In this document: positions 1-64,000 of the stretch, piece by piece
Numbering within the stretch: position 1 is the stretch's first letter
How the letters are laid out: each line of letters opens with the position of its first letter
DNA from: Candidatus Yanofskybacteria bacterium
GTDB lineage: Bacteria > Patescibacteriota > Minisyncoccia > 2-02-FULL-40-12 > GWA2-44-9
Length of the DNA stretch: 64,000 bases
NCBI GenBank assembly: GCA_020852375.1
Contig: JADZAY010000003.1
Coordinates: 6 to 64,005 of the forward strand
Direction: 5' to 3'
Position numbers and translations under genes: made by a program
Notes under the pieces: model-generated
What the model was told of the DNA's origin: nothing
What the model saw: the letters and a program-made list of their open reading frames with translations, nothing else
Databases searched by the model: none

Positions 1-116
1 GCCGGTAATACCTGAAGACCCCTATTTTCCTGGGGGGACACGGTAGGATCGGTAACAGGGAGTAAGTCGTAACAAGGCAAGGCTAGCGGAAGCTGGTCTT
101 GGATCACCTCCTTTCT
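1..116 (+). rRNA. rrs: 16S rRNA, 3' terminal fragment (gene starts upstream of window)
   Basis: Conserved 3' end AAGTCGTAACAAGG...GGATCACCTCCTTTCT including the anti-SD CACCTCCTT. No 23S or tRNA follows. Confidence 0.9.
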
Positions 117-307
117 ATCACTGCTTTCTTTCGAGGAAGCATGATGACAGAGAAAGGTATATGTAGTCGATATAGGGTGTACGTCGCGTGCCATTTCGGT
201 GGCCCACGGCGTACGAACTATGCTGGGTCCGACAGCGAAATCGGAGTTCCATATGGTACTGGAACACAAACGTACCCTGGACTGATTGACTGTGTGAAAT
301 TAGAAAC

Positions 308-336
308 CAAACGCCGCCCCTCCGGGGCGGCGTTTG
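308..336 (+). terminator. Rho-independent terminator after 16S
   Basis: aaacgccgcccc-tccg-gggcggcgttt forms a perfect GC stem, followed by a T-rich run (gtttgtgg). Confidence 0.6.
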
Positions 337-351
337 TGGTAGAATGGGCGC

Positions 352-633
352 ATGCTCACGGGTCCGCAAGTTCCGCAGCTTTCGCAGGCTCCACTCCCGG
401 AGTTTCGCATGGCATGGGGCGGGGAAGCGCTGCGGCTCGAGATCTCTCCGCTCTCGCTGGTAGTGCTTACGCTACTTGCGGGGATTTTCGTTGCCGCGAT
501 GAGCGTTGTGCTGGTGTATCATTGGCGGCGGTTCCCATTCGAGCATGAGACGTTCCGGCGCGCAGAGCGCGTGTATCTGTTCGGAGTGGTCGTATTTTTG
601 GCGATGGCGGTTGCTGGTATTTTCTTGCTCTAG
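352..633 (+). CDS. Small 2-TM membrane protein, hypothetical
   Basis: ORF with two hydrophobic helices. It ends 2 nt before the PH-domain gene, a YdbS/YdbT-like pairing. Confidence 0.4.
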   Translation: MLTGPQVPQLSQAPLPEFRMAWGGEALRLEISPLSLVVLTLLAGIFVAAMSVVLVYHWRRFPFEHETFRRAERVYLFGVVVFLAMAVAGIFLL

Positions 634-635
634 CC

Positions 636-1148
636 ATGTATCTGCCCATGGAAGAAGGGGAGGAGGTTGTCATGAAGGTGCACCGGCACTGGCTGTTCAT
701 TGTCACTCGCATCATCGTGCTCGCTCTCTTGCTCGTTGCCCCACTGCTCGCGGCAGAGGCGTTTCGTGCCTCCGGCGTGCTGGGCGAGGGCGGGATTTCC
801 GGCGCGGCACGTATGACCCTCTGGGCGTTGTGGGGGCTCGTGCTGTGGGTCGTGTTTTGGCAGTTCTGGACCACCTACTACATGGACATCTGGGTCATCA
901 CGAATCGCCGTATCATCGACATCGATTATGAGCGCCTCTTTGACCGGAATATCGCTATCCTGCGGCTTGATCGGGTGCAAGATATCACCACGCATGTGCA
1001 GGGGGTAGTGGGCACGCTGCTGAAATACGGCAAGGTCGTGGTGCAAACTGCTGGCTCCGATAAGGAGTTCGTCATCGACCAGATCGCGCACCCGGAAGCA
1101 CTCCGTGACGCGATATCATTCCAGCTGTCGCGCCTGAAGGAGCGCTAG
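636..1148 (+). CDS. Bacterial PH-domain (bPH_2/DUF304, YdbS/YdbT-like) membrane protein
   Basis: Two N-terminal TM helices followed by a conserved bPH_2-like core (RRIIDIDYERLFDRNIAILRLDRVQDI...GKVVVQTAG). Confidence 0.65.
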   Translation: MYLPMEEGEEVVMKVHRHWLFIVTRIIVLALLLVAPLLAAEAFRASGVLGEGGISGAARMTLWALWGLVLWVVFWQFWTTYYMDIWVITNRRIIDIDYERLFDRNIAILRLDRVQDITTHVQGVVGTLLKYGKVVVQTAGSDKEFVIDQIAHPEALRDAISFQLSRLKER

Positions 1149-1501
1149 CGGATGATCGTCGAGCACGCCGTCTGCCGCCAGACTCGGCTGTCGAGAAAGA
1201 AGAGCCAGGCGGTTTTTTGTCCCTGGCCTGAGAAGATGGCCGTAAGCCGCCCGTCCGGGAGAACATGGGAGGTGCCTTCATCGAGTGCCCAGTGGTATAT
1301 GGTGCCGCTGGGGATGCCCGAGGTGGAAAAAAGCATTGGCTGTCCGACCGTTCCCGATGGCATGGCGGCTGCGCAGGCGACTTGTTCCGCGCGTCCCCCG
1401 GAGAATTCGAATGCGTATTGGGTCGCTATGCCGGATACGCCGATATAGATGCCGAAGCCCACAATGATGACGGCTACGATCGCAACGATGACCGGGTTCA
1501 T
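1145..1501 (-). CDS. Hypothetical membrane-anchored protein
   Basis: N-terminal hydrophobic helix. Convergent with the PH-domain gene. No recognisable domain. Confidence 0.35.
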   Translation of the reverse strand: MNPVIVAIVAVIIVGFGIYIGVSGIATQYAFEFSGGRAEQVACAAAMPSGTVGQPMLFSTSGIPSGTIYHWALDEGTSHVLPDGRLTAIFSGQGQKTAWLFFLDSRVWRQTACSTIIR

Positions 1502-1580
1502 ATGCTTTTAGTATATCACGGGATCATCTTGCCAGCATACCGAATGAATGGTACTGTGCTCGCCGGGAAGGGAGGACATC

Positions 1581-1940
1581 ATGCAAGGACAGCGGTACGA
1601 GTGCCTGGAGCGTGACCCGGAAGGGAGAGTGATCCGACGGTTCAGGGCTGTCTGGATTCCCGACGCAGAGCTGGTGGTTCATTGGGATGTGCCGCACGGT
1701 CACAAACGCGTCGAGCGTGCGTCGACCTTCTCATTCGAGGGAGGCCCGTTCTCTTCCGTGTCGCTGGGATCCTGTGCCGTGCCACATCGGTGCGTCGTGG
1801 CGGCGCGGCGATACCTCGCTCAACGGGCGGACATTGCGCGGCGGCTTCCTGCGATCCAGCTCGCGATCGAGCGGTATCTGGCGCGGCACGCATCGAATGA
1901 TCGGCACATGCAGATCGAGCTCCGACAGCTTGGACGGTAG
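1581..1940 (+). CDS. Hypothetical protein
   Basis: ORF with SD GGGAGG 5 nt upstream of ATG at 1581. Followed by a bidirectional hairpin plus T-run at ~1948-1978. Confidence 0.45.
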   Translation: MQGQRYECLERDPEGRVIRRFRAVWIPDAELVVHWDVPHGHKRVERASTFSFEGGPFSSVSLGSCAVPHRCVVAARRYLAQRADIARRLPAIQLAIERYLARHASNDRHMQIELRQLGR

Positions 1941-1989
1941 AACGCGACAGCGCCCTCACATGGAGAGCGCTGTTTTTATTCGCGTTTGC

Positions 1990-2736
1990 TTAGCGGAGCT
2001 GATAGGTGACCGTCACATTGATCGTGATCTCGTTCTCGCCGGCCGGGAGCTCGGGAGCGGGGACCGCGGAGACCTTTATATCGGCGGCTCCGCCACCACG
2101 CCCATAGAGGATCGGCATAGCGTTGCCGCTCTCACTGAATCCGACGATCTTTCCGAGACGGACACCGAGCTGGCGCTTCAGCTCCTGGGCCTTTGCGTCG
2201 GCATCGGCAATCGCCTTCGCGCGAGCCTCGCTCTTCAGCTGATCCGGCTCGTCGATCTCGAAGCGAAGACTGTTGACCTGGTTCACTCCCGCATCGACGA
2301 CTTTATCGAGGATGGTGTTCGTTGTATCCATATCCCGGATCTTAACGGTGATGGACTGCGTCACCTGGTATCCACGGATGCGGGTTCGTCCGTCAGCGTA
2401 GTCGTACTGGGGGTAGATGTTGTACCCGCTGGTCTTTATGTCCTTTTCATCGATACCCGCCTTTTTGAGGTAGTCGATCGCCATCTTGGAACGTCGGTTT
2501 GCTTCGGTTTGGGCCGACGCTGCGGTCGAGCCTTCTACGCTAATAGCGAGGTCTGCGACCGCGATATCCGGGACCGCGCGTACGGTGCCCGTACCGCTGA
2601 CCGTGATGATATCGCCGACGTTGCCGGTGCGGGAGGTCTGGTCGATGGATTGTCCCAGCCACACCGCAGAAAGTGCGAGCACCGCTACAACCAGCCAACC
2701 GCCAACCTGCAGCTGCTTCTGGAGTTTCTCGATCAT
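1990..2736 (-). CDS. SIMPL-domain (DUF541) periplasmic/immunogenic protein family
   Basis: N-terminal TM/signal segment, then a typical SIMPL core (GYQVTQSITVKIRDMD...VNSLRFEIDEPDQLKSEARAKAIADA). Confidence 0.8.
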   Translation of the reverse strand: MIEKLQKQLQVGGWLVVAVLALSAVWLGQSIDQTSRTGNVGDIITVSGTGTVRAVPDIAVADLAISVEGSTAASAQTEANRRSKMAIDYLKKAGIDEKDIKTSGYNIYPQYDYADGRTRIRGYQVTQSITVKIRDMDTTNTILDKVVDAGVNQVNSLRFEIDEPDQLKSEARAKAIADADAKAQELKRQLGVRLGKIVGFSESGNAMPILYGRGGGAADIKVSAVPAPELPAGENEITINVTVTYQLR

Positions 2737-2771
2737 ATGATGAGAGGGTTAGTGTTCAATACTATGATACC

Positions 2772-3284
2772 ATGAACAACGATATGTCCTCCGCACAGGT
2801 AACACCCCGTCTGCAGGTCGTTGCGTATAATGTTCGCAGCATTTTAAATGTGGGCGCTCTATTCCGGACGGCCGATGCGGTAGGGGCGGGGAGGGTCTGG
2901 CTCACCGGATTTACGCCAGGGCCGGATATTCACCCCGAACGCATCGCAAAAACGGCGCTTGGTTCGGAGGCGGTTGTTCCGTGGAGTCGCATTGACCGTC
3001 TCGAGGACTGCATCGAGCGCTTACGGCGGGAGGGGATACGGATCGTCGCACTTGAGCGGACGGAGGGTGCTGTTGACTATCGAGCGTTTCAGCCGGTATT
3101 TCCGATGGCGCTTATCGTGGGAAATGAAGTTGCCGGCCTGCCGGTCGCGTCGCACAATCTATTCGATGAGGTTGTCAGCATACCGATGCGTGGCGCAAAG
3201 GAGTCACTCAATGTTGCTATCGCGTTCGGTATCGCGGCATATGAGTACACACGGAAGTGGGACGAAAAACCGACCCAGGAATGA
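2772..3284 (+). CDS. SpoU/TrmH-family RNA 2'-O-methyltransferase
   Basis: SPOUT motifs present (LIVGNEVAGLP ... SIPMRGAKESLNVAIAFGIAAYEY). Start taken at internal ATG 2772 to avoid overlap with the convergent gene. Confidence 0.8.
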   Translation: MNNDMSSAQVTPRLQVVAYNVRSILNVGALFRTADAVGAGRVWLTGFTPGPDIHPERIAKTALGSEAVVPWSRIDRLEDCIERLRREGIRIVALERTEGAVDYRAFQPVFPMALIVGNEVAGLPVASHNLFDEVVSIPMRGAKESLNVAIAFGIAAYEYTRKWDEKPTQE

Positions 3285-3684
3285 GTCGGTTGGATCAGTG
3301 CAACCATGCGGTCCGCGGAACAATAACGACCACTTGAGGGCGCGATGCGTGGCTTGATCGAAGGAATGAGTATGACCCGTCAGTGCTGGTCGCCGTCAGA
3401 AGGGCGCCATCGGGCCACGTGCAGTAGTCGCACAAGTACACGTGGCGCTGATCCATTGTTCGGTCCGCGCGGCGGGCGTACTTGGTCCAGCGAAGCGGAA
3501 TAACTCCATGCCGGACGCGTGATGTTCCGAGGCACGAATCGCAGCTAGCTTTTCCTTGAGCAACGAAGGGAAGATGTGCCCAGGGCCAACCTTTCGAGGG
3601 AGGCGGGTCTTCTTCCATGGGGCCTCCGATTTATTATGCGACACGATTGACTGTGTGGCAGGCGGTCGCATACTGCAAAAGAAC

Positions 3685-4329
3685 ATGGTCACGGTACCGC
3701 GGAAAACGCTCGAACGCAATTTGTGCGCAGAAGGTCACCGCACTATTATTGGCGTCGATGAAGTTGGCATGGCATGTCTCGCCGGTCCGGTGGTTGTGTG
3801 TGCGCTTGCTGTCGATGCGGGATTCTATGAGCGTGCGCACCGGGAGCTTTCGAAGCTCCGGGACTCCAAGGCGCTCCTTCCCCACCAGCGCGAGCGGTAC
3901 GCCGATGCGCTGGTACGCGAATCCGGCCTTCGGTGGCATATCGGTGTACGCGACCCCGCTGTCATTGATGAGGTGAACATCTATCAAGCGAGTCGCGACG
4001 CCATGCGGGAGGCGGTGCAAGCGCTCGCTTCCGTGAGCCCCACCCCGGTGGTGTTGGTTGATGGAAACAAGATACTCCGCGGCATCGATCTGCCGCAGCG
4101 AGCGGTTGTGAAGGGTGACCGGAAGATTTGGGCTATCGCCGCCGCGTCCATATTGGCGAAAGTCCACCGAGATCGCATGATGGCCGTGTATGCGCATGAA
4201 TATCCGCTCTACGCATTCGAGCAGCACAAGGGATACCCCACGCGTCTCCACTATGCGAGACTCCGCGAGCATGGCCCCTGCCCCCTTCATCGGAGGTCGT
4301 TTCTGCGGAATTTGACGAAAGCCGTGTAG
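3685..4329 (+). CDS. rnhB: Ribonuclease HII
   Basis: GVDEVGMACLAGPVVV matches the GxDEaGRGplaGPvv motif. Start set at M (MVTVPRK) rather than the long upstream ORF extension. Confidence 0.85.
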   Translation: MVTVPRKTLERNLCAEGHRTIIGVDEVGMACLAGPVVVCALAVDAGFYERAHRELSKLRDSKALLPHQRERYADALVRESGLRWHIGVRDPAVIDEVNIYQASRDAMREAVQALASVSPTPVVLVDGNKILRGIDLPQRAVVKGDRKIWAIAAASILAKVHRDRMMAVYAHEYPLYAFEQHKGYPTRLHYARLREHGPCPLHRRSFLRNLTKAV

Positions 4330-4388
4330 CATGCCATTCTTCCGCATCCCGATAGTCGTTCTTTGTTATCGCTTTGCGGAGGTGACTC

Positions 4389-5156
4389 ATGGTCCGTTTG
4401 ATGGTAGGACTTGGAGCTCTTGCCCTCCTTGGAGGGTGCCTCATTGTCCTGCTTGCGCGGGCTGTGATGGCCCCGCGAGCATTCGTGAAGTCGCTCTCGC
4501 TGAAGCGTTTTGTGGGAACCCTGCTTGATTCCGGCGTTGCAGCTGGGGCGATACTTCTTTCCGCGGTTCTTGCGTGGATGCTCTTCGGAGTGCATCCGCA
4601 TCGCCTTGCGATGTCGCATGGAGACCGCGGGAGTTACGGCGTCATCTCCGACGATCGTTTCATGGCCGAAGGGGTAGCGGTGAAGCGGTTCACCGCTGTG
4701 TATGTGCCCTCTCGCATCATCAGTGTTGTGGGGATCCCGTGGCCCGTTCCCGAAAGCCTTGAGGTCGAAGTCGTCTACCAGGGGCGCGGGGGTGCCGAGG
4801 AAACGTGGGAGCACACATTCCTCCTCGCGTGCGACGAGGAGAGCGCGTGCGTTCCGGTGTATCGTCTTACTGGAGTCCAGCTGTGCGCGGAGCGGGATGA
4901 GGGAAGAAGCACTCCGGCCTGCGGTCCATTCGTATACCTCGGAAACAAGGGGTGGCCGATGGTACTTCCAAGACCTCCGGTTCGCGCCCCGCTCCCGGAC
5001 CTCGTTCCATCCCCGGGCCCGGTTCCGAACCCGAGTCCGACGCCGACGCCTCCGGTGAAGCGAGAGAACAATCTGTTCAGAGTTGCGCCCGGCGCGATCA
5101 TCGCCCTTGCCCCGCCTGTTCATAAGGCGGGGCGTTTTTCTGCGCTACCATGGTAA
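4389..5156 (+). CDS. Hypothetical membrane/secreted protein with Pro-rich C-terminus
   Basis: N-terminal TM helices and a PxP-rich tail. Preferred over the antisense Arg-rich ORF 4287..5123. Confidence 0.45.
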   Translation: MVRLMVGLGALALLGGCLIVLLARAVMAPRAFVKSLSLKRFVGTLLDSGVAAGAILLSAVLAWMLFGVHPHRLAMSHGDRGSYGVISDDRFMAEGVAVKRFTAVYVPSRIISVVGIPWPVPESLEVEVVYQGRGGAEETWEHTFLLACDEESACVPVYRLTGVQLCAERDEGRSTPACGPFVYLGNKGWPMVLPRPPVRAPLPDLVPSPGPVPNPSPTPTPPVKRENNLFRVAPGAIIALAPPVHKAGRFSALPW

Positions 5157-5165
5157 AATGGCCGT

Positions 5166-6194
5166 ATGGCGAATATCGCGATAAATGGGTTCGGGCGTAT
5201 CGGGCGGGCGCTCTTCAAGCTTGCACTTACCAAGTCGGAGCTTAATATCGTTGCCATCAATGATCTGGGGGACCCCGAGAACCTAGCGTACTTGCTTCGG
5301 TTCGATTCCGCATACGGGCGGTATCAGCACGACGTGTCCGTGGAGGAAGTCGACGGAAAGACGTGGCTTGTAGCCGGGGGTCGGCGCTTCCTCTTTCTTC
5401 AGGAGAAGGATCCCGCGGCTCTCCCGTGGGGTGATCTCGGCGTCGATATCGCCGTCGAGGCGACGGGCGTCTTTGAGAGCTATGAGAAGGCGCGGGTGCA
5501 TCTGACCGCGGGTGCCAAGCGGGTCGTTCTTACTGCGCCTGCAAAGGATGACGATGGCCCGGATGCCCGTACAGTGCTGGTCGGGGTGAACACCGACCAG
5601 CTTAAGACGTGCACGCTGTCGAACAATGGGTCGTGCACGACGAATTCCGCTTCCCCGGTCATTCAGATATTGCAGGAGGGCCTCGGCATCAAGAAGGCGT
5701 TCTTGAATACCGTCCATGGATATACCGCGACACAGAGCCTAATCGATGGGCCGACGAAGGGACACGACTTTCGCCGAGGGCGCGCAGCGGCGGCGAATAT
5801 CACGCCCTCGAGTACGGGCGCGGCGATCGCAGTAGCCCGTGTTGTCGACGGTATGGACGGTCATTTTGATGGAATGTCCCTTCGAGTCCCGATCCTTACC
5901 GGGTCCATTTCCGCGATCACCTTCCTCGCAAAGCGAAAGACGACCCCCGAAGAGATCAATACGGTGCTCGAGAGTGCCGCAAAGGATCCGCGATGGAGCG
6001 GCGTGTTTACGGTGACCCGTGACCAGCTGGTGTCGTCGGATATCATCGGTGACCCGCATGCCGCGATCGCGGATCTATCACTGACCAAGGTTGTGGACGG
6101 CGATCTGTGCGCTGTGTACAGCTGGTACGACAATGAATTCGGCTATACGAACTCTCTTGTCATGCACGTCCTAGCAGCGGCTGCCGCATTGTGA
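5166..6194 (+). CDS. gap: Glyceraldehyde-3-phosphate dehydrogenase, type I
   Basis: NGFGRIGR Rossmann motif and active-site SCTTNS (catalytic Cys retained). Full-length 342 aa. Confidence 0.95.
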   Translation: MANIAINGFGRIGRALFKLALTKSELNIVAINDLGDPENLAYLLRFDSAYGRYQHDVSVEEVDGKTWLVAGGRRFLFLQEKDPAALPWGDLGVDIAVEATGVFESYEKARVHLTAGAKRVVLTAPAKDDDGPDARTVLVGVNTDQLKTCTLSNNGSCTTNSASPVIQILQEGLGIKKAFLNTVHGYTATQSLIDGPTKGHDFRRGRAAAANITPSSTGAAIAVARVVDGMDGHFDGMSLRVPILTGSISAITFLAKRKTTPEEINTVLESAAKDPRWSGVFTVTRDQLVSSDIIGDPHAAIADLSLTKVVDGDLCAVYSWYDNEFGYTNSLVMHVLAAAAAL

Positions 6195-6249
6195 GCATTC
6201 ATATCCGGCGACCTGCTTCGTTTCCGAGTGCTGCGAGTCCGCTCAACTG

Positions 6250-7113
6250 ATGTCCGAATATATCTCTGAAAAGAAGGTGCAAGAGCTCGAGCTGAAGGCG
6301 AACGAGATCCGCCAGAGCGTTATTGAGATGCTTGTTGCGGCGGGCTCGGGGCATACCGCAGGGCCGTTGGGTATGGCAGACATCTTCACCGCCATGTATT
6401 TTCACGTGCTTAACCACGATCCGGAGAACCCTGACCTTTCCTCGCGGGATCGTTTGGTGCTCTCGAACGGGCATATCACTCCCGTCCGGTATGCTGCCAT
6501 GGCGCACGCAGGGTATTTCCCGATCGAGGAGCTGAAGACGCTTCGGAAGCTGGGGAGCCGCCTTCAGGGGCATCCCGAGCGCTCCCGGCTTCCCGGTCTT
6601 GAGACGACTTCCGGCCCGTTGGGATCGGGTCTTGGGCAGGCCGTTGGTATGGCGCTGGCGGCGCGGATGGACCGTGCGTACTGGCGGACATACTGCTTCA
6701 TGTCCGACGGTGAGCAGGACGAGGGTGTGGTGTGGGAATCGGCGATGTTCGCCGGCAAGGAGCGGCTTTCGAATCTCACGGGCATTATTGATCGCAATAA
6801 TATCCAGATCGATGGCATGACCGAGCAGGTCATGCCGCTGGAGTCGCTGCGAGCGAAATGGGAGGCGTTCAATTGGCATGTGCTCGAGGTCGATGGCCAC
6901 AACATCGAGGCGTTCGTGGATGCAATTCAGCAGGCGAAGGCCATCTTCGAGAAGCCGACCGTCATTATTGCGCATACGATCCCGGGAAAAGGAGTGAAAG
7001 AGATCGAGTTCGATTACACATGGCACGGGGTGCCTCCCAAGGCGGATGAGGCCAAGCGATTCCTTGCCGAGTTGCGGACGCTTCGTGGTACGATACAGAG
7101 TGAACATCAATAA
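6250..7113 (+). CDS. Transketolase, N-terminal (TPP-binding) subunit of a split transketolase
   Basis: GSGHTAGPLGMADI...SDGEQDEG TPP-binding motifs. 287 aa, corresponding to the N-terminal third of Tkt. Confidence 0.9.
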   Translation: MSEYISEKKVQELELKANEIRQSVIEMLVAAGSGHTAGPLGMADIFTAMYFHVLNHDPENPDLSSRDRLVLSNGHITPVRYAAMAHAGYFPIEELKTLRKLGSRLQGHPERSRLPGLETTSGPLGSGLGQAVGMALAARMDRAYWRTYCFMSDGEQDEGVVWESAMFAGKERLSNLTGIIDRNNIQIDGMTEQVMPLESLRAKWEAFNWHVLEVDGHNIEAFVDAIQQAKAIFEKPTVIIAHTIPGKGVKEIEFDYTWHGVPPKADEAKRFLAELRTLRGTIQSEHQ

Positions 7114-7216
7114 TCCCGTTAGAGTCCAACAAGCAAGCTATGACATCAGGCATCGGCAACTCGACTTATGTTCCAGCGGTCTTCCGTGCCGTATTGTTTT
7201 TTGGACTCTAACGGGA
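7114..7216. repeat. Perfect ~16-bp inverted repeat (tcccgttagagtccaa / ttggactctaacggga) separated by ~65 nt
   Basis: Read directly from the sequence. Located immediately after the tkt-N stop. Confidence 0.8.
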
Positions 7217-7647
7217 TGCTCCGCGACCTTACCATGATCTTCTCGGTACTCGTTTCGGTGTTCTCGCTGGGTTTTGGAGTGTACAAGAACATCGAGGCGG
7301 GGAATGCGCGTGGGTTTGCGTATGAGCAGGCATATCGCATTCTCGGTGCGGTCGAGGGTGCCAATATCGGTCCGGCGGCGAAGGCGTCGATCGTGGATGC
7401 CGCGTTTGCATCATTCGCCACTCCTCCTCCGGTGATCGACCTCTCTCGTTCGAGCGCCGACACTACGGTTTCCGCGGAGGCGTGCACTGAGGCGGCTCGT
7501 TCTCAATGTATCGCTCTCGCTCGCTCGCTCGCAGGTGCGAATGCACAGTGCGTGCGCGAGCGGGATGCTGGCGTTTCATGCGAACATGCGGTGGCGCTTC
7601 AGACAGCTATCGAGCAAACCGCATGCGTGCAATGTTTTATTCGCTGA
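7168..7647 (+). CDS. Small Cys-rich membrane-anchored protein (hypothetical)
   Basis: TM helix then a soluble region with 6 Cys (ACTEAARSQC...CVRERDAGVSC...TACVQC). Start may be the internal M at 7216. Confidence 0.45.
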   Translation: MFQRSSVPYCFLDSNGMLRDLTMIFSVLVSVFSLGFGVYKNIEAGNARGFAYEQAYRILGAVEGANIGPAAKASIVDAAFASFATPPPVIDLSRSSADTTVSAEACTEAARSQCIALARSLAGANAQCVRERDAGVSCEHAVALQTAIEQTACVQCFIR

Positions 7648-7648
7648 T

Positions 7649-8029
7649 ATGGAAAAACGAATGCTCTTCCCGTTGACGATGTTCTTGTTTGCCGGCGTTT
7701 CATTTGTGTTTGGGGGTTGGCAGTATTTCCAGGCGCGCGCCACGCACCAGGCATCTCAGCAGCGGATGGCATTCATCCTGACTTCGATCGAGGAAAGCGG
7801 CGTGTCGCGTGTTCAGAAGCAACAGCTCTACGCGCGCATCATGGACGGACTTCCCGCCGCGCCTAGCGTATTCGGGATCGATGTGTCCGGCTCATTCGCA
7901 AGTCCTGGGAGTGGCGACGCCTGCACGAGCGAAGGCCAGCGCACCGTGTGCCGTGCGCTCGTTGTGCGGGGGGTGTCGCGCGATGCGCAAAAGGCTATAT
8001 GTGGCGCGTGCTATCCCAGTATGGAGTAG
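7649..8029 (+). CDS. Small Cys-rich membrane-anchored protein, paralog-like of the preceding ORF
   Basis: ATG overlaps the previous stop (tgATATGg). TM helix plus a Cys pattern (ACTSEGQRTVC...AICGAC) resembling the upstream ORF. Confidence 0.45.
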   Translation: MEKRMLFPLTMFLFAGVSFVFGGWQYFQARATHQASQQRMAFILTSIEESGVSRVQKQQLYARIMDGLPAAPSVFGIDVSGSFASPGSGDACTSEGQRTVCRALVVRGVSRDAQKAICGACYPSME

Positions 8030-8229
8030 GTTTCGCATATTTCATGGCATGATCATGCACGGCGAAAGGAGGTGGAGAGCATCATGAGTACCGGTCTTTT
8101 GTTCGGACTTATCGGTGTCGCTGTATTGGTAGTTGCAGGAATCATCTGGGGACAGAGCAAGTAGCCTGATCGTCCCACGATAGCGCTGACTATGGTGGGA
8201 TGCATGAGGACGGTTGCCTTGTTCATCGT

Positions 8230-9213
8230 ATGAGCACACCTAGAAACACAATTGGTTCCCGGGCCGCCCCGCTAGACATGGTTCCGACGCGGGACGGGTA
8301 TGGGAAGGGAGTTGTTGATGCCGGCGAACGGGATGAGCGGGTGGTGGTTTTGTGCGCCGATCTTACCGAGTCGACCCGGAGCCACTGGTTTGCCGAGCGA
8401 TTCCCCGAGCGTTTCATTCAGGTTGGCGTTGCGGAGCAGAATCTTGCCGTCATCGCATCCGGCCTCGCGGCTGCAGGAAAGATCCCATTTATCGCGAGCT
8501 ATGCCACATTCAGCCCCGGCAGGAACAACGAGCAGATACGAACGAACATTTGTCTCAATGATGTGCCGGTGAAGGTGGTCGGCGCACACGCGGGCATCAG
8601 CGTTGGCCCCGATGGGGCTACGCACCAAGCCCTCGAAGACATCGCACTGATGCGCGTTCTACCGAACATGACGGTCGTTGTCCCGTGCGATGCGATCGAG
8701 GCGCGGAAGGCAACGCGTGCCATTGCCGAGACCGCGGGGCCTGCCTACCTCCGTCTCGGACGGGAGAAAAGCCCAGTGATTACGGACGACCAGACTCCCT
8801 TTGAGATCGGCCGCGCGCATGCACTGCAAGAGGGCGATGATGTTGCGATCATTGCGTGCGGGATACTGGTGCACGAGGCGCTTGTGGCCGCTGATTTACT
8901 GGCGAGCGAAGGTATTGCCTGTACCGTGCTGAACAATCACACGATCAAGCCGATGGATGAGGGCGCAGTGGTTTCTGCTGCGCGGCGGTGTGGGGCGGTG
9001 GTCACCGCCGAAGAACACCAGGTCGCCGGTGGGATGGGGTCTGCTGTCGCAGAGATGCTTGCGCGGGTCTATCCGGTGCCGATTGAATTTGTCGGTATCG
9101 GGGACCGATTCGGGGAGTCCGGTGCTCCCGCGGAGCTCATGAACGCATTTGGGCTTACGGCAGAGCGCATCGTTGTCGCCGCCAAGAATGTCCTTGCCAG
9201 AAAGAGCGGCTAG
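8230..9213 (+). CDS. Transketolase, C-terminal (pyrimidine-binding + C-terminal domain) subunit
   Basis: FIQVGVAEQNLAVIASGLA...VGAHAGISVGPDGATHQALEDIALMR matches the Tkt Pyr and C-terminal domains. Confidence 0.9.
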   Translation: MSTPRNTIGSRAAPLDMVPTRDGYGKGVVDAGERDERVVVLCADLTESTRSHWFAERFPERFIQVGVAEQNLAVIASGLAAAGKIPFIASYATFSPGRNNEQIRTNICLNDVPVKVVGAHAGISVGPDGATHQALEDIALMRVLPNMTVVVPCDAIEARKATRAIAETAGPAYLRLGREKSPVITDDQTPFEIGRAHALQEGDDVAIIACGILVHEALVAADLLASEGIACTVLNNHTIKPMDEGAVVSAARRCGAVVTAEEHQVAGGMGSAVAEMLARVYPVPIEFVGIGDRFGESGAPAELMNAFGLTAERIVVAAKNVLARKSG

Positions 9214-9236
9214 TATCAGCCATTCTTAGGGCGAAG

Positions 9237-9265
9237 TTTGACTTTCCTGAAAAATAGAGTATACT
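9237..9265 (+). promoter_or_regulatory. Sigma70-like promoter (TTGACT-16nt-TATACT) upstream of the DGR target gene
   Basis: ttgactttcctgaaaaatagagtatact, ~115 nt upstream of the start codon at 9384. Confidence 0.5.
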
Positions 9266-9383
9266 TAACATGCGGGGTGACATCAGTCCCTGCGTTGTTT
9301 GAAAACGAAGTATCACCGCACTGTGCGGCCCCGACCTCGGGCAAGAGGGACGTACACGCGCAACCAAGCGCAAGGAGACAGTC

Positions 9384-9989
9384 ATGAGCGAATTCGCATC
9401 CGCTCCGTACACTGCCGGGCAGTTGAATGCCATGGTCAAGAAGCTCGTGGAGCTCGCGGGACAGGATGGCCCCAAGAAGCTCTTGTCCGGTGAGCTGGTC
9501 CTCAAGGCGGCCAATCTCCTCCATCTCGTCACCACCAATCCCGTCCCCGCCGTGAAACGCTTCGCCGCCAGCGACCACTTCAAGGTCGGCACTTCCAAGA
9601 AGGCAGCGGTCCGTATCGGCTATCTCGGCGACAACTTCAAGAAGCACTTCCTGGCCAAGGTGGAGGTGAATGTTCCCGCCACCACGCTGGTCTTCTCCAC
9701 GCTCACTCGAAGCTCGCTGGATGCTCCCATTCTCGCTGAGCTGGGCACTCAAGCGCAGACAACCCTGGCCTCCCTCTGGGAGTGCCTGAAAGCTCAGGGT
9801 CACGGCCAGCCGGGCACCCTGCTGACCGATGGTCGATGGAACATCTTCTACATCTCAGACGCCAACGGCAACCCCTGGGCCGTGTGCGCGTCCTGGCACG
9901 TCGGCTACGGCGACTGGCGCGTGTTTGCCTACTCGGTGGACTACCCGGGCGAGTGGGACGGCGGCGGTCGGGTGGTGTCTCGCAAGTAG
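9384..9989 (+). CDS. DGR target (variable) protein; C-terminal variable region
   Basis: The 3' terminal ~112 nt (VR) is a near-copy of the downstream TR, differing only where the TR has A. C-terminus ...WHVGYGDWRVFAYSVDYPGEWDGGGRVVSRK. Confidence 0.8.
   Translation: MSEFASAPYTAGQLNAMVKKLVELAGQDGPKKLLSGELVLKAANLLHLVTTNPVPAVKRFAASDHFKVGTSKKAAVRIGYLGDNFKKHFLAKVEVNVPATTLVFSTLTRSSLDAPILAELGTQAQTTLASLWECLKAQGHGQPGTLLTDGRWNIFYISDANGNPWAVCASWHVGYGDWRVFAYSVDYPGEWDGGGRVVSRK
9873..9986 (+). repeat. DGR variable region (VR)
   Basis: Aligns base-for-base with TR 10281..10394. 17 mismatches, all at TR adenines. One further mismatch in the terminal 6 nt (IMH-like). Confidence 0.85.
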
Positions 9990-10017
9990 GGCTTGGGGGC
10001 TTGATTGCTCAGCCCTC

Positions 10018-10046
10018 GGACCGGTGCGGTTTATCCGCACCGGTCT
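10018..10046 (+). terminator. GC hairpin (11-bp stem, 4-nt loop) plus T-run downstream of VR; terminator and/or DGR homing-associated stem-loop
   Basis: gaccggtgcgg-ttta-tccgcaccggtc followed by tttttatttt. Confidence 0.6.
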
Positions 10047-10280
10047 TTTTATTTTCAGAAGTATTTGATATATTTTCAGCGGATAGTAGGCGAATCTGCC
10101 GGCGGTCACGGCTTCCGGCGGCCGAACTCTAGGCGTGCATACTTAGATGATACCGGAGCCTAAAAAATGAAGATACTTGGTGCGGAGTGCTAGGGCATTC
10201 CACATGCCGAATACGATACAGTCTCAAGAGGCCGGGCAACCGGAACCAAGGGACAGTGGCGCGGACGGCACTTCGTACGC

Positions 10281-10394
10281 ATCTGGGCCGTGTACGCGAA
10301 CTGGAACGTCGACTACGGCGACTGGAACGTGAATGCCAACTCGGTGGACAACCCGAACGAGTGGAACGGCGGCAATCAGGTGGTGTCTCGCCAG
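10281..10394 (+). repeat. DGR template region (TR)
   Basis: Carries AAC-rich codons (AAC TGG AAC GTC GAC TAC GGC GAC TGG AAC GTG AAT GCC AAC ...). 26 adenines, of which 17 are substituted in VR. Confidence 0.85.
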
Positions 10395-10414
10395 TCTCTT
10401 CACACAATAGCCCC

Positions 10415-10750
10415 TTACGGGGTTATTGTTTTCTTTTGCCATCCACCCAACATCCTCCCAATCTCATTGAGTTTTAGTGAAAGGGCGATATACTTCTTAT
10501 CGTTCAATGCTTGGAATTCCCAGCAAATCCGCAGGAAGAACTTGAGTGCATCGAGTGCTGTGGATGCCCGCTTCAAGTATCCGTCCTTTTGTCCGGGTTG
10601 ACGATAGGTCGCCGTGAAGATATTTTCTATGATGACAATAAAAAGCGAATCGATTTTTATTCCGAGACTATGCCGCAATTCTTTGCTGAACTGGAGCCGA
10701 TAGATGTGCCAGATTTTATAGGCGTCAATCAGTTTTTGAATGATTGGCAA
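10415..10750 (-). CDS. avd: Avd-like accessory variability determinant (four-helix-bundle / 23S rRNA IVS protein family)
   Basis: ~110 aa. C-terminal ...LSLKLNEIGRMLGGWQKK resembles the IVS-protein/Avd C-terminus. Located between TR and RT. Confidence 0.65.
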   Translation of the reverse strand: MPIIQKLIDAYKIWHIYRLQFSKELRHSLGIKIDSLFIVIIENIFTATYRQPGQKDGYLKRASTALDALKFFLRICWEFQALNDKKYIALSLKLNEIGRMLGGWQKKTITP

Positions 10751-11729
10751 GGTCTGGTTGGGGGGGGGTCTTCATAGTTTTGATACTATCACTTCCGTCG
10801 AGAACTTGCTCGGTGCATGGCAGGAATTCGTGCGCGGCAAAAAGACCAAGCCCGATGTACAAGAGTTCGGCCTTGGCTTGATGGATGCCATCCTCACTTT
10901 GCATGATGACCTCGTCACCGATTCTTACCACCATAGTCCATATCTCAAATTCCGCATCAATGACCCAAAGCCTCGCGATATAAGTAAGACCATTGTTCGC
11001 GACCGCCTCCTACATCATGCGCTCTACCGAGTGCTTTATCCATTCTTTGACGGGAAGTTCATTGCTGATTCCTATTCTTGCCGAGTCGCCAAGGGGGCGC
11101 ATCGAGCGCTGAACCGGTTCCGCGCCTTTGCCTGCCAGGTCAGCAAAAATCATACCCGTACCTGCTGGGTGCTAACATGTGATATTCGGAAGTTCTTTGC
11201 CAGCATCGATCATGGCATTCTGAACGACATCCTAGAAGCGCACATCTCCGACCCTGATACTCTCGGTCTCTTATCCGAAATCATCGAGAGCTTCTCACCC
11301 GGCTTACCCTTGGGCAACCTCACCTCTCAGCTTCTCGTGAACATCTACATGAATGAGTTCGATCAGTTCGCAAAACGACAACTCAAGACCAAGCACTATA
11401 TCCGCTACGCGGATGACTTTGTATTCTTGCATCAGGACAAGGGTTATTTGGAAGAACTGCTCCCGAGGGTCGGCGCCTTTCTCAGTGAGCGATTGAAGCT
11501 CAATCTGCATCCAAAAAAAGTATCTATCACGACTCTCGCCTCCGGTATCGACTTTCTCGGCTGGGTGCATTTTCCCGACCATCGGGTTCTACGGACAACC
11601 ACGAAACGGCGGATGATTCGGCGGGTTGTTAGCGGTACAACCGACGAACAAGCCGCGTCATATCGCGGCTTGTTGAGTCACGGCAACACCAAGAAACTGA
11701 TTAGTTTGCTTCCTGCTTCGGGAGCTTGA
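10740..11729 (+). CDS. DGR reverse transcriptase
   Basis: RT motifs present, including YADDFVF. The motif-4 residues LPLGNLTSQLL give the DGR-specific [ILV]GxxxSQ signature in place of the group-II QGxxxSP. Start uncertain (possibly TTG ~10758, after a G8-9 homopolymer). Confidence 0.85.
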   Translation: MIGKVWLGGGLHSFDTITSVENLLGAWQEFVRGKKTKPDVQEFGLGLMDAILTLHDDLVTDSYHHSPYLKFRINDPKPRDISKTIVRDRLLHHALYRVLYPFFDGKFIADSYSCRVAKGAHRALNRFRAFACQVSKNHTRTCWVLTCDIRKFFASIDHGILNDILEAHISDPDTLGLLSEIIESFSPGLPLGNLTSQLLVNIYMNEFDQFAKRQLKTKHYIRYADDFVFLHQDKGYLEELLPRVGAFLSERLKLNLHPKKVSITTLASGIDFLGWVHFPDHRVLRTTTKRRMIRRVVSGTTDEQAASYRGLLSHGNTKKLISLLPASGA

Positions 11730-12255
11730 AGAGTTCTTTGAGTTTCGCAAAGTCTGCTTCGAGCAACACCTTCGCGTCCGGGTCGCGGAGCGCGCGCTCG
11801 GGGTGGAACGTCGGGAGCAGGCGGTATCCGCCCAGCGGGAATGTGCGGCCGTGGACGTTTTCCACGGGAATCCGAAGCCCGACACCGTTGAGCGCAAGGT
11901 TGCCGAGCGTGACCACGATCTCCGGGTTCACGGTCCGGATCTCTTCTTTCAGGAAGGTTGCATGGCTTTTGATCTCCTTTGGGGTTGGGAGCTTGTCCTC
12001 TTCCGGACGATACTTTACCACGTTCGTGACATATACCTTGCGGCGGTCGATTCCCGCGTCGCGCAGGAGCTTATTGAGCAGCTTCGCGTGCGGGCCGCCG
12101 AGCGGGGCACCTGCCTTCTCGCCATGGGCGCCAAGCATCTCGCTTACCACTACAACTTTCGCGCCGACAGATCCTTTTCCGAACACGATTTTTCGGCCCT
12201 TGAACTTCTCCTTGAGGGCCTTATTGACCGAAGTGAGTGTCTTCGTGTCGGTCAT
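11701..12255 (-). CDS. Uracil-DNA glycosylase superfamily protein (family 4/5-like)
   Basis: UDG-fold motifs VVVVSEMLG...GAPLGGPHAKLL and C-terminal HP(E) motif. 184 aa. Confidence 0.65.
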   Translation of the reverse strand: MTDTKTLTSVNKALKEKFKGRKIVFGKGSVGAKVVVVSEMLGAHGEKAGAPLGGPHAKLLNKLLRDAGIDRRKVYVTNVVKYRPEEDKLPTPKEIKSHATFLKEEIRTVNPEIVVTLGNLALNGVGLRIPVENVHGRTFPLGGYRLLPTFHPERALRDPDAKVLLEADFAKLKELFKLPKQEAN

Positions 12256-12338
12256 ATGAGTAATGCAATACTACCATGTCAGCGTGGTTTTGGCAAGGTT
12301 TTGCAGGAAACCGGCCATAGGCCGGTTTCCTGATGAGG

Positions 12339-12357
12339 GTGGGCGACGAAGGAATCG
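12339..12357. repeat. 19-bp direct repeat of the tRNA-Ile 3' end (gtgggcgacgaaggaatcg), att-like
   Basis: Identical copy at 12527..12545, inside and just beyond the tRNA-Ile 3' end. Confidence 0.7.
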
Positions 12358-12527
12358 CCCTCGGCTCTCGGCGCGTCGTCACACGCCTCGGCCCTGCCTG
12401 TCGGCAGTCGAGCTGGGCACGGCCTCGCGGCGCCACTCGAGGTGGCGCATCGCTCCGGCCTTCGATTCCCTCGTCTGTTCATAATGCAGACGACACGGAT
12501 GCCAAACGGCATCCGTGTCGTCCCTTG

Positions 12528-12599
12528 TGGGCGACGAAGGAATCGAACCTTCGACCTCTGTCTTATCAGGACAGCGTTCTACCACTGAACTAGTCGCCC
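12528..12599 (-). tRNA. tRNA-Ile (anticodon GAT)
   Basis: The reverse complement folds as GGGCGAC-TA-GTTC..., with anticodon stem CTGTC/GACAG, loop CTGATAA and T-arm GGTTCGATTCC. No CCA is encoded. Confidence 0.85.
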
Positions 12600-12738
12600 A
12601 TAGCTGGGAAATCATAACCCGAAAGCTGGTATTTTGCAACTTTTCTGGTATGCTGGGTGTCTCTGGGCTCATACAGGAATACGTGTGTGCCCGGTGTTCG
12701 AGCGAGCGCAACGCAGTTGCGTTGTCCCGTTCTCATTT

Positions 12739-12812
12739 GGGCCCATAGCTCAGCTGGCTAGAGCGCCTCATTTGCAATGAGGAGGTCACCGGTTCGAATC
12801 CGGTTGGGTCCA
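12739..12812 (+). tRNA. tRNA-Ala (anticodon TGC) with G3:U70 identity pair
   Basis: GGGCCCATAGCTCAGCTGG...CCTCATTTGCAATGAGG...GGTTCGAATCCGGTTGGGTCCA. Confidence 0.9.
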
Positions 12813-12835
12813 CTCTATCGCGGTATCCGTACGCC

Positions 12836-13468
12836 ATGATCTCGCACGACGTCCCCTTTTCATCGCAGTATACCGATCTCGGGGATCATGAATGGCGTGC
12901 CCGCGGGTGCGGCATCACGTCCCTCAAAATGGTGATGGACTTCTGGCACCGCGTCACGGGAAGTCGTTGTGCTACGACTGTCGACGAGCTTCTTGCGCGG
13001 GGGCGGGCGATCGGCGCTTACATCCCGGGGGTTGGGTGGTCTCACCGCGGTCTGGTGAATCTTGCGCGCGAGTACGGCTATGAAGGGTTCAATGCCGATC
13101 ACGCCGAACAGGCCCCCATCCCGAAAGATGCTGCGGAGGCATGGGGTCTTCTGCTCAGTGAGCTTGCTCGCGGACCCGTGCTCGCGAGCGTCTACAGTGG
13201 GCTCGACCCGCACCGCGGCGGCGGGCACATCGTTGTGGTGACGGGTTTTTTTGACGGATTGGTCGCGCTCAATGATCCCGAGGAAATGCATGAGCGTGAA
13301 GGGCGACGCCTCATCGCGCTCGAGGTATTTCTTACCGCGTACAAGAGGCGGTTTATCGTTATCCGACCGGCGGAGGATTCGGCTGTGCACCACCCGACTG
13401 GTTCGGAGGCGACGCCGGGATCGCGGCAGGATTCTTCGGCCTTCGCAGTTTCAGGACGCCGATGGTGA
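12836..13468 (+). CDS. Papain-like cysteine peptidase, C39-like (peptidase_C39_2) domain protein
   Basis: Q...GCGITSL catalytic Cys context and a downstream His. The 3' end overlaps the convergent gene by ~110 nt, so the true stop or frame is uncertain. Confidence 0.55.
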   Translation: MISHDVPFSSQYTDLGDHEWRARGCGITSLKMVMDFWHRVTGSRCATTVDELLARGRAIGAYIPGVGWSHRGLVNLAREYGYEGFNADHAEQAPIPKDAAEAWGLLLSELARGPVLASVYSGLDPHRGGGHIVVVTGFFDGLVALNDPEEMHEREGRRLIALEVFLTAYKRRFIVIRPAEDSAVHHPTGSEATPGSRQDSSAFAVSGRRW

Positions 13469-15026
13469 TACCGATGGCGATCGCAACACTTGCGAGCGCG
13501 TAGGGTGCTGTCGCGCTGACGCGCTCAATGGGCGAGGGCTTGTGGACGCGCACGGTGGTGGGCGGGGCGACCTTTTCGAAGGCCCCGCCATGATTTGCAT
13601 ATACAATAACCCGATATTCACTATCTGGAAGGTCTCGAAGCGTTGCCGTATATTGATCTGCGGGCACAGCAACACTTCTGACGAGGTTCCCGCTCCCATC
13701 GAACACGTCGATGCGATACTCGTTCGTCGGCTGCCCCGGTGCGGCTGGGGGCCATTGGATATTTGGCTGGCCGCCGGTATCGCTGGCTGCCAGCGCTGAA
13801 GGTGTTGGCATCGGTGCTTGGGTCGTCTGCGGAGGGGTGGAGGGCGTCGGTGTCACTGCGAGCTCTTTCGGGGTGAGAATGTTCAGTGTGGTCTTCCCGG
13901 CGTTCCCACTCGCGTCATTCGAAGTAATGGTCGCCCGGAGGTAGGTGTCCGGGGGTAGATTGTTGACGGTAATGTAGTGCTCGAGTTCGAGCGTTGCGTC
14001 GCTGTTCCCCCCGACCGTAATGAGCAGTGGAGTGAGCTGTGCCACGACGGTGCTTGTGGCCGGCTCATTGGTGGTCCACGCGAATGTGGCGCTCGTTGGC
14101 GTCATGGTAACCGTGCGAGCATTCGTGATGATGGGGACTGCTGTATCGGGGGTGGGAGTTGGTGTTGGGCTGGTGGTCGGCGTCGGGGATCCGGTTGGTG
14201 ACGGATTCTGTGTCGGACTCGGGGACGGCTCGGTTCCAGAGATCGTGAATGTTCCGGTTGCCGATGATTGGTTTCCCCAGGAGTCGCGGATCGTCAGGGT
14301 GTACGTGTAGGTTCCTTGTGTGACCGCGAGAGTTGCTGTGCATGTTTGCACGCCGGTGAGGCATGAAGCGTATTGGCCGGTCCAGTCGAGTGAGGCGGTG
14401 TTGTATTCGATGCGGCGGTCAACGGGCTCGTTCGAAGAGAACGCCATGGTCGCTTGCGTCGGGTTTATCTGAGTGATAGTAACCCCGGAGATTTGCGGCG
14501 GGGTCGTCTCGGTGCTCTCGTAGAGAGCATAGAGGAAGCTAAAGCTCGTATCTTCATCGCCGAGGCGGGCGATACCGTTCGTATACGCAGGCAGGGGGGC
14601 GCCGTTGTGAGCGAGGAGTTTCTGTGCGGTCGCATAGTACAGGCGGAGGTGCGGTTCGGTTGCGGTAATGCGCATGCGGTATGCCTGGTTCCCGCTCACT
14701 GCTATTTGCGCGGGGAGCGCCACATGAACACGGGCACCCGTTTCGCTGTCGGCGATCGCCGGGATGGTGATTGCGCGCTCGCCTACCAGTGTTCCGGACG
14801 GATTAAAAAGTGCGAAGGTGGCATCTCCGGGATTACCCGCATTGCTGAGCCAAAGATCCATTCCGCTGAAGTGGTCGTTCAGCGGGAGGAAGACTTCAGA
14901 TGGCGTTTCAGAAGATGCGACGAGAAGGCTCTGGGCGTAGTCGGGGGCGAACTCCGTATAGGGTGCGGCATGCACGATCGATGATAGTGCGTACACGATG
15001 CCAATGATCGCGAGGGTCCATTTCAT
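13359..15026 (-). CDS. Secreted cell-surface protein with FN3-like repeats, PT-rich linkers and C-terminal TM anchor
   Basis: Signal peptide (MKWTLAIIGIVYALSSIVHA), repeated NEP...FAW FN3-like modules, (PT)n linkers and a C-terminal hydrophobic helix plus basic tail. Confidence 0.65.
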   Translation of the reverse strand: MKWTLAIIGIVYALSSIVHAAPYTEFAPDYAQSLLVASSETPSEVFLPLNDHFSGMDLWLSNAGNPGDATFALFNPSGTLVGERAITIPAIADSETGARVHVALPAQIAVSGNQAYRMRITATEPHLRLYYATAQKLLAHNGAPLPAYTNGIARLGDEDTSFSFLYALYESTETTPPQISGVTITQINPTQATMAFSSNEPVDRRIEYNTASLDWTGQYASCLTGVQTCTATLAVTQGTYTYTLTIRDSWGNQSSATGTFTISGTEPSPSPTQNPSPTGSPTPTTSPTPTPTPDTAVPIITNARTVTMTPTSATFAWTTNEPATSTVVAQLTPLLITVGGNSDATLELEHYITVNNLPPDTYLRATITSNDASGNAGKTTLNILTPKELAVTPTPSTPPQTTQAPMPTPSALAASDTGGQPNIQWPPAAPGQPTNEYRIDVFDGSGNLVRSVAVPADQYTATLRDLPDSEYRVIVYANHGGAFEKVAPPTTVRVHKPSPIERVSATAPYALASVAIAIGITIGVLKLRRPKNPAAIPASPPNQSGGAQPNPPPVG

Positions 15027-15091
15027 CAGTATGAGTATACCACGAACAAACCGCGCCTTGTGGGCGCGGTTTGTTTCGAGAACGGGAGGTC

Positions 15092-15547
15092 TTAGCGAGA
15101 GACGGAGATGGTCTCTCCGAGCTCCGCATAGGGTGCCTGTACCGTGATGCGGCCGTTCGCGGCGCGCATGATCTGGTATCCGGTCGATGCCTCGGACGCG
15201 CCCGTGGTCGGGTCTACGACCATCGTGGAGACGTAGTCAGGAACGAGACAGCCGCCCAGGTTCGTGTTGCCTGCCCCAGAGCCGACGATCGTGAATGTCG
15301 ACGGGAGCGAGGAGGGACAGCCGCTGCCGGAGGTCCAGAGACCCCGGTTGTCTGCCATGCGCTGACCGACCGCGTTCAGGATCGTGTTGATGTTGCTCCA
15401 GCGCTGCGTGTTGCGCGCCTGCGCGAACTGACGGGCGGGGTTCAAAGCCACGATGACGACTGCCGCCAAAATGGCGATGATACCGATAACGACAAGGATC
15501 TCGATAAGGGTGAAGCCCTTCGGACTCTTTTTGATGATTCCTTTCAT
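15092..15547 (-). CDS. Type IV pilin (prepilin with N-terminal methylation motif)
   Basis: KGFTLIEILVVIGIIAILAAVVIVAL class-III signal. Start set at ATG 15547 (MKGIIKKSPKGFTLIE). Confidence 0.8.
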   Translation of the reverse strand: MKGIIKKSPKGFTLIEILVVIGIIAILAAVVIVALNPARQFAQARNTQRWSNINTILNAVGQRMADNRGLWTSGSGCPSSLPSTFTIVGSGAGNTNLGGCLVPDYVSTMVVDPTTGASEASTGYQIMRAANGRITVQAPYAELGETISVSR

Positions 15548-15680
15548 GAGGTGGTAATTAGTACACAGATTACGAAGCAGAGTATTGGCTGAGGCGCCAT
15601 GCATGGAGCGACCCAGCGATATCGACCATTCCCTTCTAGTATACCGCACTGCGATCTGAGCGTGGGCTTTTTTATCCACA

Positions 15681-17138
15681 CTACTTCGCCTCGTTCCAAT
15701 AGATAGGAGTGTAGTAGTCCGCAGTGAGTGGGAAGCTGGGCGGGGGGCTATACAGCAGGTTTGCATCGTAGATGATGACGCGATCCTGGTATCCGGTCCC
15801 ATCTGTATAGGCGAATCCGTAGCGCTCACGAGAGCCGATCATGCCGAAACTCGTGATGCGTGTTCGGGTGTGGTAGGGTGAGCAACGATTCAAGCCACCG
15901 CCGGGCGGTCGGTAGTAATAGCGACCGACGCGGCCGTTTTGCGCCATGAGCGCAGCGTCAACACGAAGGTCGGTATCGCTGACCATGCCGATGTTGATGT
16001 TATTTTGCGATATCAGCGCAAGCGTGTCCGAGCCGTCATAGTTGGTGTAGGCAAGGTCGCTTGCGACCGCGATGCTGCTATACGTCGATGGGTTTTCGGG
16101 GAACCTACCCGAGGCGACCGTTACGCGTGCGGTATTGATCTGCCCGCGCACCCAGACGTCATCCTCGAGAAAGATGATGCCATTTGTAGGGAGCGGGAAG
16201 GTGCCAAGACTGGTTCGGGTATTCACCGACCAGGTCCCCCATCCTGACTGGCTGAGGTAGTTCGTGCATCCTGATGGTGGTGTGACGGTCGAGTCAACGC
16301 GATAGAGTGTGAAGGTATCGTTGGTGTTGAAGACGACTTCATACCCGGGCGCAGTGATGCCCGCACGATAGAATCCGTTTGCGATGGCATCGGCTTTCAT
16401 GTTGGCCAGATTCTGTGTCATGCCGACGAAATCTGCCGAGGGGACGCCGAGCTCGCGTCCTGCCATAAAAATGTCCGACCGGGACGGCGGTGGCGCGGGG
16501 GGAGAGCCGACCGGAAGCGGATCGGTAGGGGCTATGTGCGTGTGCACGCCATACTCGACACCGCCGCTATGATCAGGGTCGTCGTAGGTTGTAGTCGAGC
16601 TGGTGACCAGGTTGTGTGAAATGCCGTCCATGCGGATGCCTCCGTTCGAGTGGATCGGGCCATACAATTCGGTTCCGGCGCCGAAGCGGACATTTCCGCC
16701 GATGACCGCTGCGTATTTTGCGAACGACGGTATCGCCATCTTTGCTTCAATGATCTTTGTGATGCCGGGGTTCGCTGCGACGCCTCCGGTCGAGGTGATA
16801 CCAACAACGGTCGATCCGACCGGCGGAGCCGCGATCTCAAGTGAGAACGATCCGACCGGGTTTCCGTCCTTATCGTTGAAGGTGTGCACATAGGGGCCGG
16901 CGCCTCCGGTTCCATCTTGGTAGTCGGTCTGTGCGTGTGCGAGATGCCATCGGTAATACTCGATGCCCGCTTCAGCCGACATGAATGCTTGAGCGCGGTC
17001 GGTGTCTCGAAAGACCGCTCTCATGTTCGCATCAGCCCAGAGGACGAACCCCGAGAGTACGATCAGTGAAACGGCGCTAAAGATGAGCACATACATCGAC
17101 AGCTGCCCAGATTGGTGTGTGCGGGATGTGTTCGTCAT
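15681..17138 (-). CDS. PilX-N-like large pilus-associated protein (minor pilin / tip protein candidate)
   Basis: N-terminal TM and AFMSAEAGIEYYRWHL (PilX_N-like), then a 400-aa Gly/Thr-rich extracellular region. Confidence 0.55.
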   Translation of the reverse strand: MTNTSRTHQSGQLSMYVLIFSAVSLIVLSGFVLWADANMRAVFRDTDRAQAFMSAEAGIEYYRWHLAHAQTDYQDGTGGAGPYVHTFNDKDGNPVGSFSLEIAAPPVGSTVVGITSTGGVAANPGITKIIEAKMAIPSFAKYAAVIGGNVRFGAGTELYGPIHSNGGIRMDGISHNLVTSSTTTYDDPDHSGGVEYGVHTHIAPTDPLPVGSPPAPPPSRSDIFMAGRELGVPSADFVGMTQNLANMKADAIANGFYRAGITAPGYEVVFNTNDTFTLYRVDSTVTPPSGCTNYLSQSGWGTWSVNTRTSLGTFPLPTNGIIFLEDDVWVRGQINTARVTVASGRFPENPSTYSSIAVASDLAYTNYDGSDTLALISQNNINIGMVSDTDLRVDAALMAQNGRVGRYYYRPPGGGLNRCSPYHTRTRITSFGMIGSRERYGFAYTDGTGYQDRVIIYDANLLYSPPPSFPLTADYYTPIYWNEAK

Positions 17139-17734
17139 ATGTCACCTCGTAGATTTCGGATGGTCACGGTGATCGAGAGCGTTGAGGGGAGCGGTGGTTT
17201 TGTCGGGTCCTGATCCGTAGTGCCCGTGATCGTGATCAGGCGGATCTTCGCGACGTCGGTCGGACTCGGGAGCGGTCCGATCTCTGATGGTAGCCCCGCA
17301 GCGTAATAGGTGAATATCGTCCCAGGGACGAGCCAGTGCACAACTTCGCTGGTCACTTCGTTTGCAGGCGGGTACTGCGCCGGCTCAGTTCCCGTTGCCT
17401 CGGTGATGCCTTTCTTGAGCGTTGTGCCATCCAAGAAGTAGCGCACCTGCTCGAACGAGCCGTCGTTGTCGATGTCGCTGAAGAAGGTGAGCGTTGTTCC
17501 CGTTGCGGTGGCGACGGGGTATGCCCCATTCTCCCCTGGACCCATGGAGCGGATCTCGGAGATCATGGCGCGCAGGGTCATGTCGAGTTCGCGCTCGGTT
17601 TCGAGGCGCGTGTTGAGGTCCGTTCCGAAGCCTGAGATGTCGAGCGTAAAGAGCGTCACAAAGCCGAGCGCAAGCGTTGTGAGCGCAATGCCGATCAGGA
17701 GCTCGATGAGGGTAAACCCGCTCGTTCGGTTCAT
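17135..17734 (-). CDS. Minor pilin / pseudopilin (prepilin-type N-terminus)
   Basis: GFTLIELLIGIALTTLAL motif. 4-nt overlap (ATGA) with the upstream gene. Confidence 0.7.
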   Translation of the reverse strand: MNRTSGFTLIELLIGIALTTLALGFVTLFTLDISGFGTDLNTRLETERELDMTLRAMISEIRSMGPGENGAYPVATATGTTLTFFSDIDNDGSFEQVRYFLDGTTLKKGITEATGTEPAQYPPANEVTSEVVHWLVPGTIFTYYAAGLPSEIGPLPSPTDVAKIRLITITGTTDQDPTKPPLPSTLSITVTIRNLRGDI

Positions 17735-19497
17735 GGAGCCAGAGAAAGAACGATACGTTGCCATGCGCTACTGATTGCTGCGGTCGTTGTGAGGGGTTGG
17801 TATCCGGGGCGGGTTATCTCAACGGTCACCGTATCGGCGCTGATGCCGTTGAAGTATGCCTGTCCGGTCGGGACGCAGCCGGATGAGAACCCGAGCGCGA
17901 CGTCGGTGAGCGAAGGAGTGTAGGCTGCGTCCGCAGTACTCAGATACGCGCGATATTTGAAGTAGCGATTTCCCGCGAGGAAGCCGGGGATGGCTTGTCC
18001 GGGCGTAGTGAAGAAACTGGTCGGGGAGCCGTCGGGGCCGACCCACGTCCAGGTTGCGTTGTCGCTGTTCGCGGCGACCTGGAATGTGAGGCTCTCCGCT
18101 CCGGTCGGTGCGGGCTGGCTGGTCGGGTTCCACTGCAAATCCTGGAAGGTGATGCTTGATGTGCCGAGATCGATCGATTCCGATTCGAGCCACTCAAGAC
18201 TTGCGCTGGCGTATGAACCTCCCTGCGAGAGGAGGGTGAGCTGTTGCGGGTCGGAGACATCCAAAAAGTCGCTTGCGAATGTGTAGGACCCTGCAGGCCA
18301 ATCCGTTTGTAGGATCGAGCCGTAGCCGGAGGTGCGTGTTCGGTCGTATCCGGTTCCCGTGACTCGAACGGTCGCGTCGTTGAGTGGTTGACCGTTTTGA
18401 TCCGTTACCGATACGAGCAGCGCATTGCCGGAGCGCGACGCCACCATCCAGGCCAGGGCGTGGTCAGTTGCTGGGTCGATCGTCAGTGAGAGAGACGCAA
18501 TGGCTCCCGCGATGTCTCGAGTCGTGTCGGTTGGGCGGAATGTGTAGGTATCCCACTCTACGGCGGAGAGTGATGCGATACCCGATGCGGATGTCGTGGT
18601 GGTTGCCGAATATTTCGGCGTATCCGGACTCGTTCCGATGAGTTTCGTTCCGGTCATCAGGAATGAGAACGCACCTGCGGGTGTGCATACCTGATCGCGC
18701 GCCTGAACGGAGAGGGTGCTCACACGATCGATCGCGAGACTTGTGATCGTGAGTTGTTGGGTTGCGACGGTCGCGTCGGGCTGGAGCGGGTTCGCCGGCG
18801 CGCCGGGGGCGTAGGTTTGATCGCTGCTGTAGCCATCTTTCTGGACGGTGATGCGATATCCGGCAGAGCTGGTTGCGATGTCGACGAGCTGTAAAAGCCC
18901 ATCATTGTTCGTGGTGTCGGTCAGGTCGATCGCCGGAGTAACAGAGGCGTTCGTAACATGCACGGTCGCCCCTGGGATCGCGGCCCCTGCAGCATCAAAG
19001 ACGCGGATGAACAGGTTCCCGTTCTTCGATGTACTCTCCAGATTCTTGGGGGCGATGTAGGTCGCCATGGAGATGATCTGGTATCGGGAGCAGGTGTCGC
19101 AGGTGACCTGGAATTGGACGATCTTATAGTCAGCCGGCGCGGTATCGTTCGGCGAACCGCCGAGCGTCCCGTCGAAGGGGTCGTCGATATTGCGAACGTA
19201 GGTGTGGAGCGTGAAAGGGACGCCGCCGACCGAAACGGTTTTCTCTTGTTGGAGTTTACCGGGCGGAACTCCCCCGACAACGCCGATATCTTCGTAGCGC
19301 ATATTGCGGGCGGTCTCGATTTCTGACTCGATGACGGAGAGCGCGCCGCTGTTGTAGTGCGCGGACTGGATGATCTCGAGGACGCTGGCGTATGAGAAGT
19401 ACACGCCGGTGCTGACGATCGCGAGAATGCCGAGACCGATCAGCGTCTCGACGACGGTAAATCCGGCGATGGGTACATGGCGAGCGTCGAGCTTCAT
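17731..19497 (-). CDS. Large pseudopilin-like protein with prepilin-type N-terminus
   Basis: AGFTVVETLIGLGILAIV motif, followed by ~550 aa of Thr/Ser-rich beta-type sequence. Confidence 0.65.
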   Translation of the reverse strand: MKLDARHVPIAGFTVVETLIGLGILAIVSTGVYFSYASVLEIIQSAHYNSGALSVIESEIETARNMRYEDIGVVGGVPPGKLQQEKTVSVGGVPFTLHTYVRNIDDPFDGTLGGSPNDTAPADYKIVQFQVTCDTCSRYQIISMATYIAPKNLESTSKNGNLFIRVFDAAGAAIPGATVHVTNASVTPAIDLTDTTNNDGLLQLVDIATSSAGYRITVQKDGYSSDQTYAPGAPANPLQPDATVATQQLTITSLAIDRVSTLSVQARDQVCTPAGAFSFLMTGTKLIGTSPDTPKYSATTTTSASGIASLSAVEWDTYTFRPTDTTRDIAGAIASLSLTIDPATDHALAWMVASRSGNALLVSVTDQNGQPLNDATVRVTGTGYDRTRTSGYGSILQTDWPAGSYTFASDFLDVSDPQQLTLLSQGGSYASASLEWLESESIDLGTSSITFQDLQWNPTSQPAPTGAESLTFQVAANSDNATWTWVGPDGSPTSFFTTPGQAIPGFLAGNRYFKYRAYLSTADAAYTPSLTDVALGFSSGCVPTGQAYFNGISADTVTVEITRPGYQPLTTTAAISSAWQRIVLSLAP

Positions 19498-20570
19498 CGG
19501 CCGAGCGTCTGAGTGATCTTGTAGATCGGGGTCATAATGGAAAGCGCTACGAAGCTGACCACGCCGCCCATGACCAAGAGAAGGAGCGGCTCAAGCACGT
19601 TGCTCAAGCTCTTGGTGGATCCGTCGAGCTCCCCTTCATAGAAGTCGGCGAGGAAGACGAGCGTTTCATCGAGCTTCCCGGTGTTCTCTCCGACCATGGA
19701 CATCTGGGAGAAGGTGGGCGGGAAGAGGCGCGGGTGGTCGATCATGGTCTTGCTCATAGGCTCTCCGCGACGCACCGCCTCGGCGATGGCCCGCACTTCG
19801 TTGCGATATACCAGATTGCCGAGCGTATCAGCGGTGATCTCGAGGGCCTGCACGATCTTTACGCCTCCGCGGAGGAGGAGGTTGAGTGTGCGCGCCATGT
19901 TGATGATGTTCACTTCGGTCGCGAGGCGCCCGATGAGCGGGAGGGCGAGAATGAATCGATGCCAAGCGAGGCGGAACGATTCAACGCGAAGCAGAAGCCA
20001 GAACGCCACCGCGAGGAGCGCCATCCCGGCAAAGACGTATCCCCCGTACGCGTACAGGAATTCCGAGGACGCGATGAAGGTTCTCGTCGTCCAGGGGAGT
20101 TCGGTGTTCAGACTTTTGAGAACGGGGAGGATCTTCGGGAAAATGACGAACGATAGGATCCCGGTGATGCCGAGCGTTGCGAAGAGAATGATGAGTGGGT
20201 AAGCCATCGCTCCGCGGATCTTCTTTTGGAGCTCTCCTTTCTTTCCGAGCTCTGCGGCGAGGTAGCGGAAATTCTCCGAGAGTGTTCCGGAGGTCTCGCC
20301 GACCCGAATGAGATTAATAAAGAAATCGCCAAAGATCGCTCGGTAGTGTTCCATCCCGACTGACAGGTAATGACCGTTGCGGACATCGGCGATGAGGCCG
20401 TCGAGAACATGGATGAACGGCTTACTGGTCGTTTGGCGCTTGAGGATCTCGAGAGCGTCGAGGATCTGCATGCCCGACCGCGTCATCATCTCCATGTGGC
20501 GCGCGAAGAGCATCTTATCCTTCAGAGATAGACGGAAGAACAGGTTGTTGAGATCGGAGAGCTTACTCAT
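19494..20570 (-). CDS. pilC: Type IV pilus / T2SS inner-membrane platform protein (PilC/GspF family)
   Basis: Two GspF domains and three TM segments. Confidence 0.85.
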   Translation of the reverse strand: MSKLSDLNNLFFRLSLKDKMLFARHMEMMTRSGMQILDALEILKRQTTSKPFIHVLDGLIADVRNGHYLSVGMEHYRAIFGDFFINLIRVGETSGTLSENFRYLAAELGKKGELQKKIRGAMAYPLIILFATLGITGILSFVIFPKILPVLKSLNTELPWTTRTFIASSEFLYAYGGYVFAGMALLAVAFWLLLRVESFRLAWHRFILALPLIGRLATEVNIINMARTLNLLLRGGVKIVQALEITADTLGNLVYRNEVRAIAEAVRRGEPMSKTMIDHPRLFPPTFSQMSMVGENTGKLDETLVFLADFYEGELDGSTKSLSNVLEPLLLLVMGGVVSFVALSIMTPIYKITQTLGR

Positions 20571-22293
20571 GGATGACGCGGAGAATTTCTTCGATGGTCG
20601 TGAGTCCGGCGACGGCCTTGCGGAAGCCGTCCTCGAGGAGCGTTGTCATACCGTTCTTGATGGCGATCTTCTTGATCTCGCCGGCGTCCGCATGCCGCAT
20701 GACCGCTTCGCGGATGAAGTCGTTCATTTCTAGGATCTCGTAGATGCCCATACGGCCGTGGTACCCGGAGTTGTGACACACCTCGCATCCCTTCCCCTGA
20801 AAGAAGTCGTGGTGGTCGTCGAGCAGCTCGGCGGGGATGTTCTCTTTCAGTGCGTTGAATTCTCCCTCGGTAATGCGACGCGCGACTTTGCAGTGCTGAC
20901 AGATCATACGGAGGAGACGTTGCCCCATGGCCACATTCACGGTTGATGCGACCAAGAATGGCTCTACGCCCATATCAAGCAGGCGAGGGAGCGTGGTCGC
21001 GGCGTCGTTGGTGTGGAGGGTCGCCAGCAGTTTATGTCCGGTGAGGGCGGCGTTCACCGCGATGGAGGCAGTCTCCTCGTCGCGGATCTCGCCGACCATG
21101 ATGACGTTCGGGTCCTGACGAAGGATAGACCGGAGACCGGCGGCGAAGGTGAGGCCGGTGCGAGTATTCACCTGGATCTGGTCGACGCCCTCCAGGGAGT
21201 ATTCGATCGGGTCTTCGAGGGTGATGATCTGCACCTCTCGCGTATTGAGCTCCTTGAGGATCGTGTAGAGCGTGGTTGTTTTCCCTGAGCCGGTCGGGCC
21301 GGTGGCGAGGATCATGCCGTACGGGGTTTGTACTGCCTTCCGGATCTTTTTTCGGTCGACCTCGGTGAGCGCGAGGTCATCGAGCGAGTCGATCGTGGTC
21401 TGTTCGGCGAGCAAGCGCAGGACTGCGTTCTCTCCGTAATACGTGGGGACGATGCTTACACGCACGTCGAATTGTTTTTCGGAGTCGGTGACGCTCATGC
21501 GGAACCGCCCGTCCTGTGCGGCCTGGTGTTCATCGGTGCGCATGCCGCCAAGCACCTTGATGCGCGTGATGATTCCCGAGTGAAGGCTCTTTGGGAATGT
21601 GAAGATATCGTGAAGAATGCCGTCGATGCGCATGCGTGCGACGAGCCGGTCCTCGTAGGGTTCGAGGTGGATGTCCGATGCGCGGGCCATGTAGCCGTAG
21701 CTCATCATACTGTCGACAATCTGGATGATCGACACATCTGCTTCCGGCATCTTGAGGAGCTTCTCGATGTCTTCTTTGAATTTTTGCGCCTGCGCAACTA
21801 GGGCCGCCTCATCGACTTGTTTGGCGGGGACTACGGCAGCTGCTTCTTTCTTTTTTGGCGAGGCGTCCGGTGCGGGTGCTGCGGGGCTTTGCTCGGGAGC
21901 TTTCCCGAGTGCGATCTCGGCGATGCGCGCCGCGATGCCATCGACGTTGGTCTCCGTTTTGATGATGTGCTCGGTGAGCCCCGCATCGGTTGCCTTGGCG
22001 ACATTTTCCGTATCTTCGGCACTGAAGAGTCCGAGGATGGGAAGCTCGTCTGCTGGATGGCTGGCACGGATCTGTTCGATGGTCGCTTTGCCATCAGGCG
22101 TCCCGGTGAGCGGGAAGTCGATGACGATGAGTGTTGGCTTCTCTCGCGTGAGCGCTTCAATGCCGGCCGCGCCCGATGCGGCATGCAGGGGGACGAGTCC
22201 GAGATTCGTCATCTTTTCGGCAAGCAGCTGCGCCATTAAGGCGTTATCCTCAATCAAAAGGATGTGAGTTCCCTTCGCTGATGCCATATACAA
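20563..22293 (-). CDS. pilB: Type IV pilus assembly ATPase (PilB/GspE family) with N-terminal CheY-like receiver domain
   Basis: Walker A GPTGSGKTTTLYT and GspE core. The N-terminal ~115 aa carry REC signatures (IEDN, LIVIDF, ILGLFS, HIIK). Confidence 0.85.
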   Translation of the reverse strand: MYMASAKGTHILLIEDNALMAQLLAEKMTNLGLVPLHAASGAAGIEALTREKPTLIVIDFPLTGTPDGKATIEQIRASHPADELPILGLFSAEDTENVAKATDAGLTEHIIKTETNVDGIAARIAEIALGKAPEQSPAAPAPDASPKKKEAAAVVPAKQVDEAALVAQAQKFKEDIEKLLKMPEADVSIIQIVDSMMSYGYMARASDIHLEPYEDRLVARMRIDGILHDIFTFPKSLHSGIITRIKVLGGMRTDEHQAAQDGRFRMSVTDSEKQFDVRVSIVPTYYGENAVLRLLAEQTTIDSLDDLALTEVDRKKIRKAVQTPYGMILATGPTGSGKTTTLYTILKELNTREVQIITLEDPIEYSLEGVDQIQVNTRTGLTFAAGLRSILRQDPNVIMVGEIRDEETASIAVNAALTGHKLLATLHTNDAATTLPRLLDMGVEPFLVASTVNVAMGQRLLRMICQHCKVARRITEGEFNALKENIPAELLDDHHDFFQGKGCEVCHNSGYHGRMGIYEILEMNDFIREAVMRHADAGEIKKIAIKNGMTTLLEDGFRKAVAGLTTIEEILRVIHE

Positions 22294-22382
22294 TATAGTA
22301 TATCACAGCGCCGAGCTGTGCCGTTTCCATTCCCGTGGAGATTGGGTAGAATACAATCGTATCGACACAACATGATGCAATC

Positions 22383-22793
22383 ATGCTAAATACGGTGAAC
22401 TATTGGGCGGTGTTTGCTGCTGCGGTGGCGTATATGGTGATCGGGTATCTCTGGTATGGGCCGTTGTTCGGTGCGCGATGGCGACGACTGCAGGGGCTGA
22501 GCGATGAGGCGATGCGCTCGATGCCGCTGTCGGCGGGACAAGCGATGGGGATCGGATTCGTTTCAGCGCTTCTTATGGCTTTCGTGCTCGGGCAATTCGC
22601 GGTCCTGTGGGGGGCGCTGACGGTCGGCGATGCGATCGCTCTCGCATTCTGGGTGTGGCTCGGGTTCGTGGTGACGACGCAAGCTGGGTCGTGGCTCTGG
22701 GAGGGGAAACCGTTCGCGTTGCTGGCATTGAATGGGGCGGCCTCGCTGGTGTCGTTCGTCGCGATGGCTACGATACTGGTGTTGTTCCAGTAG
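22383..22793 (+). CDS. DUF1761-like small membrane protein
   Basis: 4 TM segments. N-terminal NYWAV...YMVIGYLWYGPLFG is typical of DUF1761. Confidence 0.55.
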   Translation: MLNTVNYWAVFAAAVAYMVIGYLWYGPLFGARWRRLQGLSDEAMRSMPLSAGQAMGIGFVSALLMAFVLGQFAVLWGALTVGDAIALAFWVWLGFVVTTQAGSWLWEGKPFALLALNGAASLVSFVAMATILVLFQ

Positions 22794-22808
22794 GCTTCGT
22801 GTTGTGAT

Positions 22809-23819
22809 GTGCTCATGACGGCAAGTACCATCATCATTATTGCGCTCTTGGTAGGCATTGCGGTCGCCCTTGCGATCATCGCGCGGGGACTTGTGGCGCG
22901 GCGTTCGTCGGAGCCGGATCAGTCAGTGCTCATGCTTGCCCAACGGCTCGACGCACTGCATCAGCAAGTGACGCAGCAGCTTGAGCAGAGCCGGCAGGCA
23001 TCGGAGCAGGCGACCCGTTCGGTCTTCTCGCAGGTGCAGTCGTTCACCCAGGGAATGACCGAACTCCGAGAGACGGTGCATCGAGTGCAGGAATCGGTGA
23101 AAGACGTTGCATCATTCCAGGAGATGTTCCGCTCCCCGAAACTTCGCGGGACTTGGGGAGAGCTGACGCTCGGATCGATCTTGCGCGAATATTTTCCGCA
23201 TGGCGGATACGAAGAACAGCATGCGTTCTCATCAGGAGAGATCGTTGACGCCGTCGTGAAGCTTCCGAACGACCTCTTGCTTCCCATCGACAGCAAGTTC
23301 AGCTGGGAGAATTTCAAAAAGATGACCGAGGCTGAAGGGGATGCGGCACGGCAGGCGTATCGCAAGGCCTTCGTATCCGATGTGAAGAAGCGTATCGACG
23401 AGATCGCCACGAAGTACATCCTTCCCGGCGAGGGCACTGTGGACATGGCCCTCATGTATATGCCCGCCGAGTCCATTTACTACGAAGTGATCCAGAATGT
23501 GACCGCCGACGATGTCGCCGAGTATGCGCGCAAGCGGAAGGTGTATCTTGCATCACCGAACACGCTCTACATCACGCTCTCTGCGGTGATCCACTGGTTC
23601 AAGGATGTGCAGCTGCAGAAACAAACGCGCGACCTCATGAAGAAGCTTGAAGTGGTCATCAAGGATGCGAGCGTGCTCGCGACCGATTTTCGGAAGCTGG
23701 GCGATCATCTTTCCGATGCGCAGTCCGCGTTCGAGCGCTCCGACAAAAAGCTGGGGCATCTGGTGGAGCGGACGCAGAAGGTTATCGATCTCGCCGGAGA
23801 TGCAAAGCAGATAGAATAA
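22809..23819 (+). CDS. rmuC: DNA recombination protein RmuC
   Basis: N-terminal TM plus coiled coil, and an RmuC core (KLRGTWGELTLGSILRE...LLPIDSKFSWENF). Confidence 0.85.
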   Translation: MLMTASTIIIIALLVGIAVALAIIARGLVARRSSEPDQSVLMLAQRLDALHQQVTQQLEQSRQASEQATRSVFSQVQSFTQGMTELRETVHRVQESVKDVASFQEMFRSPKLRGTWGELTLGSILREYFPHGGYEEQHAFSSGEIVDAVVKLPNDLLLPIDSKFSWENFKKMTEAEGDAARQAYRKAFVSDVKKRIDEIATKYILPGEGTVDMALMYMPAESIYYEVIQNVTADDVAEYARKRKVYLASPNTLYITLSAVIHWFKDVQLQKQTRDLMKKLEVVIKDASVLATDFRKLGDHLSDAQSAFERSDKKLGHLVERTQKVIDLAGDAKQIE

Positions 23820-23820
23820 A

Positions 23821-23838
23821 CCCCGCCGTGGCGGGGTG
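23821..23838 (+). terminator. Intrinsic terminator hairpin after rmuC
   Basis: ccccgccgtggcgggg. Confidence 0.5.
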
Positions 23839-23854
23839 CGAGCTGATTGGTATA

Positions 23855-24220
23855 TCAGCTCGGAATCGAGAGCGACCAGACCGTCACGGAAATGGCGTGG
23901 GCGGCTTGGTTCGCTCTGAACCATGTACGCATGGCGGGAATTGCCGCTTTGCCCTCTTGGTGGCTGGCGACGCGGGCGCCGAACCCGACCTGTCCGGTTG
24001 GCGTGGTGACCTCCATGAACTCGAATGCGTGGTCGTCGACGTGGTAGGTGGTCACCCGAGTCCCGTTCGGGTAGATCGTTGTTGTGCTCAGTGCGCGCTT
24101 GCCCGAAACGTTAGTGTACGCTCGGAGTAGGGCGCGCTCTTCTTCCAGCGCTGCTTCAATGTCCGCTTCCGAGGTCTCTCGGGGGTCGACATTGATGCCG
24201 ACCCATATCAGTTCTCGCAT
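23855..24220 (-). CDS. Hypothetical protein
   Basis: 121-aa ORF with no recognisable motif. Confidence 0.4.
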   Translation of the reverse strand: MRELIWVGINVDPRETSEADIEAALEEERALLRAYTNVSGKRALSTTTIYPNGTRVTTYHVDDHAFEFMEVTTPTGQVGFGARVASHQEGKAAIPAMRTWFRANQAAHAISVTVWSLSIPS

Positions 24221-24337
24221 GGGTGCCTCCGCGGTGAATATACAGTAAAAAGTTCATAAGTCAATTGATTTCTTTGTACCGATTTTCTACACTGGTCAAC
24301 GTACACAACTAAGGAGTCGCACGTCTTTTTTATTCGT

Positions 24338-26374
24338 ATGGAGTACACGCTGCTTGCGTTCGGTATCTCGATAGCCGCGCTCATCTTTGCGGGCCTGCTT
24401 GCCCGGTGGGTGCTTCGTCAGCCAGTCGGTACGCCGGCCATGGTCGCCGTATCCGATGTGATCCGTGAAGGCGCGAATGCCTTCATGCGTCGCCAGTATC
24501 GGACCATCGGTCTGATCAGCGTCTTGCTGGCCGTTGTATTGCTGCTCGCGTACGGACTGACCGGAAGCTGGAGCCATGGATGGCAGACCGCCGCCGCGTT
24601 CTTGTTCGGTGCAGCTTCGTCCGCGGTTGCGGGCATCGTTGCGATGGCAATCTCGGTGCGGGCGAACATCCGCGCAGCAGGAGCCGCACAGCGCGGCCTT
24701 CCGCAGGCGCTTCAGATCGCACTTCGTGGTGGCGCGGTGTCGGGCATCATCATTGTTGCGATGTCCCTGCTTGGCATCAGCATCCTGTTCTTGATCTATG
24801 AGTGGCTCGGCTTTTCGATTCAGGAGATCCCCTCGCTCATCGTGGGCTACGGTTTCGGGGCCTCGCTGGTTGCGCTCTTTGCGCAGCTGGGCGGTGGTAT
24901 CTTCACCAAAGCTGCCGATGTCGGTGCTGACCTCGTCGGGAAGGTTGAGTCGGGTATCCCCGAGGATGATCCTCGGAACCCGGCCGTTGTTGCTGATCTC
25001 GTGGGCGACAATGTCGGCGACTGCGCGGGTCGCGGTGCCGACCTGTTCGAGTCCGCGGCTGCTGAGAACATTGGCGCCATGATCCTCGGCGTATCGTTGT
25101 TCCCGGTGTTCGGTATCAAAGGCATCATGTTCCCCCTTGTGCTGCGAGCGTTCGGATTGATCGCCACCATCGTGGGAATCTTTTCCGCGAAGGCGAAGGC
25201 GGATGAAAATCCGATGAACAGCTTGAACCGCGGCTACTGGGTGACCTCAGTGCTCGCTGCGGCAGCCTTCTACTTCGTGACGCAGAGCATGCTCGGCAAT
25301 ATGTGGTTCTTCTGGGCCGGCATGGTCGGTATTGCGACCTCCATCGTGTTCGTCTATCTGACCCAGTACTACACCGAGTCGCGGTTCCGCCCGGTTCGTG
25401 AGATCGCGGAGGCATCAACGACCGGGCATGGCACGAACATCATTTCCGGATACGCGGTCGGCCTTGAATCCACGGGTGCAACGGTCGTCGCTATCAGCAC
25501 AGCGCTTCTTGCATCGTATTGGCTCGGCGCGAACAGCGGCGTTGCGCACGGCGGTCTATACGGTACCGCAGTGGCGACCATGGGAATGCTCGCAACGGCT
25601 GCATATGTGCTCGCGATGGACGTGTTCGGTCCGATCACCGACAACGCGGGCGGCATCGTCGAGATGTCGAAGGCGTCGGAAGATGTTCGCCGGACGACCG
25701 ACAAGCTCGATGCCGCAGGGAACACCACCAAGGCGCTGACGAAGGGCTATGCTATCGGGTCGGCCGCGCTTGCTGCATTCTTGCTCTTCAGTGCGTACCT
25801 CGAAGAGGCACACCTGTCGGTCGTGAACCTTGCGAACGTTGAAGTGTTCATCGGAGCATTGCTCGGCGCAACCCTCGTCTTCGTCTTCAGCTCGCTGGCT
25901 ATCCGCGCCGTCGGAAAGGCCGCATACTACATCATCAATGATGTTCGCGCGCAGTTCAAAGAGAATGCCGGTATCATGCAGGGAACCTCAAAGCCCGACT
26001 ACGCTCGTGCGGTGGACATTACCACGCGCGGTGCGCTGAAGGAGATGATCTTCCCGGGAGTGCTCGCGATCGTTGTGCCGATCGCAGTGGGTATGACCTT
26101 CAAGGCGGAAGCGGCAGCGGGCTTGTTGATGGTCGGTACCATCGCAGGCATCCTTATGGCGACGCTTATGAACAATGCCGGTGGCGCCTGGGATAACGCG
26201 AAGAAGTATATCGAAGAAGGGCATTACGGCGGAAAGGGTTCCGATACTCATAAGTCCGCAGTGACCGGAGATACGGTCGGCGATCCGTTCAAGGATACCG
26301 CGGGCCCGTCGCTCCATGTGCTCATCAAGCTATTGTCGACGCTGACGCTCGCGCTGGTTGCGCTGTTCGTGTAA
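24338..26374 (+). CDS. hppA: Membrane-bound H+/Na+-translocating pyrophosphatase
   Basis: GGGIFTKAADVGADLVGKVE and DNVGDCAGRGADLFES motifs. ~16 TM, 678 aa. Confidence 0.95.
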   Translation: MEYTLLAFGISIAALIFAGLLARWVLRQPVGTPAMVAVSDVIREGANAFMRRQYRTIGLISVLLAVVLLLAYGLTGSWSHGWQTAAAFLFGAASSAVAGIVAMAISVRANIRAAGAAQRGLPQALQIALRGGAVSGIIIVAMSLLGISILFLIYEWLGFSIQEIPSLIVGYGFGASLVALFAQLGGGIFTKAADVGADLVGKVESGIPEDDPRNPAVVADLVGDNVGDCAGRGADLFESAAAENIGAMILGVSLFPVFGIKGIMFPLVLRAFGLIATIVGIFSAKAKADENPMNSLNRGYWVTSVLAAAAFYFVTQSMLGNMWFFWAGMVGIATSIVFVYLTQYYTESRFRPVREIAEASTTGHGTNIISGYAVGLESTGATVVAISTALLASYWLGANSGVAHGGLYGTAVATMGMLATAAYVLAMDVFGPITDNAGGIVEMSKASEDVRRTTDKLDAAGNTTKALTKGYAIGSAALAAFLLFSAYLEEAHLSVVNLANVEVFIGALLGATLVFVFSSLAIRAVGKAAYYIINDVRAQFKENAGIMQGTSKPDYARAVDITTRGALKEMIFPGVLAIVVPIAVGMTFKAEAAAGLLMVGTIAGILMATLMNNAGGAWDNAKKYIEEGHYGGKGSDTHKSAVTGDTVGDPFKDTAGPSLHVLIKLLSTLTLALVALFV

Positions 26375-26429
26375 GCGTAAGTACCGGGAAAAGAATACAG
26401 GGCGTCCGCTTGGACGCCCTGTTGCGTTG

Positions 26430-26756
26430 CTACTGGCCCAGTGGCTCGTTCATGCCTTCACACCGGTCGTCGAATTTCTGAAGATCCTTCACGCTCGTTT
26501 CAATAGGAGTGATGGGCGGATTCTTTCCGCGTGGCTTGCCGAGGATATACCACTCTTCGGGTGTCTTCGTGAAGCCTCTTGCATCGCGGTTGAACGTCTG
26601 ACGTTCAACGATTTTGATGCTGAGAAGTACCCAGCCCTCCTTCAGAAGCTCATTTGCGACTTGCCAGCAATCGGCACGCGCAACTTCTCCGATCTTCGCC
26701 AAGTCCATGGCGGACTCCTTTTTGGTTTTCGCTACCCGTGTCTCGTGCGATTCCAC
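26430..26756 (-). CDS. Small protein, DUF4177-like (GWVLLSI ... YILGKP)
   Basis: C-terminal half resembles DUF4177 (ELLKEGWVLLSIKIV...EEWYILGKPRGK). Start may be the internal M (MDLAKIG). Confidence 0.4.
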   Translation of the reverse strand: MESHETRVAKTKKESAMDLAKIGEVARADCWQVANELLKEGWVLLSIKIVERQTFNRDARGFTKTPEEWYILGKPRGKNPPITPIETSVKDLQKFDDRCEGMNEPLGQ

Positions 26757-26824
26757 GGCCGGGACATTATGTCTATAGCACGATGCATATGGCGGTGCAA
26801 TGAGGTCATGATATACTTAGGCAT

Positions 26825-27529
26825 ATGGCAGACGCTCCGAAGATCCGGGTCGGCGATGTGATGACGAAAGATGTGCTAGCGATCGACGCCAACGATACGC
26901 TCGATGTCATCGCGGGGCTGTTCGAGAAGTACGACTACGACGGCATGCCCGTTGTAGATCAGCAGCACACGCTTCTGGGGATGATCACGGCGTACGACAT
27001 GGTCGTACAGTCGTCGGATGTGCACATCCCGACGCTCATCAAGCTGATGGAGCAGATCGGTCGCGAGAAGGGGGACCGTCGGATGCTCGACGCGTATTTC
27101 GGGAAGCTCAAAGACATCAAGGCGACCAGCATCATGAATCCGAAGGTCGTTTCCGTTCGTCAGGACGCGACGCTCGAAGAGGCGGCAAAGATCTTTGCGG
27201 ACTTCCATAAAGTGAATCCGCTCTGCGTGGTGGACGATCAGGGGAAACTGGTAGGAGTGTTGAGTCGCTACGATGTCATCAAGTTTTTCAACGAGAACTA
27301 CCTCCAGCGTGTTGTCCAGCAGGTGAATCCCGGGACTGATCCGTTCAAGGAGTTTCCGACCAAGTCGGGGACCGAAGTCGAAGAGGCGGTGCAGAAAGTG
27401 GAGCAGGAGTTCCTGCTGGTGAGCCGCCGCCGCCCGCTCATCTGGAAATACGTCGCATTCGCCATGTTTGCGGCCGGCCTCATTGCGGCGACCGCGCTCA
27501 TCATCCGTATCGTGCAGAAGAGCGGGTAG
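26825..27529 (+). CDS. CBS-domain pair protein with C-terminal TM anchor
   Basis: Two CBS motifs (VMTKDVLAID ... GMPVVD; IMNPKVVSVR ... LCVVDD) and a C-terminal hydrophobic helix. Confidence 0.8.
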   Translation: MADAPKIRVGDVMTKDVLAIDANDTLDVIAGLFEKYDYDGMPVVDQQHTLLGMITAYDMVVQSSDVHIPTLIKLMEQIGREKGDRRMLDAYFGKLKDIKATSIMNPKVVSVRQDATLEEAAKIFADFHKVNPLCVVDDQGKLVGVLSRYDVIKFFNENYLQRVVQQVNPGTDPFKEFPTKSGTEVEEAVQKVEQEFLLVSRRRPLIWKYVAFAMFAAGLIAATALIIRIVQKSG

Positions 27530-27530
27530 C

Positions 27531-27560
27531 TTGACGAAAAGCCATAAGTAGTGGTATAAT
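27531..27560 (+). promoter_or_regulatory. Near-consensus sigma70 promoter with extended -10 (TTGACG-18nt-TGgTATAAT)
   Basis: ttgacgaaaagccataagtagtggtataat, ~55 nt upstream of ORF 27618. Confidence 0.6.
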
Positions 27561-27617
27561 ATTCTCACGAGGCACTGGGCCTCTTTCGCTCGTTTACAGT
27601 ATCGACAGCGAACACAA

Positions 27618-28985
27618 ATGCCCCATGAGATGGGGGCGGAGGTTTCGATGGGACAACGGCAACGGTCGTACCCGGTTGAGCTCATTGCATCGCACATTGC
27701 GACGCACAACGACGAGTTCCTCGATCACGCCATCGGCGTGCGATGGGGCGCGGAGCGCCTCCCGGGATTCGCAAGCGCCCCGGTCGTCCTGCTGGACGCT
27801 GGGCTCAACTCGAAATCCGGCAAGGACGGATGGTGGTACCTCGAGCGCCGCCGAACGGCCTGCATCGGTATCCTGGGCGGCCCGTTCGACGAGCACGGCG
27901 AGCTGGCCGATGGCGTTCGCGAGAACGCCGCGACCAAGATGGCCAAGTTCGTCGGAGTCGCGGACGACCCGGCGTTGGCGCGCATGCTGGAGTACTCCCT
28001 GCGTGCCGACCGTGACGGTCACGACTCGCCGTTCGAGCTGGCCTCGCTCATCAAGGCCTGCTGGATGGCGGGGATGTCGCTGGAGCGCATGCTTCTGATG
28101 TACGGCGTCATCTTCGATGCGCTGTATCGCCGCGATGCCGGAGAGCTGAGCTTCCCGATCCCGCCCGGCGGATTCCGCCGCCTGTTGGCGGAATGGGTCA
28201 TCGAGACCATCGGGTGTGAGGCGGCTGCTCCCGCGTTCGCCTCTGCCCTGGAGGCGGCGAAGTTCTTCAGGAAGAACAACAGCGACAAGCTCGACCAGAT
28301 CCTGAAGTTCGAAGGTCGCAAGGGAGCGTTCGCCGACAAGCGCCCGTTCGACTTGGAGGGCATCTGGGAGGCGATGGTCGCCTCGGGCGTTTCGAGCGAT
28401 CGCATCCGTCTCATGATCTTCGCCTTCCTACAGGCGAAGTATCAGGAGCAGACCCGGTTCATCGCCGCGGTCGACGAGTTCCTGGCTATCTCCAAGATCA
28501 TCGAGCCGACTTCGGAGATGCCGTATCTGATCGGATTGGTCAAGTCCGACAACGACCAGATGAAGCGGGCTGCGGCCATGGTCGATCGCGGACTGGACGT
28601 GCTCATCCAGCGGCGCTCGTCGGGGAGGGTGAATGTGTTCGACCTCCGCCAGCGGCTCCCCATGGGGCCCGTCATCGCGCGCCTGCGTTATGACGAACGG
28701 CTCGCCAAGGCCGATCCCGGCGCACCCATTCCCGCGGGCGTTCTGCGGATGCCGGGTACGCTCCGACAGGTTCCGGAGTGGTTCGGCTTCTACGGGTGCC
28801 ACAACGGCACTCTGACGGCGCCCAACCGTCCGGTGACCCGTCTGCCGTTCGGGCGGATCGCCCGCCTCGTCGAGGATGGCCTCGCCAAGTCCTGGGCAGA
28901 GAACAAGGTGCGGCCATGGCGGGTCGAGCGGCGTGCGATCGACGAGCAGCGCGCACAGCGCGTCGCGGCGAAAGCCACAGCGTAG
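27618..28985 (+). CDS. Hypothetical 455-aa protein (no recognisable domain)
   Basis: Long ORF with consistent codon usage, a strong promoter upstream and a terminator (ggcccgaggg-tttc-cctcgggcc-TTTTTTT) at ~29000-29030. Confidence 0.6.
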   Translation: MPHEMGAEVSMGQRQRSYPVELIASHIATHNDEFLDHAIGVRWGAERLPGFASAPVVLLDAGLNSKSGKDGWWYLERRRTACIGILGGPFDEHGELADGVRENAATKMAKFVGVADDPALARMLEYSLRADRDGHDSPFELASLIKACWMAGMSLERMLLMYGVIFDALYRRDAGELSFPIPPGGFRRLLAEWVIETIGCEAAAPAFASALEAAKFFRKNNSDKLDQILKFEGRKGAFADKRPFDLEGIWEAMVASGVSSDRIRLMIFAFLQAKYQEQTRFIAAVDEFLAISKIIEPTSEMPYLIGLVKSDNDQMKRAAAMVDRGLDVLIQRRSSGRVNVFDLRQRLPMGPVIARLRYDERLAKADPGAPIPAGVLRMPGTLRQVPEWFGFYGCHNGTLTAPNRPVTRLPFGRIARLVEDGLAKSWAENKVRPWRVERRAIDEQRAQRVAAKATA

Positions 28986-28999
28986 TCAGCCGACGTTCA

Positions 29000-29030
29000 G
29001 GCCCGAGGGTTTCCCTCGGGCCTTTTTTTA
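29000..29030 (+). terminator. Rho-independent terminator
   Basis: ggcccgagggtttccctcgggcc followed by ttttttt. Confidence 0.7.
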
Positions 29031-29053
29031 ACGGGTGGCTGCGTGCAGCGGCG

Positions 29054-29620
29054 CTAGTGCTTGAGCGCTTGGATGAGACGCACTTCGCAATCCTTGAACA
29101 CGCCTTTTAATTCATCGCGCTGGGCGGGCGTGAATTTCTTGAGCACGAAATCTTTCACGAACTCGTCGCGCTTTTTGTCGGAGGCTTCACGGGCTTTGTC
29201 GAGCGCACGAACTCCAGTTCCAATGCGGATGCGGTAGAACTTATTCGTTTTGAGAGCATCGATGATGTTCTGCACGCCGCGATGACCGCCGGAATTCTTT
29301 TCGAAGGAGAACTTGCACATCCCGAAGGGGATATCGAGATCGTCGTGCACGACGACGATATCTTCGTTCTTCGCCTTTGCCCATGGCTTTGCCTTCTTTG
29401 CCGCATCGCCGGATTTGTTTACGAACGTCGATGGTTTGAGGAGCCAGCACTTGAACTCCTCGATATCTGTGCGGGAAACTTCGCCGAGGACTTTTTTATT
29501 CTCCTCGAATTTCCCTCCTTTATATTTCTTATTTAGCCAATCGAGAAACTGCCACCCGACATTGTGCCGGGTCTCGAGGTATTCCGGGTCCGGGTTGCCG
29601 ATACCGATGATGAGCTTCAT
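29054..29620 (-). CDS. pth: Peptidyl-tRNA hydrolase
   Basis: MKLIIGIGNPDPEYLETRHNVGWQFLDWL. Only the C-terminal 188 codons of the 458-aa track ORF are Pth; the remainder is antisense to lepB. Locally AT-richer and Lys-rich. Confidence 0.9.
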   Translation of the reverse strand: MKLIIGIGNPDPEYLETRHNVGWQFLDWLNKKYKGGKFEENKKVLGEVSRTDIEEFKCWLLKPSTFVNKSGDAAKKAKPWAKAKNEDIVVVHDDLDIPFGMCKFSFEKNSGGHRGVQNIIDALKTNKFYRIRIGTGVRALDKAREASDKKRDEFVKDFVLKKFTPAQRDELKGVFKDCEVRLIQALKH

Positions 29621-29734
29621 GGGAAGGAGTATACACAATGCGCATCGGGTCGCAAAGCCGGGTTTTGAGGAACCCTTGAATTCATCAAAAAAGCATGGTA
29701 CGATGCGGCGTCCGTTATTATATTTCGTCACGAA

Positions 29735-30403
29735 ATGGACCAAACACCAGCACCCGTTCCCCCGGCATCTCAGCCCCCGGTGAAGCCGCTCGAAAGCGCT
29801 GGCTCCACGTTCTTCGGTGAGCTGTTCGAGTTCGCATGGGAGACGGTTCGGGTGGTGCTCATTTCGCTGGTCATCATTCTCCCGGTTCGCTATTACCTCA
29901 TTCAGCCGTTCTTTGTGAAGGGAAGCTCGATGGTCCCAAACTTCCACGACAAAGAGTACGTCCTTGTCGACAAGTGGACGTATCGGCTCGGTCAGCCCGA
30001 GCGAGGGGACGTGATCATTTTCCGATACCCGGGCAATCCGAAGGAATACTTCATCAAGCGGGTCATCGGATTGCCAGGAGAGTCGGTGCTGGTAGGAAAC
30101 GACAATACCGTCACGGTATTCAACGAGCGGTATCCGAACGGCTTCAAAGTTGCCGAGGCGGGGTACCTGCCGAGGGAGAATCCGACTTATTGCTCCGGAA
30201 CATCGGCATGGTGCGGGACGAAGGTCCTGCTGGAGCCGAACCACTACTTCGTGATGGGTGATAATCGAGAGCACTCGAGCGACAGCCGATTCTTTGGACC
30301 GGTCGACCGTTCGTACTTTGCTGGTCTCGCATGGCTTCGCCTCTGGCCGCTCAACAAGATCAGTTTCATTCCGCGCACCGAGTATCCTCCGGTGGTCCAA
30401 TAA
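29735..30403 (+). CDS. lepB: Signal peptidase I
   Basis: GSSMVPNF (Ser box) and GDNREHSSDSRFFG (box E). Confidence 0.9.
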   Translation: MDQTPAPVPPASQPPVKPLESAGSTFFGELFEFAWETVRVVLISLVIILPVRYYLIQPFFVKGSSMVPNFHDKEYVLVDKWTYRLGQPERGDVIIFRYPGNPKEYFIKRVIGLPGESVLVGNDNTVTVFNERYPNGFKVAEAGYLPRENPTYCSGTSAWCGTKVLLEPNHYFVMGDNREHSSDSRFFGPVDRSYFAGLAWLRLWPLNKISFIPRTEYPPVVQ

Positions 30404-30405
30404 CC

Positions 30406-31710
30406 ATGGCAACCAAAAAGAAAGCCACAATTCCCGTGCTGCCCGAAGGTTTCTTTGACATCATCCCCGATGAGCAGCGATTTTGGCATCACATCTGGCG
30501 TCGGGCGAACGGGCTTCTCGCCGACTACAGCTTTTCGCGTATTGATGTCGCCCCGGTCGAGCAGGTGGAGGCGTTCACTCGTCCGGTCGCGACGAGCGAC
30601 CCTGAGCTGGTGCGCCGCCTTGCGGTCGGGAAGAGCCATGGCATGCACTTTGCATTTCGTGCCGCCCTGGCGCCGTCGCTCATGCGCGCCTATCTACAGC
30701 ACGGCATGCATGCCCTGCCGCACCCCGTGAAGCTGTTCGCGAATGCTCCGGTACTGGTTCCGGTCGAGCGTGGGCATCAGATGCGATGGCAGTTGGGCGT
30801 ACAGACGATCGGAGACACCTCCGAAGCGGTCGATGCCGAGTTGCTGTTCCTGGGATGCCGTATCATCGAGGCAATGAGCCTTGGCTCGTTCACGGTTCGC
30901 CTGAATACGATCGGCGATGCGGCGGGCAGGCAATCGTACCTGCGAGCACTTCGGGATTTCTTCCGCACCAACACGCGCAAGATCAGTGCGAAGGTCGCAG
31001 CTGCCGCGAAGGAGCATCCGTTCCACGGACTGGCTGCGCTTGCCGCAGAGAGTGCTGAACTTGCCCGTGAGGCGCCGCAGTCCGTCGACTACCTAAGCGA
31101 AGAGGCTCGTGCGCACTTCAAGCACTTGCTCGAGTTCCTTGATGAGGGGCAGGTGCCGTACGTGATCGATCACACGCTCGTGACGGTCGATGACTACGCA
31201 TCGCACACCGTATGGGAGTTCGTTCTTGATGCGACCACGGATGAGCAGGGGCAAGCCATTGCGGGGCAGGCCGTGCTGCGCGGAGGACGAATGGACCGAC
31301 TGTCCGAATTACTCGGCGGTTCGCGGACGCCCGCTGCTGGCTGGGCGCTCGACATTGACCTGATCGTTGCCCGCCTGAAGGCGAAGAACGTTTCGATCCC
31401 CGAGGTCGGCGCGCGACCGAAGGTGTTCTTGAGCCAGCTGGGAGAGGCGGCCAAGAAGCGGTCACTTATGCTGTTCGAGGAGATCCGGAAGTCGGGCATT
31501 GAGGTCCGCTACTCGCTCTCGCGGGACACGATCAAGGGACAGCTTCGCATTGCTGCTCGGTATGGCGTTAGATTTGCGCTCATCTTCGGGCAGAAAGAGG
31601 CGCTGGAGGGCACGGTCATCGTTCGCGAAATGGACACGGGCATCCAAGAGACTATCCCACTCGAGAAGATCATTGATGAGCTGAAGAAGCGTCTAAAAGC
31701 AAAGGCATGA
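30406..31710 (+). CDS. hisS: Histidyl-tRNA synthetase (divergent class II aaRS, HisRS-like with anticodon-binding domain)
   Basis: GFFDIIPDE N-terminus, motif-3 RGGRMDRL, a C-terminal class II anticodon-binding domain (ALIFGQKEALEGTVIVREMDTG). Several motif-2/His-pocket residues are diverged. Confidence 0.7.
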   Translation: MATKKKATIPVLPEGFFDIIPDEQRFWHHIWRRANGLLADYSFSRIDVAPVEQVEAFTRPVATSDPELVRRLAVGKSHGMHFAFRAALAPSLMRAYLQHGMHALPHPVKLFANAPVLVPVERGHQMRWQLGVQTIGDTSEAVDAELLFLGCRIIEAMSLGSFTVRLNTIGDAAGRQSYLRALRDFFRTNTRKISAKVAAAAKEHPFHGLAALAAESAELAREAPQSVDYLSEEARAHFKHLLEFLDEGQVPYVIDHTLVTVDDYASHTVWEFVLDATTDEQGQAIAGQAVLRGGRMDRLSELLGGSRTPAAGWALDIDLIVARLKAKNVSIPEVGARPKVFLSQLGEAAKKRSLMLFEEIRKSGIEVRYSLSRDTIKGQLRIAARYGVRFALIFGQKEALEGTVIVREMDTGIQETIPLEKIIDELKKRLKAKA

Positions 31711-32057
31711 TCGAGGATGTGTTCTGCAAGATCATCGCGGGGCAGATTCCTGGGGAAGTGGTGTACCGGGATGATGAGGTCATCGTGCTGAAGGATATTC
31801 ATCCGCAGGCGCCGGTGCACTTGCTGGTCATGCCCGTTCGCCATGTCGATGGGCTGGGGGATCTCGCGGAGCACGACGGTGTGCTGCTCGGAAAACTGAT
31901 CGCCGTTGCGCATCGGGTGGCGGGTGAGCAGGGGCTCGTGAAGGGGTATCGGCTCATTGTGAACGAGGGCGAGCATGGCGGGAAATTGGTGCCGCATCTG
32001 CATGTGCACCTACTGGGCGGGAAAGCATTGGGCCCGAAGATCGTTGCGAATGACTAA
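31707..32057 (+). CDS. HIT-family (histidine triad) hydrolase
   Basis: HLHVHLLGG histidine triad. Confidence 0.85.
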   Translation: MIEDVFCKIIAGQIPGEVVYRDDEVIVLKDIHPQAPVHLLVMPVRHVDGLGDLAEHDGVLLGKLIAVAHRVAGEQGLVKGYRLIVNEGEHGGKLVPHLHVHLLGGKALGPKIVAND

Positions 32058-32137
32058 TCTTCAGTCTCCAGTTCCCGATCGGAGCGATCGGCGGCTGAAG
32101 ACTGACGATTTTGTCAGTTACAGAAAGGAGGTATGAC

Positions 32138-32404
32138 ATGGTAGAAGTAAAACGAAAGCCGAATGAATCGATGGGCAGCCTTCTGCGCCGGTTTTCGCGT
32201 TTCGTCCAGCAGTCCGGCGTCCTCGTTCGGAAGAAGAGCCTGAAGTATCGTCCGAAGAAGCTCACCGAGCGTCAGGAGAAGAACAAGGCCATCATGGGCA
32301 TGCACCTTCGCAAGCTGCGGCAGAATCTCGAAAAACTCGGTAAGTACAACGAGGATACCTTCGACGAAGCAAAGCGTCGTCTGAAGCAGGAAGTCGAACT
32401 CTAA
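32138..32404 (+). CDS. rpsU: 30S ribosomal protein S21
   Basis: MVEVKRKPNESMGSLLRRFSRFVQQSG. SD AAGGAGG 6 nt upstream. Confidence 0.9.
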   Translation: MVEVKRKPNESMGSLLRRFSRFVQQSGVLVRKKSLKYRPKKLTERQEKNKAIMGMHLRKLRQNLEKLGKYNEDTFDEAKRRLKQEVEL

Positions 32405-32484
32405 CAGTGAAGGGCGGATCGCGGGGAGCGAGCGGCGCCGGTGGCGCAATTCGCTTCTCGCTATTCGCTGGTCACGTTTGGCGA

Positions 32485-32979
32485 ATGGCACTCAAAGAGA
32501 CCCTCAAAGAAGACATGAAAACTGCGTTCAAGGCGGGCGATACGGTCGCGCGCACAACGCTGTCCATGGTTCTGGCAACGATCCAGAATCGGGAGCTTGA
32601 GAAGCGAGCAAAGCTTATGAAGGCGGGGAGCGTGAGCGAGGCCGAGGTTGCCGAACAGGCGATGCTCACCGATGAGGAAACGCTGGACGCCATCTCGAGC
32701 GAGATCAAGAAGCGTCGCGACTCCATCGCGCAGTACGAAGCCGCCGGACGGGCGGAGCTTGCCGCTGGCGAATCTGCCGAGGTTGCCGTTCTCATGAAGT
32801 ACCTGCCGGAGCAGTTGACCGAAGAAGCGGTGCGCGCGCTCATCACGGAAGCGATCGCCGCGACCGGTGCCTCCGGTGCCGCCGATATGGGACGGGTCAT
32901 GGGAGCCGTTGCTCCTAAGACGAAGGGCAAGTTCGACGGGAGCCGGGTGAACCAGCTCGTAAAGGAGATGCTGCAGTAA
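32485..32979 (+). CDS. GatB/YqeY-domain protein
   Basis: MALKETLKEDMKTAFKAGD...LATIQNRELE is typical of YqeY. Classic rpsU-yqeY linkage. Confidence 0.75.
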   Translation: MALKETLKEDMKTAFKAGDTVARTTLSMVLATIQNRELEKRAKLMKAGSVSEAEVAEQAMLTDEETLDAISSEIKKRRDSIAQYEAAGRAELAAGESAEVAVLMKYLPEQLTEEAVRALITEAIAATGASGAADMGRVMGAVAPKTKGKFDGSRVNQLVKEMLQ

Positions 32980-32982
32980 ACC

Positions 32983-33444
32983 ATGATCGACCTGGTGCTG
33001 AACAAGCGCCTGCGGAGTGCCGCGGCTCGTACCTATGGCCGGGCGTTCTTTGCGCGCGTCATTGCCGCCGCGGAACCACGCCTCAAGATTCCGCGTGGGT
33101 GTCGGGCTGAAGTTGGCATCACACTGGTGAGCGCTCAGGCGATGCGAACACTGAACCGTGAGCGAAGAGGAGTTGATGCGCCGACCGATGTTCTCTCTTT
33201 TCCACTCCACATGAAACCGATTTCGGGCTATACTGCTCTATTATTGGGCGATCTTTTCGTGTGTCCCGACATCGTGCGGATCCGTGCGGCGGAGTCGGGT
33301 AGATCAGTGCGGCGTCAGATGGAGTGGAGCGTCGTTCACGGGCTCTTGCATCTGGTGGGGTACGATCACGAGCGGAGCACCCGAGCGGCGAAGGCGATGT
33401 TTTCCCTGGAGCAGCGGATTCTTGATACACTTTATACCAAGTAG
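32983..33444 (+). CDS. ybeY: rRNA maturation endoribonuclease YbeY
   Basis: HGLLHLVGYDHE metal-binding motif. Confidence 0.85.
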   Translation: MIDLVLNKRLRSAAARTYGRAFFARVIAAAEPRLKIPRGCRAEVGITLVSAQAMRTLNRERRGVDAPTDVLSFPLHMKPISGYTALLLGDLFVCPDIVRIRAAESGRSVRRQMEWSVVHGLLHLVGYDHERSTRAAKAMFSLEQRILDTLYTK

Positions 33445-33462
33445 AAGTCTCATATTTCTTTC

Positions 33463-34704
33463 GTGTCTCACCCGTACGTCATCTGTGGCATCGATATCGG
33501 CAATACCGCGGTGAAAGCCGTGATCGCGCGGGTTGAGCCGGGATCATCCCAGCCCGAGGTGATCGGTGTGGGGACGATCCCATCCACATCGGCGCTCCGC
33601 GCCGGAGAGGTGGTAGATATGAAGGAGGCCACCGAAGCAACGCGTGCGGCGCTTCAGCAGGCGTCCGCGATGGCGGGAATTCCGATTCGCCGCGCGTATC
33701 TTGCGGTCAGCGGACTTCACATTGGGACGCAGGTCTCAAAAGGGACGATCGCAGTGGGCCGAGCTGACGGAGAGATCACGGCCGGAGACATCGAGCGCGT
33801 ACTGGGTACGGCGCAGGTCGTCTCTTTGCCGCCGAATCGCGAGATCATCCATGTGATCCCTCGGGAGTTCATCATCGACGGCACCGAGCATGTGCGCGAC
33901 CCGCTCGGTATGAAAGGCGTTCGTTTGGAGGCCGATGTGCTGATCGTTCATGGACTTTCGCGACACCTGAAGAACATCGGGAAGTGCGCGAACGAGTGCG
34001 GCGTTGAAGTCGCCGGGTTCGTATTCGCTCCGCTCGCTGCTTCCATGGCGGTGCTCGATAAGCATCAAAAAGAATTCGGCGTTGCGCACCTTGATTTCGG
34101 AGGCGGAACCGCCTCATTGACCGTGTGGGACCAGGCCGACATGGTACACAGCGCGATGATGCGGGTGGGGAGCCGGCACATCACCAACGACCTCGCGATC
34201 CTTTTGAAGACATCGCTTGATACGGCTGAGCAGATCAAGTTGCAATTGGGCGCGGTGAATGAGCGGTGGGATCGGCGCAAGAAGCCCGAGCTGGTCGATC
34301 TGAGCGCATACATGGACGAGCCGTTTACGGTGCAGCGGCGCGATCTCATGGGTGCCATTGAGGCGCGTACGCGCGAGCTGCTCGACATGGTGCACGATGA
34401 ACTGAAGAAAGCGGGAAAGGACGGTCTTCTGCCCGCCGGGGTCGTCGTTTCCGGCGGCGGGTCAAAGCTCCCCGGCTTTGCCGCATTGGTGCGCGACACG
34501 CTTGAGCTTCCGGTCAGGATTGCGAAACCGGTAGGTGTAGAAGCGTTCGATGCCGCTATGGATCCTTCGTTCTCCGTCGCGATCGGCTTGGTTGCCTGGG
34601 GATTTACCCAGGAGGGCGGTGAGGGGCATCGTTCCACCGAGCTGACCACGGTCGGCGGCTGGATCAAGGAGGGCGTTGCCTGGCTGAAGAATTTCCTTCC
34701 GTAG
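33463..34704 (+). CDS. ftsA: Cell division protein FtsA
   Basis: Actin-fold ICGIDIGNTAVKAV...DFGGGT...VVSGGGSKLPG. Confidence 0.9.
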   Translation: MSHPYVICGIDIGNTAVKAVIARVEPGSSQPEVIGVGTIPSTSALRAGEVVDMKEATEATRAALQQASAMAGIPIRRAYLAVSGLHIGTQVSKGTIAVGRADGEITAGDIERVLGTAQVVSLPPNREIIHVIPREFIIDGTEHVRDPLGMKGVRLEADVLIVHGLSRHLKNIGKCANECGVEVAGFVFAPLAASMAVLDKHQKEFGVAHLDFGGGTASLTVWDQADMVHSAMMRVGSRHITNDLAILLKTSLDTAEQIKLQLGAVNERWDRRKKPELVDLSAYMDEPFTVQRRDLMGAIEARTRELLDMVHDELKKAGKDGLLPAGVVVSGGGSKLPGFAALVRDTLELPVRIAKPVGVEAFDAAMDPSFSVAIGLVAWGFTQEGGEGHRSTELTTVGGWIKEGVAWLKNFLP

Positions 34705-34953
34705 AGAAACTTATCAACAGGGTTGTACACAGGGGAGGGAGCGCTGTTTGCGCCCCTTTTTCATTTGTGATAGACAGCGTCAGAGGACAGAGAGTCCTAA
34801 ATACCCCGACGAGGTCCGAGCGATTTCTTGAGCGAGAGGCCGTAGGCCGTGTACGAGGAGGGCGGGGAGATAGGAACGAGGATGGTTTCCGTAGGAAGCC
34901 GACGAGTGACACAGGAAGGGGTCAAGCCGCAGGCGAAGACCCGCTCATGACAT

Positions 34954-36150
34954 ATGCCACAAGTAAAACCACAATTTGAAACGTTTGCCCGCCTAAAAGT
35001 CGTCGGTGTTGGCGGGTCGGGGTGCAACGCTCTCGCACGCATGATCGAGTCGCGCATTCACGGTGTGGAGTTCATCGCCGTGAACACGGATGCGCAGGCA
35101 CTCCACAATAGCCCCGCTTCTATTAAGGTCCATGTCGGAAAATCGCTGACTCGCGGGTTGGGGGCGGGCATGAATCCCGAAGTCGGTCGTCAGGCCGCTG
35201 TTGATACAAAAGAAGAGATCCAAGCCGCTCTGCGAGGAGCGGACATGGTGTTCGTGGCATGCGGTCTGGGGGGCGGCACCGGCACGGGTGCTGCACCGGT
35301 GATCGCCGACATCGCTCGCGAGATGGGCGCACTGACCGTGGCGGTGGTGACGAAGCCGTTCATGTTCGAAGGGAATGCGCGCATGCGCATCGCCGAAGAA
35401 GGGCTCGCATCCCTGCGGGAGAAGGTAGACTCCATTATTGTTATTCCGAACGATCGCATTCTCAGCATCATCGACCGTAAAACCCCGGCTCGCGAGGCGT
35501 TCCAGATCGTCGACGACGTTCTTCGTCAGGGAGTGCAGGGCGTATCCGATCTCATCACGCGGCACGACCTTATCAACGCGGACTTCAACGATGTGAAGAA
35601 GGTCATGGCAAACTCCGGGTCTGCGCTCATGGGTATCGGCGTCGCCGCCGGGGATGACCGCGCCATCGAAGCTGCGAAGCTCGCCATTAACTCCCCGTTG
35701 CTCGACGTATCGATCGAGGGCGCGAAGGGTGTATTGCTGAACATGCGCGGTGGTGAGGATCTCGCGATGGCCGAGGTTGCGGAGGCGGCGAGCATCATTA
35801 CCCAGCATGTGGATCGGGATGCGAACATCATCTTCGGCCTCGGATACGATGTCGAGGGTGAACTGAAGAAGGGCGAAGTGAAGGTCACGGTTATCGCTAC
35901 CGGATTTTCAGGCGGATTTCAGCCTGCCCGTCCAGCGCTCGTGAATCAGTCTCCGCGCGCTTCCGCTGCGGATATCAGCTTCTTCGGTGGCGATGCTCCT
36001 CGTCAGGAGCAGCCGCATCGTCCGGAGCCGACCGCCTACCAAGCTCCCCAGCCGGCGCCTGTCGCATCTCGTGAGACCATTACCGATCCGTCAGTCGCGG
36101 AGGACTACGATCTCGATATCCCCGCATTCATCCGACGGAAGATGAAATAA
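34954..36150 (+). CDS. ftsZ: Cell division GTPase FtsZ
   Basis: GVGGSGCNA and GGGTGTGAAPVIA tubulin signature. Confidence 0.95.
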   Translation: MPQVKPQFETFARLKVVGVGGSGCNALARMIESRIHGVEFIAVNTDAQALHNSPASIKVHVGKSLTRGLGAGMNPEVGRQAAVDTKEEIQAALRGADMVFVACGLGGGTGTGAAPVIADIAREMGALTVAVVTKPFMFEGNARMRIAEEGLASLREKVDSIIVIPNDRILSIIDRKTPAREAFQIVDDVLRQGVQGVSDLITRHDLINADFNDVKKVMANSGSALMGIGVAAGDDRAIEAAKLAINSPLLDVSIEGAKGVLLNMRGGEDLAMAEVAEAASIITQHVDRDANIIFGLGYDVEGELKKGEVKVTVIATGFSGGFQPARPALVNQSPRASAADISFFGGDAPRQEQPHRPEPTAYQAPQPAPVASRETITDPSVAEDYDLDIPAFIRRKMK

Positions 36151-36175
36151 CAGTTTGAGGAGGGCTCTGATTGAA

Positions 36176-36202
36176 AAGCCCCGCACTCGAGTGAGTGCGG
36201 GG
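36176..36202 (+). terminator. Intrinsic terminator after ftsZ
   Basis: ccccgcactcgagtgagtgcgggg followed by tcttggtg. Confidence 0.55.
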
Positions 36203-36214
36203 TCTTGGTGCTTA

Positions 36215-36442
36215 CTACTGGTAATCGTACGTGACGGTGAGCGTCGCGATGATGTGCGCTCGTGGGTTGCCGAGACTCACTGGATGAAAGGCAATCGCAG
36301 TGCTTGCCCCGGCGATCCGGATTGGTGCTAAGCCGGACTCTATGCGATCGGCCTCCCAGCCGCTGAGCTGTGTTTCGAGGTCTTGCACTGCCCTCTCGAG
36401 TGTTTCCTGAGCTTTGCGGGTGCAAAAGATCTTCACCACCAC
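36215..36442 (-). CDS. Small hypothetical protein (75 aa, GTG start with GGAGGT SD)
   Basis: ORF preceded by a GGAGGT SD on the minus strand. No recognisable motif. Confidence 0.35.
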   Translation of the reverse strand: MVVKIFCTRKAQETLERAVQDLETQLSGWEADRIESGLAPIRIAGASTAIAFHPVSLGNPRAHIIATLTVTYDYQ

Positions 36443-36677
36443 GAGAACCTCCAGGCCTGTTATTCATAATACCACATAGATTAGTAATATGTCAAATTAT
36501 GTCTTTTGTGCGGGAAAATCGAGCCAAAATTATCCACATTTGCCCGGTCGCCGGAAGGGCCTACAATGGAGGTCCAAACCTTCCTGTAGGAGGGACCTTC
36601 ACAGAACGAACTCGCGGTTCAACCACACCCCTTCGGTGTGGTTGCTGGTCCCTGCGAGGCGTTCAATCCACCGCCGC

Positions 36678-39542
36678 ATGGATATCACACCGCCGCCAGT
36701 CAGGTCAGCACGCTCGCGTACGAGCGCTCGAGAGCACACCGACGATCGCCCCGTCGCGCCGTCGGGCTTTGCGTGGGAGCGCCGCTTCGGAAACGGAGCG
36801 CATCCCTACGATGAGGTTCAGTGGGAGCGTCGCGATGCGCGCATTACCAAGATGGACGGTACGGTGGTGTTCGAGCAGCGAGAGATCGAGACGCCAGCGT
36901 TCTGGAGCCAGACGGCGACTGATATCGTTGCGAGCAAATATTTCCGCGGGCAGCTGGGGACACCTGAGCGTGAGTCCAGCGTCCGGCAGATGATCGATCG
37001 TGTTGCGAAGACGATCGGATTCTGGGGTCTGAAGGGCGGGTATTTCGCATCGGCGGATGATGCTGAGCGATACACGGAAGATCTCACGTGGCTGTTGGTG
37101 AATCAGTACGTCTCGTTCAATTCTCCGGTGTGGTTCAATGTCGGGGTCTACGACAAACCGCAGTGCTCGGCGTGTTTCATTCTCTCGGTAGATGACACGA
37201 TGCAGAGCATTCTCGAGTGGTACCGCGACGAAGGCATCATCTTCAAGGGAGGATCAGGATCGGGCGTGAACATTTCCCGCCTTCGGTCGAGCAAGGAACC
37301 GCTCTCGAAGGGTGGGTTCAGCTCGGGTCCCGTATCGTTCATGAAGGGTGCTGATGGCGTCGCGAATACGATCCGTTCCGGTGGGACCACTCGGCGGGCC
37401 GCAAAGATGGTGGTGATGAACGTCGATCATCCGGATCTCAAGGACTTCATCGACAGCAAACGTATCATTGAGGAATACAGCAAAGCGCTGGTGGCGAGCG
37501 GTATCAGTAACTCGCTCGACGGAGACCTGTTCTCACCGTATACGCTGCTGCCGTATCAGAATGCGAACAATTCGGTGCGCGTCACCGACGAGTTCATGCG
37601 CGCTGTTGAGGCCGACGGAATGTGGGAGTTTAAGGCGGTCACGACCGGAAAGACGATCGAACGGGTCCGTGCTCGGGAGGTCATGCAGTGGATCGCCGAT
37701 GCCGCATGGCATTCAGCAGACCCTGGCATGCAGTACGATACGACCATCAACCTGTGGAACACCGCCGCGAATACCGGGCGCATTAATGCATCCAATCCGT
37801 GCTCGGAGTACATGCACCTCGACAACAGCGCGTGCAACCTTGCTTCGCTGAACCTTTTGAAGTTCCTGCGCTCGGACGGGACCTTCGATACACACCTGTT
37901 CCGACATGCAGTCGACACCATTATTCTCGGGCAGGAGATCATCGTGGGGTACTCGAGCTATCCGACCGAGAAGATCGGGAAGAACGCGAACGATTTTCGC
38001 GAGCTCGGTTTGGGCTATGCGAACCTGGGGGCGCTGCTGATGGCTATGGGGCTTCCGTACGACAGCGAGCGGGGACGCCTCCTTGCTGGGCAGATCACAT
38101 CTCTGATGAGCGGACAGGCATACCGCATGAGCGCTCGTGTCGCCGATGTAAAGGGACCCTACGCCGGATACGCGGTAAACAAGGAGCCACAGCTGAACGT
38201 GATCGACATGCACCGTGCTCATGCCGACGAGCTCTACGAGCGCGCAGCCCAAGCACAGGTCGGTGACCGAGGACTCCAGGCCGCATCGCGCGTGGTGTGG
38301 CATGAGGCCCTCGAGCTCGCGCGGGAATACGGGGTGCGTAACTCGCAGATATCAGTGCTGGCTCCGACGGGGACGATCGCGTTCATGATGGATTGCGCAA
38401 CGACGGGCGTTGAGCCAGAGCTTGCCCTGGTGAAATATAAGAAGCTGGTCGGTGGTGGCGTGCTGAAGCTGGTGAACACGCAGGTTCCTTCGGCACTCGC
38501 CAATCTCGGATACACGGATGACCAGATCTCGGCTATCAGCGACTACCTCATCGAGCGGGAAACCATCGAGGGGGCTCCGTTCCTAAAGGAAGAGCATTTG
38601 CCGGTGTTCGATTGCTCGTTCAAGCCCGCGAACGGATCTCGATGCATTAGCCATATGGGGCACCTCCGCATGATGGGAGCCGCGCAACCGTTCATTTCTG
38701 GCGCAATCTCGAAGACCATCAACATGCCGCACGATGCGACGGTTGAGGATGTATATGATGCGTATATGCAGGGTTGGAAGCTCGGTTTGAAGGCGATTGC
38801 CATCTATCGGGACGGTTCCAAAGGAGTTCAGCCGCTGAATACGAAGAAAGAGGAAGTCAAAGGAGCCGCTCCTACTGAGGCGAGCTCGCCGGCGAATCTG
38901 GTCGAGAAGCTTAACGGATACACCCGTATCCATCTTCCTGATGAGCGACCGGCGCTGACGCATAAGTTCTCGGTAGGCGGGTACGAAGGATATATGACCG
39001 TGGGGCTGTATCCAGATACCAAGAAGCCCGGAGAGCTGTTCCTGATCGCGGCAAAGGAAGGAAGCACCATCAGCGGATTACTTGATACCATCGCCACGCT
39101 GGTGAGCATGTGCCTCCAGTCCGGTATGCCACTGAAAACGCTGGTGCGGAAATTCAAAGATACGAGCTTCGCTCCGGCGGGGTTCACGAATACGCCTGAC
39201 GTTCCCGTTGCAAAGAGCATCACCGACTACGTGTTCCGATACCTCGGTATGCGTTTCCTCGATCGGGAGGATCGCGAGGAGCTGTTCGGTCCGGCGCATG
39301 ATAGCGAGCATGCCGCTCCGCAGGTCGAGGTCGTTTCATTTGCGAGGCCCGCTAGCATAGAGGGCGGCGCGGTCGATGCTGTGGCGACCCCGCCCGCCGC
39401 TGTCGGCGCGGCCATGCGTCCCGCGACGCTGACTGCAACGAATGCGGATGCCCCGGTATGCCAGTGCGGGACGCTGATGTTCAAGGCCGGCTCGTGCTAC
39501 TCGTGTCCGAACTGCTTCGCAACCACGGGAGTGTGCAACTAG
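36678..39542 (+). CDS. nrdJ: Class II (adenosylcobalamin-dependent) ribonucleotide reductase
   Basis: DEVQWERRDARIT..VFEQREIETPAFWSQTATDIVASKYF N-terminus, NPCSEYMHLDNSACNLASLNL active-site region and a C-terminal Cys tail. Start set at ATG 36678 (upstream track extension looks non-coding). Confidence 0.88.
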   Translation: MDITPPPVRSARSRTSAREHTDDRPVAPSGFAWERRFGNGAHPYDEVQWERRDARITKMDGTVVFEQREIETPAFWSQTATDIVASKYFRGQLGTPERESSVRQMIDRVAKTIGFWGLKGGYFASADDAERYTEDLTWLLVNQYVSFNSPVWFNVGVYDKPQCSACFILSVDDTMQSILEWYRDEGIIFKGGSGSGVNISRLRSSKEPLSKGGFSSGPVSFMKGADGVANTIRSGGTTRRAAKMVVMNVDHPDLKDFIDSKRIIEEYSKALVASGISNSLDGDLFSPYTLLPYQNANNSVRVTDEFMRAVEADGMWEFKAVTTGKTIERVRAREVMQWIADAAWHSADPGMQYDTTINLWNTAANTGRINASNPCSEYMHLDNSACNLASLNLLKFLRSDGTFDTHLFRHAVDTIILGQEIIVGYSSYPTEKIGKNANDFRELGLGYANLGALLMAMGLPYDSERGRLLAGQITSLMSGQAYRMSARVADVKGPYAGYAVNKEPQLNVIDMHRAHADELYERAAQAQVGDRGLQAASRVVWHEALELAREYGVRNSQISVLAPTGTIAFMMDCATTGVEPELALVKYKKLVGGGVLKLVNTQVPSALANLGYTDDQISAISDYLIERETIEGAPFLKEEHLPVFDCSFKPANGSRCISHMGHLRMMGAAQPFISGAISKTINMPHDATVEDVYDAYMQGWKLGLKAIAIYRDGSKGVQPLNTKKEEVKGAAPTEASSPANLVEKLNGYTRIHLPDERPALTHKFSVGGYEGYMTVGLYPDTKKPGELFLIAAKEGSTISGLLDTIATLVSMCLQSGMPLKTLVRKFKDTSFAPAGFTNTPDVPVAKSITDYVFRYLGMRFLDREDREELFGPAHDSEHAAPQVEVVSFARPASIEGGAVDAVATPPAAVGAAMRPATLTATNADAPVCQCGTLMFKAGSCYSCPNCFATTGVCN

Positions 39543-39554
39543 CCTCTCGGATTC

Positions 39555-39587
39555 ACAGAAAACCGCCCCATCGGCGGTTTTCTGTTG
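39555..39587 (+). terminator. Rho-independent terminator after nrdJ
   Basis: cagaaaaccgcc-ccat-cggcggttttctg followed by ttgc. Confidence 0.7.
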
Positions 39588-39629
39588 CTTTTCTCCCGGG
39601 AAATGGCACAGTCGGTACGGAGGTGTCGC

Positions 39630-40013
39630 ATGATGCGGGATGTGATCGGCGCAGTCGTGCGTGTCATGTTCTTCGGTTTCCTCACGCTCGTGACGCCCGT
39701 GCTTTTTCTCGCCGCATCGTTTCAGGCGCGGTATGTGTGGAGTGGTGCCCCGGATGTCGGGTCAATGATTACCGGCCTCGTCATGGGCATTCTGTTCGGT
39801 GTTCTGGGGCTGTGGGGCCTCGTTGTCGGTCCGTCGTGCCTGCCGCGGATGTGGTTCTTGATTGTCGCGATCGGGAGCACGGTCTTCGGTGTTATCAGTT
39901 GGGATATTGCTGTGTCGGCTGGGCAACTGGTGCCAGTCGCCGGAGTGCTCTTTCTCGTCCACAGCCTGTGGGCGTGCTACATCTATTTGCGCTCCGCACC
40001 GGCCTCCTCGTGA
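39630..40013 (+). CDS. Small polytopic membrane protein, hypothetical
   Basis: 4 TM segments. SD GGAGGT 5 nt before ATG 39630. Confidence 0.5.
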   Translation: MMRDVIGAVVRVMFFGFLTLVTPVLFLAASFQARYVWSGAPDVGSMITGLVMGILFGVLGLWGLVVGPSCLPRMWFLIVAIGSTVFGVISWDIAVSAGQLVPVAGVLFLVHSLWACYIYLRSAPASS

Positions 40014-40051
40014 GGCCTTTTTATTTGCGCATCCGACTATGACGCGGTAGG

Positions 40052-41605
40052 GTGTGCGCCATGCGACCGAGCGTTGAACGAGGAAATACTGAGGCCGACA
40101 GGCCGAATATGCATCGATCCAACTTCGTCCTCCTCGCGCTTATGGGGTTCCTCGGCGGCATCGCGCTGGCATCCTATGGCGCGTTGGGGGAGTTCTGGCC
40201 GTTTGCATTCACGCTATGCGGCGCAGTGTGTATGCTCGCTCGTACTCCGCGGTGGATAGCGGTCGGCGGTGTGCTTCTTGGTGCCGCGCTCGGCATTTGG
40301 CGAACGACGAGCGCGTTAGCCGCGCCATCGCCGTTCTGGGATCTTGCGGGTGAAAAAGCGCGGGTGACCGTAACGGGATTTGCGGCGACCGACCTCGAGC
40401 CGACCGCATCAGGCGGGAGATATATATTCCGCGCATTCGCCATCGGTGATACGGGACAGGCCGTTCCGGTGAACGACCGAGTGATGGTCATCGGACCCGA
40501 TTGGATCCGTCCGCGCCAAGGACAGGTGTTTTCCATCACGGGAACTTTGCAGCGCCCCACGAACAGTGCGGATGATTTCGATTACATCGCGTACCTTGCG
40601 AAAGAAGGAGTGCATGCACGGATGTATTTTCCGAGCTACGCCATCCTTCCGAGCGTAGCAACGCCGTTCCGATTTCGTCTGCAACTGTTCGTTGAGGAGC
40701 GGCTTGCGGCGGTCCGCGCCGGAGTGGTGAGCGCTATCGACCGAGCGGTGCCCCAGCCGATGGCGGCGTATCTCGCAGGCATACTGGTGGGAGCTAGGGG
40801 GCTGATCACCGGCGATCTGAAGGATATATTCGCTCGAACCGGGACGAGCCACATTCTCGCCATCTCCGGATACAACATCACGATCATTGCGGCGTTGGCG
40901 ATGCGAATGTTCCGACCGCTTGGTCGGCGGCGAGCGTATATCGGAACGGTTACCGGGGTCATCTTGTTCGTAGTACTCGTCGGTGCGGGGGCGTCGGTGG
41001 TACGCGCCGCGATCATGGGACTGTTGGCGTTGAGCGCGCAGCAGCTCGGGCGCACGCAATCGGCTGCTATCGCGTTAACGGTCTCCGCTGCGGCAATGTG
41101 TTTGGTTAATCCGATGCTCCTGCGGTGGGATGTCGGGTTTCAGCTTTCCTTTCTGGCGGTTGTCGGGATCATCTACGGCGAGCCGTTGCTCAAACCGTTC
41201 CTTGCGCGGATCGTTCGGTGGGAAGCGCTTGGGTCCATGATCGCGACGACGCTTGCTGCGCAGGTCGCTGTTCTTCCGCTGATCCTCCATGAGTTCGGGA
41301 CGCTTGCGGTCTACACGCTTCCCGTGAATGTGCTCGTCCTGCCGCTGGTGCCGGTCGCGATGGCGCTGGGGTTCGCGACGGCGATTGGCGGTATGATCGC
41401 GCCATTCCTCGGGCAGCTCATCGGACAGAGCGCGTGGTTGGTTGCGGCATATCAGCTGACGGTGATCCGTTGGTTTGCTGGGTTCCCATACGCCGCAGTG
41501 GATGTGCACCTGAACGGGGTCGCCACGATTGCGATGTACGCCGGACTTGTCGGGATGTGTATTGCCGTGTATCGTAGGCGCGTAGCAATACCTCAAACGG
41601 CGTGA
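40052..41605 (+). CDS. comEC: ComEC/Rec2-family DNA internalization channel (competence domain, no beta-lactamase domain)
   Basis: TGTSHILAISGYNITIIAALA competence motif. Polytopic. Confidence 0.85.
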   Translation: MCAMRPSVERGNTEADRPNMHRSNFVLLALMGFLGGIALASYGALGEFWPFAFTLCGAVCMLARTPRWIAVGGVLLGAALGIWRTTSALAAPSPFWDLAGEKARVTVTGFAATDLEPTASGGRYIFRAFAIGDTGQAVPVNDRVMVIGPDWIRPRQGQVFSITGTLQRPTNSADDFDYIAYLAKEGVHARMYFPSYAILPSVATPFRFRLQLFVEERLAAVRAGVVSAIDRAVPQPMAAYLAGILVGARGLITGDLKDIFARTGTSHILAISGYNITIIAALAMRMFRPLGRRRAYIGTVTGVILFVVLVGAGASVVRAAIMGLLALSAQQLGRTQSAAIALTVSAAAMCLVNPMLLRWDVGFQLSFLAVVGIIYGEPLLKPFLARIVRWEALGSMIATTLAAQVAVLPLILHEFGTLAVYTLPVNVLVLPLVPVAMALGFATAIGGMIAPFLGQLIGQSAWLVAAYQLTVIRWFAGFPYAAVDVHLNGVATIAMYAGLVGMCIAVYRRRVAIPQTA

Positions 41606-42105
41606 GCCGTATTTCTATGACCATGAGCAAACCGAATCCGAAGGAACGCACCCTTGTACTATTGAAGCCCGATGCCGTCCAGCGCGGGATCGTCGGCGAG
41701 ATCATCGACCGATTTGAACAGAAGGGCATCAAGCTCGTCGGCATGAAGTTCATGAAGCTGTCGGACGCGATTCTGGACCGGCACTATGCGGAGCATAAGG
41801 GCAAGCCTTTCCTTCCGAAACTGAAAACGTTCATGCGGAAACTTCCGGTTGTTGCGTTGGCGCTTGAGGGCCTTGAAGTGGCGCGCGTGGTGCGCGCCAT
41901 GTGCGGTCCTACCGATGGGAAGAACGCTCCGGCCGGTACGATCCGCGGGGACTACAGTATGTCTCGTTCGACAACCGTTGTGCACTCATCGTCCGATGCG
42001 AAAGCGGCGAAGCGGGAGTTGGCGATCTTCTTCAAATCAGCGGAGATCGTTTCATGGGAGCGTCCGGATGCGGACTACTTCTATGCCGCGGATGAGCTGA
42101 ACTAG
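41602..42105 (+). CDS. ndk: Nucleoside diphosphate kinase
   Basis: ERTLVLLKPDAVQRGIVGEII...NAPAGTIRGDY...HSSD. Start is either the ATGA overlap at 41602 or M at 41623. Confidence 0.9.
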   Translation: MSRISMTMSKPNPKERTLVLLKPDAVQRGIVGEIIDRFEQKGIKLVGMKFMKLSDAILDRHYAEHKGKPFLPKLKTFMRKLPVVALALEGLEVARVVRAMCGPTDGKNAPAGTIRGDYSMSRSTTVVHSSSDAKAAKRELAIFFKSAEIVSWERPDADYFYAADELN

Positions 42106-42296
42106 TATCCGTTCTGGTCCTTGCTTGCGGGGTGATGGGCGGGGAGTACACTAGGGGTAGCTCGGGTCAGTACCGCATAAGCCTTAGGACAACTCATCAA
42201 CTCAGGGAGACTCATATCAGCCCCGATGCCTTGCTGTGTCGGGGGTGCGGTCACCCACTAGCACATCATGCTGAGTTGCTTATGCGGACATTGCTC

Positions 42297-42331
42297 GAGC
42301 CATCAAAACATCCCCATGCGGGGATGTTTTG
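42297..42331. terminator. Bidirectional terminator between ndk and cupin gene
   Basis: aaaacatcccc-atgc-ggggatgtttt. Confidence 0.7.
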
Positions 42332-42340
42332 ATGCATTGG

Positions 42341-42733
42341 CTATTCAGTGGTCACGCCGTCGAAGTGCTCTTCGGTGACATCTGCTTTCGTGTGGTGCAC
42401 GGTACCGTCCTTGTGCTCCGGGGGAGAGTAGATGCTGTAGAGTTTCAGGTCGATATCGCCGGTGTTGATGAAGTTGTGTTTGGTGCCGGCCGGAACGACG
42501 ACCGCCCACGCGTCTTTGATGTCATGCTCAACGCCATCGAGAATGGCTTTCGCTGTTCCCTGTTCGAGCCGGAGGAACTGGTCCAGGTGATGCACCTCTT
42601 CGCCGATCTCCTGGCCTGGCGGGATGGACATGAGAACGAGCTGGCTGTTTTTTGCGGTGTAGAGGACTCTGCGGAAGTCGGTGTTCTCGAGCGTTGCCTG
42701 TTCGATATTGGCTACGTATCCGTTCATAGACAT
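42341..42733 (-). CDS. Cupin-domain protein
   Basis: G(x)5HxH...E...G...P.G..H..N cupin motifs (EEVHHLDQF ... VVVPAGTKHNFINTG). Confidence 0.8.
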   Translation of the reverse strand: MSMNGYVANIEQATLENTDFRRVLYTAKNSQLVLMSIPPGQEIGEEVHHLDQFLRLEQGTAKAILDGVEHDIKDAWAVVVPAGTKHNFINTGDIDLKLYSIYSPPEHKDGTVHHTKADVTEEHFDGVTTE

Positions 42734-42768
42734 GAGATAGTTTTTACGATAGAATCATACCGCAAATT

Positions 42769-42839
42769 CGGGCTGTGGTATAACGGTATTACGCATGGCT
42801 GGGGGTCATGTAACCCGGGTTCAACTCCCGGCAGCCCGA
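42769..42839 (+). tRNA. tRNA-Pro (anticodon GGG)
   Basis: CGGGCTG-TG-GTAT..., anticodon arm CATGG-CTGGGGG-TCATG (U33, GGG) and T-arm CCGGG-TTCAACT-CCCGG. Acceptor 3' CAGCCCG plus A. Confidence 0.7.
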
Positions 42840-43082
42840 CAGAGGTGATATTCGGAGGTTGGTGATGACACACGCTGGTCGTCGTTGGAAGGGGGCTCTT
42901 TTCAACTACTTCGATGCGGCACGCGATTGGATGCTGGTGTTCCTCGCGGTGGGGATCGGAAGAGGGGCCGCTTGGGTTGGGTTGCGGAAGGTGAGTGGCG
43001 CTCGTTTTTGAAGTGGGGGGGATTGTATGTTCCGTCCCGTGTGATACTGTTGCCTCCGTAGCGGAGTAATAAATACAACTAT

Positions 43083-43406
43083 ATGAACGAGGCGTCGCCG
43101 CTGCATAGTTTGGTGCACGAGGTCGGGGAGGTGAATGTTCGTTTTGCGAAACTTCCAGAATATATGCAAGAATACGCCCGTGCTCAAGGGTGGGATTCGC
43201 TTTCACTATCACAGCAGAGCGATGAAATCGCGAATATTGAGTATGGAATGTCTTGGGCGAATCGAGCGGGGTCAGCTGATGTCATAGAGGAAGAGATTCG
43301 TTCTGAGAAGTACGACAAGCTCAGGTTCAATCAGTTCAAGGGCGGTCTTGATCTCGAGAAAGCGAAAGCCGCTGCGGTCGCGTACTTGGAGCACGCAAGT
43401 AAATAA
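43083..43406 (+). CDS. Hypothetical protein
   Basis: 107-aa ORF followed by terminator aaaccgcccc-aaag-gggcggtttt (43428-43455). Confidence 0.4.
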   Translation: MNEASPLHSLVHEVGEVNVRFAKLPEYMQEYARAQGWDSLSLSQQSDEIANIEYGMSWANRAGSADVIEEEIRSEKYDKLRFNQFKGGLDLEKAKAAAVAYLEHASK

Positions 43407-43427
43407 GGTTTATTGCTGGTAGGACAC

Positions 43428-43455
43428 AAAACCGCCCCAAAGGGGCGGTTTTGTT
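43428..43455. terminator. Bidirectional intrinsic terminator
   Basis: aaaccgccccaaaggggcggtttt. Confidence 0.7.
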
Positions 43456-43464
43456 GTGGGGGAG

Positions 43465-43650
43465 CTAGGAGCTCTTCGCGACGGTCTTAATACAGTCAGT
43501 GCAGAGCTTGATGCGCTTGCCATCGACGCGGGCCCACTGGAGGTTCGGTTTCTTGCGGCTTTTGCCGGTCGGGTTGTAGTTGCCGCGCAAAAGGACACGG
43601 CTGGTGACCATGCGGGAACCCTTATGGCATCGGGGACATTTGACGGCCAT
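43465..43650 (-). CDS. rpmB: 50S ribosomal protein L28 (Zn-ribbon form)
   Basis: 61 aa. CPRC...CTDC zinc ribbon. TGKSRKKPNLQWARV resembles the L28 core. Confidence 0.7.
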   Translation of the reverse strand: MAVKCPRCHKGSRMVTSRVLLRGNYNPTGKSRKKPNLQWARVDGKRIKLCTDCIKTVAKSS

Positions 43651-43698
43651 GGATAGTGGAATAGTTACGTACGAACGACTGATGCCTGGCTATGGTAT

Positions 43699-44352
43699 AT
43701 GAAAAGTGCTATTTTGGCAAGAGATACCATGGACGCCCTCGGAATCACTATCTTCCGTGTCGTTGTACTCATCTTTTCGGTCGTCATCCACGAGGTGTCG
43801 CACGGGTTTATGGCGCGCTCGCTTGGCGACCCGACCGCCGAGCGGCTGGGGCGTCTTACACTGAATCCGCTCCGTCACCTTGACCCGTTCGGGTCGGTAG
43901 TGCTCCCGCTGTTCCTCATTCTCACCGGATCGCCGTTCCTGTTCGGGTATGCGAAGCCGGTGCCCTACAATCCGAGCGCATTACGCGACCGCGTGTACGG
44001 TCCCGCGAAGGTCGGCGTTGCCGGTCCGCTGGCAAATATCCTCCTTGCAGTCCTCGCGGCTGCCGCGGTGCGATTCTTGGGCGGCATGCTGTCGCCGTTG
44101 GCTGTGTCCCTTATGATCTACGTAGTGTGGGTGAACCTGGTGCTTGCGGTGTTCAATTTGATCCCGGTGCCCCCGCTTGACGGACACTGGCTGCTGGTGT
44201 CGCTCCTCCCGTCCCGTCTCATTGCGCTGAAGATCGCGCTCTACCGGTATCAGTGGGTACTCCTTGCCGTGGTGGTGTTCATTCTTTTCCCCATGCTTGC
44301 CCCGGTGCTGATGAGCGTCCTCAGGCTGTTGACAGGCGCTTCGCTCTTCTGA
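43699..44352 (+). CDS. M50-family (site-2 protease-like) zinc metalloprotease
   Basis: HEVSH (HExxH) within a TM helix, a second-motif region LDG, and polytopic topology. Confidence 0.75.
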   Translation: MKSAILARDTMDALGITIFRVVVLIFSVVIHEVSHGFMARSLGDPTAERLGRLTLNPLRHLDPFGSVVLPLFLILTGSPFLFGYAKPVPYNPSALRDRVYGPAKVGVAGPLANILLAVLAAAAVRFLGGMLSPLAVSLMIYVVWVNLVLAVFNLIPVPPLDGHWLLVSLLPSRLIALKIALYRYQWVLLAVVVFILFPMLAPVLMSVLRLLTGASLF

Positions 44353-44492
44353 TACACTTGTCCCTGCCACAATTTCGTGTTGGGAGTAGGATTTTTTGTT
44401 GTTTGGGATTTGTAGAGGCAAAGCTCAAACAGGCAGAATTACTGCCCGAAGGGCTACGGCAATTCTGAGTTTCATTGATTCATTTCAAGACT

Positions 44493-44915
44493 GTGCCGAC
44501 ATTCAACCAAATGATGCGCCGCCCCCGGCGGACCGCAAAAGCAAAGACCAAATCGCCTGCGATGGCGCTCGGTTTCAATGTATTGAAGAACCGCCCGGTT
44601 CGTTACCCGGCTCCGTTCAAGCGCGGCGTGTGCGTGAAGGTGACCACCACGACCCCGAAAAAGCCGAACTCGGCACTCCGCAAGATCGCTCGCGTACGCT
44701 TGAGCAATGGCATGGAGGTCACCGCATACATTCCCGGTATTGGACACAACCTGCAGGAGCACTCCGTGGTCATGATCCGCGGTGGGCGTGTGAAGGACCT
44801 TCCGGGAGTTCGCTACCACATCGTGCGTGGCATGCTTGATGCCGCCGGTGTCGAGGGGCGCCGTCAGGAGCGTTCGAAGTATGGCGTGAAGCGCCCGAAG
44901 AATCCTGCGAAATAA
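44493..44915 (+). CDS. rpsL: 30S ribosomal protein S12
   Basis: (V/M)[12 protein letters not shown]...[10 protein letters not shown]...[17 protein letters not shown] start inferred. Confidence 0.95.
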
Positions 44916-44933
44916 CCGTCATCTCTTTTTTCG

Positions 44934-45410
44934 ATGCGTCGACCTATCTCAAAGAAGACCGAACTCCAGCCCGACCAGAAGTACTCCAGTCTGCTGGTTG
45001 CGAAGCTGATCAACCAGATCATGAAGTCTGGGAAGAAATCCATCGCGTCGCGTATCGTCTACGCAGCGCTTGATCGAGCCGCCGAAACCACCAAGAAGAC
45101 GGCGATGGAAGTGCTTGACGCCGCCATCTCCAATGCGGGACCGACCATGGAGCTGAAGAGCCGCCGTGTCGGTGGCGCGAACTACCAGGTTCCTATCGAG
45201 GTGCGCCCTGAGCGGCGTGTGCAGCTCGCGCTTCGCTGGATGATCGACTCCGCTCGGAATGGCAAGGGCCGCGGCATGGAGGAGAAGCTCGCCGAGGAAT
45301 TCGTGAACGCGTTCAACAACGCCGGTAACGCTGTGAAGAAGAAGGCCGATGTGCACCGCATGGCGGAAGCGAACCGAGCCTTCGCGCACTTTGCCTGGGG
45401 GAATAAATAA
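44934..45410 (+). CDS. rpsG: 30S ribosomal protein S7
   Basis: Classic S7 sequence and str-operon position. Confidence 0.95.
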
Positions 45411-45424
45411 GTCCGTTTCGTTCG

Positions 45425-47533
<2,109 letters not shown>

Positions 47534-47536
47534 TCC

Positions 47537-47821
47537 ATGGATATCAGACAGCTACGAGCATTGGTACAGGAACACGGTTCGGTGGTGCTGGTCGAGGAGG
47601 GGCACCAGCCGCTCATCGTGCGTCCTCTGCGAGCGGTCGAAGAGCCGCCCCAAGAGGTCCCGATCGCGGCACGCTGGCCGAAGAGCCGACCACACGGCGT
47701 TGCGTCAGATGCTCCGGCGAGCAGACAGGACGCAGTACTGGAGCGGCTCAATAAGGAGATCCTGGCGCTCCGTGAGCAGATAGCCCAGGAAGAGGCGCAG
47801 GCGGAGGGGAGTCGGGGGTAG
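47537..47821 (+). CDS. Small hypothetical ORF inserted between fusA and tuf
   Basis: 94-aa ORF starting 4 nt after the fusA stop. No motif. Could be spurious in a GC-rich spacer. Confidence 0.35.
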   Translation: MDIRQLRALVQEHGSVVLVEEGHQPLIVRPLRAVEEPPQEVPIAARWPKSRPHGVASDAPASRQDAVLERLNKEILALREQIAQEEAQAEGSRG

Positions 47822-47850
47822 TTGACTGAACAAAGCAATCCGTATAGAAT
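47822..47850 (+). promoter_or_regulatory. Sigma70-like promoter upstream of tuf (TTGACT-17nt-TAGAAT)
   Basis: ttgactgaacaaagcaatccgtatagaat. Confidence 0.5.
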
Positions 47851-47945
47851 TAAGAACACTAATTGTGCGATGCCGCTAGACCACTGGCGCACACCATGGC
47901 GACACTGGTCTGGTGAAAGTCTTCCGCATCGCACGTACTACACAC

Positions 47946-49142
47946 ATGGCAGACGCATTCGATCGTAGCAAGCCACACGTCAACATTGGTACCATTGGCC
48001 ACGTTGACCACGGAAAGACCACCCTCACGGCAGGTATCCTGCACGTGCTGGACATGTACAAAGATGAGGGCTATGGCGCTCGCGTTGAGGCCATCGACTC
48101 CATCGACAAAGCTCCGGAGGAAAAGGCCCGCGGTATCACCATTCAGCTCCACCACTCGGAGTACTGGACGCCGAACCGCCACTACGCACACATCGACGCT
48201 CCGGGACACGCTGACTACATCAAGAACATGATCACGGGAGCCGCCCAGATGGACGGCGCGATCCTGGTTGTTGCTGCCACGGACGGCGCAATGCCGCAGA
48301 CCCGCGAGCACATCTTGCTTGCGAAGCAGGTCGGCGTTCCGTACATCATCGTCTTCCTGAACAAGGTGGATATGGTGGACGACAAGGAAATGCTCGACCT
48401 CGTTGAGGCTGAGCTGAAGGACCTGCTCGCAAAGTATGGCTTCACCGATTCTCCGATCATCCGCGGTTCGGGCCTGAAGGCTCTCGAGGGTAAGTCGAAG
48501 GATGATGAGTACGTGAAGGCGGTCAAGCAGCTCATCGACACCTGCGACAGCTACATCGCCGAGCCGAAGCGCGAGACGGACAAGCCGTTCCTCATGCCGG
48601 TGGAGGACATCTTCACCATCGAGGGTCGCGGTACCGTTGTCACTGGCCGCATCGAGCGCGGTATGTGCAAGGTCAACGATGAAGTCGAAGTCGTCGGTCT
48701 CCGCCCGACCCAGAAGACGGTCATCACGGGCATCGAGATGTTCAACAAGTCGCTCAACGAGGGTCTCGCAGGCGACAATGCCGGTATCCTTATCCGCGGT
48801 CTGAAGAAGGAAGATGTCGAGCGCGGACAGGTGCTTGCGAAGCCGGGTTCTATCACCCCGCACACCGAGTTCGAGGCCGAGATCTACGTTCTGACCAAGG
48901 AAGAGGGTGGCCGCCACACTCCGTTCTTCAAGGGCTACAAGCCGCAGTTCTACTTCCGCACCACGGATGTTACCGGTGAAGTGTTCCTCCCGGAGGGTTC
49001 CGAGATGATCATGCCGGGCGACACGGTGACCGTGAAGGTGGTCCTTATTGCCCCGATCGCTATGGAGGAGAAGCTCCGCTTCGCTATCCGCGAGGGCGGT
49101 AAGACCGTCGGCGCCGGTGCGGTTACGAAGATCAGCAAGTAA
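47946..49142 (+). CDS. tuf: Elongation factor Tu
   Basis: [10 protein letters not shown]. 398 aa from ATG 47946. Confidence 0.97.
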
Positions 49143-49166
49143 TCACACCTCCATTCGCTCTTTGCC

Positions 49167-49493
49167 ATGGCCAAGAAAACCGACAAACAAGAAGCACGCA
49201 TCCGCATCAAGCTCCGTGCGTACGACAACAAGATCATCGATAAGTCCGCGCGACAGATCGCGGACACGATCGAGCGATATGGCGGCAAGCCGGTAGGACC
49301 GGTACCGCTCCCGACCGAGATCTCAAAGTTTACGGTTAACCGCGCGTCGTTCATCGATAAACACTCACGCGAGCAGTTCGAGATGCGCATTCACAAGCGG
49401 CTCATCGATATCCACGGGCCAACCCCGAAGATCATCGAGTCGCTCACCAACCTTGCCCTTCCGGCAGGGGTGGACATCGAAATCAAGATGTAG
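49167..49493 (+). CDS. rpsJ: 30S ribosomal protein S10
   Basis: [20 protein letters not shown]... classic S10. Confidence 0.95.
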
Positions 49494-49504
49494 TCGACGG
49501 CCAT

Positions 49505-49547
49505 GCGTCAAAACCCCGGCACCCCCACAAAGGGTGCCGTTGGGTTT
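49505..49547 (+). terminator. Rho-independent terminator immediately after rpsJ
   Basis: ccggcaccc-ccacaaa-gggtgccg followed by ttgggttttttga. Confidence 0.7.
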
Positions 49548-49737
49548 TTTGACCCTGCGGGCTTGCCCGATTTCTGCGTTGCTCGCTCCGGTCCTCCCTC
49601 GCCGTACCCTTTAGTACGGCTCGGTTCGGTCCTCGCGTCCGCCTCGTCCGCGTCCAAGCGCAGGCCGCTGGGGGAATCGGGAATGGCTAGACGAGACACT
49701 ATGAAGACCGTTTGACGTGGAACTCGGGAGGCGTAGT

Positions 49738-50388
49738 ATGTCCGCCATGCCTTCGATATTTTTAGACGAAAGTGGTGACCTAGGTTTTCGTTCCAGCAAG
49801 AGCGGATCTTCCCGCTTCTTTGTTGTTACCGTTATGTTTATTCCCGGGAGTGTGCGACCGGTCGAGAAGGTAGTATCAAAAACACACGCGTATTTGAATG
49901 CGGCAAAAGGCGGTCATCCGGGCGTGCTGCACGCTGTCAATGAATCGCCTGCGGTTCGAAAATATTTATTAAAATTGTTAAGCAAGAGAGATTGCAAGGT
50001 GATGGCAATCGTTCTGAATAAGAAAAAAGTCTTTACTAAATTACACGAAGAAAAGGCTGTCCTATACAACTTTGTAACAAACATCTTACTAGAACGAATC
50101 TATGCGAGGCATATCGTGCCAACCGGTGACGCAATCGATCTCGTGGCTTCAAAGCGAGAAACAAACAAATTTTTAAACGAGAATTTTAAGGATTACCTAA
50201 GGAGGCAAGTAACCCAGAGAAAGGACGGGGAATTGCGCGTACACATCCAGACTCCCGCACAGCACAAGGCGCTTCAAGCTGTTGATTTTGCGAGTTGGGC
50301 AATTTTTAGAAAACACGAGAAGGGAGACCCCGAATACTGTAATATCATCAGAAATATAGTTGTTGAGGAGAGCCCTTTATTCCCCTAG
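49738..50388 (+). CDS. DUF3800-family protein
   Basis: N-terminal IFLDESGD motif is the DUF3800 hallmark. SD GGGAGG 7 nt upstream. Confidence 0.7.
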   Translation: MSAMPSIFLDESGDLGFRSSKSGSSRFFVVTVMFIPGSVRPVEKVVSKTHAYLNAAKGGHPGVLHAVNESPAVRKYLLKLLSKRDCKVMAIVLNKKKVFTKLHEEKAVLYNFVTNILLERIYARHIVPTGDAIDLVASKRETNKFLNENFKDYLRRQVTQRKDGELRVHIQTPAQHKALQAVDFASWAIFRKHEKGDPEYCNIIRNIVVEESPLFP

Positions 50389-50563
50389 AAATACAAAACC
50401 TCGTGCGCTATTTGCGAGCAACCTTCCGGAAGCCCACGCACGAGGAATTACTTGTAAGTACAATATACACGCTTGTTATCCACAAGTCAATGGCTAGGAA
50501 ACAAAGTCGCCATTGAGTCAAGTTCTGGCTCCGAGGCCGGTTTTTTGCTAGATTTGCCGAGCT

Positions 50564-51187
50564 ATGGATATAAACTATTGGTATTATCCTCTCAGTGCAA
50601 TTCCTCAGACGTTAGCCGCAATGATTGCGCTGGCTGCGACCTTTGCGGCTGTGAAGTTAGATGTTTTTTCTAAGAAACTTGCGGAAAGCCGCAAAGACTT
50701 AAGGCGTTTTATTCTTCTAGTGACAACGGGTCTGAATTCGGACGAAAAAGAGATACATACAATCGAACCTCTAAGCAACCTAGAATTTCTCAATCTTTAT
50801 AAGAAGGGTTTGGCGGGTCTCAAGAGCGGGGACCCAGCGTTCGGATTGGAGCCTGCAACCTACGCGAAGTATCAGCAGGAGATGTATAGGATAATTAATT
50901 CAGAGTGGAACAGCTTCTTTTCAGCTAAGGATTTTAGGATCCTGGGCTACCTTTCGATGAAGAAAGATACCTTCGAAGATCTTCTACAGAAACGAATCAA
51001 GATTATCCGGTGGACCACTCAAAGTCTGGTGTTCGCGGCAATTGTCGCGGGAATTTCCTTGGCTATATTACCGTGCTTTAAGTATTTTCACGGCTCAATT
51101 TTAATAGTCGGGCTCATTACGGGTGTCGCCGTGCTGAGTATTTTAGCGACTGCGTTCAATGTCTGGAGAATTGCGAGGATGGATTAG
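50564..51187 (+). CDS. Hypothetical membrane protein (1 N-terminal + 2 C-terminal TM)
   Basis: AT-rich ORF with hydrophobic segments at both ends. Confidence 0.5.
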   Translation: MDINYWYYPLSAIPQTLAAMIALAATFAAVKLDVFSKKLAESRKDLRRFILLVTTGLNSDEKEIHTIEPLSNLEFLNLYKKGLAGLKSGDPAFGLEPATYAKYQQEMYRIINSEWNSFFSAKDFRILGYLSMKKDTFEDLLQKRIKIIRWTTQSLVFAAIVAGISLAILPCFKYFHGSILIVGLITGVAVLSILATAFNVWRIARMD

Positions 51188-51270
51188 CTTTTCTGGTCGG
51201 ATTGCTGCTTTCATTTCAGCGATAAATTGGGGCCGTTGATCAGAAGAGTCGTCAAGAGTATGCTGGACGG

Positions 51271-51963
51271 GTGATACAAGATGATGTCATCAGCTATCGC
51301 CAGATGTGTGACGCTGAGGAGGTTCAGACTCTGCAACGAGGAATGAACTATCGGTTATGGACTACCTATTCGGTGGTATTAATGTCGCAACGTGGGAACG
51401 CGCCATATGCTGACCGAGTCCATGACGATGGTATTACCATCGAATACGAGGGACACGACGAGCCTCGGAGTTCCGACCAGCCGAATCCAAAAACGGTAGA
51501 TCAACCATCGCAGACATCGATGGGGACACCAACCCAGAATGGTCTATTTAAGAAGGCGGTCGATGATTTCAAGGCTGGCAAATGTGGGCCCGAAAAGGTG
51601 AAGGTCTACGAAAAGCTATATCCCGGGGTTTGGTCACTGAAAGGGTTTTTTGATCTACGGGACTACGAGATAGTTCATGATGGCGTGCGGAACGTCTTCC
51701 GGTTTATTTTGCGCCTGTCTGAAGACCCAACGGAAAGGGCGGAGCGTGTGTCGGCATCATTTCATACTCGAGTGATTCCTTCAGAAGTGAAGAAGGCCGC
51801 ATATAAGCGCGACAAGGGGCAGTGTCAGATTTGTGGGTCAAAAGTAAACCTTCACTTTGACCACGACCTCCCGTATTCGAAAGGAGGTTCGAGCCTCACT
51901 GCCGAGAATGTTCGACTACTCTGCGCTAAACACAACCTAGAGAAGGGTGCTAAGATTCAATAA
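51271..51963 (+). CDS. SRA(YDG)-like domain + HNH nuclease (type IV modification-dependent restriction endonuclease-like)
   Basis: C-terminal CQICGSKVNLHFDHDLPYSKGG...LLCAKHN HNH motif. N-terminal YADRVHDDGITIEYEGHD and GPEKVKVYEKLYPGVWSLKGFFDLRDYEIVHDGVRNVFRFILRL resemble SRA-domain conserved blocks. Confidence 0.65.
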   Translation: MIQDDVISYRQMCDAEEVQTLQRGMNYRLWTTYSVVLMSQRGNAPYADRVHDDGITIEYEGHDEPRSSDQPNPKTVDQPSQTSMGTPTQNGLFKKAVDDFKAGKCGPEKVKVYEKLYPGVWSLKGFFDLRDYEIVHDGVRNVFRFILRLSEDPTERAERVSASFHTRVIPSEVKKAAYKRDKGQCQICGSKVNLHFDHDLPYSKGGSSLTAENVRLLCAKHNLEKGAKIQ

Positions 51964-51978
51964 TTAATAATTTGCACA

Positions 51979-52524
51979 ATGTTTGACCCAAAAGCCGTGC
52001 TCGGGCTATTTCTTTCAGTGGTGGCAAGGTATTGGTACTTTGTTCTGCTGGCTTTTGCTGTTTGGGTTATTGGCGAGTTGCTCTCTAGGAGGAGGCGGCA
52101 GGGATATCTTTATAGGCGGAAGGACTGTCCAATGACAAAATCTGAGCAAGTTTTTTATAAAGTTCTCGCGGGCGTCGTCGATGGGCGGTATTATGTTTTC
52201 CCACAGGTTCATCTGGATGCTCTACTTGAGCACAAGGTTCCCGGGCAGCGGTGGCAAGCTGCGTGGAGGCACATCAATGAGAAGTCGGTTGACTTTGTTC
52301 TCTGTGACAAGACTTCTTTGCGCACAGAGTTGGTGATCGAACTCGATGATTTTTCCCATGAGCGACCTGATCGCATTGAACGCGATAAGGAAGTCGAACG
52401 GATTTTGCAGGAGGCGCACTTGCCGCTCCTTCGCATCCCGCGAAGTGAGAGTTACGCTGGAAATGAAGTCGCACGGTCGATTAGCGAGGGTGTCGGAGGG
52501 GCATCGTTTGGCCCTACGTTGTAG
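51979..52524 (+). CDS. DUF2726-domain protein (restriction-endonuclease-like fold) with N-terminal TM
   Basis: VDFVLCD...LVIELDDFSHERPDRIERDKEVERILQEAHLPLLRI matches the DUF2726 core (D...E.D..H). Confidence 0.65.
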   Translation: MFDPKAVLGLFLSVVARYWYFVLLAFAVWVIGELLSRRRRQGYLYRRKDCPMTKSEQVFYKVLAGVVDGRYYVFPQVHLDALLEHKVPGQRWQAAWRHINEKSVDFVLCDKTSLRTELVIELDDFSHERPDRIERDKEVERILQEAHLPLLRIPRSESYAGNEVARSISEGVGGASFGPTL

Positions 52525-52813
52525 GCCTAACTCGCGAGGATGCGGTTCTTGACTTATGCGCAGAAATGGTGTATGATGGCTTCAGATGGGGTATGAAGCC
52601 CTGTCAGGAGGATAGAAGTCGTGCGCGAGCGGTTCTACACGTTCCTGGCGTGCCTCAAGTCCGACTTCGTCAACTGCTGGTTCCGGGGCGACGGCCCCTG
52701 CCAGAACCCCAAGCACTGGCAGTAGCGGCCGAAGCCTGGCCCGGGCGGAAGTGGAAACGCTTCCGCCTTTTCTTTTTTTGGAAGTGTGGTACAACCAAGT
52801 CCGGAGGTGGCGT

Positions 52814-53101
52814 ATGGCGGATACAAAGGATGTGGATGATCTTGCCGAAGACCTGGCCACTGTTGAAGGAGCAGTGAACCACATCAGTGCCGGCGTGCAC
52901 CGTGTGCTGACGACGTTCGCCGCAGGTGTGCGGCAGGACGCGGATGCGCTCTGTGCCCGTCTCAACCACGAGCCCGAAGTTCAGCTCTGGATCGCGGAGC
53001 ACGGGTTTCGGAGTCTTGCCGATGTGCCTCGCGAGCGCGTCCTCAGCGAGCTCATTCCTGCCGTCTACGCGCAGCACGGTGGCCGCGATCAGAGGCACTG
53101 A
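52814..53101 (+). CDS. Hypothetical protein
   Basis: SD GGAGGTG 4 nt upstream of ATG 52814. 95 aa. Confidence 0.45.
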   Translation: MADTKDVDDLAEDLATVEGAVNHISAGVHRVLTTFAAGVRQDADALCARLNHEPEVQLWIAEHGFRSLADVPRERVLSELIPAVYAQHGGRDQRH

Positions 53102-53356
53102 AAGATTCCCGCGTATGTACGCGGGACTTTTCTTTTTTCGGAATGCGCATACAATCGTGGGCGGAGGTGAGCTGTGGTAAGTCCGTACGAACCTGTGAAG
53201 TTGGTTGTGTGTCCGCGGTGTCGCGGAGCTGAGGTGGTCGAAGCGCAGAAGGGCTCCCGAGATTCTTACGAGCCAGTCGGGCTGAAGCGATGCCCGACTT
53301 GCAAGGGCACCGGCACGGTTGCACAGCGACAGCTCGCCCGCATTGCTCGGTAAGTC

Positions 53357-53390
53357 CAGCGCGCTTCCCCCTCGCCGCCATCCGGCCGCG
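53357..53390. repeat. 34-nt repeat / terminator-like hairpin (ttccccctcgccgccatccggccgcgagggg), copy 1
   Basis: Identical copy at 53722-53755. Both are followed by T-rich runs. Confidence 0.75.
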
Positions 53391-53455
53391 AGGGGTTTTT
53401 GTTGAACATTGACACGACTATATAAGCGATGTACGATTCATCTTAGGAGGGTTCG

Positions 53456-53701
53456 ATGAATCCATGGCTGGTGTCCGGGTTGGTTCTCGTGTGGGCCGCG
53501 CTGGGCATCCTGGGTTGGGCGTGGTTCAATTACATGCTCAACAGGGCGTATCCGCTCGGAGCGGGTGGGGCGGCGGTGGGAAGCGTCAAGGTCTTTGCGC
53601 TGCTGGTCGGGATTCTTGGCGGGCCGATCGCCATCCTGAACACAGCGGTCGAAGCCCGCAATTTTCCGGGAGTCCATCGCTGGGGCCTCCGCTTCTGGTA
53701 G
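53456..53701 (+). CDS. Small membrane protein (81 aa, 2-3 TM)
   Basis: Strong SD (taGGAGGGttcgATG). Hydrophobic. Confidence 0.55.
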   Translation: MNPWLVSGLVLVWAALGILGWAWFNYMLNRAYPLGAGGAAVGSVKVFALLVGILGGPIAILNTAVEARNFPGVHRWGLRFW

Positions 53702-53721
53702 AAGGTCGGCATCCGTTCCCG

Positions 53722-53755
53722 TGCTTCCCCCTCGCCGCCATCCGGCCGCGAGGGG
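53722..53755. repeat. 34-nt repeat / terminator-like hairpin, copy 2
   Basis: Identical to 53357-53390. Confidence 0.75.
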
Positions 53756-53775
53756 GGTCTTTCTTTAACGTGGGC

Positions 53776-53804
53776 TTGCATTCTTTTGGGGGTTCGTGTA
53801 TAGT
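53776..53804 (+). promoter_or_regulatory. Sigma70-like promoter for the rplC-secY operon (TTGCAT-17nt-TATAGT)
   Basis: ttgcattcttttgggggttcgtgtatagt. Confidence 0.55.
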
Positions 53805-53936
53805 CGGTGGGCTGACTTGAGCCGGGCGGCCGGCCTCTCAGCAGGGGTTTCCAGGTAGGCGTTAGAACCAGCCCGAGACGCCCCGACCGTGCGGTAGGTC
53901 CTTCGATGGATACCCTCGCACGTTGCTTCGCAGCTT

Positions 53937-53960
53937 GTCTGCATGAAGCAGACTTTTTTA
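53937..53960 (+). promoter_or_regulatory. Leader attenuator-like hairpin + T-tract immediately upstream of the rplC start
   Basis: gtctgc-atgaa-gcagac followed by tttttta. Sits ~135 nt downstream of the promoter. Confidence 0.45.
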
Positions 53961-53966
53961 TTGGAA

Positions 53967-54596
53967 ATGGCCAAAATGCTCGCAAAATTCATGCTTGCCA
54001 CCAAACTGGGGATGACCCAGGTATATGGCGATAAGGGTGAAATGATCGGAGTGACCCTGTTGCAGGCCGCCCCGAATGTGGTGACACAGGTCAAAACCGT
54101 TGAGAAGGACGGCTACGCTGCGGTTCAGCTGGGTGCGGGCACAAAGAAAGCGAAGAACATCAAGAAGGGGCTTCGTGGCCACTTCAAGGACCTTGGTAAT
54201 TTCCGCTGGACGCGCGAGTTTCGCGCAACATCGGTCGGTGGTAAGGATCTGGTCGTCGGCGATCGCGTCGATGTCTCGATCTTTGCTCCCGGCGATACGG
54301 TTCGCGTGAGCGGTCTCACCAAAGGAAAGGGTTTTGCCGGTGCGGTGAAGCGTCATGGGTTCCATGGTGCGCCTGCATCTCACGGGCACAAGCATGTTCA
54401 GCGCCATGTCGGCTCTATCGGTCAGCGCTTCCCGCAGCACACGCTGAAGGGAACTCGCGGTCCGGGTCGCGATGGCCAGGAGCGGGTGAGCATTCGCGGA
54501 TTGAAGGTTATTGTTGCCGATGCCGACACCGGTGTTCTTGCGGTGAAGGGTGCTATTCCCGGTGCGAAGGGCTCGCTGCTTGAGGTCACTGCCTAA
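53967..54596 (+). CDS. rplC: 50S ribosomal protein L3
   Basis: KLGMTQVY...start region. Start is ambiguous among the ATGs at 53943, 53967, 53976 and 53991; 53967 (MAKM...) lies just after the hairpin. Confidence 0.93.
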   Translation: MAKMLAKFMLATKLGMTQVYGDKGEMIGVTLLQAAPNVVTQVKTVEKDGYAAVQLGAGTKKAKNIKKGLRGHFKDLGNFRWTREFRATSVGGKDLVVGDRVDVSIFAPGDTVRVSGLTKGKGFAGAVKRHGFHGAPASHGHKHVQRHVGSIGQRFPQHTLKGTRGPGRDGQERVSIRGLKVIVADADTGVLAVKGAIPGAKGSLLEVTA

Positions 54597-54601
54597 TACT
54601 C

Positions 54602-55264
54602 ATGGATATCAAGGTCTACAATACGCAGGGCAAGGCGGGCGAGGCGATCACGGTTTCTGATCGTCTGTTCGGCGCGCCGATGAACGCAGACCTCGTGTGG
54701 CAGGTTGCCACTGCTCAGATGAGCAATCAGCGCCAGGTGCTTGCGCACGCGAAGACCCGCTCGGAAGTTCGTGGCGGTGGTAAGAAGCCGTGGCGCCAGA
54801 AGGGCACCGGCCGCGCGCGTCACGGGTCCATCCGCTCTCCGATCTGGATCGGTGGAGGTGCGGCGCATGGCCCCAGCAAGGACGTCGACTTTTCGAAGAC
54901 CATCACGAAGATCGCTGCACGCAAGGCGCTGGCGATCGTGCTGTCCGCTCGTGTTCGCGACGGCCACCTGCGCGTTGTGGATGCCCTTTCGGTTGCGACT
55001 GGCAAGACCAAAGACGGCGCTGCGCTTATCGCATCGTGCACCAAGGGGTTTGACGGCTACCGCTCCGGAAACCGTGTGCTGGTAGTCCTTCCGGGGACCG
55101 CCGAGGACGCCTCGACCGTTCGGGCGCTGGCCAACCTCCCGGAGGTCACCACCATTCGCGCTCAGGACCTGAATGCGCTGACCGTTCTCGCATTTCCGTT
55201 CGTGGTCGCAGCCGCGGGGGCGCTTGAGACTGCCGAGAAAACATTTTCATTGAAGAGCTCATAA
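54602..55264 (+). CDS. rplD: 50S ribosomal protein L4
   Basis: Conserved L4 sequence and operon position. Confidence 0.95.
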   Translation: MDIKVYNTQGKAGEAITVSDRLFGAPMNADLVWQVATAQMSNQRQVLAHAKTRSEVRGGGKKPWRQKGTGRARHGSIRSPIWIGGGAAHGPSKDVDFSKTITKIAARKALAIVLSARVRDGHLRVVDALSVATGKTKDGAALIASCTKGFDGYRSGNRVLVVLPGTAEDASTVRALANLPEVTTIRAQDLNALTVLAFPFVVAAAGALETAEKTFSLKSS

Positions 55265-55266
55265 CC

Positions 55267-55647
55267 ATGGCGCTCAACCTTTTTGGAAAAAAGAAGCAGC
55301 CGAAGAAGGAGACACTCGAACCTCAGGTAACTGAGGCGAGCGAGGTCGCAACTCCGGCGATCGCTGCTCCTGCCAGCTCTGTGCTGAAGCGCTACTATGT
55401 GAGCGAGAAGAGCTCGCGCGGGTTCGCTCTGAATCAGTACACGTTCGAAGTTGATCGGCGCGCCACCAAGACCGATGTCCGCGATGCAGTTGAGCGCGGG
55501 TACAAGGTTGACGTGGTATCCGTGAACATGATCCGCCTTCCGAAGAAGACCGTTTCTCTGGGTCGCCATCGCGGCACCAAGGGCGGCATCAAGAAGGCGA
55601 TCGTGACCCTGAAGAACGGGCAGTCGATCGCACAAGCACAGCCGTAA
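55267..55647 (+). CDS. rplW: 50S ribosomal protein L23 (with ~40-aa N-terminal extension)
   Basis: LKRYYVSEKS...YTFEVDRRATKTDVRDAVE core. Confidence 0.9.
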   Translation: MALNLFGKKKQPKKETLEPQVTEASEVATPAIAAPASSVLKRYYVSEKSSRGFALNQYTFEVDRRATKTDVRDAVERGYKVDVVSVNMIRLPKKTVSLGRHRGTKGGIKKAIVTLKNGQSIAQAQP

Positions 55648-55650
55648 TCC

Positions 55651-56478
55651 ATGAAAGACTACAAGCCCACAACTCCATCGCGCCGCCAGGCAAAGGGATA
55701 TGACTTCAGCAATCTGACGAAGGGTGTTGCGCCGCTGAAATCACTGACTGGTGGTCGTCACCGCAAGGTCGGCCGCAACAACCAGGGCCGCGTGACCTCC
55801 ATGCACCGCGGTGGCGGCGTGAAGCGCCTCTATCGCTGGATCGACTTCAAGCAGGACAAGTTCGATGTTCCCGCGAAGGTCGCTACCATCGAATACGATC
55901 CAAATCGCACCGCTCGCATCGCGCTGTTGAGCTATCGCGACGGCGAGAAGCGCTACATTCTTGCCCCGAGCGACCTGAAAGTCGGCGATACCGTGTTGAC
56001 CGCGGAGAAGACCCCGGTGCGGCCCGGAAATCGCATGAAGCTTAGCAATATCCCGCAGGGTACGCTGGTGCACAACGTCGAGTTGCGTCCCGGACAGGGC
56101 GGACTCATCGTCCGCTCGGCAGGGACTGGCGCTATGGTGCTCGCTCATGACGGTGCGCTGACCCAGCTTCAGCTTCCGTCCTCGGAGATGCGCTTGGTGC
56201 TCGGTGAATGCTATGCCTCCATCGGCCAGCTTTCCAATGCAGAGCACCTGACCATTTCCCTCGGGAAAGCCGGCCGCGCTCGCTGGCTCGGTCGTCGTCC
56301 GAAGGTTCGCGGCACTGCCAAGAACCCGGTTGACCATCCGTACGGAGGCGGTGAAGGTCGTCAGGGTCGCGGTACGCGTCGCCCGAAGACCATGCACGGA
56401 AAGGTCACCGGCGGACACAAGACCCGCAATCCGAAGAAGAAGTCGGCGAAGTTCATTGTGCGCCGTCGCATCAAATAA
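55651..56478 (+). CDS. rplB: 50S ribosomal protein L2
   Basis: Classic L2. Confidence 0.97.
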   Translation: MKDYKPTTPSRRQAKGYDFSNLTKGVAPLKSLTGGRHRKVGRNNQGRVTSMHRGGGVKRLYRWIDFKQDKFDVPAKVATIEYDPNRTARIALLSYRDGEKRYILAPSDLKVGDTVLTAEKTPVRPGNRMKLSNIPQGTLVHNVELRPGQGGLIVRSAGTGAMVLAHDGALTQLQLPSSEMRLVLGECYASIGQLSNAEHLTISLGKAGRARWLGRRPKVRGTAKNPVDHPYGGGEGRQGRGTRRPKTMHGKVTGGHKTRNPKKKSAKFIVRRRIK

Positions 56479-56484
56479 CCCACC

Positions 56485-56835
56485 ATGTCGCGATCACTCA
56501 AAAAAGGCCCGTACGTGGATGCGAAGCTCCTGAAGAAGGTGTCTGCTTTGAAGGCGGGCGAGAAAAAGGTCATCAAGACCTGGGCTCGCGCATGCACCAT
56601 TATTCCGGAGATGATCGGCTTTACCTTCGGAGTCCACAATGGTAGGGTGCACATTCCTGTGCTGGTCACAGAGGACATGGTTGGCCATAAGCTGGGCGAG
56701 TTCGCGCACACGAAGAAGTTTGCTCGCCACGGTGGTCGCATGCAGAAAGAGCAGGAGGCTGCCCAGAAGCAGAAGGAGATCGATGCAGCAAAGGCGGCGA
56801 AAGAGCCAGCCGCAGCGGCTCCCGCAAAGAAATAA
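56485..56835 (+). CDS. rpsS: 30S ribosomal protein S19 (Ala/Lys-rich C-terminal extension)
   Basis: [12 protein letters not shown]... S19 core. Confidence 0.95.
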
Positions 56836-56856
56836 TCTGATATTGAATCGTTCGCT

Positions 56857-57270
56857 ATGACCCAGGTAACAGCACAACTGAACGGACTCCGCATCGCCCC
56901 GCGCAAGGTGCGGTTGCTGGTCGACTTGATCAAGCGCAAGCCCGTGCTGGTTGCTCTCGATCAGCTCGCCCATGCGCCGAAGCGTTCCAGCGAGCCGCTG
57001 GCCAAGTTGCTTCGCTCTGCGGTTGCGAGCGCCGAGAATACCTTTAAGCTCGATCCCGAGACGCTTGTCATCAAAGAGATGCGGGTGGATGAGGGCATCA
57101 AGTTGAAGCGATACGCACCGAAGGGTTTCGGCCGGGCGAACCCGATCGAAAAGAAGACGAGCCGCGTATCCGTTGTGCTGGAGGGTTCTGCGCCGGTCGC
57201 GGCGGCAGCTCGTGGCGCAAAGAAGGCAAAGGCGAAGAAGGCTGAAACCGCTGAGGTCGCAAAGAGCTAA
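56857..57270 (+). CDS. rplV: 50S ribosomal protein L22
   Basis: L22 core with a C-terminal extension. Confidence 0.93.
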   Translation: MTQVTAQLNGLRIAPRKVRLLVDLIKRKPVLVALDQLAHAPKRSSEPLAKLLRSAVASAENTFKLDPETLVIKEMRVDEGIKLKRYAPKGFGRANPIEKKTSRVSVVLEGSAPVAAAARGAKKAKAKKAETAEVAKS

Positions 57271-57288
57271 TCGTTTACACGTACTACC

Positions 57289-57939
57289 ATGGGACAGAAA
57301 GCATCACCGGTATCAATGAGGTTGGGCATCAATCGGGACTGGTCGTCTCGCTGGTTTGGTGGCGCCAAATATCCTCAGTTCCTGAAGGACGATCTTGCGA
57401 TCCGCGAGTTCCTGCTCAAGCGCCTGAAGAACATGGGTGTCGATTCGATCCTCATCGAGCGCGGTAACAATGCTATTCGCGTCACGATCCACTCCGCACG
57501 TCCCGGGCTCATCATCGGTCGCGGCGGCACCGGCATTCAGGAGCTGAACCAGAAGCTGGGCAAACTGCTGAAGTTCAAGACCCCGCTGCAGCTCGAAGTG
57601 CAGGAAGTGAAGAACCCGGATGGGTCCGCAGCCGTTATTGCGGAGCACATTGTCGATCAGATCGAGCGCCGCACTCCCTATCGCCGCATCATGAAGATGA
57701 CCATCCAGAAGGTGATGGCGAGCCGCGCCGTAAAGGGCGTGAAGCTCCAGCTGTCGGGCCGCCTGGACGGCGCAGAGATCGCACGCGTCGAGCACATGGA
57801 AGAGGGTTCGCTCCCGCTGCAGACGCTTCGCGCGGATGTTGATTTCGTTCGCGCGACCGCCCATACCACCTACGGTACGGTTGGCGTGAAGGTGTGGGTC
57901 TACAAGGGCGAAGTATTTGAGAACGAGAAGAACGCTTAG
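57289..57939 (+). CDS. rpsC: 30S ribosomal protein S3
   Basis: KH plus S3 C-terminal domains. Confidence 0.95.
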
Positions 57940-57950
57940 CATTTTTGACC

Positions 57951-58358
57951 ATGTTGCAACCAAGTCGCGTCAAACGAACGAAAGTCCACAAGGGTCGCCT
58001 CAAAGCGAAGGCATTTCGCGGCACGAAGCTTTCGTTTGGAAGCTTCGGGCTCAAGTCCGAGGAGTCCGCGTGGCTGAAAGCGAACCAGCTCGAGTCCGCA
58101 CGCCGTGCGATGTCGCGCATGTTTGCTCGCGGCGGAAAGATCTGGACCCGCGTGTTCCCGGACAAGCCTCGAACGGCAAAGTCGGCCGAGGTTGGTATGG
58201 GAGGCGGTCGCGGTGGACTGAGCCATTTCGTTGCAGTCGTTGAGGCGGGTCGCATGCTGTTCGAAGTGGATGGCGTTTCCGAGCAGGTCGCTCGCGAAGC
58301 CCTTCGACTCGCAGCGCACAAGCTTCCCATTAAGACGCGGTTCGTGAAGCGCGCATAA
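57951..58358 (+). CDS. rplP: 50S ribosomal protein L16
   Basis: [16 protein letters not shown]... start at the internal ATG. Confidence 0.95.
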
Positions 58359-58361
58359 ACC

Positions 58362-58547
58362 ATGAAAAAGCACGACCTTACTTCCAAGAACGCAGCCGAA
58401 CTCGAGACGCTCCTGAAGGAGTCTCGGGCGAAGGTCGCGCAGATGCGCTTTGATCTTGCCGACAAGAAGTTGAAGAAGACGAGCGAGCTTCGTGAAACGC
58501 GCCGCCTCATCGCACGCATTCTTACTGCGCTGAAGCGTACCGCATAA
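58362..58547 (+). CDS. rpmC: 50S ribosomal protein L29
   Basis: Operon position and L29-like helical sequence. Confidence 0.9.
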
Positions 58548-58554
58548 CACCACC

Positions 58555-58824
58555 ATGACCACCGAAACTGCACAATCGAAAGGACGCACCCTGAAGGGGA
58601 CCGTCGTAAGCGACAAAATGACCAAGACGGTCGTCGTTGAGGTGCTCCGCTTGAAGAAGAACGAGAAGTACAAGAAGTTCTTCAAGGTGAGCGCGCGCTA
58701 TCAGGCGCACGACGAGAAGGGCGAGTACCATGTTGGCGATATCGTCATCATTCAGGAGACGCGCCCAATGTCCAAGCAGAAGCGGTGGATCGTTCGTGAG
58801 AAGGTTGGTTCTGTGGCCGCGTAA
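58555..58824 (+). CDS. rpsQ: 30S ribosomal protein S17
   Basis: [16 protein letters not shown]-fold. Confidence 0.95.
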
Positions 58825-58834
58825 TTTCTTCCCC

Positions 58835-59200
58835 ATGTTACAGCTTCGATCAATCGTAAATGTTGCAGACAACACCGGCGCCAAGCGCGTAGGCGTGTTC
58901 AAGGTGCTCGGCGGATCGCGCCGGCGCTATGCCCAGATCGGGGATATCGTGGTGGTCTCAGTGAAATCCGCCGAGCCGCGGAAGGCCGTCAAAAAGAAAG
59001 ACATCCTGAAGGCGGTCGTGGTTCGTCAGAAGGCGCCGTGGCGCCGCCGCGATGGAACCGTGTTGCGCTTCGACGACAACGCAGTTGTTATCATTGATGG
59101 CACGGAGCCGAAGGGCGGACGCATTTTCGGACCGATCCCTCGTGAGATCAAGGAAAAGGGATTCCAGACCATCGCATCGTTGGCGCAGGAACTTGTCTAA
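58835..59200 (+). CDS. rplN: 50S ribosomal protein L14
   Basis: MLQLRSIVNVADNTGAK. Confidence 0.95.
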   Translation: MLQLRSIVNVADNTGAKRVGVFKVLGGSRRRYAQIGDIVVVSVKSAEPRKAVKKKDILKAVVVRQKAPWRRRDGTVLRFDDNAVVIIDGTEPKGGRIFGPIPREIKEKGFQTIASLAQELV

Positions 59201-59209
59201 TACTCGACC

Positions 59210-59521
59210 ATGAAGATCAAGAAAGGCGATACCGTTATCATGTTGGGCGGCAAAGACCGGGCAAAGACCGGGAAGGTTCTTCGCACCGATCCAGAGGCCG
59301 GAAAGGTCATCGTTGAGGGGCTCAACATGGTGAAGCGGCACCTGCGTCCGCGCAAGGCCGGCACCAAGGGGCAGATCGTTTCCATCGAGCGCTGGGTAAG
59401 CGCATCCTCTGTGGCGGTGGTCAACAAGGACACCGGGAAGGCTGCTCGCGTTGGATGGCAGATCGGCGCCGACGGCTCCACAAAGATGCGTATCGATCGC
59501 AAAACAAAGACTCAGCTATAG
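59210..59521 (+). CDS. rplX: 50S ribosomal protein L24
   Basis: MKIKKGDTVIMLGGKDRAKTGKV KOW motif. Confidence 0.95.
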   Translation: MKIKKGDTVIMLGGKDRAKTGKVLRTDPEAGKVIVEGLNMVKRHLRPRKAGTKGQIVSIERWVSASSVAVVNKDTGKAARVGWQIGADGSTKMRIDRKTKTQL

Positions 59522-59568
59522 GAAAATCTTTACAGAACGCAAAAAGTAAGTATACTCTAGTTTCCCCC

Positions 59569-60108
59569 ATGTCACGTCTCCACGACAACTACACAAAGAA
59601 AGTCCTCCCCGCGCTGCGGAAGGAGTTTGGTATTGCCAATATCATGGCGGTTCCCCGGGTCACGAAGATCGCGGTCAACGTGGGCGTCGGCCGCATGGCA
59701 AAGGATGCCGGTGCGATCGAACGCGTTGAGCGTGACCTTGCAGCGCTGACCGGCCAGAAGCCGTCGCGCCGCCTTGCGAAGCAGTCCATTGCAAGCTTCA
59801 AGCTTCGCCAGGGCACTCCGGTCGGTGTTGCGGTGACTCTTCGTGGGCGCCGGATGTGGGACTTTTTGGAGCGCCTCATCACGATCGCACTCCCGTTGTC
59901 CAAGGACTTCCGCGGTATCGATCCGAAGCATTTCGACCGTGAGGGCAACCTGAACATCGGCATCAAGGAGCACAGCATTTTCCCGGAAGTGAATGTGGAG
60001 AATGTGCGGGATATTTTCAGTATGCAGGTGACCATCACGACATCGGCCAAGAATCGCGAGCAGGGCGTTGCTCTCCTGACGATGCTTGGATTCCCGTTGA
60101 AGAAATAG
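59569..60108 (+). CDS. rplE: 50S ribosomal protein L5
   Basis: [21 protein letters not shown]... Confidence 0.95.
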
Positions 60109-60118
60109 ACCTATTACC

Positions 60119-60304
60119 ATGGCAAAGACCTCTACCATTGCGCGCAGCAACAAGAAGCCAAAGTTCAGTTCCCGAAAAGTGAATCGGTGTTTCAAGTGCG
60201 GCCGCGCGCGGTATTACATCGGAAAGGTTCAGCTGTGTCGTGTCTGTTTCCGCGAGTTGGCCAACCAGGGCCTGCTCCCGGGTGTTCGTAAGTCGTCCTG
60301 GTAA
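60119..60304 (+). CDS. rpsN: 30S ribosomal protein S14, Zn-ribbon (type Z) form
   Basis: 61 aa. [21 protein letters not shown]. Confidence 0.95.
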
Positions 60305-60315
60305 ATTTCTATCCC

Positions 60316-60729
60316 ATGGATCCCATCACTGACATGATTACTCGGATCACGAATGCTCAGGCCGTCGGCCACGAGCGTGTCGATGTTCCGTTCTCGAAGG
60401 TAAAACTGCACATCGCGCAGCTCTTGAAGTCGGCAGGATATCTCGCCGAAGTGGAGCGCCGCAAGCGCAAGGGCAAGAAGGTGGAGATTGAATATCTCGA
60501 GTTGACCCTGAAGTACCATGCGGATGGTGTTGCTGGTCAGGCGGGCGCGATCTCGGGAGTCCGTATCGTCAGTCGCCCGAGTCGGCACATCTACATCAAG
60601 GCCGCCGACATTCGCCCGGTTCGTTCCGGATATGGTTCTGCGATCCTGTCGACCTCGAAAGGCATCATGATGTCGCAGGAAGCGAAGAAGCAGGGATTGG
60701 GCGGGGAAGTGATGTTTGAGATCTGGTAG
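60316..60729 (+). CDS. rpsH: 30S ribosomal protein S8
   Basis: Classic S8. Confidence 0.95.
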   Translation: MDPITDMITRITNAQAVGHERVDVPFSKVKLHIAQLLKSAGYLAEVERRKRKGKKVEIEYLELTLKYHADGVAGQAGAISGVRIVSRPSRHIYIKAADIRPVRSGYGSAILSTSKGIMMSQEAKKQGLGGEVMFEIW

Positions 60730-60740
60730 CACTGAACACT

Positions 60741-61289
60741 ATGTCTAAGATCGGAAAAAAATCTATCACCCTCCCGAGCGGCACCACGGTTACCGTGAGC
60801 GATGCGACCGTTACCGTGAAGGGCTCCAAGGGGACACTGAGTCGGCGCATTCCGACGGGGATTTCGATCGCCGTTGAGGGATCCGAGGTTTCGGTCATGC
60901 CGGCCGGCGAGCGCCCGACGCGTGCCCAGCGTGCCCAGTGGGGTTTGTGGCGTGCACTGGTGAACAATATGATCGTCGGCGTCAGCACCGGGTGGTCTGA
61001 GTCTCTGGAGTTCCAGGGAGTCGGGTACCGTGCCGCGCTGAAGGGCCGCGATCTTGAGCTGTCGCTCGGATACAGCCACCCCATCACCATTCCGGCCCCG
61101 GAGGGCATCACGTTCGTTCCTGATAAAACTTCCATTCGCGTCGAGGGTATCGATAAAGAACTGGTGGGACATGTCGCCGCAAAGGTGCGCTCCCAGCGCC
61201 AGCCCGAGCCGTATAAGGGAAGCGGTATCCGGTACGCCGACGAGATCATCAAGAAGAAGGCCGGCAAGAAGGCCGCGACCGCAGCATAA
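60741..61289 (+). CDS. rplF: 50S ribosomal protein L6
   Basis: Classic L6. Confidence 0.95.
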   Translation: MSKIGKKSITLPSGTTVTVSDATVTVKGSKGTLSRRIPTGISIAVEGSEVSVMPAGERPTRAQRAQWGLWRALVNNMIVGVSTGWSESLEFQGVGYRAALKGRDLELSLGYSHPITIPAPEGITFVPDKTSIRVEGIDKELVGHVAAKVRSQRQPEPYKGSGIRYADEIIKKKAGKKAATAA

Positions 61290-61303
61290 CGGAGACCTCG
61301 CAT

Positions 61304-61660
61304 ATGACTGACATCAACATCACAAAACGAATCAACCGCATGCGCCGACAGACACGTGGCCGCGCGAAGATCTCCGGCACCGCCGAGCGTCCTCGGGTGA
61401 CGGTGTTCAAGAGCAATACCGCGCTGTACGCGCAGGCGATTGATGATGTCTCCGGGGTGACGCTTGCTGCCGTGAATGATGCGCACCTGAAAACGAAGGG
61501 CACGAAGACCGATCGCGCGACCAAGGCAGGCGAGAAGCTCGCAGAGCTTCTGAAGGCGAAGGGAGTTGCCGCGGTCGTATTCGACAAGGCCGGGTTCAAA
61601 TATCACGGGCGCGTAAAGGCGGTTGCAGAGGCACTTCGCGCCGGCGGCATTACCCTCTAA
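61304..61660 (+). CDS. rplR: 50S ribosomal protein L18
   Basis: Classic L18. Confidence 0.95.
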   Translation: MTDINITKRINRMRRQTRGRAKISGTAERPRVTVFKSNTALYAQAIDDVSGVTLAAVNDAHLKTKGTKTDRATKAGEKLAELLKAKGVAAVVFDKAGFKYHGRVKAVAEALRAGGITL

Positions 61661-61665
61661 TACAT

Positions 61666-62289
61666 ATGGACGAGAACACTACAAACACTCAGCCAGCCGC
61701 ACAGATCCCCGCGACCGCGCCGGTGGCGCCTTCGAGCGATCGTCAGGAGCCGATGCGCCCCATGCGCGGCGGTCGGTTTGGAACACGCGGTGGCCGCGGT
61801 GGGCAGGGTCGCCCGGGCCGTGGTCCGCGCCGTGATCGTCCGATGGAGAAGCCGGAGTACGATCAGCGTACGCTCGATATCGCTCGCGTCGCTCGTGTGA
61901 CGAAGGGTGGCAAGCGCTTCTCGTTCCGCGCGACGGTCGTTGCCGGGAACGGTAAGGGGCGGGTTGGCGTTGGCATGGCAAAGGGCCGCGACGTCCAGCA
62001 GTCCATTCAGAAAGCATACAACCAGGCAAAGAAGAATCTTCTGAACGTCGTCATCAAGGACGGTACCATTCCGTACCAGGTTGAAGGGAAGTACTCGAGC
62101 GCCACGGTTATCCTGAAGCCGTCGAAGTCCGGTATTAAGGCCGGCGGTGCCGTTCGTGTGGTTGCCCAGATGGCGGGTATTGCCGGTCTGACCGGTAAGC
62201 TGACCGGGCGCACCAACAACAAGATCAACATCGCACGCGCTGCGATCGCGGCTCTGTCGAAGATCCGCGCGGGTGCCCTGAAGAAATAA
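61666..62289 (+). CDS. rpsE: 30S ribosomal protein S5 (RG-rich N-terminal extension)
   Basis: S5 dsRBD plus C-terminal domain. Confidence 0.95.
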   Translation: MDENTTNTQPAAQIPATAPVAPSSDRQEPMRPMRGGRFGTRGGRGGQGRPGRGPRRDRPMEKPEYDQRTLDIARVARVTKGGKRFSFRATVVAGNGKGRVGVGMAKGRDVQQSIQKAYNQAKKNLLNVVIKDGTIPYQVEGKYSSATVILKPSKSGIKAGGAVRVVAQMAGIAGLTGKLTGRTNNKINIARAAIAALSKIRAGALKK

Positions 62290-62296
62290 TTTCGCC

Positions 62297-62773
62297 ATGG
62301 ATCTCTCTACTCTCAAATCAAAGACCCCCCGGAAGAAGCATAAGCGCATCGGTCGCGGCGGAAAGCGCGGCACGACGAGCGGCTCCGGGACGAAAGGACA
62401 GAAGTCTCGCGCCGGCGCTAGCGTGCGCCCGGGATTTCGTGGCGGCGACAACCGCATGTGGCAGCTCTTCCCAAAGCAGCGTGGTGCCACCAAGAAACAC
62501 GGGAACAAGCGGCCGCATCGCAAGCATCGGTTCTTCGCGCTTCGGCGCGGACCGGCATGGGAGATCAAGCTGCGCGCGCTCGAGGTGTTCAAGGACGGTG
62601 AGACGGTATCTCTTGCAACACTGATCGAGAAGGGCCTCGCTCCACAGGGAACGATTCGTGTGAAGATCCTCTCGACTGGCGACATCAAGCGAAAGCTCAT
62701 GACGAGCGGCATCGATCTCTCGGCCGCTGCGAAGAAGAAGATCGAAGACGCGGGCGGAACGGTCGGTATCTAG
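62297..62773 (+). CDS. rplO: 50S ribosomal protein L15 (follows rpsE directly; no rpmD/L30 between)
   Basis: KRIGRGGKRG...KGQKSRAG...VRPGFRGG. Confidence 0.93.
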   Translation: MDLSTLKSKTPRKKHKRIGRGGKRGTTSGSGTKGQKSRAGASVRPGFRGGDNRMWQLFPKQRGATKKHGNKRPHRKHRFFALRRGPAWEIKLRALEVFKDGETVSLATLIEKGLAPQGTIRVKILSTGDIKRKLMTSGIDLSAAAKKKIEDAGGTVGI

Positions 62774-62813
62774 TGTGCAGAGGGAGCGTTGTGTGGTATA
62801 CCAGAGAGGTTCT

Positions 62814-64000
62814 ATGAATTACATCACCCAGATCTTCCGTCGCAAAGAGCTCCGCACGAAGGTTCTCTTCATCCTCGCGATGACCGCTATCGCGCAGGTG
62901 CTCCACAATATTCCGATCCCGGCTGTTGACGCATCGCGTTTGCGGGACTTTTTGAGCCAGAACACCCTGTTCGGGCTGGTGAGCACATTCACCGGTGGCT
63001 CGCTCTCGACGCTGTCAATCGCTATGCTCGGTCTCGGGCCGTATATCACCGGCAGCATTATCATGCAGCTGCTGACGATGATCTTCCCGTCGCTGGAGCA
63101 GATGTACAAGAACGAGGGGGAGGCCGGACGCGCCCGTTTCAATCAGTACAGCCGCCTTCTGACGGTTCCGTTGGCGTTCCTGCAGGGGTATAGCTTCCTG
63201 GTGCTTCTGACGCGGCAGGATATTCTCGCCCCTATGGGCACACTACAGATGGTGAGCACGCTTTCGATCATTGCCGCGGGTTCCGTGTTCCTCATGTGGC
63301 TGGGCGAGCTCATTTCCGAGAAGAATCTGGGAAACGGCACCTCGCTCCTTATCTTGACGGGTATTGTTGCCAGCGTGCCGCAGCAGATCCAGCAGGCAAT
63401 TTTCACCTACACTCCCGATCAGTTGCTCACCTATGCCGTGTTCGTGCTGGTTGGCCTCGTGGTTATTGCCGGTGTGGTGTATATCAGCGAAGCTCAGCGC
63501 AATATTCCCATCAACTACGCCCGACGCGTGCGCGGTGCGCGGCAGTACGGCGGAGTGAGCACCTATCTTCCGATGCGCGTGAACAATGCCGGCGTGATTC
63601 CCATTATCTTCGCGCTGTCGTTGCTGCTCTTCCCGGGCATCATCGCCAACTTCTTCAGCGCCTCTCACATCCAGACCGTTGCGCGTGTTGCGACCATGGT
63701 GAGCCGACTCTTGCAGAACCAGCTCCTCTACGGAACGCTGTACTTCATCCTCGTCGCGCTCTTCACCTACTTCTACACCGCGATCACCTTCGATCCCAAG
63801 AGCATCAGCGAAAACATTCAAAAGCAGGGCGGCTACATTCCGGGCATTCGTCCCGGCCCGCAGACGGCAAGCTTCCTGAATCATCTGCTGAATCGCGTGA
63901 CGCTGGTCGGTGCGCTGTTCCTCGGCATCATCGCGGTCCTTCCGAATGTGGTACAAGGTCTGACTGGTATTACCGCGTTCACCGTCGGTGGCACGAGCAT
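62814..64000 (+). CDS. secY: Preprotein translocase SecY (5' partial; continues past window end)
   Basis: MNYITQIFRRKELRTKVLFILA...PIPAVD...GGSLSTLSIAMLGLGPYITGSIIMQLL. Not in the ORF track because no stop falls within the window. Confidence 0.93.
   Translation, partial: MNYITQIFRRKELRTKVLFILAMTAIAQVLHNIPIPAVDASRLRDFLSQNTLFGLVSTFTGGSLSTLSIAMLGLGPYITGSIIMQLLTMIFPSLEQMYKNEGEAGRARFNQYSRLLTVPLAFLQGYSFLVLLTRQDILAPMGTLQMVSTLSIIAAGSVFLMWLGELISEKNLGNGTSLLILTGIVASVPQQIQQAIFTYTPDQLLTYAVFVLVGLVVIAGVVYISEAQRNIPINYARRVRGARQYGGVSTYLPMRVNNAGVIPIIFALSLLLFPGIIANFFSASHIQTVARVATMVSRLLQNQLLYGTLYFILVALFTYFYTAITFDPKSISENIQKQGGYIPGIRPGPQTASFLNHLLNRVTLVGALFLGIIAVLPNVVQGLTGITAFTVGGTS

Follow-up and report, generated by a model that had tools for sequence, protein, structure and literature searches.

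A diversity-generating retroelement with an inverted avd gene and a covarying RNA domain 5' of its template region in Candidatus Yanofskybacteria

The 64-kb stretch of DNA that was analysed here as a whole (the window) is from Candidatus Yanofskybacteria (Patescibacteria) and carries, in this order, a target gene ending in a variable region (VR), an intergenic template region (TR), an inverted avd gene and a reverse transcriptase (RT) gene (Table 1). The setting is chromosomal, and the neighbouring genes (GAPDH, transketolase, UDG, tRNAs) are of the housekeeping kind. The UDG gene abuts the RT gene and was considered as a possible part of the system, but a homolog is present in only 2 of 80 loci and it was discarded as a neighbour that is not conserved.

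Table 1. Features of the locus, in window positions.
Feature	Positions	Strand	Basis or remark
Candidate sigma-70-like promoter upstream of target gene, TTGACT-16-TATACT	9238..9265	+	Consensus scan, 10/12 matches
Target gene, 201 aa, VR at C-terminal end	9384..9989	+	
VR (variable region)	9875..9987	+	Last 113 nt of target gene; ungapped repeat with TR
IMH-like constant 3' end of VR (GGTGGTGTCTCGCAAGT)	9971..9987	+	Alignment; 17 nt
CTTGG/CTTGA/CTCAG/CTCGG short repeats forming imperfect hairpin	9988..10016	+	RNAfold -14.2 kcal/mol; abuts stop codon
GC-rich hairpin and T-run	10018..10056	+	Terminator scan
Conserved structured RNA domain directly 5' of TR	10160..10281	+	Covariation; ~120 nt, three helices
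Strand a (TGAAGA) of long-range duplex	10168..10173	+	Covariation
TR (template region), intergenic, 26 adenines	10283..10395	+	Repeat alignment with VR
Strand a' (TCTTCA), partner of 10168-10173	10397..10402	+	1 nt past TR/VR homology end
Stem-loop (11 bp, tetraloop TTAC) and T-run right after TR	10404..10441	+	Terminator scan
avd (accessory variability determinant), 111 aa, TTG start	10415..10750	-	Pfam bAvd PF22296
DGR reverse transcriptase	10740..11729	+	RVT_1 at 1e-20; motifs LPLGNLTSQ, YADD
G9 homopolymer, avd/RT junction	10760..10768	+	Inside first codons of RT ORF

Repeat extension aligned VR with TR gap-free over 113 nt at an offset of 408 and with 84% identity, the homology ending in the target stop codon. 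The initial annotation had likewise described an ungapped pair of equal length, but its VR limits (9873-9986) need correction: the true 5' edge lies 2 nt further in and the 3' edge 1 nt further out. Its count of 18 mismatches is right for 9875-9987, whereas its own limits yield 20 because the first two columns fall outside the homology. Seventeen of the 18 mismatches coincide with TR adenines, of which there are 26 in the 113 nt (hypergeometric P = 8e-13), and at these sites VR shows G nine times, T five times and C three times, in agreement with what had been read from the sequence before. All 17 occupy codon position 1 or 2 and 14 of them sit in nine AAC/AAT codons of TR; the initial annotation had placed most changes in AAC codons. 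At positions other than adenine VR equals TR in 86 of 87 cases, the mismatches being adenine-specific rather than spread over non-A positions. The sole exception, TR C10392 against VR A9984, is found 3-4 nt before the homology end, in the terminal nucleotides, where an IMH/IMH* difference had been proposed. It is also the one difference between 9971-9987 and the TR copy of this segment (10379-10395), and no A-to-N change occurs 3' of 9970. Under the IMH concept (Wu et al., 2018, PMC5758913) a constant 3' segment that differs in this way between VR and TR can be assigned as a putative IMH/IMH* pair. No further copy of VR was found on either strand of the 64-kb window.

Read in the frame that matches VR, TR contains nine AAY codons and cannot give rise to a stop codon; the diversity that it encodes, at 17 variable residues, is on the order of 1e15 protein variants (about 2.5e15). 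The target protein is small, and neither a domain nor a transmembrane segment can be recognised in it; it belongs to a family of 61 members in which neither the family nor the present MAG copy is annotated, and a Foldseek structure search against the PDB gave no match. A structural hint suggests two parts, the N-terminal one helical/beta and the C-terminal one a divergent C-type-lectin-like domain with VR at its end, and the C-type-lectin-fold DGR variable proteins (TvpA 2y3c, Mtd, AvpA, TaqVP) and FGE-like domains are among the closest known systems. Two lines of evidence from relatives bear on the predicted hypervariability of the C-terminus. First, 43 homologs vary exactly at TR-A codons, with an entropy of 2.63 bits at these codons versus 0.88 (P = 1e-6). 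Second, in the pair of relatives L002 and L005 the TRs are 92% identical and the VRs 76% identical, and of the 27 positions at which the VRs differ, 19 are TR-A sites common to both (P = 4e-9). Exact-sequence look-ups of the Avd, RT and target proteins returned no contig on record, two metagenome scans, one using a VR pattern that was degenerate at A sites and the other a 30-nt VR-end/flank pattern, gave no match, and neither a second assembly of the strain nor a close variant was found by these look-ups and scans.

The ORF between TR and the RT gene, which the initial annotation had called Avd-like with no mention of its strand, is read from the minus strand, VR, TR and RT being on the other one. 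It matches Pfam bAvd PF22296 with 49.6 bits over residues 4-107 of 111, above the gathering score of 40, and NCBIfam DivGenRetAVD NF033474 with 68.4 bits, under the cut-off of 80; against solved structures, a solved Avd included, there was no sequence match at E <= 1. The inverted, head-to-head arrangement of avd and RT recurs in 75 of 75 related loci and the TR/VR layout is the same in about 58, more than 55 of the related loci having A-biased TR/VR pairs of their own; as a whole, the layout is shared by dozens of Patescibacteria. This layout is architecture B3, 'TR-(avd)-RT', found in 90% of candidate-phyla-radiation (CPR) DGRs (Wu et al., 2018, PMC5758913), and it fits the cellular CPR DGR clade 2 (Roux et al., 2021, PMC8144416). 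With an upstream target, TR, reverse-strand avd and RT, the present element can be placed in B3. It is like the CPR B3 DGRs in host group (Patescibacteria), gene order and strands, in its cellular rather than phage context and in its small target with a C-terminal VR, and we see no difference in kind; judged from its sequence, it is typical of an already described DGR class that is abundant or enriched in Patescibacteria.

A DGR-type RT had been proposed on the strength of LPLGNLTSQ and YADD, and both motifs are indeed present in ORF 10740-11729. The closest solved structure is the Bordetella phage DGR RT, bRT (PDB 8ub7), at E 9.5e-45 and 156 bits over residues 14-299, while the next-best solved RT, of the group II/retron type, reaches 66 bits. 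The protein carries [ILV]GxxxSQ and conserves the equivalents of bRT R74 and I181, and by these motifs and its closest solved structure it belongs to the DGR clade. One could instead suppose a non-DGR enzyme, from a group II intron or a retron/defence system, standing beside a repeat that arose by chance or duplication, and NCBIfam lends this some colour in that its best model is the group II intron RT/maturase TIGR04416 (132 bits), with weaker retron and Drt models (at most 64 bits). These scores are far under the respective cut-offs of 300 and 200-600, however, and bRT is by far the closest solved relative. An Rfam search over 9200-12900 at E <= 1 returned two tRNAs and chance-level matches only, with no intron RNA, msr/msd RNA or retron family. 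A group II intron or retron identity for the RT was rejected on these grounds, and since the adenine-specific mismatches, the presence of Avd and the recurrence of the cassette with its own A-biased pairs in more than 55 loci also count against such an enzyme, we regard it as extremely improbable.

The RT gene probably starts at TTG 10758, which appears likelier than ATG 10740. The latter was set aside as the same codon is ATA or ACG in relatives, and the similarity around it exists because avd codons 1-3 lie on the opposite strand. Read on the avd strand, the G9 tract precedes the avd start by 9 nt. A run of at least eight G is present at this junction in 61 of 76 related loci and (GA)n of at least 12 in five of the 76; across the clade the tract ranges over G8-14 or (GA)n, and comparable runs outside the junction number only six in 780 kb. 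Its position relative to the RT reading frame differs among related loci, and a canonical in-frame RT start beside it is absent in 22 of 64 relatives (about a third). Literature searches on poly-G, homopolymer or phase variation in connection with DGRs yielded nothing relevant.

A slippage-prone G9 in the first RT codons, the relatives that have no canonical in-frame RT start and the GC content of avd (0.43) and RT (0.51), off the genome value of 0.58, would also suit a DGR that was once active and has since fallen silent or begun to decay, its VR/TR pattern being a record of past homing only. We consider this improbable. Compared with their families, the three ORFs (RT, Avd and target) are intact and full-length, the RT retains both the catalytic YADD and GxxxSQ, and the non-coding RNA elements score like those of relatives; moreover, the identity of VR and TR at non-A positions is of a kind that is quickly lost without homing. 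We hold with high confidence that the locus is an intact chromosomal DGR of the CPR type and of architecture B3, target(VR)-TR-inverted avd-RT. The complete DGR of the initial annotation is thereby upheld, with an A-specific repeat, a DGR-clade RT and a bAvd protein.

Immediately after VR, the clade is marked by CTT(N)G repeats (3.0 per 60 nt versus 0.34 in random segments, with 7-8 nt spacing), clusters of which are about 50-fold enriched at this place. A hairpin with a 5-nt loop and 12 pairs, of which nine are G-C, follows at 10018-10046 in the window. The GC hairpin noted before is where it was said to be, about 30 nt past VR, but it has 12 bp and a 5-nt loop in place of 11 and 4, it resembles a terminator, and another structure lies nearer to VR. 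It scores as an intrinsic terminator because TTTTTATTTT comes next. Of 60 related loci, 58 have a hairpin after VR and 35 a T-rich tail; the median distance from VR to the start of the strong hairpin is 51 nt.

We take the hairpin at 10018-10056 to be the target-gene terminator, and possibly a DGR target-recognition hairpin too. Whether it is merely the terminator, with recognition resting for example on the IMH-like end together with the hairpin of CTTNG repeats (9988-10016), seems to us evenly balanced. The terminator-like make-up of the hairpin, its distance from VR here and in the clade, the imperfect hairpin that abuts the stop codon and the enrichment of CTT(N)G arrays right after VR all speak for a terminator and nothing else, and we also count on this side that terminator roles for repeats of such a kind were considered by Wu et al. 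(2018, PMC5758913). On the other hand, the roles of terminator and recognition element are compatible, and the hairpin is kept in 25 of 60 loci that have no T-rich tail. The CTTNG cluster at 9988-10016 is moreover not distinctive within the window, where it is one of 32 and no stronger than the 31 others, and the 45 nt after VR fold only slightly better than shuffles (mean z = -1.2), which gives the repeat hairpin weak support.

The RNA domain directly 5' of TR consists of P1 (10180-10191 with 10267-10278), the 3' edge of which is 4 nt before TR, P2 (10194-10198 with 10204-10208) and P3 (10221-10224 with 10251-10254), and GAATACGATACAG, GTGG and GA.GG are conserved in it as unpaired blocks. 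In related loci compensatory changes were observed at 18 of the 20 pairs, and the share of cells that pair is 97.5%, as against 73.7% after shuffling (0 of 500) and 31-54% for slid controls. When a covariance model was built with the window excluded, its single match in the 64 kb was the 5' domain (95.8 bits, E 5e-19); the domain has no match in Rfam. The long-range duplex a/a' likewise displays compensatory changes in many related loci, and cognate duplexes average 7.4 bp as against 6.05 bp for non-cognate ones (P = 1e-8). Just after strand a, the unpaired A10175 is nearly invariant.

The stem-loop that follows TR shares sequence with the stop codon of avd, which is read from the opposite strand. 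All 60 loci have such a stem-loop after TR, and 52 of them have a T-rich tail to it. The Avd-binding stem-loop of BPP-1 has an equal position and an 11-bp stem, and stem-loops of this type have been reported in CPR DGRs (bioRxiv 10.1101/2023.10.23.563531). By analogy, the stem-loop at 10404-10441 is a candidate Avd-binding site and/or a terminator of the TR RNA, a role as terminator alone being conceivable. A consensus promoter scan identified no promoter for the TR RNA.

Compared with the BPP-1 DGR (mtd-avd-TR-brt; PDB 8ub7; bioRxiv 10.1101/2023.10.23.563531), the present element has in common the adenine-specific transfer from TR to VR, the RT family with its R74/I181 equivalents, GxxxSQ and YxDD, the Avd protein, an IMH-like 3' end, a hairpin past VR and, immediately beyond the 3' end of TR, a stem-loop of 11 bp. 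It differs in that avd is inverted and placed between TR and RT, in its chromosomal setting and in its target, which is not a phage tail fibre. The differences extend to the RNA. In BPP-1 a structured spacer of ~140 nt lies 3' of TR, whereas here there is no room for one before the U-tract and avd, and a covarying domain is found 5' of TR instead; the upstream duplex strand adjoins TR in BPP-1 but is ~110 nt from it here. In this class the TR RNA thus appears to be organised differently from the phage prototype.

In retron non-coding RNA (msr-msd, a1/a2) the 5' strand of a duplex is followed by structured non-template RNA, the template and the 3' strand of the duplex. The topology of the 5' domain and duplex described here resembles this RNA more nearly than it does the phage prototype with its 3' spacer. 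The likeness is one of topology only, under which the start of reverse transcription would adjoin the duplex; the RT is of the DGR clade, Rfam gave no retron match, and a DGR template is copied into a chromosomal gene whereas that of a retron is kept as msDNA. No description of the 5' RNA domain, the CTTNG repeats or the G tract was found in the literature searched, the scope of which did not include Paul et al. 2017, reportedly the primary paper on CPR DGRs.

On the model of the homologous Bordetella phage element, a non-coding RNA of ~300 nt that contains TR would be bound by an RT-Avd complex, reverse transcription would put random nucleotides opposite template adenines, and the cDNA would replace VR with the IMH-like segment as its 3' limit. 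In the target protein 17 residues would then be re-coded on one face of the divergent C-type-lectin-like domain, no variant having a stop codon. By analogy, the a/a' duplex may set the site of cDNA initiation at the TR/VR homology end, P1 may serve as a stop at the TR 5' end, and the 3' stem-loop with its U-tract may both bind Avd and terminate transcription. We offer as a tentative proposal, one that we think has rather less than even chances, that B3 DGRs use a re-arranged RNA in which a covarying 5' domain for protein binding and for setting initiation is combined with a duplex to the TR 3' end, and that the G/GA tract at the junction is an on/off switch. If functional, such a hypermutable tract would mean that hypermutation is itself switched on and off stochastically.

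Taken by itself, the element is one more well-formed DGR in a class enriched in Patescibacteria, together with a structural hint that one unclassified CPR target family may have a minimal lectin-like fold. What is understood of the DGR mechanism comes from one phage element, in which the RNA requirements lie 3' of the template. The 60 loci with a covarying 5' RNA and a duplex that brackets TR lead to predictions on the initiation and the stop of cDNA synthesis that could be addressed by mutation, and these predictions concern the most abundant cellular DGR class.

On sequence evidence, the element is a genuine, complete diversity-generating retroelement (DGR), and the reading given in the initial annotation holds. 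Both a scripted comparison at an offset of 408 and a repeat finder recovered the same 113-nt ungapped repeat, one copy forming the variable region (VR) at the end of the target gene and the other the template region (TR) downstream; a search of both strands of the 64-kb window found no further copy. The two copies differ at 18 of the 113 positions, and 17 of these mismatches fall on adenines of the TR, which has 26 adenines in all (hypergeometric P = 8e-13). The adenine-specific pattern had been proposed with exactly these counts; the repeat limits originally suggested, also ungapped, begin 2 nt too early on the 5' side and stop 1 nt before the true 3' limit. Opposite the 17 mismatched adenines the VR carries G nine times, T five times and C three times. 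All 17 changes affect codon position 1 or 2 of the target ORF, and 14 lie within the TR's nine AAC or AAT codons. The single difference at a non-adenine position (A9984 in the VR, C10392 in the TR) is within the last 4 nt of the repeat, near the 3' end as had been noted, and the homology stops inside the target stop codon. Because VR and TR agree at 86 of 87 non-A positions, the sequence argues for recent homing in the window.

Features of the DGR (ORFs from the ORF listing, 9100-12000 read; window positions)
Feature	Position	Strand	Remarks
Target ORF	9384-9989	+	201 aa
VR	9875-9987		repeat copy 1
Imperfect hairpin	9988-10016		CTTGG-like repeats, directly after VR
GC hairpin and T-run	10018-10056		12 bp, scores as terminator
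Intergenic stretch			between target ORF and 111-aa ORF
RNA domain 5' of TR	10160-10281	+	three helices
Duplex strand a	10168-10173		A-rich block
Helix P1	10180-10191 with 10267-10278		closing helix of RNA domain
TR	10283-10395		repeat copy 2
Duplex strand a'	10397-10402		pyrimidine block
Stem-loop	10404-10429		11 bp, then T-run; overlaps avd stop codon
avd ORF	10415-10750	-	111 aa
RT ORF	10740-11729	+	329 aa
G9 run	10760-10768		9 nt upstream of avd TTG start (avd strand); inside first RT ORF codons

Profile searches identified the 329-aa ORF as an RVT_1 reverse transcriptase (RT). Against all solved structures its top relative is bRT of the Bordetella phage DGR (8ub7; E 9.5e-45, 156 bits, residues 14-299) and the second best a group II/retron-type RT at 66 bits, in agreement with the DGR-type assignment made initially. 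The alignment to bRT keeps the equivalents of R74 (KPR) and I181 (at the start of LGNLTSQ), and the protein has YADD. With every NCBIfam model for group II, retron or Drt enzymes, the score was far under the cut-off. The 111-aa ORF is bAvd by Pfam (49.6 bits, threshold 40) and scores 68 bits against the NCBIfam DGR-Avd equivalog, whose cut-off is 80. It had rightly been called Avd-like, but its orientation needs correction, since avd is inverted relative to the RT.

The target protein has no Pfam or NCBIfam domain in profile searches of both. A hypothetical protein of a Candidatus Yanofskybacteria MAG matches it at 100% identity, and the 61 homologs of the target, none of them annotated, come without exception from Patescibacteria or metagenomes. 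Aligning 43 homologs showed a conserved C-terminal scaffold, W-A-V...W...W-V-A-SV-P-W-G-RV-SR. Hypervariability is found in the columns whose TR codons carry A as first or second base (mean entropy 2.63 versus 0.88 bits, P = 1e-6), which bears out the earlier prediction of a hypervarying C-terminus. By its coding capacity, the TR can vary 17 residues, which makes about 2.5e15 proteins possible without ever creating a stop codon. AlphaFold2, run on the 43-homolog alignment, gave a confident model (pLDDT 93.8, pTM 0.80) with helices at 113-124 and 128-137 followed by four strands, the last three of which carry the VR; this model hints weakly at a lectin-type fold.

In a scan of species-representative genomes the RT had more than 559 relatives; nearly all of the best 80, at 59-69% identity, come from Patescibacteria. 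Of these 80 loci, 75 extend far enough upstream, and in every one of them avd lies head-to-head with the RT on the opposite strand. About 58 related loci have a detectable A-biased TR/VR pair, always in the order VR(+), 240-400 nt, TR(+), 3' end of avd(-), RT(+). This order corresponds to architecture B3 of Wu et al. (2018, PMC5758913), to which 90% of DGRs in candidate-phyla-radiation (CPR) bacteria belong. Two related DGRs, L002 and L005, have TRs that are 92% identical and VRs that are 76% identical, and 19 of their 27 VR differences are at positions with A in both TRs (P = 4e-9). This concentration at shared TR adenines is indirect evidence, from sequence comparison, that the class is active and diversifying. 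In another related locus, L058, a second A-biased TR/VR pair (5009-5933) lies downstream of the RT and has no match to the 5' RNA-domain model described below.

The neighbours of the DGR are GAPDH, a split transketolase, a UDG-family gene, tRNA-Ile and tRNA-Ala, and the element is therefore chromosomal. The transketolase N- and C-terminal halves are two separate genes (6250-7113 and 8200-9213) separated by two small unannotated ORFs (7168-7647 and 7535-8029). The UDG-superfamily gene (11701-12255, minus strand) runs towards the RT and shares 29 nt with the 3' end of that gene. We rejected it as a part of the DGR: it is probably unrelated, because a homolog lies nearby in just two of the 80 related loci. 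The genes for tRNA-Ile(GAT) (12527-12599, minus strand) and tRNA-Ala(TGC) (12739-12813, plus strand) are about 140 nt apart on opposite strands; the two form the pair usual in rRNA operon spacers, and the stretch 9200-12900 showed no rRNA gene. The GC content of avd (0.43) and of the RT (0.51) is under the window's 0.58, while the target (0.63) is not GC-poor; the enzymatic module of avd and RT may have a foreign origin or be under different constraints. Elsewhere in the window, GC falls to 0.44-0.49 at 50001-52000, against about 0.58 in the remainder.

Downstream of the VR, a hairpin is present in 58 of 60 loci across the clade. The GC hairpin that had been noticed past the VR does exist, with the correction that by score it is terminator-like. 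Over the clade, CTT(N)G repeats (CTTGG-, CTTTG- or CTTAG-like units at 7-8-nt spacing) are strongly enriched in the 60 nt after the VR, clusters being about 50-fold enriched; within the window taken alone the array is weak and its cluster unremarkable. After the TR, a pyrimidine block comes first and then a stem-loop, the latter in 60 of 60 loci and with a T-rich tail in 52 of 60.

Immediately 5' of the TR, and at the same position in all related DGR loci, lies a covarying three-helix RNA domain of roughly 110-120 nt, conserved in an alignment of 60 loci. RNAalifold predicted 20 pairs, 18 of them with compensatory changes. Pairing holds in 97.5% of cells of the named structure, compared with 73.7% in shuffles (none of the 500 as high) and 31-54% in slid controls. 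A covariance model, trained without the window or the four relatives closest to it, has exactly one match in the 64-kb window (95.8 bits, E 5e-19) and one full-length match in each held-out locus having upstream sequence; Rfam gave no match to the domain. In L002 there is also a weak second match on the other strand near the locus end (12855-12980, minus strand, 32.5 bits).

An A-rich block on the 5' side of this domain (consensus AAATGAAGA) is complementary to the pyrimidine block that comes right after the TR (TCTTCATTT). Many loci carry compensatory variants of this a/a' duplex (AACGAAGA/TCTTCGTT, AATGAAGC/GCTTCATT, AAAATAACA/TGTTATTTT, AATCTTGG/CCAAGGTT), and cognate strands pair better than non-cognate ones (P = 1e-8). 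The duplex would bring the 5' region beside C10396, the first base past the TR/VR homology, strand a is followed by the nearly invariant, unpaired A10175, and P1 ends 4 nt before the TR, at a place that would suit a stop element.

By analogy with the Bordetella system, RT and Avd would bind the TR RNA and misincorporate at A while copying it, and the resulting cDNA would replace the VR as far as its IMH-like end. The RNA data suggest that the TR is probably carried on a transcript of its own, about 300 nt long, which ends at the U-tract after the stem-loop. In the Bordetella phage BPP-1, initiation, termination and RT-binding elements are in a 140-nt spacer 3' of the TR, and the RNP structure includes an 11-bp Avd-binding stem-loop 3' of the TR, with similar stem-loops reported in 207 of 278 Avd-containing DGRs, CPR included (bioRxiv 10.1101/2023.10.23.563531). 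The class studied here has no room for such a spacer and has the covarying domain 5' of the TR instead. The stem-loop of the window, also of 11 bp, shares the place after the TR and may likewise be an Avd-binding element. Given the positions of C10396, A10175 and the end of P1, we propose that the a/a' duplex could correspond to the template:primer duplex or, failing that, act as a clamp defining the start, and that P1 could correspond to the 'cPRT Stop'. Alternatively, the a/a' duplex might itself be the stop-type duplex. The proposed topology of the TR RNA resembles that of a retron RNA.

The avd and RT starts lie within about 10 nt of each other, and since these 5' ends abut or overlap head-to-head, the promoter of each gene must be inside the other. 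In many loci avd begins with TTG. For the RT of the window we rejected ATG 10740 as probably not the start; TTG 10758 is likelier because the N-terminus then has the same length as that of bRT. At the junction, 61 of 76 related loci have 8-14 consecutive G residues beginning 9-11 nt away from the start of avd, and (GA)n replaces them in five; elsewhere these loci have hardly any comparable runs (6 in 780 kb). In 30 loci the tract is followed by an RT start codon, most often 13 nt downstream; in 12 (mostly G9), the window included, the tract is coding and in frame with the RT; and 22 (mostly G10 or G11) have no canonical in-frame RT start. The spread of lengths and the replacement of poly-G by GA repeats suggest that the tract may be a switch prone to slippage, but its role may equally well be structural or translational.

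A cellular DGR clade confined to Patescibacteria, with targets typically lacking recognisable domains, has been reported (Roux et al., 2021, PMC8144416), and the class to which this element belongs is already described and abundant. The parts that deserve specialist attention are the conserved 5' RNA domain, the duplex that brackets the TR and the junction tract.

What the first reader, a model, noticed from the sequence alone, without database searches (positions are those of the whole stretch)
49494..53966. AT-richer accessory island inserted into the S10 operon between rpsJ and rplC
rpsJ (S10) is followed by a strong intrinsic terminator. Then come ~4.4 kb of visibly lower-GC DNA, before a new TTGCAT-17-TATAGT promoter and rplC. 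In most bacteria rpsJ and rplC are adjacent and co-transcribed, and insertions here are rare. The insert encodes a DUF3800 protein (IFLDESGD), a 3-TM protein, an SRA-like + HNH nuclease, a DUF2726 nuclease-fold protein, several small proteins including a possible unannotated ~59-aa CxxC...CxxC zinc-ribbon ORF at ~53174-53353 (GTG start after GGAGGTG), and an 81-aa membrane protein. The content resembles phage-defense or modified-DNA restriction cargo. The sequence tcc(c)cctcgccg recurs at the left edge (49588-49600) and in both copies of a 34-nt hairpin repeat near the right edge. These could be remnants of insertion-site duplications.
Basis: partly seen in the sequence, partly recalled or inferred. 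Interest (0 to 1): 0.8.

Follow-up and report, generated by a model that had tools for sequence, protein, structure and literature searches.

The report
Defence-gene patch between rpsJ and rplC
In this candidate-phylum (Patescibacteria) genome the gap between two ribosomal-protein genes is a long-standing variable zone. About 2.85 kb of it is a foreign, AT-richer patch of likely anti-phage genes, so it is an ordinary kind of genomic hotspot that holds two unexpected conserved RNA-like elements.

Summary
The low-GC DNA covers only about 49.69-52.55 kb. It holds four genes with GC 0.44-0.51, against 0.585 ± 0.033 for 69 other ORFs.

The remaining 1.4 kb has native GC. It holds four small self-contained cassettes, and three of them have orthologues in the same order in a sister genome (S10 98% identical). 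That sister also has a 5.8-kb rpsJ-rplC spacer, with different low-GC genes in the same slot.

So this is an inter-operon spacer that serves as a plasticity zone, not one 4.4-kb insertion into an operon.

The cargo is:
- a DUF3800 protein with an RNase HII-like predicted fold;
- a rare 3-TM protein;
- a TagI-like SRA-HNH enzyme, probably a modification-dependent restriction endonuclease (fold search);
- a membrane-anchored DUF2726 protein.

I found no integrase, att site or flanking duplication. The proposed shared edge motif occurs at chance level.

Two by-products are more novel. One is a covarying ~66-nt structured motif that starts 2-8 nt after the DUF3800 stop codon in six distinct loci and matches nothing in Rfam 15. 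The other is a ~115-nt covarying hairpin ("E1") that recurs in ribosomal-operon spacers of Patescibacteria and lies immediately upstream of the cargo.

The parts
49167..49493 (+). rpsJ (ribosomal protein S10), transcribed after tuf
   Evidence: ORF. It is 98% identical to S10 of L090 and 57-82% identical to 80 Patescibacteria loci.
49517..49549 (+). Intrinsic terminator of the tuf-rpsJ transcript
   Evidence: Hairpin CGGCACCC/GGGTGCCG followed by TTGGGTTTTT.
49552..49666 (+). E1: a long imperfect hairpin of about 39 base pairs. It is a conserved multi-copy element of ribosomal-operon spacers in Patescibacteria.
   Evidence: RNAalifold and pair counts give 87.6% of cells paired, against 25-42% when partners are slid. 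27 of 39 pairs show compensatory changes, and 0 of 500 shuffles reach this. The covariance model R1 hit spans 49537-49677 at 118.5 bits. Other copies lie after rpsJ (L090, L002, L070), after secY (L090-92, L031), after rpsI (L085), between rpsG and fusA (L047) and after rplO on the minus strand (L070). No Rfam match.
49712..49739 (+). Promoter-like site of the DUF3800 module (TTGACG-16-TAGTAT)
   Evidence: Found by the scan. The region is conserved with L095, the closest DUF3800 locus.
49747..50388 (+). DUF3800 protein of 213 aa with an RNase HII-like fold. It has the DE motif (FLDESGD) and the QxxD motif (LQAVDF).
   Evidence: Pfam PF12686, E 1.5e-10. PADLOC DUF3800_VII, E 3e-5. Homologues are 55-77% identical, mostly 212-214 aa, and the named ones are all Patescibacteria. 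AlphaFold model pLDDT 87.6; the top PDB match is 1EKE (RNase HII), E 4.9e-6, TM 0.55. The start at 49747 is inferred from family length and the alignment.
50390..50458 (+). Structured motif downstream of DUF3800. It has a 4-bp outer helix, a 9-bp covarying helix and a highly conserved ~29-nt apical region.
   Evidence: Present 2-8 nt after the stop codon in six distinct loci: window, L095, L098, L106, L109 and L024. In the 9-bp helix, 5 of 9 pairs show compensatory changes, 90.7% of cells are paired against 26-57% when slid, and 0 of 500 shuffles reach this. The outer helix also covaries. Model R2 matched only its six training sites (seven loci, two with identical sequence) in 1.37 Mb, apart from one marginal hit (19 bits, E 0.88) on the opposite strand of the L106 site. 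No Rfam 15 match at E<=10 or E<=1.
50525..50550 (+). Terminator-like hairpin with T-run that ends the DUF3800 module
   Evidence: An equivalent terminator is present in L095 and L098.
50564..51187 (+). TM207: a 207-aa protein with three predicted transmembrane segments, from a rare family of unknown function
   Evidence: No hit reaching the curated cut-off in Pfam, and no hit at E<=0.1 in NCBIfam, PHROGs or PADLOC. 59 cluster representatives at E<=1e-3, most of them ~180-220 aa. Hydrophobic segments near residues 12-36, 150-175 and 173-201. No homologue found in any of the 118 fetched loci.
51271..51963 (+). SRA-HNH protein of 230 aa with a GTG start. Probably a modification-dependent (type IV) restriction endonuclease of the TagI type.
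   Evidence: HNH is PF01844, 27.7 bits. The AlphaFold model has pLDDT 81. Foldseek places TagI 6ghs on top (E 7.2e-8), followed by SRA domains of SUVH5/6, UHRF1/2, AspBHI and ScoMcrA. More than 5,500 proteins match at E<=0.001, and the best 119 homologues (besides the window's own protein, P0001) are 62-84% identical. C185, C188, H195, D197, H198, N213, C218 and N222 are invariant and H221 nearly so. The public annotation starts 24 codons too late (206 aa, P0001).
51979..52524 (+). DUF2726 protein of 181 aa. It has an N-terminal hydrophobic anchor and a restriction-endonuclease-fold domain.
   Evidence: PF10881, E 1.6e-30. Hydrophobic windows at residues 6-36. A DUF2726 gene also follows the SRA-HNH gene in L085 and L086.
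52549..52778 (+). sp34 cassette: promoter TTGACT-17-TATGAT, a 34-aa Cys-containing ORF at 52621-52725, and a terminator at 52743-52778
   Evidence: The orthologue in L090 at 6174-6275 is 73.5% identical. Homology with L090 resumes exactly at 52549. Coding status is not proven, because differences fall 5/6/5 across codon positions.
52814..53136 (+). sp95 cassette: a 95-aa ORF at 52814-53101 with its terminator at 53107-53136
   Evidence: Orthologues are 77-80% identical in L090, L091 and L092, in the same order. 34 of 60 nucleotide differences fall at the third codon position, with 22 synonymous against 22 non-synonymous codons. No family hit passing cut-offs; only one weak PADLOC match at E 0.015.
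53174..53395 (+). zn59 cassette: a 59-aa CxxC...CxxCxGxG ORF at 53174-53353 (GTG start after GGAGGTG) with a hairpin terminator at 53364-53395
   Evidence: Only weak, sub-threshold matches to the DnaJ zinc-finger and anti-TRAP families, E ~1e-4. No orthologue in L090-92, which carry a different 74-77-aa Cys-rich membrane protein in this position. It is a plausible gene, not a proven one.
53409..53756 (+). tm81 cassette: promoter TTGACA-17-TACGAT, an 81-aa two-TM ORF at 53456-53701, and a hairpin at 53724-53756
   Evidence: The orthologue in L090 is 85% identical, and L090 also has a paralogue. Hydrophobic segments.
53775..53966 (+). rplC promoter (TTGCAT-17-TATAGT) and a ~165-nt conserved leader that ends in a hairpin plus U-run at 53937-53963
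   Evidence: The promoter block is 100% identical in the window, L090, L091 and L092. The leader is highly conserved up to its last ~40 nt, where the final hairpin is replaced by a different hairpin plus U-run in the relatives.
53967..54596 (+). rplC (ribosomal protein L3), first gene of the downstream ribosomal operon
   Evidence: 87% identical to L3 of L090-L094.

Best explanation
The rpsJ-rplC interval is an inter-operon spacer. In this 'Candidatus Yanofskybacteria' lineage it has become a plasticity zone with three layers.

1. Conserved fixtures:
   - the rpsJ terminator;
   - the E1 hairpin;
   - at the far end, the rplC promoter and leader.

2. An ancestral array of small, independently transcribed genes (sp34, sp95, tm81, plus a variable position that holds zn59 here).

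3. A hypervariable slot immediately downstream of E1. In this genome the slot holds a ~2.85-kb mosaic of accessory modules from the Patescibacteria/environmental gene pool:
   - DUF3800 with its 3' structured RNA;
   - a 3-TM protein;
   - an SRA-HNH nuclease followed by a DUF2726 nuclease-fold protein.

Shown:
- the compositional deviation;
- absence of the cargo from the sister genome, which has other low-GC genes in the same slot;
- the domain and fold assignments;
- the covariation of both RNA-like elements;
- synteny of the small genes.

Inferred:
- The cargo arrived by recombination rather than by a site-specific integrase, possibly using E1 copies as homology.
- It acts in defence. The SRA domain would flip out 5mC or 5hmC on invading DNA, and the HNH domain would then cut, as in TagI.
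- DUF3800 would act as an RNase H-like nuclease together with its cis-encoded RNA. The mechanism is unknown.
For: Composition:
- z-scores of -2.2 to -4.3 for the four genes. The only other low-GC patch in the 64 kb is a reverse-transcriptase/bAvd pair.

Sister genome L090 (S10 98%, EF-Tu 97.5%, L3 87% identical):
- Its spacer is 5.8 kb. Homology breaks at window 49492 and resumes at 52549.
- sp34, sp95 and tm81 orthologues follow in the same order.
- Its own slot (GC 0.45-0.51) holds two unrelated ORFs.
- The related contigs L091 and L092 show further cassette turnover.

Mosaic cargo:
- The nearest DUF3800 (77% identical) sits beside AIPR and Mrr genes. Others sit beside a second DUF3800, MazE and a methyltransferase, or a type III restriction-like helicase.
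- The nearest SRA-HNH (84% identical) sits in an unrelated context.
- The 75% homologue is followed by DUF2726 and lies in an island with DUF4145, Fic and MazG-like genes. That island also starts right after an E1 copy, downstream of rpsI.

Folds:
- TagI and RNase HII are the top structural matches.

E1 and cargo:
- Cargo begins 19-45 nt after E1 in the window, L090 and L085.
- L090 carries an orphan copy of the window-type E1 3' arm between its two cargo ORFs: 31 of 37 positions identical, score 42 against a shuffle maximum of 26.

No mobile-element hallmarks:
- No integrase or transposase family was hit.
- No tRNA lies nearer than 42.8 kb.
- No significant flanking direct repeat.
Against: - No defence function has been tested, and PADLOC gives only weak single-gene hits with no complete system.
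- Whether the host lacks cytosine methylation, which an SRA-HNH enzyme would require, cannot be seen from 64 kb.
- Loss in the sister lineage, rather than gain here, is not excluded.
- The E1-as-recombination-substrate idea rests on three loci and one orphan fragment. E1 also occurs with no cargo (L070 and L047), and other expanded spacers (L049, L053, L039) have no E1.
- The source is a metagenome-assembled contig, and read support for the junctions could not be checked.
Confidence: 0.7

Rival explanations
1. One reading: a single ~4.4-kb island was inserted into the S10 operon by a site-specific event, leaving short duplicated target sequences at both edges.
For: The interval is unusually long, 4.47 kb against a median of 166 nt in 66 relatives. 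A C-rich 12-13-mer looks similar at the left edge and in the right-hand hairpins (family D7: 16 nt, 81%).
Against: The right 1.4 kb has native GC and is orthologous in the sister genome. The motif occurs at chance frequency. The left copy is part of the conserved E1 hairpin found elsewhere. The right copies are cassette terminators also seen in L091. No integrase was found.
Confidence: 0.04
2. The low-GC block is ancestral to the lineage and was lost or replaced in the sister genome. Its low GC would reflect the general AT-richness of a fast-turnover accessory gene pool rather than recent transfer into this genome.
For: Both sister genomes have low-GC genes in exactly the same slot. The DUF3800 subfamily is typical of Patescibacteria, so the genes are not foreign to the phylum.
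Against: No gene is shared between the two slots. GC and GC3 are unameliorated at 2-4 sd below the host. The nearest homologues, at 77-84% identity, lie in unrelated contexts.
Confidence: 0.12
3. The block is an assembly or binning artefact: a chimeric join in a metagenome-assembled contig.
For: The source is a MAG contig of 67 kb. Composition changes abruptly. The only independent assembly found (L089, 1 kb) covers just rplC.
Against: Both flanks rejoin the sister genome's order exactly: rpsJ with E1 on the left, the sp34 promoter on the right. That would need two chimeric joins at syntenic positions. The sister genome independently has a low-GC block in the same slot. The DUF3800 promoter region grades from high to low GC without a break.
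Confidence: 0.04
4. The cargo consists of selfish or addiction-type elements rather than a host defence set. The SRA-HNH gene would be a mobile nuclease gene spreading for its own sake, and DUF3800 plus its RNA would be an autonomous genetic element.
For: The SRA-HNH family is extremely conserved (62-84% identity) across many unrelated contexts, which indicates frequent transfer. DUF3800 always travels with its RNA motif. Several contigs end shortly after the DUF3800 module.
Against: The neighbours are classic defence genes: AIPR, Mrr, restriction and methyltransferase genes, toxin-antitoxin genes and HEPN/DUF4145. TagI-type enzymes restrict modified phage DNA (PMC6212794).
Confidence: 0.12

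Closest known systems
SRA-HNH modification-dependent restriction endonucleases (TagI, ScoA3IV/Sco5333, TbiR51I; PMC6212794, PMC6765204)
   Same: Same two-domain order, with SRA at the N-terminus and HNH at the C-terminus, and similar size (230 aa against 285 aa). TagI is the best structural match, E 7e-8. The zinc-binding cysteines and the HNH residues are invariant across the family.
   Different: No detectable sequence similarity to TagI or any solved SRA domain: phmmer against the PDB finds only an IscB HNH match at E 0.036, and Pfam SAD_SRA gives no hit. Identity in the structural alignment is 18%. It forms its own very conserved family of ~232 aa. Modification specificity is unknown. It is sometimes paired with a DUF2726 gene.
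DUF3800-associated structured RNA motifs DUF3800-I to -XI (Weinberg et al. 2017, PMC5737381); also retron type VII DUF3800 (PMC7736814) and Cas12a2-associated TPR-DUF3800 (PMC10910872)
   Same: A structured, covarying RNA-like motif sits next to a DUF3800 gene and is followed by an intrinsic terminator. The protein has the DE and QxxD motifs and an RNase H2-like fold, with the same best template (1EKE) as reported for the retron-linked proteins.
   Different: It matches no Rfam 15 family, although Rfam holds at least DUF3800-I and DUF3800-IX (PMC11701678). It has a fixed position and strand, 2-8 nt after the stop codon, whereas the published motifs lie on either side and either strand. It has been seen only with the ~213-aa Patescibacteria subfamily. 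No reverse transcriptase or Cas12 is adjacent.
Defence islands and integration hotspots between conserved core genes (general knowledge of bacterial genomics)
   Same: Strain-specific, compositionally deviant, mosaic defence-type genes sit between conserved flanking genes, with different cargo in the same slot in a sister genome.
   Different: The hotspot lies between rpsJ and rplC inside the ribosomal super-operon region of a reduced Patescibacteria genome. No integrase, tRNA or mobile-element hallmarks are present. It lies alongside an ancestral array of tiny stand-alone genes.
Intergenic palindromic repeat elements such as ERIC or REP/BIME of enterobacteria (own knowledge), as a comparison for E1
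   Same: A ~115-nt imperfect palindrome in several copies per genome. It lies in transcribed spacers next to highly expressed operons and occurs in either orientation.
   Different: It is conserved by covariation across genomes whose S10 proteins are only 63-98% identical. It is restricted, so far, to spacers of the ribosomal-protein cluster. No relationship to any described family.

Membership tests
SRA-HNH modification-dependent restriction endonucleases (TagI family) | N-terminal SRA (PUA-like) fold domain | tested here: met
   AlphaFold model with pLDDT 81. Foldseek ranks TagI 6ghs first (E 7.2e-8), and 32 PDB chains match at E<=1e-3, nearly all carrying SRA domains: SUVH5/6/9, KRYPTONITE, UHRF1/2, AspBHI, ScoMcrA. 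At sequence level, Pfam SAD_SRA is not hit.
SRA-HNH modification-dependent restriction endonucleases (TagI family) | C-terminal HNH (beta-beta-alpha-Me) nuclease with zinc-binding cysteines and the catalytic His/Asn residues | tested here: met
   PF01844 scores 27.7 bits against a cut-off of 21.4. C185, C188, H195, D197, H198, N213, C218 and N222 are invariant and H221 nearly so in 40 sequences.
SRA-HNH modification-dependent restriction endonucleases (TagI family) | Cleavage depends on 5mC or 5hmC in the substrate, with a pocket for the flipped base | not testable with these tools
   This needs biochemistry. The pocket residues were not mapped.
DUF3800 (PF12686) | Profile match above the curated threshold, with the N-terminal DE motif and the C-terminal QxxD motif | tested here: met
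   42.4 bits against a cut-off of 21. FLDESGD and LQAVDF are read directly from the sequence. D7, E8, Q177 and D180 are invariant in 40 homologues. The motif definition comes from PMC7736814.
DUF3800 (PF12686) | RNase H(2)-like fold | tested here: met
   Model pLDDT 87.6. 1EKE (RNase HII) is the only significant PDB match: E 4.9e-6, TM 0.55.
Published DUF3800-I..XI RNA motifs (Rfam) | Match to one of the Rfam covariance models | tested here: not met
   cmscan found no DUF3800 family match at E<=10 in the window region or at E<=1 in five homologous loci. It therefore works like these motifs, as an RNA partner of DUF3800, but is not a member of any curated one. I could not verify that all eleven motifs are in Rfam.
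DUF2726 (PF10881, restriction-endonuclease fold) | Profile match above the curated threshold | tested here: met
   105.9 bits against a cut-off of 24.7. Classed in the PD-(D/E)xK superfamily in PMC3424549. The catalytic residues were not examined.
Integrative genomic island or integrative mobile element | Compositional deviation and absence from a close relative at the same locus | tested here: met
Integrative genomic island or integrative mobile element | Integrase, recombinase or transposase gene | tested here: not met
   Pfam, NCBIfam, PHROGs and PADLOC scans of all eight ORFs gave no such hit.
Integrative genomic island or integrative mobile element | Flanking direct repeats (att sites or target duplication), or insertion at a tRNA gene | tested here: not met
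   No significant flanking repeat. The nearest tRNA is at 42769.
Integron-type gene cassette array (considered for the four small cassettes) | Promoterless cassettes separated by attC sites, next to an intI integrase | tested here: not met
   Each cassette has its own promoter-like site and terminator. The only shared hairpin behaves as a terminator. No integrase was found in the interval.

The most novel reading that the evidence does not exclude
E1 may be a Patescibacteria-specific structured element of ribosomal-operon spacers that doubles as a landing pad. Accessory and defence cargo would be swapped in and out by recombination between E1 copies. That would explain why different low-GC cargo starts 19-45 nt after E1 in two sister genomes at rpsJ, and in a third genome at rpsI, which carries the same SRA-HNH/DUF2726 pair.

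Separately, the ~213-aa DUF3800 proteins of Patescibacteria may be obligately coupled to a previously undescribed 3' structured RNA, forming an RNA-dependent RNase H-like module of unknown mechanism.
Probability: 0.2. Interest if true: 0.7.

Novelty: new member of a known kind. Interest (0 to 1): 0.45.

Why it matters
The island itself is an ordinary defence-type hotspot.

It does show that the ribosomal-protein super-operon of Patescibacteria, widely used as a stable phylogenetic marker block, is split at rpsJ|rplC. In this lineage the split hosts fast-turnover accessory genes.

Two by-products give concrete starting points:
- The DUF3800 3' motif adds a further structured RNA, with an unusually rigid gene linkage, to the unexplained DUF3800-RNA association. 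This makes a protein-RNA functional unit easier to test.
- E1 is a strongly covarying element of unknown role in ribosomal-operon spacers of an uncultivated phylum. Possible roles include RNA processing or stabilisation, attenuation, or acting as a recombination substrate.

The work also corrects the annotated start of the SRA-HNH gene and supports three unannotated or hypothetical small genes.

Tried and rejected
- **Exact-protein look-ups.** Look-ups of S10 and of the annotated HNH protein found no record. The source contig itself could therefore not be retrieved.
- **Metagenome scan.** I spent the single metagenome scan on an over-strict E1 pattern. It returned only a chance hit inside a recG gene.
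- **Viral, phage and plasmid searches.** All were empty: viral-contig scans for E1 and for the DUF3800 motif, blastn of the island, blastn of the motif and tblastn of DUF3800. Plasmids hold only distant matches to the HNH domain.
- **Rfam.** Nothing matched in the interval except a sub-threshold Moco riboswitch hit that overlaps a terminator (23.6 bits against a cut-off of 36). I judged it to be chance.
- **E1 as a known RNA.** I considered E1 as an SRP, 6S or other known RNA and rejected this. There is no Rfam hit, and it is multi-copy and occurs in both orientations.
- **E1 as the island's own end or att site.** Rejected, because E1 also occurs without cargo (L070, L047) and is present after rpsJ in the sister genome.
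- **A 360-nt tandem duplication.** Repeat families D1 and D2 are both spaced 360 nt. Only the terminator/promoter junction modules are similar, the ORFs are unrelated, and no further periodic copy exists, so I treat this as coincidence or reuse of the junction module.
- **TM207 as a partner of DUF3800 or SRA-HNH.** No co-occurrence in any of the 118 loci.
- **Integron-like cassettes.** Rejected; see the membership test.
- **Not attempted.** A structure prediction for TM207 with its homologues, because those sequences came from a search whose results may not be submitted.

Full report
**What is there**

The window comes from a Patescibacteria (CPR) metagenome-assembled genome. The HNH, L3 and DUF3800 proteins are 100% identical to NCBI proteins named 'Candidatus Yanofskybacteria bacterium', on a 67-kb contig.

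The main landmarks are:
- tuf ends at 49142.
- rpsJ is at 49167-49493.
- A hairpin with a T-run lies at 49517-49549.
- rplC starts at 53967 and is followed by rplD.

The TTGCAT-17-TATAGT promoter at 53775-53803 is also present. The scan tool did not score it, but it is 100% conserved in three related genomes.

**Composition**

GC falls from ~0.58-0.60 to 0.43-0.51 only between about 49.75 and 52.25 kb. By 52.5 kb it is back at 0.57-0.63.

The four ORFs in the trough have GC 0.447, 0.444, 0.499 and 0.514. The 69 other ORFs of the window average 0.585 (sd 0.033), giving z = -4.2 to -2.2, and GC3 shifts the same way. The four small ORFs further right have GC 0.62-0.65. The foreign-looking DNA is therefore ~2.85 kb, not 4.4 kb.

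**Comparison with relatives**

In 66 Patescibacteria loci where both genes could be placed, the rpsJ-rplC spacer has a median of 166 nt (IQR 108-290). Six spacers are at least 600 nt and two exceed 2 kb. rpsJ and rplC are thus generally separated in this group.

The decisive comparison is L090 (GCA_020847715.1), whose S10 is 98%, EF-Tu 97.5% and L3 87% identical. It also has a 5.8-kb spacer, with ten small plus-strand ORFs.
- DNA homology with the window stops at the rpsJ stop codon (49492) and resumes at 52549, which is the -35 box of the sp34 promoter.
- It then continues through orthologues of sp34 (73.5%), sp95 (77%) and tm81 (85%) in the same order, and through the rplC promoter and leader.
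- Between these breakpoints L090 has its own lower-GC stretch (0.45-0.51) with two unrelated ORFs of 133 and 187 aa.
- Contigs L091 and L092, from a further relative, keep sp95 and the rplC leader but carry other small Cys-rich or membrane ORFs.

sp95 shows a coding substitution pattern, with 34 of 60 differences at the third codon position. tm81 shows it more weakly, and sp34 is ambiguous.

Conclusion: the right-hand 1.4 kb is ancestral to the lineage. The slot just after rpsJ is hypervariable.

**The cargo**

1. **DUF3800.**
   - Pfam gives 42.4 bits against a cut-off of 21.
   - The likely start is ATG 49747, giving 213 aa as in the family.
   - The DE and QxxD motifs are present.
   - The model has pLDDT 87.6. 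Its only significant PDB match is RNase HII 1EKE (E 4.9e-6), the template already reported for retron-linked DUF3800 (PMC7736814).
   - Homologues are 55-77% identical, and all the named ones are Patescibacteria.

2. **TM207.** It has three hydrophobic segments and matches no curated family above threshold. The family is rare, with 59 cluster representatives.

3. **A 230-aa protein with a C-terminal HNH domain**.
   - It has more than 5,500 homologues, the best 119 of them 62-84% identical over the full length.
   - The N-terminal domain has no Pfam or PDB sequence match.
   - The predicted structure (pLDDT 81) matches TagI best (E 7.2e-8), followed by many SRA domains.
The protein is most likely a modification-dependent restriction enzyme of the TagI type (PMC6212794).
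   - The conserved N-terminus shows that the gene starts at GTG 51271, not at the later ATG used in the public annotation.

4. **DUF2726.** Pfam gives 105.9 bits. It has an N-terminal hydrophobic anchor. This family has a restriction-endonuclease fold (PMC3424549, PMC3710099).

**Is the cargo one unit?** No, it is a mosaic.
- The nearest DUF3800 (77%) lies next to AIPR and Mrr genes. Others lie next to a second DUF3800, MazE and a methyltransferase, or next to a type III restriction-like helicase.
- The nearest SRA-HNH (84%) has unrelated neighbours.
- The 75% homologue (L085/L086) is followed by a DUF2726 gene, although the two DUF2726 proteins are only 34% identical. It sits in an island with DUF4145, Fic and MazG-like genes.
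- TM207 was found in none of the 118 fetched loci.

The contexts are typical defence islands. PADLOC, however, recognises no complete system.

**How did it get there?**

I found no integrase, transposase or nearby tRNA, and no significant flanking repeat.

The left-edge sequence belongs to a conserved element, E1.
- Its paired region spans 49552-49666, and the covariance-model hit spans 49537-49677.
- It forms a ~39-bp imperfect hairpin. 87.6% of cells are paired, against 25-42% in slid controls. 27 of 39 pairs have compensatory changes, and 0 of 500 shuffles reach the observed values. These figures rest on only six sequences.
- A covariance model finds E1 after rpsJ in L090, L002 and L070, after secY in L090-92 and L031, after rpsI in L085, between rpsG and fusA in L047, and on the opposite strand after rplO in L070.
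- No Rfam family matches.

Low-GC cargo begins 19-45 nt after E1 in the window, in L090 and in L085. L090 also has an orphan copy of the window-type E1 3' arm between its two cargo ORFs. This suggests, but does not prove, recombination at E1. E1 also exists without cargo, and other expanded spacers lack it.

**A structured motif tied to DUF3800**

DUF3800 genes are known to be accompanied by eleven different structured RNA motifs of unknown function (PMC5737381).

Here the sequence starting 2-8 nt after the stop codon is conserved in six distinct loci. Even the locus whose protein is only 41% identical retains the motif recognisably (68 bits with R2).
- It has a 9-bp helix in which 5 pairs show compensatory changes. 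90.7% of cells are paired against 26-57% when slid, and 0 of 500 shuffles reach this.
- It has a covarying 4-bp outer helix and a nearly invariant apical sequence.
- In most of the loci a terminator-like hairpin follows ~100-190 nt downstream of the motif start.
- It matches no Rfam 15 family, although Rfam contains at least DUF3800-I and DUF3800-IX (PMC11701678).
- Model R2 finds it nowhere else in 1.37 Mb. Those hits are its own training sequences, so independent confirmation is still lacking.

**The rplC side**

The promoter block is identical in four genomes, and the ~165-nt leader is highly conserved up to its last ~40 nt. The final hairpin plus U-run just before the start codon is replaced by a different hairpin plus U-run in the relatives. 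This fits an attenuator-type leader. Regulation by L4, as in the E. coli S10 leader, is my speculation from general knowledge.

Together with the rpsJ terminator, this shows that rpsJ and rplC belong to separate transcription units here.

**Verdict**

The finding is real but is mis-sized and partly mis-explained. It is a defence-type accessory patch in a hypervariable slot of a lineage-specific plasticity zone between two operons. That is an ordinary kind of feature in an unusual place.

Two conserved RNA-like elements turned up along the way and deserve follow-up.

Main uncertainties:
- None of the functions has been tested.
- The source is a MAG and its junctions have not been checked against reads.
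- Both covariation analyses rest on six sequences each.

Noticed in passing
window 50390-50458 (extending to the terminator at 50525-50550); also L095 821-889, L098 4643-4711, L106 3642-3709, L109 3646-3713, L024 1764-1830: A covarying ~66-nt structured motif starts 2-8 nt after the stop codon of the ~213-aa DUF3800 genes. It matches no Rfam 15 family and may be a new DUF3800-associated RNA.
   Followed up: partly
window 49537-49677; L090 4241-4383 and 20140-20287; L002 6531-6670; L070 10317-10458 and 19403-19549 (minus strand); L085 551-687; L031 12830-12975; L047 5059-5185: E1 is a ~115-nt imperfect hairpin with 27 of 39 pairs covarying. It recurs in spacers of the ribosomal-protein gene cluster (after rpsJ, secY, rpsI, rpsG and rplO) in several Patescibacteria. 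Its function is unknown.
   Followed up: partly
L090 4870-4906: An orphan copy of the window-type E1 3' arm (31 of 37 positions identical to window 49640-49675) lies between the two low-GC cargo ORFs of the sister genome. It may be a footprint of recombination at E1.
   Followed up: partly
window 53775-53966: The rplC promoter is 100% identical in four genomes. The conserved ~165-nt leader ends in a hairpin plus U-run that is replaced by a different hairpin plus U-run in the relatives. It looks like an attenuator-type ribosomal-protein leader and matches no Rfam family.
   Followed up: partly
window 10415-11729: The only other low-GC patch in the window holds a bAvd-like gene (10415-10750, minus strand; PF22296, E 6e-13) overlapping a reverse transcriptase gene (10740-11729; RVT_1, E 1e-20). 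This is a DGR-like pair, next to a uracil-DNA glycosylase gene and tRNA-Ile.
   Followed up: no
window 1-114: The 3' end of the 16S rRNA lies at the window start. No 23S rRNA occurs in the following 64 kb, and tRNA-Ile and tRNA-Ala lie 12.5 kb away, so the rRNA genes are unlinked.
   Followed up: no
window 51271-51342: The public annotation of the SRA-HNH gene (206 aa) starts 24 codons too late. The family alignment shows a conserved N-terminus that begins at GTG 51271.
   Followed up: yes
window 52695-52805: A sub-threshold match to the Moco riboswitch model (23.6 bits against a cut-off of 36, E 0.023) overlaps the end of sp34 and its terminator. It is probably chance.
   Followed up: no
window 52767-52809 and 53127-53169; 53360-53395 and 53720-53755: Two pairs of similar junction modules (T-run/promoter/Shine-Dalgarno, and terminator hairpin) are each spaced exactly 360 nt apart, although the ORFs between them are unrelated. 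This is unexplained and may reflect reuse of a junction module.
   Followed up: partly
L049 8913-14525 and L053 10328-12797: Two other Patescibacteria have kb-scale rpsJ-rplC spacers. One holds housekeeping-type genes (GreA-like, Obg-like, a tRNA-binding protein). The other holds unknown minus-strand genes. The junction has been broken independently several times.
   Followed up: no
L109-L118 (contigs carrying DUF3800 protein P0274): Many independent assemblies end 180-350 nt after this DUF3800 gene, near a long perfect hairpin. This suggests a repeat or a structure that breaks assemblies.
   Followed up: no

Follow-up and report, generated by a model that had tools for sequence, protein, structure and literature searches.

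The window, the whole stretch of DNA analysed (64,000 nucleotides), carries between rpsJ and rplC four genes coding for a DUF3800 protein, a multi-pass membrane protein, a protein with an HNH nuclease domain behind a predicted SRA domain (SRA-HNH) and a DUF2726 protein with an N-terminal transmembrane (TM) helix (Table 1). The last two reading frames were present just as the first-pass annotation had described them. The rpsJ-rplC gap measured 4.45 kb in the window, compared with 9-1302 nt in 65 related loci. The GC3 of the four genes lay below that of the host, which shows that the island was acquired horizontally. Inspection of its flanks for direct repeats and att-like sites gave nothing convincing, no tRNA lies nearby, and an Rfam scan of the island gave no DUF3800-associated RNA motif, the sole match being a sub-threshold Moco hit that we took as chance.

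Table 1. Features of the rpsJ-rplC region (positions in the window)
Feature	Position	Strand	Evidence or remark
rpsJ (S10), left flank of island	49167..49493	+	Terminator-like hairpin after it, 49517-49539
Low-GC foreign island, four genes	49717..52524	.	GC 44-51%, GC3 48-54%, against host GC3 63-78%
DUF3800 protein	49717..50388	+	Pfam DUF3800, 42.3 bits; PADLOC DUF3800_VII, E 3e-5
Multi-pass membrane protein, 207 aa, of a small CPR-restricted family	50564..51187	+	Hydropathy; 23 homologues
SRA-HNH gene, predicted type IV modification-dependent restriction endonuclease	51271..51963	+	ORF, 230 aa, GTG start
SRA domain (predicted)	51271..51720	+	Residues 1-150; Foldseek, SAD_SRA matches of relatives, hhalign, conservation
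Interdomain linker	51721..51765	+	Residues ~151-165; variable in sequence and length in close- and wider-family alignments
HNH (beta-beta-alpha-Me) nuclease domain	51766..51963	+	Pfam HNH, HNH_5, PADLOC models
TM-anchored DUF2726 protein, 181 aa	51979..52524	+	Pfam DUF2726, 105.9 bits; conserved core; Foldseek
rplC (L3), right flank of island	53943..54596	+	ORF

Translation of the DUF3800 protein likely starts at the ATG at 49738, which follows a Shine-Dalgarno-like GGGAGG motif. The hydrophobic segments of the 207-aa membrane protein span residues 12-36 and 150-201, and Pfam, NCBIfam and PADLOC returned no family match for it. Alignments with homologues begin at residue 1-4, which supports the GTG start of the SRA-HNH gene; the NCBI model (P0001, 206 aa) begins at M25 and would lose the conserved N-terminus. 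The window copy of this gene is full length and free of frameshifts.

Domain architecture of the SRA-HNH protein

The C-terminal domain matched Pfam HNH with 27.7 bits (cutoff 21.4) over residues 185-227 and HNH_5 with 24.3 bits, and the PADLOC REase_II HNH models matched with an E value of 5e-8. The HNH motif reported by the first-pass annotation reads C185-x2-C188 ... H195-F-D-H198 ... N213 ... C218-x2-H221-N222, and C185, C188, H195, D197, H198, N213, C218, H221 and N222 showed no variation among 40 homologues. From the motif, C185, C188, C218 and H221 are assigned as Zn ligands and D197-H198, N213 and N222 as catalytic residues, so that the HNH domain retains its catalytic, metal and Zn positions intact.

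The N-terminal half had been proposed to be SRA-like. An AF2 model of the protein (pLDDT 81.5, pTM 0.80) showed an SRA fold and not an unrelated one, its best 35 PDB matches by Foldseek being exclusively SRA domains (E 1.4e-5 to 6e-3, probability 0.99-1.00), among them those of SUVH5/6, UHRF1/2, KYP, AspBHI and ScoMcrA. The last two are modification-dependent enzymes with SRA modules. Among the profiles named in the earlier annotation, HNH, DUF2726 and DUF3800 each found their match, while Pfam SAD_SRA (PF02182) returned nothing for the window protein even at E <= 1; Pfam, NCBIfam and PADLOC together detected HNH only in it. When PDB sequences were searched, phmmer and a close-family profile returned HNH/IscB matches only and no SRA chain, and hhalign of the shallow close-family alignment against SRA stayed below significance. 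A profile of the N-terminal domain retrieved 887 cluster representatives, and SAD_SRA matched 28 of 47 diverse remote relatives drawn from this profile, with a best E value of 8e-8. An hhalign comparison with the UHRF1 SRA gave a probability of 77% and an E value of 1.9e-5 over 121 columns, and paired Y46 and Y59 with UHRF1 Y466 and Y478. Identity to solved SRA domains was just 13-17%. The two blocks noted earlier as SRA-like, DDGITIEYEGHD (residues 52-63) and GFFDL...FRFILRL (125-149), were found and are strongly conserved. Taken together, structural and profile comparisons predict that the N-terminal domain is a very divergent SRA domain.

The fusion of an SRA-like domain to an HNH nuclease, as in TagI/ScoA3IV (McrA-like) enzymes, was thus borne out by Pfam HNH, Foldseek, the SAD_SRA-matching relatives and hhalign. 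The position of the linker was not: the Pro/Ser/Thr-rich stretch (residues 64-88) that had been taken for it lies inside the SRA domain and is conserved; it falls in the finger-loop region, where P73, K74, D77, Q78, G85, T88, Q89, N90 and G91 show little or no variation. The linker lies instead at residues ~150-165, a segment modelled with low confidence (pLDDT <50 at 155-163).

Within the SRA domain, the putative thumb is L21-Q22-R23-G24-M25-N26, the putative base pocket consists of Y46, D48 and Y59, and the finger-loop region covers residues 64-92; the pocket was assigned through sequence spacing and the one hhalign alignment to UHRF1, not through superposed coordinates. Conservation of Y46, D48 and Y59 was at least 90%, and Q22-R23-G24 was invariant in the close family. 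The spacing Q22-x-G24 / +24 / Y46-x-D48 / Y59 parallels that of SUVH5, Q392-S-G394 / +24 / Y416-x-D418 / Y428 (PMC4740795), and the corresponding TagI pocket residues are Y55, D58 and Y67 (PMC6212794). These positions point to a flipped-base pocket with two aromatic walls and a carboxylate, accompanied by a gap-filling thumb residue.

Family distribution and genomic setting

More than 5500 homologues of the SRA-HNH protein were retrieved, at 62-84% identity over the full length, and at 58-68% identity the family spans more than 10 phyla, from CPR bacteria to archaea, with members in uncultured CPR, Acidobacteriota, Proteobacteria, Omnitrophota and archaea. A search of 2.9 M viral contigs gave no members, and no full-length member was found in plasmid, phage and IMG/VR collections.

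Neighbourhood statistics were obtained from 86 distinct sampled loci of the family. SLFN-group-3/DUF2075 helicase, MazG-like, RadC, Fic and DpnI-like genes and MvaI/BcnI R-M pairs occur among the neighbours, and the setting is that of defence islands. More than half of the sampled loci had none of nine recurrent neighbour families, suggesting that the SRA-HNH gene acts as a stand-alone module. By a crude motif test, no C5-methyltransferase motif lay within +-3 genes at any of the 86 loci, while amino-MTases were tolerated beside the gene in 7; the absence of an adjacent C5-methyltransferase is an argument already applied to PUA-HNH enzymes (PMC6765204). We detected no cognate or C5-methyltransferase in the 64-kb window at BLAST sensitivity, and no methyltransferase of any kind in the island by family searches. 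A type II HNH REase was also considered and rejected, since a cognate MTase is missing; in the five loci whose -2 gene codes for an MTase, that MTase was already paired with a MvaI/BcnI-family REase. We likewise consider a homing endonuclease unlikely, as the family sits in cellular defence islands and is missing from viral collections, and intein or intron context was not seen in the sampled loci.

Proposed function and alternative readings

The reading that we favour, and regard as probable, is that ORF 51271-51963 encodes a stand-alone, self-contained type IV (modified-cytosine-dependent) SRA-HNH restriction enzyme of an already known kind. By analogy with SUVH5/UHRF1 and TagI, the N-terminal SRA domain would scan duplex DNA, the thumb-loop glutamine Q22 of the invariant LQRGMN motif would fill the place of the flipped base, and the flipped 5-substituted cytosine (5mC and/or 5hmC) would be sandwiched by Y46 and Y59 while D48 reads its Watson-Crick edge. 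The flexible linker of ~15 residues would tether the zinc-stabilised HNH nuclease, which, probably as a dimer, would nick or cut nearby DNA, and the host's own DNA would be spared because it would lack the modification. The gene was acquired horizontally within the variable low-GC island, whose other three products, the DUF2726, DUF3800 and membrane proteins, are in all likelihood cargo independent of it. We infer the ligand, the cleavage and the defence role; the literature that we searched yielded no biochemical data on any member of the window protein's clade.

The ligand could be a different one. The SRA-like domain might read mismatched, single-stranded or unusual DNA or, in place of 5mC/5hmC, another modified base or a damaged one, or the protein might be a modification-independent HNH nickase or selfish endonuclease. 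Consistent with this, the SRA domain is highly divergent and has no direct Pfam match, its pocket tyrosines are 13 residues apart, one more than the 12 in SUVH5, UHRF1 and TagI, and the wall Y59-E60-G61 is followed by H62 and D63, for which the T-G-S-G-G of UHRF1 has no counterpart; neither residue varies among close relatives, and H62 is conserved at 90% or more in the wider family. Some PUA-HNH relatives respond to m6A instead (ScoA3V). However, the carboxylate D48 stands at Y+2, as does SUVH5 D418, pockets specific for cytosine are marked by their paired tyrosines, and no C5-methyltransferase motif was found beside any of the 86 loci whereas amino-MTases occur beside 7, while a selfish endonuclease is at odds with the absence from phage and viral collections and the lack of intein or intron context in the sampled loci. 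We therefore judge this alternative unlikely.

The downstream gene offers a second alternative. As the first-pass annotation had proposed, its product is a DUF2726 (PD-(D/E)XK-like) protein with an N-terminal TM helix, according to Pfam (PF10881), its invariant core and Foldseek: a hydrophobic helix at residues ~4-36 is followed by RRRR, the PD-(D/E)XK/Vsr-like core residues D105, E121-x-D123-D124 and H127 are all invariant, and the AF2 model (pLDDT 83) matched BstEII, TnsA and I-Bth0305I. We found no established function for any DUF2726 protein in the literature. The SRA-HNH and DUF2726 proteins could form an obligate two-nuclease module in which, for example, the former senses modified DNA and the membrane-tethered PD-(D/E)XK nuclease degrades DNA at the entry site, and the DUF3800 and membrane proteins might extend it to four genes. 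The two genes read in one direction with 15 nt between them and share a low-GC island, the active-site residues of the DUF2726 protein are conserved, and the same order recurs in one other lineage (P0003), where the HNH gene is followed 3 nt downstream by a 182-aa TM-DUF2726 gene. Nevertheless, DUF2726 adjoins the SRA-HNH gene in only 2 of the 86 loci, the window and that lineage. The two HNH-adjacent DUF2726 copies are 34-36% identical while their HNH proteins are 75% identical, and the closest DUF2726 homologues (48-55% identical) have no HNH partner, which argues for independent juxtaposition and not co-inheritance. The nearest HNH relative (P0002, 84% identical) has a different TM protein, of 135 aa, downstream, and PADLOC gave no match for the DUF2726 protein. 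The DUF2726 gene of locus L009 was recovered by tblastn, phmmer on greedy ORF calls having missed it.

As for the four-gene system that had been suggested, neither co-occurrence nor gene order was conserved among the 86 loci. DUF3800 was near the SRA-HNH gene in 2 of them, and a 36%-identical DUF3800 homologue lies 2.4 kb downstream of the gene at locus L087; the 207-aa membrane protein stands beside SRA-HNH in the window only, and its homologues adjoin unrelated genes upstream, not DUF3800. The DUF2726 protein thus looks like a separate neighbour rather than a partner of the SRA-HNH gene, and we hold an obligate module, of two or of four genes, to be quite improbable.

Still less probable, in our view, is that the SRA-HNH protein is the nuclease of a three-gene system with a MazG-like pyrophosphohydrolase and an SLFN-group-3/DUF2075 helicase, the window copy then being a leftover that does little or nothing by itself. 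In favour of this, the helicase (23/86) and MazG-like (21/86) genes, 19-23/86 overall, stand mostly at the fixed positions -1 and -2, co-directional with the SRA-HNH gene and in many cases overlapping or separated by a few nt, and the helicase is similar to the defence helicases Nhi, AbiO and PDC-S41. Against it, about three-quarters of loci, the window included, lack the pair, and the HNH protein nonetheless stays 58-68% identical with its key residues intact, arguing for autonomous function; the window copy is undamaged, and the characterised SRA-HNH enzymes TagI, ScoA3IV and MsiJI act alone. Since in about one-quarter of loci the gene is tightly linked to the pair, some members may need partners. 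It is doubtful, though conceivable, that a major SRA-HNH clade with an altered pocket, which has one extra loop residue, reads a modification of cytosine or of another base different from 5mC/5hmC, that in many genomes it works with the MazG-like (d)NTP pyrophosphohydrolase and the SLFN-like helicase as a three-gene anti-modified-phage system, and that here it teams up with the membrane-tethered DUF2726 nuclease.

If the stand-alone restriction enzyme is the correct reading, the SRA-HNH modification-dependent nucleases would gain a clade that is large, very widespread and, at 230 aa, compact, and that standard domain annotation names only "HNH endonuclease"; type IV restriction would also be documented in tiny-genome CPR bacteria. 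The rpsJ-rplC junction, which lies within a gene order that is among the most conserved in bacteria, would be where variable defence cargo lands in this lineage. Enzymes of the SRA-HNH type are useful reagents to map 5mC/5hmC, and the different pocket geometry could mean a new specificity.

Comparison with known systems

The window protein shares with the SRA-HNH type IV enzymes TagI, ScoA3IV/Sco5333, TbiR51I, MsiJI and VcaCI an N-terminal SRA domain of ~150 aa, a flexible linker and a C-terminal Zn-stabilised HNH domain, together with two aromatic pocket walls, a carboxylate, a thumb-loop glutamine and a stand-alone gene with no C5 methyltransferase adjacent. TagI is 42% identical to the UHRF1 SRA (PMC6212794), whereas the window protein reaches the 13-17% given above and is missed by SAD_SRA. 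Set beside TagI by published residues, not by alignment, it has its Asp at Y+2 (SUVH5-like) instead of Y+3, besides the wider tyrosine spacing. The second Zn motif also differs from that of the TagI/ScoA3IV group, being a CxxH with N directly after it, which gives an ending of the HNN type. The ScoA3IV group occurs mainly in Actinobacteria and Proteobacteria, the window clade in the groups listed above.

The best structural matches were the SRA domains of plant SUVH5 and SUVH6 (E 1.4e-5 to 2e-4, TM to target 0.55-0.67). The window SRA spaces its Q-x-G ...24... Y-x-D ... Y motif as they do, at a sequence identity of 14-17%; unlike the window protein, the plant proteins read eukaryotic chromatin, have no nuclease and carry their SRA domain joined to a SET methyltransferase domain. 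The DUF2726 protein shares the D...E-x-D-D...H core of the DUF2726/Vsr-like PD-(D/E)XK nucleases and differs from them in its N-terminal transmembrane helix. EcoKMcrA, ScoMcrA and the EVE-HNH enzyme VcaM4I likewise join a modified-cytosine (or PT) sensor to a C-terminal HNH domain in type IV defence, but EcoKMcrA has a non-SRA reader, ScoMcrA adds a sulfur-binding domain and VcaM4I carries an EVE domain, none of which was seen in the window protein.

An SRA domain fused to an HNH nuclease

The two ORFs and the HNH motif that the first-pass annotation had recorded at 51271-52524 were confirmed. The product of the first, a GTG-started gene of 230 aa, matched Pfam HNH at residues 185-227 (27.7 bits, cutoff 21.4), and all of its motif residues (C185-x2-C188, H195-F-D197-H198, N213 and C218-x2-H221-N222) were invariant in 40 homologues. 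The exact public counterpart (P0001, annotated as Candidatus Yanofskybacteria, CPR/Patescibacteria) is a 206 aa model starting at Met25 (51343) rather than at the GTG at 51271, which drops a conserved N-terminal strand, a helix and the thumb-loop region; the family alignment agreed with the GTG start.

Direct sequence searches with the protein did not reveal an SRA relationship. When its AlphaFold model (mean pLDDT 81.5, pTM 0.80) was compared with the PDB using Foldseek, the best 35 matches were all SRA domains (35/35), including those of SUVH5, SUVH6, KRYPTONITE, SUVH9, UHRF1, UHRF2, NP95, AspBHI and ScoMcrA (E 1.4e-5 to 6e-3, probability 0.99-1.00; TM-score to the SUVH5 SRA 0.55-0.67). A profile search with residues 1-152 retrieved 887 cluster representatives, and 28 of 47 diverse full-length representatives matched Pfam SAD_SRA (PF02182; best E 8e-8). 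Profile-sequence alignment to the UHRF1 SRA, to be taken with some caution, covered 121 columns (E 1.9e-5) and placed Y46 and Y59 opposite Y466 and Y478, respectively. Three independent lines, namely fold matches, transitive sequence homology and profile alignment, show the N-terminal domain to be an SRA domain of divergent sequence, and the SRA-HNH architecture proposed earlier was right.

In SUVH5, the flipped base is stacked between Tyr416 and Tyr428 and read by Asp418, while Gln392 of the thumb loop, together with Gly394, occupies the vacated space (PMC4740795); the TagI counterparts are Tyr55, Tyr67, Asp58 and Gln35 (PMC6212794). The window protein presents Q22-R23-G24 24 residues ahead of Y46, the same distance as from Q392 to Y416 in SUVH5, and D48 at Y+2, as in SUVH5; Y59 lies one residue farther off than in known SRA domains. 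Y46, D48 and Y59 were at least 90% conserved in a wide family alignment, and Q22 and G24 were invariant within the close family. Judged by these alignments, the functional pocket and thumb residues are present. The Pro/Ser/Thr-rich residues 64-88, previously read as a linker, are not one, since P73, K74, D77, Q78, G85, T88, Q89, N90, G91 and F93 were invariant or nearly so. The sole variable segment of the alignment, residues ~150-165, is also the sole internal stretch of the model at pLDDT <50.

Distribution and neighbourhoods of the family

The family comprises >5500 proteins (E <= 1e-3), the best 120 of which were 62-100% identical to the window protein over its whole length. Scanning at one genome per species gave 221 loci, and the best 80 of these were retained; all 80 came from MAGs, encoded proteins still 58-68% identical to the window protein, and belonged to bacteria (Patescibacteria, Acidobacteriota, Gamma- and Alphaproteobacteria, Omnitrophota, Zixibacteria, Bacteroidota and Chloroflexota) or archaea (Thermoplasmatota and Woesearchaeota). 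A search of 2.9 million viral contigs gave no member, and the plasmid and phage collections gave no full-length one. Variant architectures of the same SRA clade (homologues P0129/P0197/P0183) were HIT-SRA-HNH (350 aa), PemK/MazF-SRA-HNH (397 aa) and, with no HNH seen, a 429-aa fusion of a D12-class adenine methyltransferase to the SRA domain.

ORFs were called and neighbours clustered in 86 non-redundant loci. Recurrent neighbours were an SLFN-group-3/DUF2075 helicase (23/86, usually at position -1), a MazG-like protein (21/86, usually at -2), RadC (7/86), Fic (5/86), PDDEXK_1 (5/86), a complete MvaI/BcnI-type R-M pair with an amino-methyltransferase (5/86) and DpnI-like genes (4/86). The MazG-like protein, the helicase and SRA-HNH recurred as a trio in 19 of the 86 loci (L001, L002, L004, L011, L021, L023, L033, L035, L040, L057, L060, L061, L064, L081, L087, L089 and others), with genes often overlapping or a few nucleotides apart and RadC or Fic frequently upstream. 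The helicase is similar to the defence helicases Nhi, AbiO and PDC-S41, and some of the trio's helicases bear GIY-YIG and S24-peptidase domains; we found no paper on this trio in the literature. More than half of the 86 loci were without any recurrent neighbour family, and the SRA-HNH gene therefore behaves like a self-contained mobile unit of one gene.

By a crude motif screen, 0/86 loci had a C5-cytosine methyltransferase within three genes, and 7/86 had amino-methyltransferase motifs nearby. Lutz et al. took such a pattern as an argument that PUA-HNH enzymes depend on modification (PMC6765204), and the lack of C5-methyltransferases is as expected if 5-methylcytosine is the target of SRA-HNH.

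The island between rpsJ and rplC

Features of the rpsJ-rplC region in the window
Feature	Position	Strand	Remark
fusA	45425-47533		
tuf	47913-49142		
rpsJ	49167-49493		
Terminator-like hairpin	49517-49539		after rpsJ
DUF3800	49717-50388	+	co-oriented with island genes; likely real start ATG at 49738
207-aa multi-pass membrane protein	50564-51187		co-oriented island gene
HNH protein gene	51271-51963	+	co-oriented island gene
DUF2726 gene	51979-52524		co-oriented island gene
rplC	start 53943		after three small host-GC cassettes

The four island genes showed 44-51% GC and 48-54% GC3, as compared with 63-78% GC3 in the flanking ribosomal and translation genes (genome GC ~58%). Across 65 related CPR loci that have rpsJ as well as rplC, 9-1302 nt (mostly ~100-300) separated rpsJ from the point where the rplC alignment begins, as against 4.45 kb in the window (49494-53942). 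At the same junction, the closest relative (L093, S10 97% identical) carried other cargo, debris of defence or R-M genes spanning at least 7 kb past rpsJ (7300-14294) and including RhuM and Fic fragments, MmeI N-terminal and helicase-spacer domains, a C5-methylase fragment, DUF6998 and a trypsin-like protease. Because of the long gap and the differing cargo, the rpsJ|rplC junction of this lineage appears to be a hot spot where variable defence cargo collects, which suggests a preferred integration site inside the S10 operon. The island showed no flanking repeats, and neither a tRNA nor an integrase was found.

The three cassettes (52540-53760) contain promoter-like and terminator-like elements and two repeat pairs, each 360 nt apart: 52767-52809/53127-53169 (72% identity) and the hairpins 53360-53395/53720-53755 (97%). 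Their ORFs of 116 aa, 59 aa (double-CxxC zinc-ribbon) and 81 aa (two-TM) had no homologue in 80 related rpsJ loci, and a 34-aa Cys-rich ORF (about 52621-52725) lies downstream of an AGGAGG motif. At 52695-52805, the Rfam model of the Moco riboswitch aptamer scored below threshold (23.6 bits, gathering score 36; E 0.023); this match overlaps a terminator-like hairpin and is probably due to chance.

The gene following SRA-HNH had correctly been assigned to DUF2726 (Pfam, 106 bits). The model of its product shows, with good confidence, an N-terminal helix (residues 4-36) followed by RRRR, which by the positive-inside rule would put the catalytic domain in the cytoplasm. Invariant residues of the core were K102-S-V-D105, E121-L-D123-D124, H127, R132 and R135-D136. 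Since the model also matched BstEII, TnsA and the Vsr-like I-Bth0305I, the product is a membrane-tethered, probably active protein of PD-(D/E)XK fold.

The first-pass annotation had further suggested that these genes might form a multi-gene defence system. Among the 86 loci, DUF2726 directly followed the SRA-HNH gene only in the window and in the lineage of the homologue P0003 (loci L009/L010), between which the HNH proteins were 75% and the DUF2726 proteins 34-36% identical. The nearest DUF2726 relatives (48-55% identical) lay in unrelated contexts with no HNH gene, and downstream of the nearest HNH relative (P0002, 84%) was a different, 135-aa membrane protein; the linkage is thus weak. For DUF3800, a single relative (36% identical) lay 2.4 kb away from the SRA-HNH gene of L087, a locus that also has the MazG-like/helicase pair. 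Structured RNA motifs of 11 unrelated kinds have been reported in association with DUF3800 genes (PMC5737381); here, Rfam models gave no match in the spacers flanking the gene, 49494-49716 (223 nt, GC-rich) and 50389-50563 (175 nt). The 207-aa membrane protein is part of a small family (23 proteins, all from CPR), whose sampled members have unrelated genes upstream. In two other genomes (L173, 4526-5624; L174, 4277-5615) the homologue began 2-5 nt past a different, unrelated ORF without a family match, and the family may form a two-gene module with variable partners. Because of the weak DUF2726 linkage and the contexts of the DUF3800 and membrane relatives, a conserved two- or four-gene system was not supported; it is simpler to suppose that the genes merely share a variable defence island.

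Comparison with known enzymes

The window protein is of a kind already known, and comes from an SRA-HNH clade that is sequence-divergent and uncharacterised but very widespread. We infer its ligand and activity; as its most likely function, we consider it fairly probable that it acts alone as a type IV restriction endonuclease dependent on modified cytosine, in the manner of TagI and ScoA3IV.
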